Assembly: GCA_000708835.1 (NCBI GenBank)
Contig: DF237679.1
Span: 1-39,268 of the forward strand
DNA length: 39,268 bases
From: Klebsormidium nitens
Lineage: Eukaryota; Plantae; Klebsormidiophyceae
Direction of reading: 5' to 3'
Both the position numbers and the translations under genes were made by a program. A model generated the notes under the pieces. The model was not told where the DNA came from. It worked only from the letters and a program-made list of their open reading frames with translations, and made no database searches. Below, piece after piece: positions 1 to 39,268 of the stretch (position 1 is the stretch's first letter; each line of letters begins with the position of its first letter).

Positions 1-247
1 TCCAAAGTCGCCCCACGTGTACCGGTTTGGATATAGGCTCTGCAATGACTTATGGTCCAGGTACTGGCAGGCAACTTCGGTTCGATCGGCGACTGGGAAA
101 CCGCGCGCGCAGTGAACGCGAGCGGTATGAATGTGACCAGCGGTTATGGATGCACAGCTGAAGGCACGCAGCGTTGGGACGCCAGTGGACGAGTACGTGT
201 GGAAGAGATGCGGAGCGTAAGGTACGCTGTAGAGGGTTGGGTGGGTG

Positions 248-443
248 GGTTTCGTTTTTGCTGGCTGCTTCGAAAGGCGCCCCTGCGCGCTAAAAGCTCT
301 TCTTCTTCCTCCCAACTTATGAAGAGCTGAGTCTTCGCTTCTCTGCGGTCGAAATGGAGCTTCAATCCGACGCAGTTCGAATCGAGGAGCACCGTCGATT
401 TCAGTTCAAGTTTCGGTGACCAATGCGTGAGTATTCCTCTAAC
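248..443. repeat. Split direct repeat A2 (196 bp)
   Basis: GGTTTCGTTTTTGCTGG...GTATTCCTCTAAC, identical by eye to 7581-7776. Confidence 0.95.
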
Positions 444-564
444 TGTTTACAAAGGAACACTATCGACTAGATGTATCATCGAATCATCCTCCAGCCAATT
501 CATCCACAACCACAGTCGATCTTAATGTTGGGCGCGCCGGCCGCCGGCCGCTCCAAAGTCGCCC
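444..564. repeat. Probable repeat B1; partner B2 truncated by the window edge
   Basis: 552-564 TCCAAAGTCGCCC equals window bases 1-13; only these 13 nt of the partner are visible. Confidence 0.55.
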
Positions 565-600
565 AAAAAGGATTGCCCAAAGAATGTCGGGCAAACAGTT

Positions 601-1728
601 GTGGTTTGGCCGTGTAGGGAGTTGGACGAGTTTGCTAAGCGAACCTGGAAGAGAGCACGAGGTGTGATGGGGCCCAGCAACGTGACCAACGTATTGAATC
701 GTGAAGAGGTCACAATGTTCTATGAACGAGCTTTGGAAGAAGCTGGGGAGATTGCAAACCAAAGTACAAGCAAGGGTTTCGAAGATGGCCGAAGGAAGAC
801 TTGGTGGGAATTCAGCGAGTTTATGCAGCGAATGGGTAAACAAGCAGCTGATGCAACGGGCTTAGATGTAGTCGTGTTCATACACGGTGATTGGATACCT
901 CGTCATCGAGAGAAGTGTAGGACTGTGAGTCCTGATGACGGTCAGAAAGTGGCCTCCAGCTCAGCAGTGAAAGGGGTGATTACGCATCTCAGCAAGAATT
1001 TCGCCTTGCTAGGCCGGTCTGGTAACGAGAATCCTACGCAGTCCGAAGCTGTGCGGAGCTTTCATGACGGCTACAGAAACTGGTTGCACAGCAAAGGAGT
1101 ACGGGAGCGACGTGCAGTGGTCGTCTCAGAAGGGAAAGTTCAAGATCTGGTGGCTAGCATCGAATCCCAAATAGCTAGCAGTCACGGCGTCCAAGAATGT
1201 TGTTTGCTGGGTGATCTGACTGCGACTTTGTATCTTTGGGCATCCTGGGCGCGTGGCAAGGAGTGTGGCGATCTAGAACGACGACAAATCTCATTCGAAG
1301 AAGGACTTTCTCGGCCGGGCTGGAACAAGACGACTCGTTTCGAGCCGAGTGCAGAGATTTCGGTGGACAGCCAATTTCTAGAGGCTGCCGGCAGGCTCAT
1401 TCGCTCCTGTGAAGAGTACGGCGATCCAATTGGGCAGGGCTTCTTACTCCGGCCCTTGAACGAGCGGCGGAATGGCTTTAAGAAGGAAGCCATGAGCAGC
1501 GGCACCTTACGCCGGCGCATCCAGCAGCGGTTGAAGGACGCAAGCTTATTCGAGGGAGAAACGCTACATAGTTTCAGACGGTCGGCAGTACAACACGCCG
1601 CAGAGATAGAGGGGTACGATGTGGAAAAGCTCATGAAGAGGGGGCGGTGGTCATCATATGCAGCGTTCCGGCTATACATAGAAGAGATCGAGCACCGGTT
1701 TCCGAGGCGGAGAAGGATCGGACATTAG
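601..1728 (+). CDS. Tyrosine recombinase of the retroelement (start uncertain; first in-frame ATG at 667)
   Basis: Catalytic set R (SWARGKE), HxxR (LHSFRRS), W (GRWSS), Y (FRLYIE). Confidence 0.92.
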   Translation: MVWPCRELDEFAKRTWKRARGVMGPSNVTNVLNREEVTMFYERALEEAGEIANQSTSKGFEDGRRKTWWEFSEFMQRMGKQAADATGLDVVVFIHGDWIPRHREKCRTVSPDDGQKVASSSAVKGVITHLSKNFALLGRSGNENPTQSEAVRSFHDGYRNWLHSKGVRERRAVVVSEGKVQDLVASIESQIASSHGVQECCLLGDLTATLYLWASWARGKECGDLERRQISFEEGLSRPGWNKTTRFEPSAEISVDSQFLEAAGRLIRSCEEYGDPIGQGFLLRPLNERRNGFKKEAMSSGTLRRRIQQRLKDASLFEGETLHSFRRSAVQHAAEIEGYDVEKLMKRGRWSSYAAFRLYIEEIEHRFPRRRRIGH

Positions 1729-1916
1729 TCAGACAGCATCCTGAGACCGATAGTATGTTCAAATACATATGCGTACGGTACACGAAGGATTCAGTGATTA
1801 CAGTATGCGGATTCAATGTTGTGATGGATCACAAGATTATTAGAACCTACTATCTTCATTGTCATACAATCTGTTCCAATTCCAATTCTAACTAAAAATT
1901 CTTATGTATGAACATG

Positions 1917-4460
1917 TTAAGTCTTGTGCCATTGGATGCTGTAAACTGCCAAGCCTAAGAAAGCAGGATTAAGTGTTCCGTTAGGAACTCTGAGGCTTGG
2001 TAAGCAGCTGGCCGCTGATTTCGGAATCAGTATCGGCCCTTCCACTCGAGCTCCTTGTAGTCTCCCCAACACTATGTCTACCATTGATCCTTTTGGTGCC
2101 GGGACACAGACGAGTGCGTTAACCTTGAAGAGCTCTAGTCTTTTCAGGGCTTGAATCGCGAGGCCTGGCGGCGGGAAGGCCCAGGCCCACTCCCTTGGTT
2201 CGACGATCTCGTTCCAGTCTTGTGCATTGGCATGAACCGCCGTACACCCGGGACAGTAGTATTTGGTCACGAATCGCTTGGCTTTATGAAACTGACCCGA
2301 TGCGTACAGATCTATGTCAGGTTCGACTCCGAAAGTCTGCTTCACTAGTTGGAAGATTGGTTCCGTTAACGTCCAATCTCCTGGGTCTGGTTTGCGGGAG
2401 AGCGCGTCCGCCTGGGTTAATTCATTCCTCGGAACCCATCTCGCCCGGACGTCAAAGTCTCCTTCTGCGGCCGCCTCTAATAGCACTTTCAGGTTGGAGA
2501 CGATGAAAGGTTTGGAACTTCTGAACCCGTTGATGGCCCCGACCGCAGCTTGGTTATCCCCGGTTACCAGGATCGAAGTTCCTTTAACCTCTTCCGCTCT
2601 GTTTTCAGCAACCGTTTTGATGGCCTCCACGTATCCCATGATTTCTCGTTCTGTGCTAGAAGTTTTTGCTTGGTCAGCGGTGAACGTTCCAGCTATTGTG
2701 AGCCGCTCCCTTGATGGAGTTTCTGCATAACCCCCAAAACCGACCGCCGACGCGTCAACACAGATACGGATTTGAACCGGCCTAGGCCACCATCTTCTGC
2801 CATTGAACCGCTCTATGTTTTGCACCCAGAACGAGGCGGTCTCCTTCACGATCTCTGGCGTTGGGAAGTGCGAATCCCATCCTTCCTTTCCATTCAAAGC
2901 TTCGTAAAGCGCTCTGCTGTAGATCGCGACCGGCAAGACTGCCGGCGCCGCTGAGACCAAGATTCCTGCCGCTCTGGCTATAGCTCGGGACGTCGTGCTC
3001 GTTGAGGTTATCAATTCTTCCATGGCGTCCTTTATCTTCTGGATCTTCTTCGGGTGAAGCCTAAACTCTGTCAGGTTCGTGTCTACTATGAACCCGAGCC
3101 ACTTTGCCATCTGATCAGGTACCAGCTGACACTTTGGCAAACCGAAGAAAGCCCCCAGTGCTCCCATCAGCAGGACGGAGATGAGTATCTGTCTCTGCGC
3201 TCTAGCTTTGGACCTTGCTGCTGTGAATGAGTCGTCTATATACCCGAGACCGGTATTCTGCTTTTCCGGAGTTCCAACAACGGCTCTTGCATCACCTTTG
3301 TGAAGACGTAACAGGCTTGAGCGAAACCGAAACACAAAACTTTGTAGCAGAAGGTAACTCCCCCGACCTTGAAAGCGAAATACTTCCAATAGGCGGGATG
3401 GACCGGCACGTGAAAGTAGCCGGATTTCAGATCTGCAGTGCTGACGTAGCTCCCTTGGTCGGTGAAATTCAGAACGTCTCGAAGTTTCTCGTATTGGAAC
3501 GGGATGGAAGTCAGGAATAGATTCAGGTAGCGATCGTTGCATATCAGTCGGAGCTTCCCGGCTGAATCGACTACTCCCATTGGGCTCACTACCTCGGGTT
3601 CTCCCCACTCTCGTTTCCAGACTGCGATCGCTCCCGACCTGAGGTTCTTTTCGATCTCCCCCTTTGAGAATTCCCACTCACGGTAGAAGGAGGCATGGTT
3701 TGGGAATTCGATCCGGTGCGGTTTTCTTCCGGTTAGAAATTCGTGTAGATGCTCCGCCCCAATCAGCCTTCTGAGCATTTCTTCAACCACCTTCCGTTTT
3801 TCTGGTTTCGCTTTCGACACACCGCTAAACCTGGGCCTAAACCCATGTTTTAACCACCCCAAGACCATCCTCGCTGACTTTCTGCCCGTCTTTCTCAGTA
3901 ACTCGTCCCAGGCGGGCCAGAACGTTTGAAAACTTGCAGCTTCAAAGGCTTCATGGTTTGGGATCTTCTCCGGGAGATTCTTCAGTAATTCTTCTGTTTG
4001 GGTTTCTAATTCGGCGTCAGGATCATCCGGCTTAGACTGCATCACTTCCAGGAGTTCTTTGATTCTGTCTCGTTGATCTTGAGGATTGGGCGCGGAGCTT
4101 ACTCGTGTTTGGATCCGGATAGCCGTCTGGACCCAGCTGCGCACATGCTCCGGTTCCGTCTTCGTCCCGGTCAGCGGGTCCTGGCTCGTCTCTATCAGAT
4201 CTTCATCGTGTGCACCGTCTGGTTCTTCCGCCCCCGGATTTTCGTCATCCTCTTCTTCATCTGACTCAGACTTTTGTCCCGCTTCTAGTTTTCCACTCTT
4301 ACCCCTCTCCAATTCGCCCGTCTGTCTATCTGTCCGATAGTCCTTTTCCCGTTCTACTTCCGTTCCTTTCACCGACTCTAGGCCTATCTTCACCGTTTCC
4401 TTTTGCTCTGTTCTCTGCTCCTGTCTCTGTGGTTCATTTCTACTGTCTCTCTCCTTCTTT
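1917..4460 (-). CDS. pol: reverse transcriptase + RNase H + DIRS-type adenine methyltransferase-like domain, with a -1 frameshift at about 3243-3245
   Basis: RT motifs VVSPMGVV, KLRLICND, ADLKSGYFHV, VLCFGFAQA, then YIDD (3231-3242) in the next frame; RNase H ICVDAS, STEREIMG, VTGDN, ADALSR; MT DIDLYAS...WAFPPP. Frame is open back to a splice acceptor TTCTTTTGACAG ending at 4461. Confidence 0.9.
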
Positions 4461-4957
4461 CTGTCAAAAGAATAGATTATCTTATTTTAGATCCTATGAA
4501 TGCTTAAAGTTACTCAAACTACCACATTAAAATTCTGTCCTTTAAAACTTATGCACACTGGTCATGCGTTCCGCTAATAATCCATGTCTTTAACAGTTAT
4601 TCAGAGCATGAGCATGAAACTTCTTAGAACCTTCAATCATTCTAACACAGAATTCACGTTTTGGCAATCGACAAGATATTTAACGGTTATTTACAATTGC
4701 TCAAGAGAGTATGTACATGTATCTTTTCGTCATGTCCAGCCAGCGTCAGGTTACACCCAAAGGTCCCGACATCCAATCTACTTTCTACAAAAGTCTCGTC
4801 TTCGTATCTTCTAATTTTTCTAAACTCTTACTTCTTTCTGTTCCCTTCACTCTTATCTATTATGAAGAACTTTACTTAGCCTCTGTGTTCTTTCTACTTC
4901 CAGAAAAGAGCTATCAAACTTTGGCTCCAAAGTTTTCAGATCGCAATCGGCTCTTAC

Positions 4958-5089
4958 TCCTTCATTCTGGGGACAAACGGCGACTCCATCCTTGGTCCTG
5001 CGAACCTAGGTGGGAATCCGGCCCCGAACCCTCTGCCATACTGCGGCCTCCAGCCCCCCCTGCCAGCAGGCATCTGCATCAGGCCCATC
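4958..5089 (-). CDS. Predicted 132-nt internal exon linking gag to pol (MGLMQMPAGRGGWRPQYGRGFGAGFPPRFAGPRMESPFVPRMK)
   Basis: Acceptor TTATTTGCAG (ends 5090), donor GA|GTAAGA (4957); phase 2-2, no stops, frame matches both flanking exons. Confidence 0.6.
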
Positions 5090-5485
5090 CTGCAAATAAT
5101 TTCCACTGCCTGTGAGTTTATCAATTCCTTCGTTTTAAAACATTCTTCAATCTCCCAGTCGTTTCGTTAAGTCTTATCACTCGGTTAAAAATTCCGCTTC
5201 TCAGAAGTTTCATCCTTGTTTCGAATCAGCTTCTGGTTTGTGCTTTTACTCTAACCTCCTTCTGGGCTCTCTCGGCCCTTTCGCATGAGAGCAAGCTTCT
5301 TCGCTTGTCCAATTCGCCCTCTTGGCTTTTGACTAATCTACTGGAGCTCTCTTGGCTCTGGGCCACATGCCCCTTTTTTCAACTTTACTCCTGGCAAAGC
5401 GCCTTCCCTTCTTTCTCTAGTTCTGTTTCTCATAACTTCGTTTTATCAATTCTTCAGATTCTAACCTAGTCGCTTGGACACCTAC

Positions 5486-6737
5486 CTGTCCTTCTTGTTC
5501 GCCCATTCCGGATGCTTTGCCAGCACGTCCTTCTCTTTCACTCTCTTCTCCTGGAAGAACTCCATTATCTCCCTTTCCACCTTTTCTTCCTGTTCTTCCG
5601 TTGCTGACTCCCCCAGGACCTTAGCCTTACGTTGCGCGAATGCAGTCAAGTCTTCCCCGAGATACGACCCCACCTTGACTGACTCTGCTTTCAGGACCGT
5701 GCTAAGGTACCCTGCCAACGAAAGGGGCTGCTTCTGGGGCTTTGGTGCGGAATAGACCATCATCATTGCTTCTGCCTGGGCGAATAGCCCAGGCTCTGTG
5801 ACTGGATTGATCAGAGCTCCGAAGAGCCTCATTTGCGTTTGCATCGCGAGCTTGTTCTCGCGAACCTTTCCCTGCCGTTCCAGCTCAGCCAGCCTCGCTT
5901 CTATCTCTGTTGGTTGCTGCCCGACCTTATTTGCCCAAAAGTTACGTTCTGCATGTTCACAGGTGGGGGACCCATGAAACCGGGAGGAGCAAAAGGTGTG
6001 GCCTGAGGGATCCCTTCCTGCCCCACCCCCCCCGGTTGGCCCATCCCCTGCGGCTGGAACCTAGGCATGAATCCCGTCTGATTGTGTAGAGGTGGAGGCA
6101 TCGGGGGAAAACCCGGAACAAAGTTCCTTGGCATCTGCTGGGGAGTGAAAACCCCCACCGGCCTGTTCCCGGGCCATTCCGGGTGCCTTCTCCTACCCCC
6201 GTCGAAGAAAATTGGGGACCGTTCTCTGACTAAGCCTTCTTCTGGCTCTTTGTCCCAATCTCCCCCGAAGTCATCTGCAGGTGTCCTGAACCTCTGCGGC
6301 TCGCGCTCTCCAAAAGCCCTAGTGCCGGGCCTGCTCTGAGACCTGCCCCTGTCTTCTCTGCCTTTCGACCTGATTTCATTTTCCAGCTCCAGGTCTTCTT
6401 GCCCTCTCCCCGCTCTAGTTCTGCCCTGCTGGAGGAAAGGTTCGTCTTGCATACCATTTGCCCTGAGCAGCTGGATTAAGGGGTCTCCCTCCCTTCTGGA
6501 TCCTGCTCCAATCGATAACTCCTCAACCGGAACATCTGTGTACTTCTCCCCCGATTCTGCTTGGACCTCAAACTTCCCCGTGCTCTGGGATATGCTGATC
6601 ACTTTGACGAAGACTCTGGCGAGATCCCCTGATGGCCTGAATTTAAACCTGAGCCCTACGAAACTCTGCAGTCCAGCTAACTTGCTCAGATTTTCCACTA
6701 TCCTCCTCTCCTCTTCTACTCCCCTAGACTTATTCAT
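5486..6737 (-). CDS. gag-like region (Pro/Gly/Gln-rich plus coiled-coil) in two overlapping frames
   Basis: ORF 5901-6737 overlaps the -1 frame FWANKVGQQPTEIEARLAELERQGK...ANKKD, which ends at donor AG|GTAGGT (5485). Assigned by position; no recognisable motif. Confidence 0.6.
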
Positions 6738-6770
6738 CTCGCCGACCGGGTTCTATTCGCGAACTCAATT

Positions 6771-7556
6771 TCAGGAGCTGGCACTGTCAGACTGGCTCTT
6801 CTTCGCATTTCCCGGTTCCGACTCTTGGAAGACAATCGCTTCAGTTGCCTGATCGACAAACGAGACGGCGAGGCCCCTGAGCTGCCTGATGGAGAACCCC
6901 GAGCTCTCTGCCAGCACCTTCCAGTTGACTACTGCCTCGTAGTTCACTTGTTGCAACGTCCTTATCAGGTCGTGATCTTCTGCGGTGAGTCCGATTGCTT
7001 CTGAAGGTGCATCCCTCTTATCCACGAAACACTGCACTTTCGGAAGCCCTTCTCCTGAGATGTCTGCAGCCTTTCTCTTGAGCTTGAGATTCTCCGTCGC
7101 CAGCAGCTTCGCCAATTCTTCTGCCTTGTTTGCTCTCTGTTCTGCGAGTTCTGCCCTTTGCTCTGCTAAAGTTCTCGCGAGTCGATCTTTGAGCAGTTCC
7201 GAGATGTCTTGCACTTCCCCGATGACGTCGTACAGCTGTCCAAACTTCAGGAGTGACTCCAGGAAAAGATAGTCTGTGAATTTCGCTTTGTTCGTGCATG
7301 CATCTGCTGCGTATATTGCTGACTTGAGTCCCCTTCCGAACGTCGTCAGGAACTGCTCCGAATAGTATCTCTTGCCCACACACAGGAAAACTTGCTTCGG
7401 GAGCCACGAACTGAATTCTTGTCCGCTGTCCAATGCAGACTGATCCTTTCCTTGGTACGCCAGTCTCAGCGCGTCAAACGATGGAATATTCAGTGCCGCA
7501 GCCGGTACCCTGTGGCCCCCTGCCACTACGGCCCATTCCTGTGAGTTCATGCACAC
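6771..7556 (-). CDS. ORF1 of the retroelement (coiled-coil, function unknown)
   Basis: 261-aa ATG ORF starting 25 nt inside repeat A1; heptad-like LAEQRAELAEQRANKAEELAKLL. Confidence 0.65.
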   Translation of the reverse strand: MCMNSQEWAVVAGGHRVPAAALNIPSFDALRLAYQGKDQSALDSGQEFSSWLPKQVFLCVGKRYYSEQFLTTFGRGLKSAIYAADACTNKAKFTDYLFLESLLKFGQLYDVIGEVQDISELLKDRLARTLAEQRAELAEQRANKAEELAKLLATENLKLKRKAADISGEGLPKVQCFVDKRDAPSEAIGLTAEDHDLIRTLQQVNYEAVVNWKVLAESSGFSIRQLRGLAVSFVDQATEAIVFQESEPGNAKKSQSDSASS

Positions 7557-7580
7557 TATCTATACAATGCTGCCCAAATC

Positions 7581-7776
7581 GGTTTCGTTTTTGCTGGCTG
7601 CTTCGAAAGGCGCCCCTGCGCGCTAAAAGCTCTTCTTCTTCCTCCCAACTTATGAAGAGCTGAGTCTTCGCTTCTCTGCGGTCGAAATGGAGCTTCAATC
7701 CGACGCAGTTCGAATCGAGGAGCACCGTCGATTTCAGTTCAAGTTTCGGTGACCAATGCGTGAGTATTCCTCTAAC
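7581..7776. repeat. Split direct repeat A1 (196 bp), 5' terminus of the element
   Basis: Identical to 248-443; begins with GTT on the minus strand. Confidence 0.95.
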
Positions 7777-7968
7777 CAGGATTGTGTTCACCGGTACCTT
7801 CTAGAATCTACGGTATACCGTACATCATTATCATATCACAAGCCGTGACTCCGCCCGTGAGCTAGAGTCTCCTGCGGGCCTGCCACGTTCTTCGGCCTGC
7901 GGCCTGCCTACCCGAATCGGCCTGCAAGCTTCTAAGTTCTGGAGTCCTGATGGTCTCCTTTCAAACTT

Positions 7969-8058
7969 TACGCCGTAGCCAGTTCGGCCACAGGGGTCCT
8001 GACTCCTGACTCCTGACTCATTTCAATTATCCAAATACGCCGTAGCCAGTTCGGCCAC
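7969..8058. repeat. 23-bp direct repeat pair with an internal (CCTGACT)3 run
   Basis: TACGCCGTAGCCAGTTCGGCCAC at 7969-7991 and 8036-8058. Confidence 0.85.
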
Positions 8059-9141
8059 TAAGGCTTCTCATCCCCTTCTCATGGCACACAAATGTTGACT
8101 GAGTGCGTAAATCTTTTCCAGTGTAGTTCGCCATACACTACCCTATCAACTTTACCCGGCAAAGCCTTATCCACGACTTATCCACAGCCTGGTCAAGTTG
8201 AGAACAACTATAAGAGGATAAGAGGAGTATAAGTACGGCTGGTGGTAAATTCCAGAAACTTCGTTGAGAAGCATTGCAATCAGGACTTGGAGTGTTCGTG
8301 CGGTGTACTACGGACCTCTTAGGGTAGGTAGGCATAGGCTAGCCATTGGAAAGCAGTTGAGGAAAGACACACACTCATACATGTATGCCATGAGAAGCCT
8401 ATGCCCTGTTTGGCTTCGGCGAGAACAAAAAGAGACCATATTGTATGAGTCGGTTCGATGTCGGACCGGTTTTTGCGTCAAACGCTCAAACCTGGCCTGC
8501 TGCCAATGCGTTTCGATCGCACCGCTTAAACCTTTCAACCGTCCGATCGTCGTCAATGGAAGGCGACCCACGCTCGGCGAAGTCGAAACCTGATGGCAAA
8601 AGTTAGTGACCCAAACGGCTGTACCAAACGACGATACATGCAGGATCCAGTTAAACCACAGTGCTTTCGGTGCTTGTAAGTTGTCGAGACTATACTTTGA
8701 TTCACATGCAAGTTGGCGGTTTTGATTAAAATCAATCAAGGGTAGCGCACCCGGTGCCAAGGGAATCGCGCCCGGACACTATATATTTTCTCGTTACACA
8801 CGCCAGTGGTGGCCAGTCCGACCTAGTTGCGGTGCACGACTTAGATTGCAGGCTCACAAAGATTTCGTGTCTGTCCAAGCAAAAGACTTTCGAGCACAGA
8901 ATGGTGAAAAGTTCTACCTTCCGCAAAAGTATTTTCTCATGTACAACCTAAACAGGTATGGTCTATCTTGTTGAAAACAGAAGAAACCTTTGACTAACAG
9001 GGATGTGAAACCGTCGTGCGTGAATTTTATGGATGCTTGCGTCTTCAGATGAGGATCATTAGATTTAGCCGTAATCAAAGGACCAGTCCTCTGATAGACA
9101 GTCACGGACATCACGTAGAAGCTCGAGCACGAGACCATATA

Positions 9142-12100
9142 CTACAGCGACAACAGCTTCTTCCAATGGAGCCACCCCACGATCCCCACCACGCATGCGA
9201 CGCAGGCGGCCAGCGTGCTCCACATAACCCAAGGAAAATAGCGCGGGTCACTGTAGAAGCTGCACTGGACGTTCATGCCAAACACGCCGCCCACAATCAC
9301 GGCTATGCTGGCCGCTACCGTGCCAATCGTGATGAGGATCACCAGCAGCAGCAGCTGGTTCTGGTGGTCGTCCAGCCGGATGTTGATGTAGTCCTCAGTA
9401 TCCTCGATGTACTCCCGCAGCTGCAACATCAGCGCGGTGATGTCAGCTCAGGCGCCTTTTCCTTCCTGGAAATGAGAGGTGGCGCAATCCGATACATCTG
9501 GACCATCAGAAGCACAACCTAGTACAAACGGGACCCTAACGACGCGGCAGCCTTCCGCAGCACAGGCGCGGGTGCACATTGCGATTAGTCAGCACGACTA
9601 GCCAGGGGCAGCAGAAGCAAGACGACGCCCCTTTTCCCACCAGCTTCAAAGTACATTTTACCCTGTACCTTGGCGAGCTGTTTTCGATAAACGGCAACTG
9701 CGCCTGTCACGGTCGGTGGCTGCATCCAAATGCAGATTTCAGAGCCCTTTGCCATCCCCCGAACACCAGGCTAGCCATGCAAACCTCCTCCGGCGCGTGC
9801 TTGCAACTCACGGCGGAGAGCTTGTTGAGCGTGCCCTCGATCTGCGCGAAGTAGGCCTCCAGCAGCATCTCCAGCTCCTCCACGTCCTCGCCCTTGCCGC
9901 TCTTGCGCGTGCTCTTGCTGCTGCGGCTGCTGCGCGACACGCTGCTGCGGCTCGCGCGACTGCGGCTCCCGCTGCGGCTGCGGCTGCGGCTGCGGCCGCG
10001 CCGGAGGCTGCGCGCGCTGTGGCTGCTCAAGTGGCGCAGCAGGGGGCTCACCTGCCAGGCAAAGCGGGAGGGCAGATTGAGGAACTTTGATGATAGTAAC
10101 GATCCGTATTGTGTGAGGCCTGAGAGGAACCATCGTAAGACACACTACAGCCCGCAGTACCGTACCACAACGCACCTCGTCGTTTTCACGAACCCTATCC
10201 GTTCTCATGTACTGCTGCTCAGAATTGGTTTGAGGAGGGATGCACGAGGTGAGAACAAACGGTCTGCGAACATATCCTGGACCACCATGAGAACTAGCAA
10301 GAAGCAATCACCATTAGTGCTTCTCGGAAAGCACGTCCCCCAGTGTCTCTCAGAAGCTCCTTTTGTAGAAGAAAAGAGCACACCCGGAGGCTTGTCACAA
10401 AAAAAGATGCATCGATTCGGCATAAGCGGTGCGCGATGATATTGACCACTGGCAATGAACGGGTCTAAAGTGCCCAAACCTCCAGCGAAAACAGAAACCA
10501 ATCTCCATCGGTTTCTGCCTCTTCCGTGCCCCCAGAATAGGCACGACCTACGCAATTCCGACAAGTGCCACCTCTCACCTGATCATCTGCTTCGGTATGG
10601 CCCCCATCATGGCCCGCCGCACCCTCCGGCACACTGGGTCCCGCGCCTCTCTCTTGGCCCCCCTCTTGGGCCCCGCCCTTTTGCCCCCCAGGAATAGCTT
10701 CGTCCAGTTCCCCCCGTTGATTGAAGGTCAGCTCACGCATCAACCGCGGCCCCTCAGACGAGAATCCAACGTCGAGAATGTCTGGATGAACGGGGCCCAA
10801 TCGGGGGGTCGACCCTTCCGTAGGGGGGCGCTCAGATGGGCCGGGGTCCAGTGAGTTGAGGGGGGGGAGCGCGGGAGCGGAGCTGCTGGGGGGCGTTGGG
10901 TCCTCGGGGATCGCACTAGTGCTCGGTTGATGGGAGCCGAAGTTGCGGGGGGAAAGGTGTGGGGAGCTGCCGGCCATCACAGAGCTGGAGTGAAAAGCAG
11001 CATGTTCAATAACGGCAGAGACCATCAGAAGCGGGTTCTGAGACAGGGAACTGGTTAATATAGTAACGGTGAGCGGACAAACAACCTGAAGCATACAAAG
11101 ACACTCTCATATTGCCGGCACAGCAGCCACTCTCATATTGCCTGCACAGCAGGAGCGCCGAACGAAAAGGAAGAGCTTCGAAGGACGTCGGGGACTGCGC
11201 GACATGTTAGCCTGCAAGCGCTGCTGAAGTCCCCAATCGTTTTAGAGAAGCTGACAAAGAGACGCAAACAAAATCCGAGGGGGAACGGAAGAACTGACCC
11301 GAAGCCTCCACCAGCGGTGAGCGAGGACTGGGGCGAAGTTGGCTCCAGGGCTTCCATGAGCTTGTCAGTGAGGTACATTTCAAGCATATCGCCATCGTCG
11401 TCAAGCAGCCCCTCCAGCTCATCACGCACCTGCGAAGAAGGTCCGATCTTTCAGATACTCGCCGCTCGCACTAAAGGGCTTCGTTTCCGAAACTTTTATC
11501 CCAAAGCGGAACCATGTAGCCACCACAGAGGCCGAGCAGGTGACGAAGCTTGAAATCCACAAATTGCTGTGGGAGTTTCCTGTCAAAACTGGCGAAATGA
11601 GCAGTTCCACTCAAGGGGACGGTAAAACGATCGAAATCCATCCGTTAAAAGAGCCAGCAGCTTGATGCTTAAACCAAGACCTACACGAGTCTCTGATACT
11701 CATAGCCGTCTGACTTTCCTACAAACTTTCTTACAGCATCTTTCCTGCACCCACCTTTTGCACACGCACGCTGAGCCCCACGAGCCTGCTCTTGTAGCGC
11801 CGCACCCGCTCCAGATTCGCGCTGATGATCTTCACCGTCAGGTCATCAAGCGCAGGGTAAGCCTCTCGCTCTAGTTCCGCACTCTTCACATCCAGGTGCC
11901 CGCACACCGTCTCCAAAATCACCTCCAATGCCCGGAACTCAAACGGCAGCACCACCGGCGCAGTCATCCCCTGTCCCACGAACGTACCCCCACCGCCCCC
12001 ATCGCCTCCGTCCAGAAACAGCACCTGGCTGGTGCTGACTACTGGTGATGCGTGCCGCCCGTCGCTGTCAGGGCTGGGGAGACGCTGGTACGACTTCTTG

Positions 12101-13876
12101 CGCCCAAACATGCGGTCCCGAATGGCAGTGAATGGGGCCCAGACTGAAGCCTCCTTCTGGGGGGGTGTAGGGCGCTGCGCGCTGCGCGGCCGCTGTGGGG
12201 CGGGGCTGGCGCCTCGCGATCGAGCCGGGGGGCTTGCTCTTGGCAGGGGGGAGAGACTCCGCACCCGCTCGCGGTTGGCCTGCCTCTCGGGGCTGCCCTT
12301 GAGAAGGGGATCCCTCGCCGAGCGCCGGACGGGGCTCCAGCTGCGCCCCCGCAGGCTGTTCTCGCGCATCAGGTCGTGCCATCGCTGCTCCCTGCCGGGG
12401 GGTGCCTGCGCCCTCGGCGGCGACTTCGGCCGCTCCTTGGAAGCTCCACGCCCCAAAGGACTTTTCCCTCGGGCCCCCGGGCTGTCTTGCCGGCCAACCG
12501 CTGCCTGCGCCACTGCCTTTCTGCCGCTGCTCGGGAGAGGGCCCCGGGCAGTCAAACCGGGAGCTAATAGCAAGCTGTCAGCTTGCAAGGATTCCGTGGG
12601 GTGCTCGGAAAGGTTAGCGTTGGCAATTACTGGTGAGCCAGCAGGGTTAGGAGACATTGAGGGGGGCGGGCTGGAACGGGCGTAGTCGAGGGCAAGATGG
12701 TCCCGCAGGGAGGCAAGGCGGCGCTGCAGCTCCGCGACGAATAGCTGCACGTGCGGGTTCTGGTAGTTCTGAAGGAGGACCTGCAGACCAAAGCAGACTG
12801 ATCTCCATATGGTGGACTTAGCGGAGGCGCCGGTCAGAGTGCAGTCTTGGATCCAAAGCAGCAGCGTCATCCGTAGCATCTCTACAGGAAACAGCAACCG
12901 ATGACTCTGCTGCATGGCCATCTTTAAAGCGTATTTTAGTCTTTAAAGATGGCCATACAGCAGAGTCATCGGTTGCTGTTTCCTGTTGAGCATGTTGTCT
13001 TAAGGAAGTGCACGTCACTGTGTCCCCAGTCCCAGTATTGGTATGATTGAAAGCTCAAGAACCCCTCACATGCTCTCTTCCTCACGCAACTGAATAGTCC
13101 ACACCTGCCCTGGGTTCAGCAGCATAAAGCCTATTAAAGGGTTTCAACAAGCAATGCCCAGCATTCACCTCCTCAGCCGTGACGATGGCCTTGATGTGCT
13201 CAAGATTGATGACGATGGCCTTCTCTCGCCCCAGAATGGTGGACGGGTACACGAGCACAGGGTCCAAAATGCGCAGGTCGCGCGCGGGGATGGCACACCG
13301 CCGCATGATTGCATACTAAAGAACAAACGGACCAGGAACGGTTAGGATTGAGGAGTGTACTTCGGCTCTCTTGTGGCTCCACTGAAAAGAAGACAATTCC
13401 GCTGAACTTTTAGATTCGCTCATTGGGAGCTGCGAATTTTTCTAAGGACATTTGATCCAAACGGATTGCAATCCAAGAATGCTGTAACGTCATCAACCAC
13501 CAAGCACGTTCCTAGACCTCATTCAGACCAACTCTCTCTGCAACCAATGGCTGTTAGTCTAATCCCCAACCCTTCCCTACCAGAAAGGCGCTCTTCAATC
13601 TTTGCAAGCAGAGCTTACTTTGTCCGCCTCGATGATCTGTGTGGCCCCCGTGGGATCAATCCGCAGCCATGACCGCATGCCCAGCCCCCTAGGCTTGGCT
13701 GCTGCATCCCCTCCTCTTGCTGGGGAGGTTGCCCGTCCCCTCACTCTGTTTGGCGTGCCTGGGCGGCTGGAAGAGGACGGTCGTTCCTCAGCTTTCAGTC
13801 GCCTCCCCAGAGGACTGGGAGACGGCTGCCGAGCTACAGCAGCGTCTCCTCGTTTGGCAGAGCCTGGCTTATGCAT
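9142..13876 (-). CDS. MRS2: MRS2/CorA-family magnesium transporter; exons 13876-13619, 13315-13169, 12780-11755, 11429-11299, 10984-10579, 10051-9812, 9420-9142
   Basis: [68 protein letters not shown], then TM-GMN-TM; all GT-AG junctions phase-consistent. Confidence 0.93.
12884..12986 (-). repeat. 46-bp inverted repeat with 11-nt loop in MRS2 intron 2
   Basis: Arms 12884-12929 and 12941-12986; single mismatch 12913/12957. Confidence 0.92.
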
Positions 13877-14351
13877 GGCGGGAGAAAGAACAAGGAGAAA
13901 AAAAGCTCCGAGACAGTCCTCAGCTCTTGCTTGTTGTTGCAGTCCCCAGGTCAACCATCAGAAGGGGTTGGTATCTCAAAGTATGGACCAAATTGTATGG
14001 CGGCTGGCCGCCCTTGGATAGAAAAGCGACTGGCGAGAGCGAGAGCCACTGGTTTCACTGAAACCCTAGTCCAGATGCCAATGGCGCCCTGTTTAGGGTT
14101 TCATAGTCCTCACTTTCGCTCTGCCTGGAAGCTGAACTTTCGCGGTTCTGTTTGCTGAACTTTGTTCCCCATTCTGTATTCAGCAGACCCTTACAATCAT
14201 TGCACAGTGCCACCCCTTCTTGTCCGATGCGATCGGCTCTTTGGTCCATTGACAGGGAGCAGCAATGGCATCTACCTCAACGCCAGTGGCTGCGTAATCT
14301 GACTGTTCGCAGCCGTTCCAACGTGATCAGATGGCCGGAGCTTGGTAGTCC
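13877..14351. promoter_or_regulatory. Probable bidirectional promoter between divergent MRS2 and guanylate kinase
   Basis: Start codons point away from each other about 475 bp apart; inferred from position only. Confidence 0.5.
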
Positions 14352-17300
14352 ATGTTGGCAGCAGCACGGCGGTCCCTGAGCACATCGCTGCGGCGCAGAA
14401 TGGCAGCTGTCTTAGAAAAACCTGCGGTGCCCGCGGAGAACGGTCTGCACAAGGTGAGGTTTATTCCTTTTCAAGACTGCAGCAAGTCTTCTCTTGGTAT
14501 TGAGTTGGTCATGCCTACTTCCTGTGATGCCTTCCTTCAAAGCGCGGGTTGCAAGTGGAGCGGTGAGACAGCAGGCGCATATGAACCATGTGCATATGCT
14601 TATCTGTCACATCACGTCCTGATCTCAGAAGCAATGCACTAAGCATAAATCACTTTTCTCTCGACCAGGTCTCAACAGGACAAGAAATGGATGGTCCTCA
14701 GACTTCAAGCGGTGCTGGATCACTGCCTGCGTGCTTTGACCATGCCCTGGCATCCATCAGACACCCGCTGGGGAGCAATCAGCAGGTAATGCAGAGCGAA
14801 ACCTTCAGCAGTATTAAGCTTAGAAGCAAAGCAATGCTTTGATCAATATGAAAAGTTGGATGCTCTCGCTTGACATCTACTCTGAAGCAATGTTTTGGAA
14901 AGCTTGAAGGCTGATTGGTGTCGAATATCTTGTACGATCTTGTATTCACCTCAGATCTAACATGGCAAGTCGCCTGCAGGTGTATGCGATTGGAGGCCTT
15001 GGCGAGCCTGCTGAGAGCCCTTCCCTGGATGTGCACTTGCTGGACTCAGAGAATCAGAGCTGGGAAGCTGTTGCCACAACTAGCATGTCATCCAAAACAA
15101 TGCCAACGAATCCAGCTTCTCGAGGCTGTCAAGCAACAGCAGGTGAGGAACCATAGGGAGAGGACAGATGCTGGAATTGACTCTCTGCTCATCATACATT
15201 TGAGCTTGCTTTCTTTTGTCACTGTTCCTCAAGCCACAACACTGGACTTTGCACAGCTTACCTTGAGATCCAACCAAAAGCTTGCGGAGAGCTGATTGAT
15301 GATGCATTCTGCTGCCTGCAGTTGTTGGCAACAGCATCTATTTGATCGGAGGATACGGAGGCGGCAAGACTCTGGATGAGGTCCTTGAGCTGGACACTGC
15401 CACCAAGCAGTGGAGGCAGGTGGAAGCCACTGGCACGGGCCCAGGGGCAGTCTCTGGGGCCACAGCCACAGCAGTGGGGGACAAAATCTATGTTTTTGGA
15501 GGTGCCGGCAGCGACCACAACCCAAGGAACTCTGTGCATATTCTGGACACGATAGAGCACACGTGGTGAGTCTCTGCAGATCATGCCAGTCTTACTGCTT
15601 CGACTAAGTCTGGTTGATCGAAGATCAGTTTGATTAAAAAGTGCAGGCAAGGTGCTTCTTTGGTCACTGCACTGGCTCGCTGTGTTTCCCCTTAACATCG
15701 AAGCTCAGGTGATGTCATGGATCTTCGATGGACTTTCTAACTGATCTCCCCCTCAAAGTCATTGTTTGTCCACTCTTCCAGGCTCACACCCCACATATTG
15801 GGGGATCCCCCTCCAGCACGCTGCGCGCACTCAGCCACTCTGGTAGGGCCAGCCCCCTCAAAAGCAGAGCTAGACCCTGACACTACGCCCCTGGCTGGCG
15901 ATCGGATCCTGATGTTGGGGGGGTATGGAGCCAAGCCTCTAGGGGACGCCTGGTTCTTGGAAGTGGCCACTCCCTATGTCAAGGAGCAGATGCAACAGCG
16001 GGGAGAGGCTGTTGTGGCTTGGAGTCCGGTGGCAGCAGGCACATCTGTGCAGGTGAGAATCTGGGGGCAACATCGCTGTTGAGTAGGACGCAGGAGGTGC
16101 TTCCTGAAGGGTCACTGGAAGCTCCTGTGGATCAATCTTGCCAATTTGCTCCCCGTAAAGCTTCAGGTGAATTGACAGGGTTTGTAATAGAGACCTGGGC
16201 CCCAAATTCTGGGCAACATCTGGAAGAGGAGCCGATATCCAAGCCAGCAGGATGCTTCTCTCGGCAGCTGCGTGCTAGGATTGCAAACCGAGTCCAACTT
16301 CTTGTTGGTGGATCAGACTCCTGAGCGGCGCCCGGTGGTGATCTGCGGTCCTTCCGGGGTGGGCAAGGGCACACTCATCAACAAGTTGATGGCCGAGTTC
16401 CCAGGGCAGCTTGGGTTTTCCGTGAGCCACACGACGAGGAAGCCGCGGAAAGGAGAGGAGAACGGAAAGCATTACCACTTCACAGAGTGAGCAGCTGAAA
16501 GCAGACACTTGTCGCGCCAGGATTTGAAGGATATCTGTTGGAAGCTCTCATACACCGCATGTCAGTTGGAGATGTGAGAGAAAAGGGATGCACTGTCTTT
16601 ATCGTCTTTAATTTTTTTTTGGAGACCTTGCCTGCTGACAGGTTGGAACTCACTCAGGCTGGGACTGACTAGCTCCCAGATGTTGCAAGAGCGGTTCGTC
16701 TGTTTGACTCGAAACTCTCTGAATTGCGACCTCGCTATTCGAGATGCATCTTTCTCTGGACAAATTAGATTCACTTGTTTCTTTCAAGGAGCTCAAAGGG
16801 CGGCTCGAACGTGAAGACAAGTGCCCTGTTTTGAATACCAGCTTCCCTTCTGTGCCTCATATCGGCGCCAACGAAGAAGTGAAAGGTTCGTTTCTCAAGT
16901 CCGTACGTCTTTTCGCTCTTGCAGAAAGGCAGACTTTGAGCGGGAGATTGCGGCTGGCAAGTTTCTAGAGTACGCGCACGTGCACGACAACATCTACGGT
17001 ACGAGCATTGCAGCCGTGGAGGCGGTCGGGGCTGCGGGGCGCACCTGCATCCTGGACATTGACGTGCAGGGGGCGCAGCTGGTCAAGAACAGCACGCTGG
17101 AGGCGCTCTTCGTATTCATTTTGCCGCCGTCCGAAGAAGAACTTGAGAAGCGGTTGCGTGGCAGGTGGGGCCTCAAGCAACTGTCAGATGTGTGCAGGAG
17201 AGTGTGAGGGGTTCAGGCATAACCAAGTGGGACATGCTCACGGCTGCTTGTAGGAGCATGTTAGCCTCCTTCTCTTTATTTGCTGGGCGTTTGCCTCGAC

Positions 17301-18972
17301 AAAGCTGGCTTTTCCTACCAGAGACTTTCTGGGAGCGAGTTCCGAGTTTTCTACTGCGTTGATAGCACAGCAAATACGCTTTCACTTCGCAAGGAGATTC
17401 TACCTTCTGGCCCAGTTCGATCAAAGCGCAAAATGCTGAGCAGAACAGGTAACGTCTTGGTAAGAACTGGCAAGCACCATTCCGTCCTTGTCCAGCAGAG
17501 GACGTTTTAGCTGTGGAGAATTTTGAAGGAGCGAACCTTTGAGTACATTGCGAAAGGGAGTCTAATAACCCGTCGTGTCTCCTCTTTTCAAATGGAGGAC
17601 ACACCGGCCCGCCAGAGATAGGTCGTGGGTACCTTTCGTCGAGCGTACATTGAGTCTCAAAATCTTCTGATGAGGATCCTGAAGCCCATGCTCTGGCTGA
17701 CGTCAGCTGTGACGTTCTTTCAGGGGCTCGGAGGACGAGGAGCAGGTGCAGAAGCGGCTGCGCGCGGCGCGGGGGGAGATGGCGCGCGCCTCAGACGCGT
17801 CGCTCTTCAACCACACGCTTGTGAACGACGACCTCGACAAGTGCTACGCGAGCCTCAAGCAGCTGCTCGGGCTTGCACCGGGAGAGGCAACTGCGGAAGG
17901 GCTGCCAGGTGAGCACAGATGCAACGAGTTTTTGCATTTCCGCTTCTTCCCCATAATGACCCACTAGAAGAATCTGCTTTGCGTTCTTTTGACTGAGCCA
18001 GTCGATAGGGCCAAGAGCGAACAATGGTCCAGGATGTGACTTTGCGAGCCCCCTACGACAGGTCAACAGGGAAACTGAATGCGATCGATGCCCCAAATCT
18101 CATGCCTGACCAAACCCGTTAACGAGGGAACCCATTGTACATTCGGTCTCGAGATTCAGAATCCGAACGAAGTAAACAGCTTTTGAGGTGGAGCTTGCCG
18201 CTTCTTGCCTGCATGAAATTCGAACGGGGCCGAAGAACATGTCAAAGTATGTATACTCATCCTGCAAAGTAGGCGTTGGATCACCTCCCAGCTTTCGGTG
18301 TCTGGAAATGACCACTACGTGACTGCACAAGGATTAACAAGGGTCGACCAACTGTGTCAAGCAGGCTGTCACTGTTGCTCAGACTTGACTCTTCTGCATA
18401 CCATTAAAGCCTTTAATCGATCAAATGGTTAAAAAAGGCATCTGGCTTCTCTGGACAATCCGCCTATCCGACTGCGCCTTCGTCACGCGAAGGCGTGGAG
18501 CACTACTGACTTCATTGACTTTCCGCCTTCGGCCGTAACTGCAGATTAAGACCTCTATTAATAAGAGACTCTCGCGGGTTTGTGAGCCAGCTCTCTCACC
18601 GGCCTCCTCTCTTCCGTTGCAGGGCCGTGCTCTGGCCACACCTCTACGGCAATGGGCGACCGGGTGCTGGTGTACGGGGGTGTTGCGGACGGGCCTGCAC
18701 CTCTCTCGGACGTCCACCTGCTTGATGTTTCCAACCTCACCGGAGGCGCGCCGGAAGCGACGACAGGCTTGCGGGGCAGAAAACTGTCGAGAGCGGACTT
18801 CAATTTCGACCGGGCGTTTGTACCGGAGGCACGTTACAATCACAAGGCTGTGGCGTTGTCAAAATTTGAAGTGCTACTTGTCGGAGGATACGATGGGGCG
18901 AATGCGTTGGGGAACACGGCGGTTTTGCGTCTGGCAGAGGTGGAAAGATCATGGCAGGGCTGCCTTTCTTAA
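14352..18972 (+). CDS. Kelch-repeat guanylate kinase; exons 14352-14453, 14669-14785, 14980-15142, 15322-15565, 15782-16052, 16317-16486, 16925-17164, 17724-17908, 18623-18972
   Basis: P-loop [50 protein letters not shown]; Kelch GG motifs (VYAIGG, IYLIGG, IYVFGG, ILMLGG before; VLVYGG, VLLVGG after); junction phases consistent. Confidence 0.9.
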
Positions 18973-21900
18973 GGCTGCCATCGGAGTTGTGGCCATGCTG
19001 ACAACTGTACCTTATTGAAGGGATGCATATCTTAATGCTTCATTGTTAGTTACCAAGCTACCCGGGCGGAGGTGAGCCTACTTTTGCAGGCACGGAGCCT
19101 TTCGAGGCCCGAAGATGAGTCTGTAGTATTATGGGATATGAAACATGACCTGCTTGTTGTCAGGGAAACAGTATGGAACGATACGTTACGTGGCAGGTAT
19201 CAACAAATTTGCGGAGAATTGGCTTCGGGTTTAGTGGACCCGTGATCGAAGGGTTCAAATGCTAGCTGCGCCGGCAATATGACGCATCATGGATAATATT
19301 CTACTTCGCTTCCTGGAATCTTGAATGTGACGCACGATGTTGGAAGCACGCACGGAAGCTAGTCACGCCCGTTAAGGCCATTGTCGGGTTGCAGGCGGAC
19401 TCTTTGTTTTGCAAAGAAGAACGTGGCGTGACTTGCGACAGTCAACTCGTCGAACGAACCGGCTTGCGAAGTATGAGCTGAAAGGTCATCTCCAGTGCAC
19501 CATATACCCGTAAGACCTCTTGCCATCGACGTCGCTCTCAATCATTGCATGATTCATAAGAATCTTAAGTGACATTTCAGCCGACGCCAATTCGAAGTCA
19601 GGTATTCACGACCTCGAGGCCCAACTAATTAGAAGGAAATTCTCGCGCATATACCACGAGCATCATCGTGATGAGTACTTGGCGCCAAATCCATATACAG
19701 GCCTACGTTATGCACATGCAGGAAATTAATTTTGTGAAGATGCGTGGCTGCAATGTCTTTGCCATGCATGCTGGCCAGAGGCGCATGTATAAAGATGTAC
19801 GTGCCACGATTAAGATTCTTGAACCGAAAGACTCGACGCATGACCGTTAGAAAACACTTCGTTGAATACGCGACTACAGGTGTCCAATTTTGACGGGGTT
19901 TTGAACTCTATCCAGTTTCAGTTGCCACAGACTGCTTTCGGCTGCTTAAAAATCTGCATAATCAATTTCCGGGAGCGGTTTCACAACGAGACGCGCTTCG
20001 ACTTGAAGAAGTTCCAATCATTGAATCTATGTACCTCTTACGATCGAAAACGCTAACAGTATGAAATATCAATCCTACAGCCAAAGTCGTTTGAACGGTC
20101 TCCTTGCCGCCGCCAAACGCGGCTCCGTTCATAACGTAACGGACAGATCTGATCCTGAACTTACCTCCGGTCCTACAGAAATCTCGGAGAGCTGCCAAAG
20201 TTCTGCCAGGCTTGTGACGTGTACCGCTCGACGTACGCCGTCCCCGCCGCCAGCTGCAACCGGCACTGCGCCGCTACGGAGGCCCCGCACTGCACGCACC
20301 CGCGACTGGCAGGACGCGGGGCCACTTTCGGAACCGAAGGGGACCCCGGTGTGAACGGGCTCGGTTGTTTCCGAACGTGCTAGCGCCTCCCTCTTGTCGG
20401 ACGGTGCGACACGCCCCGCTTACCAGACGGTGTGAACGCGGCCCTTTACGCCGTTTTCTTCTTTTCCGTTCTATCTTCGCCTTCGACTCTCCATTCAGTT
20501 ATTTCTTCGCCCTCTCGTCCTTCTCTCTCTCCGCGTTCTCGTTGTTTCCTTTCTCTCGCTGCCCTCTTGTCGCAGATCCGTACTCATTCATTTTCTCCAC
20601 GTGAATTCGTTCTTACTTCTTCTTCTTCTAGTCAGTCCGTCCTCTCTCCGCTTTTTCGTAAATCCGTTCTCTTTCCGTCTCTCCGTTCCCGTCTCCTCGA
20701 AGTTCTGACAGCCCCTGCGATCCCCACTGCTTCCCACATCCTCCCTGTGAAGCTAGGCAGTTCGAATACTTTGCCCTTTTTGATCTCGTCCCGTGCAAAG
20801 ATGACTTCCGTCATAGGCAGCTCAACGGAAGGTACAGAGTTCCGCTTGCCCTTCTATCGTCTACGAGTTCAGCGCCGCTGTCTAGCTGAGAGATCTGGCT
20901 GACGTAGACAACCACCTCAGCAGCTCTCAACTTTCTCGCCCAGCTCGTCGCTTTCCAATCTGAGGAAGCGGAGAAGTCTCCGCAACACACTTTCTGAGCG
21001 CAGACCCGGCTTTCAACGGCACGTTTGAACAGCTTCCCTTGCCACGACTGTGCTCGCCGTCTGAGTGTGCGCTGTAGACTGAACGATTCCGCGCTGCAGT
21101 TTCGCTGCTCTGAAGTGGGATTCCGTGCGCCTCAGTGTCTAAGCCAAGGCCCCGTCACCCCGTCACCTTGTCTAACGTCACCTTCCCTTTCGCCGATGAT
21201 TTTCGGCACCAATATTTAGCCTTAACGTCACCGTAAGATAGTGCCAGGTTCAGCTCGGGCACAAATCAGAGTATCTGCTCTTTGCTCAGTCGGCGGACCT
21301 CATAACTGCAGCACAGGGTACTTTACATCAACCTTCAATCTCAAACACGTCTGTTGCTGGGATTGACCGATAATGTCACCCCTGAGACTTCACAGGATGA
21401 CGAGTAAGAACTGTCATGGAAGGCCTTCCGTGGGTTCATTCAAGTGAGAATTTTGAAGAGGTATGCAATCCACCTTTGCATTTACCTCACGCTCGTTATA
21501 CGCCGCGGGATATCTCGGCCGCGTTAAGCTCTGGGCGACCGCAAAAGCACAATTTGAGGATCTCGGATGACTATAAGTTCGCTCTTGCAGGCAAGCCCGT
21601 TCGAATTACAAAGTTTTTTACATTCCGTGGATTGGGTTTCAGACGTCTCATACATGGGCTTTTAGTCCGAACGACCAGAATTCGCTGCGGCGCATGCTGT
21701 GTTGTGACCAAGTCAGAAGCCGTTGCACGTTCAGCAAAAATTTGAGAAGGCCTGAGGTGCATACATTTACTATCCCTACACAAGCACATAACGCCCGAGA
21801 AAGCGACCATCGTGAATCAATATCCTATTCGTACCTCGAATATCAGGAGAAACGAAGATGTTCACACAATCAGATTGCGAGATAGTACATAGTTTCTACT

Positions 21901-22140
21901 TGAAGAGTGTCTTGTTTTCAAACAAAGCCCTAGAGTACACGCACACCGACCGAAGCAGACTTCTTCAGTGACTCGTTATCCTGAACGAACCTACATGTAC
22001 TGAATGAGGATCTGGTTGACGCGTCTTATTGAACGGCTGAACGCTTACGAAAGGTCCACCCCTTCTCAGGGGTTGAATTTCTGACGCCAACTTCTGATCA
22101 ATTAGCAAAATGTTTGAGCAAAGTCCAAAGCTCAAAGCTA

Positions 22141-25100
22141 CTATGATAAGATGGTCCATGATAGACGGGGTCTGCAGAGGCAAACAACCACACTGTATAT
22201 CTTGAAACCTCCGTACTGCCGAAAGAGTAAGTCACACCTTTCTATTCCAATCTGATACTCCTTTCCCCCGGTTGCAATTCCTGCACCTTCCTTATCCCAA
22301 GTGTTTTTTACGGGGGCTGTTACGCGGCGGCCACTCAACCGGATCTCTCTAAGTTGGCTTAGAGCACCACTTGCACCATACAAGCCTCGGAGCATCTCCG
22401 CAGTAAAGTCCGCGACGCAGATGCCTCGCACCTCGGAGAGTCTTTCGCGAACGCCCGGCGGCGGCTCTGCTGACTGCGTCCACCGATTGTCGCCGTCTTT
22501 CCAGTTTTTTAAACCCGCACCTCCACCTCCACCTCCGGTCTTCCTCGCCGGTGCTGTGGTTGGGGGCGGCGTCGGCGGACGGGTTGTGGGCGGTGGGGTT
22601 GCGAGAGCGGTCTTCCTGAGCATGGCAACCCTGGTGTTTGCGTTTTCGGGTCCCAGGGTGCTCTTCAGGTAGCAGCAGTCGTGGTCGGCGCAGTGCGCGA
22701 TGCCGACGCACGCGGCCTCGTTGTCGCAGCGCGCGATGCACGCGCCGATGCTCTCGACGGTGGCAACGTCCCCGCACAAGGCAGCGTTGGTGGGGGCGCC
22801 CGCCGACGGGAAGATGTCGTTACCCGGATTATCCTGCGGAGAGAGACTCAGTGGCCAAAGACCGGTGGGCCGGCCTGAATTACAGGGACTCCTCAGACAA
22901 CGTCGTAGTTCCAAACCTTACTTCTATATTCTCCGAGCTCAAGAGCTGTTGGAGAGTATTGGATGGGAACGCGCGGTGGGATTTAGACCCTGACATCAAC
23001 GGGCGACGTGACCGGATCCCAAAGAGGAGCCTCGCCAGAGGCTAGATAAGGATCCATCGCCACATCGCGGATTTTTGAAAAGTTGGTAAGAAGGTCAGGA
23101 GTGCCGCCGGAAAGGCTTGTGCGGAGCCTGAGAGTGGGCTCAAAAGCTAGTGCATGCAGTCAAGTAGCTTGCACCCGCTGTCAAACAGAACTTGTGTTGT
23201 CGCCACCTTTGAGTTCTTCGACGCAAGCAGCTGAAACCTGGTCAGAATCTCATCGGTCTTGATTTAAGGTGGGTTCGAGGGCACTTCGAGGTCGTGGTTT
23301 CGAGGGGCACACACTTATCTTGAAACGGACCTACAAGCTGCACAGAGGTGAACTTACCTTCCCGTACGCGACGACGTATCCAGGTAAGCCTGCACGAAAG
23401 AGGATGAGCCGGAGAAGCGTTAATGAGGGACGTACTCTAGGTAGAGTACGTTACACCTTGGCAAGTCCACTATTCGCGTTTGTACCACGTAAAAGCATGC
23501 TGAAAGAGACTCGATCTGCTTTGCGAATGGGCTTCACGGCTTTGCACAGCACTGAGCATCGTTCCACTTCGTGCCACAAGACCGGGCTTCCAGAATCCAA
23601 ACGGGCCAACGACCAAATGACGCACCGCACAGGGACGTCTGGTCCGTATTGTTCACCGCCGCCAGCTAGGAGCTCACCCGTCTTCAGATGAGCGATGGTC
23701 CTTGTGTTGGCAGTCGGACTGTCCATTCTGCCCTTGAGGAAGCAGCAATTGACGTCAGCAACGTGGACGAACCCCGCACACCCGGCCGCAGCGTCGCAGC
23801 GCGTCTCGCAGGCGGGGGCATCCGTGTTGCTGTAAGTCAAATAGCCGCACGTGGGCGCATCCATCGGACCGTCTGAAGGGCGGATGTCGTTTAAGTAATA
23901 GTCCTGCACAGTCAAACAGCGGTTGAGTTCGCTAGTGCATGGTTGTCTTTTCTCGAGTTCCAGCTGACAGGTGGCGTGACCAAACGCAGATGCATTAAGT
24001 CAGTGCCACGGTGCGTGGGGCTGAATCAATCTGTTCTTCATAAAACAGGGCATACTAACCGTCACTCTGCCAAGCTGACTGACAGGACGAGAAGTGGGTG
24101 CCTTTCCAAGGCTGATAGAAACCTAGATACTCACGCGTTCTGTTACGGCCGTCTTAAAAGGGGACAATCTGGAACTCAAGATTGCGAGTTGGACAGACCC
24201 AATCCCTTCTCAGCCCACACCCTCTTACAGACCTGACACAACACCTTGAGAATCTTCGAGCACTCAGTGTGTACGCTGGTCGATCCAACCAAAGAAAGCG
24301 ATTAGCAATCATCACCACGTCAATCTCAAGGCGATGATTGAACCTTTTCCATCTGACAGCAGATCTTATTGACTGGCACAATCCTGTTCAACTAACAGCA
24401 AATACACTTTGCCCTCCGACATGCGATGCCCCTCGATTGACTCACCGCGTTTGGTTGCACAATGTATGTGTATGGTAGAGTGGGGGCGGTGGGTCCCGGA
24501 TAGTCTGCACGAAAAGGGATGATCCGGAAAAGCTTCAGAGAGAGGCGTTTACATCCCAGCTTCTGATCAGCTGAAATGCGAATCTACTGTCGAGCTACAA
24601 AGCTGCCTGGCAAGTTCACCTAGCGCATTTGGCGGCATATAACATTCTCCAGGCCTCTCTCTAGAGCATCCAGCCTTCAGAGCCTCTTTGCACAGCAGCC
24701 TCATCCCACCAGTGACTTGCATACATATTTACCTGTGCATGACTCGGATTCAACTCTCAAACAGGTAGTGAACAAAAGGCATGCGGCGCACAGGCTCACA
24801 GAGATTGTTCATCACTGCTGACGGTTCTTGTGTTAGCACTTGGACTCTCCAATCTGCTTTTCAGGAAGCCGCAATTGACATCAGCGTCGTGCACAAACCC
24901 CCCACATGCGTCGGCGGCGTTGCAACGCGTCTCGCAGTCTGAGGCGCTTGTGGCGCCGTAGGCTACATAGCTTCACCGGACCGTCCGTAGGGAGGATGTC
25001 GTTGCCGGGGAAATCCTGCAGCAAAAAAAGTCAGGTTAGCAGCACTTGAGCCCGCTGGTACAATATGTATCTTTTCTTGAACCCCACCAAACCTCAGGCA

Positions 25101-25481
25101 GGCGCAGCTGTAGCAGTGCCATTGACCATTGGGGTCACTAGTCCTTGAGTTCGAGCCCTTGCTGACCGTCACTATCCACTTATATATGTAGGCCAGGCGG
25201 AGCTGACAATGGTAATCAAGCAGATATCCAACAGATTGATGCAGGTAAAACCCAGGTCAAAGTTGGCTAGCTGCGTGTTCCGCCTCGGTCTCAGCCATGT
25301 TCATGCGCTGCCTCACGCAACGTGACTCACCGTGACCGATTGCACCGTGTCCTGCTGTGCTGCCACGTGGCCCATCATCATTGCAGGAATGAGCAGGAGG
25401 GCAATTAGGACCTTGCCATGAGCAACTAGTGCGGCAGCAGGCTCCCCGCGATGCAATTAAGGAGGGCGCTGTCGGCGCCAT
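22141..25481 (-). pseudogene. Degenerate paralog of the PAN/Apple-repeat secreted protein; exons 25481-25331, 25015-~24800, 24504-24446, 23903-23678, 23389-23358, 22833-22141
   Basis: Exon-for-exon homology to 27060-31641; exon 1 signal peptide is out of frame with its ATG; exon 2 has a net -11 nt deletion and a CC to CG change. Confidence 0.75.
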
Positions 25482-27059
25482 GATGACTTGCTGGTGGAGA
25501 ATTGCTGGCGAGCTGGTTGATTCGGTTGGGGGGCTCAGATCTGGAGGAGTACTAGGGGAGGGGAGGATCAGCAATGAGGGTACAACAAGTAAAAACGACT
25601 CGGAATTTTGCCGGCATGGAGACACGCGACTGTTGAACTTGAGAGCAAAGGTGGAGCTAGCAGCTAGGAAAAGTCCAGATCGGTGTGACTACAGGCAACA
25701 TTTGCAATATCATCTTAACAGCAGCAGCTTCCTGGCAGCTATTCATATCTACTTTGAGAGGGCATCTGCCTCTAAGAGCATGGAATGCAGACCAAGTAGC
25801 CTCAGGTAGGTTACAGGTATGTGGAGGCGTGCGTGAAGCATTCAACCGCAATGGTTGATCGCTCCCGTTTCTTCTACCTATGTAGCTACACGACACCGCA
25901 TGAAATAAAGAAGCCGCCGCTGAGCCGTTATGTCGTGTATAATGCACTACCTTGTTACCATAAGGGCCGCCGCGGCCGGCGTACCGCGGCCGCCGCGTAC
26001 TGGGTGATACGCATCCCTTCTTCCCAGCCTTCAGGCATTTTTCTTGACACTCTTGATTGGTCTTGCCTTCTCTTCAAGGATGGGTTGAGTACTTTAGTGT
26101 CAACGATGTACTGACAGTGAACTTACTAAGGCAGGGGGCGGCACCCGGCGGCCGCCCCACCAAAACGACTCTGAGTCAACTCCGGCTAGTAATCCCATGC
26201 AGGAGCATTTACTTTACTGCATAATGCATTGCAGTCCAGGGTAGCGGCGACTTTCTGAAGCCAAGCGCGGCGCCGGCGGCAGGGGGAGTCCCCAGAGTGA
26301 TCTGGACAGGTTGAATTCAGCTTGCAGCTTGGAGGTTGCACAGGCGGCTTTGCACCCTCTTTGCACTGCATGATGGACTCCATTCTTATAGAGTGAGACT
26401 GCAAGCTGTAACTAGAAAAGGCCGAACCCAAAATGTTCCTGGGGCCTGAGTACGAGGTAGGGCCGCGGTGTAGGTACAGTGAATGGTTAGTCGAGTCTTG
26501 CACTAGCCTAGAATGGGTGCATAATACATGAGCCGCTACAGCGGTCCAGCGGCGTGTTTCTCGCGGGGATCTTCCTCACAAACAGGATCTCTTTGAGCTC
26601 AATAAATGCAGCATGCTCAATAAATGCAGCATGCAGAACTAGGAAACCAGCGCGCTGACAGACTATATATACAGCCAGCCAGCTGCCAAACCATGAGCCT
26701 GTCGCTGACTTCGTAGCTGTAGACTGTATATCTGCCCCACGTCTCACAATGGCGCTGATCAGGCCAGGGAGCAGAATCGGAACCTCCGAGTGCGCCCTAA
26801 GTCGACGACAACCTCCCAAAGTAACTGGCCTTAATATTAATGTGGCACTATTCGACTGGTCACATTGGACAGGACACCAAACCTCAGCTAACCTCGATAT
26901 CGCTCATAGATTTCTCCTGATTAGTCACGAAACAGCGCTGAGGTCTCGTTCCCTCAGGGGTCGTTTACACCTACAGTAGTCGCCTCTCGTTGCTGCATGC
27001 CTCAAGCTGATTGATATCAGCTTCTCGGCATTCACTCTGAGCAGCCGCAAGTCGTCAAC

Positions 27060-30000
27060 ATGGCGCCACGTACAAGTTCTTCCTCCTATTCGCAGCGCGA
27101 TATGGGGCCTGCTGCCACGGCCGCAGTCAGCATCCTCGCCTTCCTGCTCCTTCCCGTGGTGATGCTCGGCCACGTGGCTGCGCAACCGTACACATACACG
27201 GTGCAACCAAACACGGTGAGTCACGCGGCATGAGGCACTCGCATGTGAAGGGCAATGCGGTATCTGTCGTGCAATCAGCTCTGTGCTTGAAGGTTCTCAA
27301 CTTAGCCTATGTTGTATCAGGTGTTAGCGTCTTGGCCCTGTTCTTGCACTGAGAGAGACCTGTCACCTAATTGGGGGCTTGTGTATCAATGATTGAGTTT
27401 TGCACGTTGGCAAGCTGCAGTATAAGTCCTCATCTCCTTAGCTTCCTAGTCTCTTGATACTTCTTAATATAAGTGACTGCCGTAGCGGGGCACTTGAGTA
27501 GATAGTATTGGCCCTCAAAAATAATTTGCGTCCGACTCGTGCCTTCTTGTGGGTTCGAGGCCCAGCAGTTGGGCATACCGCAACAAACAGCAATTCCTTG
27601 TAACCTGATGAAATCTGGCTTCAGCCCAAACAATACATGGCACTGGGCCCGTTTCTGCATCTGCATCTGGTCGCGCAAACCGCAACTTTTGAATTAAAAG
27701 AGAGATACATTATGCACTAGCGAGCTCATCAGCCGCCGGCTAGTGAGCTTTCGATTGATGTGCAGAATTACCCCTTCAATGACATCCGCCCTTCAGACGG
27801 TCCAGTGAATGCTCCTGCGTGCGGCAATTTGGCTTACGGCGACACGAGCCCCACCGCCTGCGAGACGCGCTGCAACGCCGCCGACGCGTGCGTGGGGTTC
27901 GTCCACGTTGCTGACGTCAATTGCTGCTTTTTGAAGAGCAAGCTGGAGGGTCAGAATGCTAACCCGAGTTGCGTCACCCATCTGAAGACAGGTGAGCTCT
28001 CACACTGTAAAATGCTAGCGGAAGTGGGCAGATCGAGCTGTGAGCTTGTGCGGTTAGTCAAACGTTTCTGGTCGCTGATCATTCATGAAATCTTAATAAT
28101 GCACAGGTAGTGGCAGTGACGTGTAGGCAATCTACACAGGGAGAAACGGCTTTTCCCCGGGGTCGGGGAAAGCCCGGGCTGTTCCCGGGGAAGGCCTTTT
28201 CCCGGCAATTTCCCCGGGGATGGTCATGTCCGAGGAATTCGTCAGATCCCCGGGGTCCTCCCCGGTGACCGGGGAAGCAAGTCCGGGGAAACGAACCCCG
28301 GGGAAGGAAGGCAAATCAAAAAAGCTCCCCCACACCAGGATAAGATATTTTCGAGTTGTCCAGCGTGTAGGCAGACCGTATGCTGTCAGTAGGAAGCGTC
28401 TTGAATGAGAGAAAAGCAAAAAAGAGGGAGAAAGGATCTGCTGTCGTTGCTGGGGTTCGAACTCGTGCCCTTGGCCACCGGGTGACGTTACCTGATGTCG
28501 AGCACCTTAAANNNNNNNNNNNNNNNNNNNNTGAAACTAGCGTACCTTGAGTTGATCTGAAAATATCATGTACGGATCAGTTACACCCTTAAGCATACAC
28601 AGCGCAGGTACTGCTTATCCTCGAGCCTGTTCTGCATTCAAACAGTCGTTGCAGATTCGAAAGGTACCGTCACACAAATGCGTGCCTCGCGTGTCGGTCG
28701 CTCAAGGCCTGTCAAAGAACGAACTCGGTCTTTACGCTGCATCCCCGTTTCGAAAGCGCAATGTAATTCGACCCCTTGAGAATTTGAATTTCTTGAAGAA
28801 CAGCCGTTACTAGGTCAACCTCGCCTTGACCCTTGCGTATTAATACTTCTTTACGAACACTTTCACTTATAAGTGTTGTTAGGTATAGAGATGTATTCCT
28901 TGGAATTTGGCTAAGTGTCTGTCTTCCCCGGACATGAAAGGCAATTCCCCGGGGTTCACTTCCTTCCCCGGGTTTTCGATGGCCGGGGAAGACTTGAACG
29001 GTCTTTCCCCGGTCACAACCCCGGGGAGTCTATCCCGGGGAAGCCGGATCACGTCTCCCCGGCTTTTCCCAGGGGTGAGTCCGGGCAATCTCCGGTCTCT
29101 ACCTCCGGGGAAAAGCCAATTCTCCCTGTGCTAGTGGTGAGGCGACGGTGCTGTGCAAAGCGATGAAGGCTGGCTGCACAGGAGAGTGTCCTTGAGCATG
29201 CCTTTTTTTCATGGAACAATGTGCATGGGTGAACTTGCCAGGCAGCTTGGTAGTTTGATAGTGGATTCGCATCTCTGCTGTTTAGAAGCTGTAACGTAAG
29301 GCCTCTTTCTGAAGCCTCATCCAAAAGTGTGCAGGCTCCCCTGGAAACGTCGTGGCCACACTACCGTACACATACACGGTGCAAACAAACACGGTGAGTC
29401 GAGCGATGGGTAGCGCCTTTTGAAGGGCAAGGTAGGTGTTAAACCTGTTGAATTCAGGTCGTCAATAACGGTTGGGCCATCACATCAAGTTTGGTGTGGC
29501 TCTTATCACTTCCTTTGCGGAATTAAGCAGAAGACGTGGGTGCTCAAGAATCAGTTGCTACGATCAACCAGCAGATCATCTCCGTGCTTGAAGGCTAGGT
29601 TCAGAGTAATATGCCAGGTCAGCAAGAGGTCCTTGACTAAGCAGGATCAAAGTCTGTCCCCCTGGGCAGTCTGTGTTCGCTATTCAATCTTGCTTGGAAT
29701 TTTGCAGTAAGTTTCTCGTCAGCCGGGCCCCTTTCTACCGTACAAGCACGCTTGAGCGCCATGGTAATTAATGGCCTAGTTGGAAAGGCACCCAGTATCT
29801 GTTGCTTTGATGTGAGTCGGCTTGGCGTAGTGGCGGTTAGCAGCTCTTGTGTACTCGTAAAGAAATCATGCTTCAGCCCCATCACCATGCATCACGGCTG
29901 CATCTGCGTCTCGTCACGCAAGCTAAGCTGAAAGTTGGAAAGACCACCGCGCTCATGTGCGGTTTGTGCACAGAACTACTGGGCAACGACATACACCCTT

Positions 30001-31641
30001 CGGACGGTCCGATAAATGCGCCCGCGTGCGGCGATTTGGCTTACATTGAGAGCCCCACCGCCTGCGAGGCGCGCTGCAACGCCGCGGCCGGGTGTGCGGG
30101 GTTCGTCCACGTCGCTGACGTCAATTGCTGCTTCCTCAAAGGCAAGCTGGAGGCTCAGAGCGCCAACACGGCTTGCGTCACTCATTTGAAGACGGGTGAG
30201 CTCCTAGCTGGCGGTAGTGGATATGAAGTGTCCGTGTCCGTGTCCCTGACCCTGTCCCTAACCCTGTCCCTGTCCCTGTCCTTGAGCAGCTGCAGAGCTG
30301 CATCTGAACGCTGAACGGTTAGCAGGCTGGCCCACTCGTGCACCGGTAGTGTGCTTGCTATCTGATCGTGGCGTGCCGTTGTTGTGCAAAGGCTTTCAAA
30401 GCAGATTGTCATCGAGCATCTTTACGTGGTCCATCTTCCAATGACAGTGTAGCGCCATGCAGTGTAGAAGCGCAACGGTTGACACGCAGCCCCACGGATA
30501 GAGAGCTGTAAGATAAAGCCCTCTTTCTGAAACTTCTTCTCTTTATCCCGTTTCGTGCAGGCTTACCTGGATACGTCGTCGCCTACGGGAAGGTAAGTTT
30601 CAGCGCCGTGGTGGTCATAGGTCCGTTTCACAATTGCTTGACCTCGAGATCAGGGTTCAAAACGCTTCGAAAACCACCTTCTTCTCCGTCCGGCGACGGC
30701 GAGTAACTACTTCTTGGGTCGAAGTACTTACAGTTAATAAAGAAACACGCTTTTTTGACATTGGGTGCATGCTCGTTTCATGGACTCGCATCCGTCAAGC
30801 ATACTCTCAGGCTTTGCATGTTTTCAGAAGCCTTTTTGAGGAGGCAACTCTGGCCCTATCATGCTATCACCGACCTTTCAACACCTGTAGAACCGCGGCG
30901 ATATGGCCTTATCCACTTTCAGCTAGCGAGGCTTCTCCGTGGTATCCAACCTGTTCACGTCGCCCCTTAATTGCAAAGCCAAACCTCTTTGCCAAATATG
31001 TTCCAGTCCCTGCATCAACACTCCCCAGTACCGCTGATCACCCAAGAACAAATCTCTGAGATACGCTGTCTGATTCGATCGGGCCCTGGCAACCAAGACG
31101 GTCCACCCTGCTCCTCGACTCACCGAACTCTCATCCGCATCTAATGTAGGACAATCCGGGTAACGACATCTTTCCTCCGGCGGGCGCCCCGACCAACGCT
31201 GCCTTGTGCGGCGACGTTGCGACCGTTGAGAGCATCGGCGCGTGCATCGCGCGCTGCGACAACGCGGCCGCGTGCGCAGGCATCGCGCACTGCGCCGATT
31301 ACGACTGCTGCTACCTGAAGAGCACCCTGGGACCCGAGAATGCAAACACCAGGGTTGCCATGCTCAGGAAGACCGCTCTTGCGACCCCAACGCCAACAAC
31401 CCCACCGCCAACAACCCCACCACCGGCAACCCCACCGCCAACAACCTCACCGCCAGAAACGCCACTGCCCACAACCCCACCGCCAGCAACCCCACTGCCC
31501 ACAACCCCAGCGCCAACAACCCCACCGCCGACGCCGTCGACCCCACCGCCCACCAAACCACCGCCGGCGAGCACAGCGCCGCCGACGAACAGCGGAGGTT
31601 CAGGAGGTGGGGGTTCAAGGGGTGGGAAACAACTAGCCTAA
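27060..31641 (+). CDS. Secreted protein: signal peptide + 3 PAN/Apple (PAN_4-like) domains + Thr/Pro-rich tail; exons 27060-27215, 27766-27991, 29335-29393, 29974-30195, 30561-30592, 31150-31641; exon 4 has an apparent 1-nt deletion
   Basis: Hydrophobic AVSILAFLLLPVVMLGHVAAQ; three GNDI/FNDI...C-x3-C-x5-C...CCxLK modules; splice phases 0,1,0,1,0. Confidence 0.78.
28135..29130. mobile_element. Non-autonomous CACTA/EnSpm-like (CMC) DNA transposon with CACAG termini, in intron 2 of the PAN gene
   Basis: 26-bp TIRs (24/26) at 28135-28160 and 29105-29130; 3-bp TSD CTA on both sides; dense subterminal (T)CCCCGGGG(A) motifs; spans an N gap. Confidence 0.82.
28512..28531. other. Assembly gap (20 N)
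   Basis: Run of N. Confidence 1.
30228..30281 (+). repeat. Imperfect hexamer microsatellite (GTGTCC/CTGTCC)x9
   Basis: Read directly; intronic. Confidence 0.9.
31381..31590 (+). repeat. Coding TTPPP/ATPPP repeats (extensin/HRGP-like stalk)
   Basis: 15-nt ACAACCCCACCGCCA-type units translate to TPTPTTPPPTTPPPATPPP... Confidence 0.85.
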
Positions 31642-33267
31642 GAAGACCGGCACTCGGGTGACGCAGTCTGCAAAGCGGCTGCTGAGCGTTTTGCGAAAGA
31701 CTCCTGCGAGGGCGCGAGGTTTCGGAATGAGAAGGTGCAGGGGATTTGCAGCCGGGGAAGGGAGTACCAGTGTGAGAAAAACAGTTGAGCAAATTTCGTA
31801 CTCTTCGGGCGTACGGATGTTCGATGTTAGAGATATATAGTCGTGGGACTCTTCTGTATCTGCAGATTCGTTTCTAGCTGAACCACCTATTCACATAGCT
31901 GCTTACTTTGGTTTTATCCTGCTCAGAGACCGTGCGAAACTGATCGAAGGTGGGCGTTGGTTCGTCTTAAGAAGGGACGGTGGATCGTATGTTACCAACC
32001 CAAGACTCGTCAACCAGATGCTCGTTTGAGGACATGTCGATCCGTGATAGGATGATTAGTTATCACTGAAGAAGTTTGGTTTGGTGTGTTCTACGTTTTC
32101 TAGGCCTGTGATCATTGACACGAAACTATATAGGTAAGAGTTATGCACAGCTATCCCGGTTAGTTGGTGTGGGCGTCTTCCTCTAAAATCTAATTCGAGT
32201 AGGAGACGGTGATCTCATGATGGTCGATAGCGTACGTTTTCGAATTGACGAACAGTGAAAAATGGATATTTGCGTTATGAAGCTTGTTGAGCTTGCACCA
32301 ATAAGCACTAGTAAGATCGGACTGAGATTTTGTCTAACATATATGCGCAGCTTCTCTCAGTGCAGACAGTCATGCGATTAATGTCAGTCAGCGCTGAGCA
32401 GTACGGCTGATCTCAGTTTGGTCCCGCGGTTCGAAAACCTTTGAATCGATTCATGGTACGCGATCTTGCAGTGCGCCATATGTGTTGGAAGAACAAGAAT
32501 ATAGCCCCCAAGTATAAGTTAAGTGTGTCCAAATGATCCGATCGATAAGGCCGGACGTGATATAACTGTAAACTTGCATGACGAGCACTTGCCGAGCACT
32601 GCAGAAGCAATAGCCGCGCGGCCCACCCCATTTGTATACGTTCCATTAAGCTCTGAGCATTAACATGTGACATACCACTTCATGCAGCTAACTATCATTC
32701 CGAAAGACCAACTCAGAAGCCCGTAACCACCGAAGACCAATTTTAGGACACCGTATGTTTGTTTCGTTAATTCCTTGGTATCAAGAATTGGGACTCAGGA
32801 TAACAAGGTTTTGGAATTGTCAGTATGGTGCTCCTTAGCCGGCCATGTATGCAATTGCACGCTGATGTGCACACAAGCCCTGTGTCTGTCCGGCCGTGAA
32901 AGGTAAGCAAGTAAGCTACACAGGGCAATGCATAAGCACTTGACAAAAGCAGCGTCAGTAACGAGTTTGCTGTTAGGACGTTGTGTTCTGATGGGGGTGG
33001 ACGGACTTTTGAGCTGCACCTGATCTAAGCGGGTCCAATGCTTTTGACAGAGCTTGCTGCCGTACTTCACAGATCCCTCTCATCGTAAATGAGTGTCGTC
33101 AAGAAGCTGCGTGAATGCTGTTGCCTGCTTCTTTCAACACCTTAAGCTAGTCAGTCGGCCCATATAGTACAGACTCAGTACGGTCCCCGCATCCATAAGT
33201 CAACCTTCCCCCATGACATCCTATCTTTTCTATCTACACTCGAGACCCCAGACCGGGGCACAGATGA

Positions 33268-36200
33268 TCAACTATCAAGAGTTGCGTTCAGCTGGGGGTC
33301 AAAGAACTGTAGACTATTGGAGAGCAGTGGCCACGTGTCCTCGACACGTGTGAGGCACCCCGGAGAGAACCAGACTTTGAGCAGCCGTTGCAGCCGCTCC
33401 TGCTCGCGCTGCCACAACCGGTACGGTTTCCGCAGCATCGGCAGCCGCACCGCCAGCTTCTCGAGCGCTTCGTTCGTCACCTCGTCGCAGTTGCACAGCC
33501 GCAGCGTCTGCAGCATTTTACACCCCCGGAACGCCGTCACCCCGGCATCCGTAAGCTTTCGCGGCGCGTGCCGGATCTCGACGTTGGATCGCGCTTCCAA
33601 AAAGATGAGCAGGAACGCGAGCTGTGGGCATGACGCCGCGATGCGCGCGGCGCCCGCGTTCGTAATCCCCTTCCCGATGCATAAGAGAGTCAAACTCGGG
33701 CACCCCGGTCGGAACCCCGCGCCGGTAACTTTATCGCAGCCACTCAGATTTAGCCACGCGAGCTGCTTGCACCGCTCCGCAATCTCGGCCACTCCTCTGT
33801 CCGACACGTTCTTGCAGCCCGTCAGGTCGAGCCGTCGCAGCGCGGTGCACGCCGTCGCGAGCGCCTCGAGGACCTCGTCGTCGGCTGCGAGGCATGCGCG
33901 GATGGAGAGCTCCTCGAGGCGCGGGAAAGCGGCGTAGCTGCCGCTCAGGAAGGAGAGGAGGCCGTCGCGCTTGAGGTAGCGGCAAAAGCCGAGGTTGAGC
34001 TTTTTGAGGGGGGAGAGGGGCAAGGAGGCGCCGGGCTGTGGGCAGGGGCGCTGCAAGTACAAAAGAGAAAAGCTTTGAGAGGGAGAATAGAGAACATGTT
34101 CGGAAAACAAGCATCGACATGAGCAGTTACGCAGATGGTCTTCTAAGTTAAGGAGGCAGAGAGGGGGACTTCGACATAACAGGAGAAAAGGAGCAAGTCG
34201 CCAAGCCCCTTCTGAGAAAGACATTCACCATCTCATAATGGGAAGAGGCAAAAACATAACGAAGCTATTCAAGGAGAAGCAGCGGCTAACACAAGGAGCA
34301 AAAGCTCGGCATCCAGCAGAAAGCAACGCCGTAGCCACGAGTCCCGAAAGCTAAACTACTTCCAAATGTGGCTCAGACTCCACTTCAAATTGCTCTCCTA
34401 CTGTTCAAAACTGCATGTTCGATTCGACTTACAAGCAAGGTGATGCGATCCGGCAGGTCGCTGCCAGGTCGCCGGAATGCCCTCAAAGCACGCGCATCAT
34501 GGGCGGACGTCCTTTAGAATCTTTTGTAACCGCTTGTGAAGCAGCTCGGTGGGGTCCGACAGGAGGCTCAACCATCGAGATAAGTTTGGAGTCAGGATTC
34601 CTGACCTGCACTTTGATGCACGTGTTGGAGAGGCGCAGCTGCTCCATTTGCGGGCACCCCGCCACGATATGCCCCAACAGGATGTCCGTGACGCCCTGGC
34701 AGTCCCGCAGGTCCAGCGCCCGCAGGTTGGCCGCCGCGCGCAGCGGGAACAGCACCGAGTCGTGGCGGTGGTCCACAGAAAGCCCGCGCCCGTCGATTAC
34801 GCCGCCCATGCGCAGCTTCTCCAGCTGGCGACACCCCTGGAGACGGAGACAAAAATGGAGGGGTTAAAGCGAGAAGATGGGGACGGTTGGTAGCAAGAAC
34901 GGTGGGTGGTCAAGAGAAGGGGAGAAGCCAGCAAAGAGGAGATGTTCGGCGGGAACGATGATTGTTGCGAAGAGCGGAGACACCTTAAGGAGAGGAAGCA
35001 CGTGTGACTGCCTTATACTAACTTCGTTATACCAACAGGACGCAAACCAAAAGTCATGCAATTGTCAGCTTTTGCGAAGCTGACAGGATGAGCCAGAAGA
35101 CAAACAGTGCAACAGAAGGCACCCACTCGCAGCCTTAACTTTCCAGTAACTTCTTTCTACGAATCACGTTCTGCTTGTTCCGTAGTGGTCGAGTTTTGCA
35201 GAAGCGCTGCCTTCCCTGTTGCGGGCACCACATACTCCTGCACAACCAGGGCCTGACTAAGATCATGCAATGGTCAGATTTCGTTTGAAAGCGGCCCCAC
35301 CTTGACGAGTCGATCCACCCCGTCCTGACTGAAGCTGCAGTCGCAGTAGTCCAGGCACAGCTCCTCTAGCGCGGAACACTTTTTCCCAATGCTTGCCAGC
35401 CACTCGTCTGACACCGTCTTCGCCATCGTCAGGTCTAAACACCGCAGCCCCCCCGCCGCCTCCCCAAGCGCCGCAATCCCCACGTGAGTCACGTGGTTGT
35501 ATCTTCCCGCCCCCCAGATGATCACTGTCCGCAGGTTCGGGCACCCTTTCGCTGCAAAAAGCTGCAGCCCGGAGTCCCGGATGCCTGAGACACACGCGAG
35601 CGACAGGTGGCGCAATCTCCTGCACCCGGCGCCGATGAGCGCAAGCCCCTCATCAGACCATCCGCTTGACCCGCTGAGGTCAAGCGTGGTTAACGTGGAA
35701 ATGAACCCAATTTCCTGGAGACCCCGGTTGCTCAGCCCCGAGCAATACGCAAGGTTTAGGTACTCCAGATGGGACGAGTACCGTGCGAGAGCCGCCAGCG
35801 CCGCATCGATCCCCTCGCAGCAGCGCTCCTCCGGCATCTTCTCCACCCCCCCTTCCTGGATCTCGCTCACCGACGGCAGGTAAACGTCCGTCAGCCCCTC
35901 CCCCCCGCTCAGGCTCTCCTCGTCGCTGCCCCCCTCCAGCTGGCCCTCTGCGATTGCGAGCGTGCCTTCCCCCTCTTTCTTCCCGGTTTCCTCTCGGAAC
36001 ACCCTGCGCAGGCCGAGGCGCCGCAGGTTGCTGCACTGTTGGGCGAGTAGAGCGATGCCTTTGGATGTGACGGAGCTGTACTCGCGGCTGCTGCCGTCCC
36101 CCCCAATGCTGATGTAGCTCCCGCAGCGAGGGGCATCCTGCATGGGACCTGGAATACAAGAAGGTGAACAACGTCAACATCAGGGTGGTACTGAGAGACG

Positions 36201-37138
36201 ATTTTAAGGTCTCGTGACAGACTGCCGATGCTTCATACTACAGAAACAACAAGAACTGCCAGGCTGGTGAAAACGTGATGACATTTGCGAGAGGGAACGT
36301 CTGGCGACATTTGGCTGAGCGATTGAAAGAGCGCCTCTGAGTTTGTCAGCTCAGACATACTAAGGTTACCACTGTGCATTATTGACATTCGTGTGGCAAA
36401 CCGTCTCACCACGCCACCTCCCTCCTTCTTCACACCTTTGTGAATCGCACTCCTAATTGGAAGTTGGAACTTTTGTTTCTCACCTGTTCCTTTGTCACCC
36501 TCTAGGAAGTTGTACCCCAAATCCACCGCCTCGAGCCCCGCACAGTGCTGCCCGATCGCAGCGAGGGCCTCGTCCGAGGTGCGGAAGCACCCCCCCTCCA
36601 GGGTCCGCGCCACTTTCAGCGAGGTCAGCCCTGGCAGAAGGCTCAGCAGGCTGCCGAGCTTCTCAGGGTCGCACTGCGGCAGGAGAAAGACCGAGCGGCT
36701 GCCAACCAGGATCTCCTTCCACTTGCGGCACACCGAGGCGATCACTTTCGAGCTCCCCCCCCCGGCCTTCTCAAAGATGGCCGCCAGGCACTCCTCCGGC
36801 AGCTGGTTGATCAAGTCCCCGCCCTGAGCCCCCACCCCGCCCGCCCTCACGTTCTTGCCCTTCCAGGACCCCCGCGCACCGGCCCGGCGGCCCCCCGCAA
36901 GGGGCGAAGAGCGAGATGACAGCACTAGTTGGTTTCGCAGCTCCGGCTCGCACTCACTTGCCGGGGGATCGCTCAGTTGGAGGGACCCTAACTCAAACTC
37001 TGCATGCTCCTTGTCTGATTCACCATCGTCTGCAAAGCGAGTCTTCCTGCGCCGCAGGGTGAAACAGCCCAGCCTGGAATGCCGTTCTGAGTGATCCCCC
37101 GCCGCTGCCGCCTCATCTCGGGACTGCCGAACCCCCAT
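33268..37138 (-). CDS. F-box/LRR-repeat protein (FBXL/RNI-like); exons 37138-36484, 36148-35301, 34836-34606, 34050-33268
   Basis: F-box LINQLPEECLAAIFEKA...VCRKWKEI; many LxxLxLxxCxxxTD repeats (LRRLDLTGCKNVSD, LAWLNLSGCDKVTG, LTTLDLSGSSGWSD); phases 1,0,0 consistent. Confidence 0.88.
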
Positions 37139-38579
37139 GCCGACTTGCTACAGGGCGTTGTTCAACCCGTCAATCTTTTGCTTGATGAGGTGCTGGAAAG
37201 GGCGGTCTACTCCGCTGCACTGGGTGTGTTACCGCACTGATAACATAGATGATTCATTCATCATTGTAGAACCCTCAGCGAATTGGCCCCCGATGGCTGC
37301 ATTTTGCGCAGAACAGACTCTCGAGCTGGTTTCTTTGCCTGATGATGCACCCCGGTGCGTACTCCATTATATGCCACTCCAATCGTGCTGCAAACAACAA
37401 GGTAACCCTAAGTCAAGAACGATAGCAGAGAGCTATGGACTTCATAAGACCAAGAGCTACTTTGGATTGCAGTATGCCCCATCAACCGACCAAAGAACGC
37501 CTGGCAATCAAGAAGTCTCATGTATCCAAACTATTAGATCAGGAGGAGAACAAACCTAAAACAGCAGCAAAGATAGACTCACGGTTTTGGGAAAGCTGCA
37601 AGATTCTAAAAACAACAAGTTTTGTTTCTGCCCTAAACTGGGATCTCCAAGTGCCAATGCATCAAGAGGAATAGCTGGCGGTGAGATGTAAAAACCCCAT
37701 TGATTTGTCCAAGTAGGGACCAATGGGCGCTGAGAAAAACTTTTTAGAGAGAGAGGAAGATGACAGGAGCGCACTGGAAGTGTCATGAGATTCAATAAAA
37801 CCAGAGTCGTGTCATGTGGTCACTCCTGTTTCAGATTAGGTACTCATGAAAACCTGCTCGGTCAACCAAAAGATTTGGTCAATGAAAGTCAAAGGGCTCA
37901 CATCGCAAGGAGCAACGGCGAAGCTCATCTAGTAGCAAGACACAAAACCACAATCCTCTTCCTTCCAGACATCCACAACAACACAAACACAGCACCGACC
38001 TCCGGTCAACACTTTCAGAGCGGTATGGCAGATTGCAGCTTAGGAGGTCCCTCAGACGACCTTCTTTGAAAAGGATGCATTTTCCCAGTGCACCCAATCC
38101 TTTGCGCAGTCAGACCGATCCTGCTCACCTTGTCAAGGGCTCCCTTCTCAGGTTGTGAAGTCTAATGAGCCCCTTTCCGAGTCCCTCCCTTGCCAAAACC
38201 CCAATTTCTCAAGTAGCTGGCCAAGGAGGACGCCACACCTTAGCCAGTCCCGAGTTGCTATATACCGGTATCAATGGCCTATCAGCCGCGCATCTTGACA
38301 TCAATGAAAAGCACAACAGCACAGCTTGTCCGCCATGCTGGTGCATGGGAGGACTGCTCGACAAGTAAGAGCCTTTTCAGCAAGATCTCGCCCAGAGGCC
38401 CTGAGAGGGTAGTCCTAGGCCCAGGGCCAGGGTCTAGATATGAGCCCATTCTCTTGAGGTGGTCGTGATCGAGTGAAGTGCACCTCGGTCCTCGGCTCAG
38501 GCTCTCTTGAGTCTCAGATCCAGGTGGACCGTCACCTCGACACTGTTGATCGTGCATGATGCACGCAGCACGTCACCTG

Positions 38580-39046
38580 GGTCGGGTTCACATTGGACTT
38601 TCTCAAAACTTTTATCGTGATTCGGTAGCTAGGACTAGGCTTGCGTCACTCGGCGTCACCCCGGCAGAGTCGGCGAGCTAACGGTCAATTCTTCGAACTT
38701 CAGAAGTTATCGAAGTCGAAAACCAACTCAAATCCGGGAGGCTATCGAAACGCGGTCGACGACCGCGTTTGGATAGCCCAATCACGATAAGTACAGGTTT
38801 GATATCGTCACGCCTCCGCCTTTGCTGACGGTTTTGTGTACTTAGTGTACTCAACCGATTCACGTGGTCGGTCACATGGCTCCGGCCGAGAGTTTTGAAT
38901 TACGATATGTATTTCGACGGACCAAATTGCAATGTGAACCCAGTCTAGCTATCGTTTCCGAAACTGCTAAAACGTCAGCATGGGTACTTCCAATTGCGAA
39001 TCATGGCAGACCGAATTAGGGCAGAAACTCCAATGTGAACCCGACC
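38580..39046. mobile_element. 467-bp MITE, PIF/Harbinger (Tourist)-like
   Basis: Perfect 18-bp TIR GGTCGGGTTCACATTGGA / TCCAATGTGAACCCGACC (24 bp with 1 mismatch); 3-bp TSD CTG at 38577-38579 and 39047-39049. Confidence 0.8.
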
Positions 39047-39268
39047 CTGCTAATTAATCGTGTGTTAATGATATCTAAGCCCGGTCGTATTGCCCCGGGC
39101 TTTTGGAAGCTAGAACTCGGCCTCGGGGCCCAAATCATCGGCGAAACTGGAGCCCCAGTGTAAATTCCAGAATATCGCTGCGACGGCCGGCTCGGGGCCA
39201 ACCGACCACTGTCCCTTCTACCTAGTCCTCGCTGGTACAATCACCGCTTCCCCACATGGTTTCATTTC

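Follow-up and report, generated by a model that had tools for sequence, protein, structure and literature searches.

Retroelements are expected to lose introns because their copying goes through RNA, and in most of them the Gag:Pol ratio is set by frameshifting or readthrough. Splice-dependent production of Gag-Pol has, to our knowledge, been experimentally shown only for Ogre, an LTR element. Ogre, which belongs to the Tat lineage of Ty3/gypsy elements and is found in legumes, carries an intron between the GAG-PROT open reading frame (ORF) and the one for RT-RH-INT (PMC6317226). This is the closest mechanism to the one that we propose here for an element of the alga Klebsormidium nitens, since in both cases an intron lies between a structural ORF and the RT ORF. 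However, Ogre has LTRs, a DDE integrase, a single intron and no cassette exon, and its splicing has been demonstrated by experiment, whereas the K. nitens element, for which splicing is predicted from sequence, has a tyrosine recombinase, putative split direct repeats and two putative introns around an apparently translated exon, with both splice donors doubling as stop codons.

In the Ty1/copia elements copia, BARE1 and EVADE, alternative splicing sets the Gag:Pol ratio and the unspliced RNA is the replication template (PMC3735527, PMC12786077). The logic of these elements is the reverse of the one proposed here: their splicing removes or disables pol for extra Gag, whereas in the K. nitens element the unspliced RNA would encode Gag and Pol would need splicing. 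Penelope-like elements, which the preliminary description of this locus had put forward as the precedent, do keep introns through retrotransposition, but the intron conserved in them sits over the promoter, in the 5' UTR (PMC8557442), and does not join two coding regions, and they differ further in belonging to another RT clade and in carrying a GIY-YIG endonuclease; the precedent therefore stands for intron retention but not for the joining of gag to pol, for which Ogre is the closer system.

A likeness of another kind links the element to Kangaroo of Volvox carteri and the PAT group, with which it shares a tyrosine recombinase in inverted orientation and a Gag without a zinc finger and, putatively, a pol of the RT-RH-MT type and direct repeats of the split kind (PMC4157794), but its internal repeat occupies a different position relative to the recombinase than in the Kangaroo scheme. 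Neither of the two DIRS-order descriptions that we consulted (PMC3266345, PMC4157794) mentions introns between gag and pol, and the strings 'intron' and 'splic' are absent from the first, an overview of DIRS1-like elements.

Junctions between gag and pol

The gag and pol genes lie on the minus strand of contig DF237679.1 of K. nitens, within the window, by which we mean the whole stretch of 39,268 nt that was analysed. The C-terminal part of gag, which forms exon 1 (5486-5922), ends in ...AKHPEWANKKD plus the bases AG; its last base is 5486, and ...AAG AAG GAC AG is followed directly by GTAGGT. Donor 1 (GT at 5485-5484) gives AGG-TAG when read unspliced, which means that the gag stop codon is supplied by the GTAG of intron 1 itself. 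This intron (5090-5485; 396 nt, GTAGGT...GCAG, phase 2, 43% GC, 8-9 stops per frame) closes at acceptor 1, TTATTTGCAG, whose AG occupies 5091-5090. Exon 2 (5089-4958, minus strand) is an Arg/Gly-rich cassette of 132 nt with 64% GC and has zero stops in the frame demanded by the phase-2 junction. Donor 2, GGA/GTAAGA (the slash marking the junction; GT at 4957-4956), reads GAG-TAA when unspliced, and retention of intron 2 (4461-4957; 497 nt, GTAAGA...ACAG, phase 2, 36% GC, 14-16 stops per frame) accordingly places a stop directly after exon 2. Acceptor 2, TTCTTTTGACAG, has its AG at 4462-4461, and exon 3 (3236-4460, minus strand) starts at 4460 with an acidic linker that leads into the N-terminal half of RT (Pfam RVT_1, E=1.5e-8).

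All four junctions of the window copy are in phase 2, and a local translation of exons 1-3 in order runs without a stop into the RT ORF, which ends at 3236. The exons were searched separately, and the joined reading was used only for this local frame check. The first Met of the pol frame comes 140 codons past acceptor 2, at window position 4042. Readthrough or frameshifting across the gag-pol spacer was considered and ruled out, given 8-16 stops in every frame of either intron and a pol that offers no Met for 140 codons. The donors (5485 and 4957), the acceptors (5090 and 4461), the phase and the stop-free exon had all been given in the preliminary description and were confirmed in every coordinate and motif, as were its observations that unspliced RNA stops at AGG-TAG and that pol has no ATG of its own near its start.

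Gene order, repeats and classification of the element

At its 5' end the element carries the terminal direct repeat A1 (7581-7776, minus strand), whose 196 nt are 100% identical to 248-443. An upstream ORF of 261 aa (ORF1; 6771-7556, minus strand) follows, which ends in a TGA 34 nt before the gag ATG and shares the frame of gag, with stops between the two; a Pfam search with ORF1 returned no significant family. The middle of ORF1 is rich in Glu, Lys and Ala and probably forms a coiled coil, and ORFs upstream of gag also occur in relatives (126-1028 in L002 and 66-1052 in L010). The N-terminal part of gag (5901-6737, minus strand) starts with the ATG at 6737 and is broken in frame when compared with the continuous gag of relatives. 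Past exon 3, the rest of pol (1917-3245, minus strand) holds the YIDD motif of RT, an RNase H region and a putative Dam-like MT domain, its frame being shifted by one base at about 3245/3242.

Convergent with gag-pol, and thus inverted relative to it, lies a tyrosine recombinase ORF of 375 aa (601-1728, plus strand), which has a Pfam Phage_integrase match (E=0.0053) that falls below the curated cut-off and a C-terminus with the motif ...HSFRR...Y...; the same gene order with an inverted recombinase is found in L001, L002 and L008. At the internal repeat junction (248-564, minus strand), repeat A2 (443-248) comes after a probable B1 (564-444). A stretch of 13 nt at 564-552 is found again, exactly, at 13-1, at the window edge; we infer a B assignment in which this short copy is probably the start of the split-repeat half B2, with the element's 3' end lying beyond the window. 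The recombinase ORF does not begin with an ATG. Immediately upstream of it comes the internal repeat junction, and at 52-330 there is an ORF that does open with an ATG. For a recombinase start exon placed upstream of that repeat and beginning at the ATG at 52, the candidate donors (donor-like sites at 112, 133 and 217, all phase 0) and acceptors (CAG at 598 and 677 and TAG at 617, phases 1, 2 and 2) gave no phase match.

According to the published description (PMC4157794), elements of the PAT/Kangaroo group carry an MT domain and split direct repeats in the arrangement A1 ... B1A2 ... B2, their recombinase is inverted and their Gag has no zinc finger. In the element we find the feature of the DIRS order, namely RT together with a tyrosine recombinase instead of a DDE integrase, and those of PAT/Kangaroo elements in the inverted recombinase and in a Gag without a zinc finger, the CCHC knuckle (CX2CX4HX4C) being absent from every gag ORF of the element. 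The C-terminal 187 aa of pol gave no Pfam match to Dam methyltransferase; in a feature search they resemble clusters carrying PF05869 Dam (scores 0.95-0.96), which we treat as a lead only. There was no Pfam match to an integrase or a protease in the element, and the features that mark membership of Ogre and Tat (LTRs, a DDE integrase and a protease in the polyprotein) were not found. As judged from these sequence features, the element is a PAT/Kangaroo-type tyrosine-recombinase retrotransposon of the DIRS order, in which the MT domain and the B repeats are only putative. The preliminary description had called it a YR retrotransposon, and the RVT_1 match and the tyrosine recombinase ORF, a gene that the relatives share, bear this out.

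Elsewhere in the window there is a large inverted duplication (22550-31433) with arms of 286 nt (22550-22835 and 31148-31433, 89% complementary) and additional pairs of arms. Enclosed in it are an N gap (28512-28531) and a 15-nt tandem array rich in Pro/Thr (31354-31595). On the minus strand there are also host-like ORFs: a weak MRS2-like segment of an Mg transporter (11731-12921), LRR_6/LRR_4 repeats (33268-34224, 35274-36143) and a weak F-box (36233-37138). These LRR, F-box and MRS2-like ORFs are probably exons of nuclear genes that flank the element.

Frame breaks in the window copy

Two proteins with a continuous gag, P0086 (401 aa) and P0087 (452 aa), align to the window in two frames (6737-6429 and 5922-5485), and two with a continuous pol, P0002 and P0004, cross 3245/3242 in two frames, which places a one-base shift just before the YIDD motif. 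The frame change within gag falls between 6429 and 5916. The relatives have continuous ORFs at both of these sites. Both breaks (gag, 5901-5960; RT, 3236-3250) adjoin short G runs. They could stem from mutation or from assembly error, and given these breaks in gag and RT the window copy may be inactive; its terminal repeats are nevertheless 100% identical.

Conservation of the junctions in relatives

The DNA of eleven related elements was compared, in which L009 duplicates L008, leaving ten distinct relatives from four data sets: Logan run SRR23617307 (L001, L003 and L010), two ENA assemblies (L002 and L011), the K. nitens assembly GCA_000708835.1 (L004 on DF237300.1, L005 on DF237548.1, and L006) and JGI 3300060284 (L007, L008 and L012). 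They have in common the order gag, spacer of 0.9-1.8 kb, pol and inverted recombinase, the last where the contig extends that far. At the protein level, the N-terminal ORF of pol has 84 homologues, the best of them 50-56% identical and K. nitens proteins included, while a search of the full library with the gag C-terminus gave 25 cluster representatives, of which nearly all stop where the window gag does in the alignment; for the gag C-terminal ORF of the window, a look-up of the exact protein returned zero records. The most distant relative with the same layout has a gag identity of ~28-34%. A pattern search for related loci built on a 6-sequence gag alignment yielded 139 pattern matches, none of which was confirmed, and a codon-degenerate DNA pattern for exon 2 had 0 matches in JGI metagenome contigs.

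Donor 1 overlaps the gag stop codon in 11/11 elements (the window copy and the ten relatives), a count that is taken over related elements and not over independent trials. Its form is ACAG/GTAG in the window and ACAG/GTGA, ACAG/GTAA, AAGG/GTGA, AGAG/GTGA or ACAA/GTAA in the relatives. Donor 2 takes forms such as GA/GTGAGT, GA/GTAAGG, AG/GTGATT and AA/GTAAGT in the relatives, and retention of intron 2 brings a stop right after exon 2 (GAG-TAA/TGA, AGG-TAA/TGA or AAG-TAA/TGA), again in all eleven elements. When the donors of the eleven elements are pooled, GT with R at +3 is seen in 22/22, A at +4 in 21/22, G at +5 in 15/22 and T at +6 in 12/22; the pooled acceptors are CAG in 20/20, and a CAG acceptor that opens the pol frame could be placed in nine elements. 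The termini fit the extended consensus of U2-type introns, GTRAGT at the donor and, at the acceptor, CAG behind a tract rich in pyrimidines.

Exon 2 measures 132, 129, 129, 165, 168, 147, 105, 126, 117, 90 and 104 nt in the eleven elements, a multiple of three in ten of them, the exception (104 nt) being L007, a visibly degenerate copy. The phase of the junctions is 2 throughout, apart from donor 1 of this same L007, which is one base off. Like that of the window, exon 2 of the relatives is free of stops and Arg/Gly-rich (90-168 nt), and in most elements it has no start codon. The introns range from 340 to 693 nt, and between nearest pairs they are only 37-46% identical in MAFFT alignments with gaps counted as differences, which is background, compared with 76-83% for the gag tail, 51-70% for exon 2 and 65-76% for RT. 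(MAFFT was chosen because a shuffled control reached similar identity when sequences were aligned globally in pairs under lenient gap penalties.)

The comparison of other copies that the preliminary description had proposed has therefore come out in its favour: splice signals and phase are kept in relatives whose introns have diverged to background identity. An uninterrupted gag-pol ORF, which it had named as the contrary sign, was found in none of the relatives examined, and no intron-free relative was found. That the junction parse exceeds chance is strongly supported, on the sequence comparison, by a layout common to ten relatives though the introns themselves are unalignable, and an anatomy of two conserved, predicted U2-type introns with a translated cassette exon between them is strongly supported likewise.

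Coding nature of exon 2

In both L001 and L003 this exon has a length of 129 nt, and the two versions differ at 10, 7 and 22 sites at codon positions 1, 2 and 3, respectively, of the splicing frame. In this frame 10 of 42 amino acids are changed, whereas the two remaining frames would have 24 and 22 changes. With a dN of 0.20 and a saturated dS, the exon is similar to the gag tail. The excess of third-position differences, together with the smallest number of amino-acid changes in the splicing frame, argues that exon 2 is translated, and in a frame that nothing but splicing to gag would provide. Codon-type conservation in the exons, which the preliminary description had suggested looking for, is in this way seen for exon 2 in the comparison of L001 with L003.

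Deposited gene models and RNA evidence

P0093 (KFL_003510150) and P0088, both deposited as K. nitens proteins, pass from the gag C-terminus through an Arg/Gly-rich exon into the pre-RT linker. Their genes span 1.7-2.2 kb and have three exons whose boundaries are the four junctions described above, with products of 285 and 444 aa. Augustus produced the K. nitens models, and assembled transcripts had been mapped onto the scaffolds (PMC4052687); P0093 and P0088 are predictions and may have been made without any transcript. When residues 30-180 of P0093 were used as a query for junction-crossing proteins, only the two K. nitens models and zero Logan-derived ORFs were returned. A further protein, P0096 (928 aa; L006, K. 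nitens DF236994.1, gene 6001-11439), also has gag and pol fused, but exon 2 and the tail of gag are read in it out of frame; it seems to be an artefact of annotating a frameshifted, degenerate element whose intron 1 contains an assembly gap.

Reads joining 5486^5089 and 4958^4460, which the preliminary description had expected RNA data to contain, were not found in four small runs whose RNA library type was guessed, and the three short contigs recovered contain zero joints. Two of these three, X1 (4781-5096) and X2 (4736-4993), run unspliced from exon 2 into intron 2, and they represent either intron retention or DNA. In the runs that gave X1 and X2, these are the only contigs on the whole stretch of 6 kb, and they cover exon 2 together with the first 177-222 nt of intron 2.

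Discussion

We consider it probable, from the conservation and coding pattern described above, that the 1-kb spacer consists of two genuine spliceosomal introns around a translated exon and that pol is made only as Gag-Pol from spliced RNA. According to this model, intron-retaining RNA would yield Gag only, because donor 1 itself forms a stop codon, and the same RNA would be the template of reverse transcription, because every genomic copy keeps both introns. Both introns would be removed from a fraction of the transcripts, which would bring gag, exon 2 and pol into one frame and give a Gag-(Arg/Gly)-Pol fusion; as pol has no start codon of its own, it would be made only as part of this fusion, from the spliced fraction. 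That the RNA of the family is spliced, and that this splicing is partial and regulatory in nature, we infer from these features, and by analogy with the known systems the efficiency of splicing may set the Gag:Pol ratio.

Of the other readings, coincidence in the decayed spacer of a dead copy is the one with next to no likelihood. The window copy does have two frame breaks, and a 1-kb AT-rich region offers 52 GT and 132 AG from which junctions might be picked by chance, but the same junction layout with an exon 2 of a multiple of three nucleotides recurs in the relatives (L007 excepted), a comparison that effectively refutes coincidence, and terminal repeats that are 100% identical do not fit a dead copy. 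We also think it very unlikely that pol is expressed alone, whether through a promoter or ribosome entry site located internally or through a non-AUG start near 4393, with the spacer acting as a non-coding regulatory region whose splice-like signals would not serve to join pol to gag. ORF callers do pick alternative start codons for pol in the relatives, and the zero junction reads are what such a pol would give; yet independent expression would leave unexplained an exon 2 of coding type that in most relatives lacks a start codon, the conserved phase-2 GTRAG and CAG signals in otherwise unalignable sequence, the opening of the pol frame exactly at a CAG acceptor in nine elements and the lack of a Met for 140 pol codons.

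A closer contender, which we nonetheless hold to be unlikely, accepts the introns and differs in the use of exon 2: the main productive splice would run from donor 1 to acceptor 2, with exon 2 either optional or included mainly in an mRNA that has lost intron 1 only and encodes Gag with an Arg/Gly tail, which would make three or four products in all. As all junctions are in phase 2, skipping of exon 2 would also be in frame. The stop that retained intron 2 places right after exon 2 in each of the eleven elements fits this arrangement, as do contigs X1 and X2, which join exon 2 to unspliced intron 2, and a basic tail could bind nucleic acid for a Gag that has no CCHC knuckle. The coding constraint on exon 2, however, shows that it is translated without telling in which isoform, and the K. 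nitens models place exon 2 in the fused reading. Removal of both introns, with exon 2 retained in the Gag-Pol fusion, is our preferred reading of the spacer.

A bolder version is less likely than not. Here the unspliced RNA would be both genome and Gag mRNA, the RNA spliced at intron 1 only would encode Gag with an Arg/Gly tail, and the doubly spliced RNA would encode Gag-Pol, which would make host splicing a graded three-way switch in an ancient YR lineage that extends at least as far as relatives of ~30% gag identity; the Arg/Gly-rich tail of Gag might serve as a nucleic-acid-binding stand-in for the missing zinc knuckle. If this were true, dedicated export and packaging of intron-containing RNA, as in retroviruses, would have evolved in a non-LTR, non-viral retroelement.

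The finding is also of practical use, as ORF callers and Augustus now split such elements into several 'hypothetical proteins', and recognition of the junctions allows gene models to be corrected. Conserved introns inside the coding region of a retroelement would mean that the element separates its spliced from its unspliced RNA and gains an advantage by it. The presence of two introns with a translated cassette exon, kept across a YR lineage, points to a convergent use of the spliceosome that would replace ribosomal frameshifting, and K. nitens may offer a tractable alga in which to study the nuclear export and packaging of an intron-retaining retroelement RNA.
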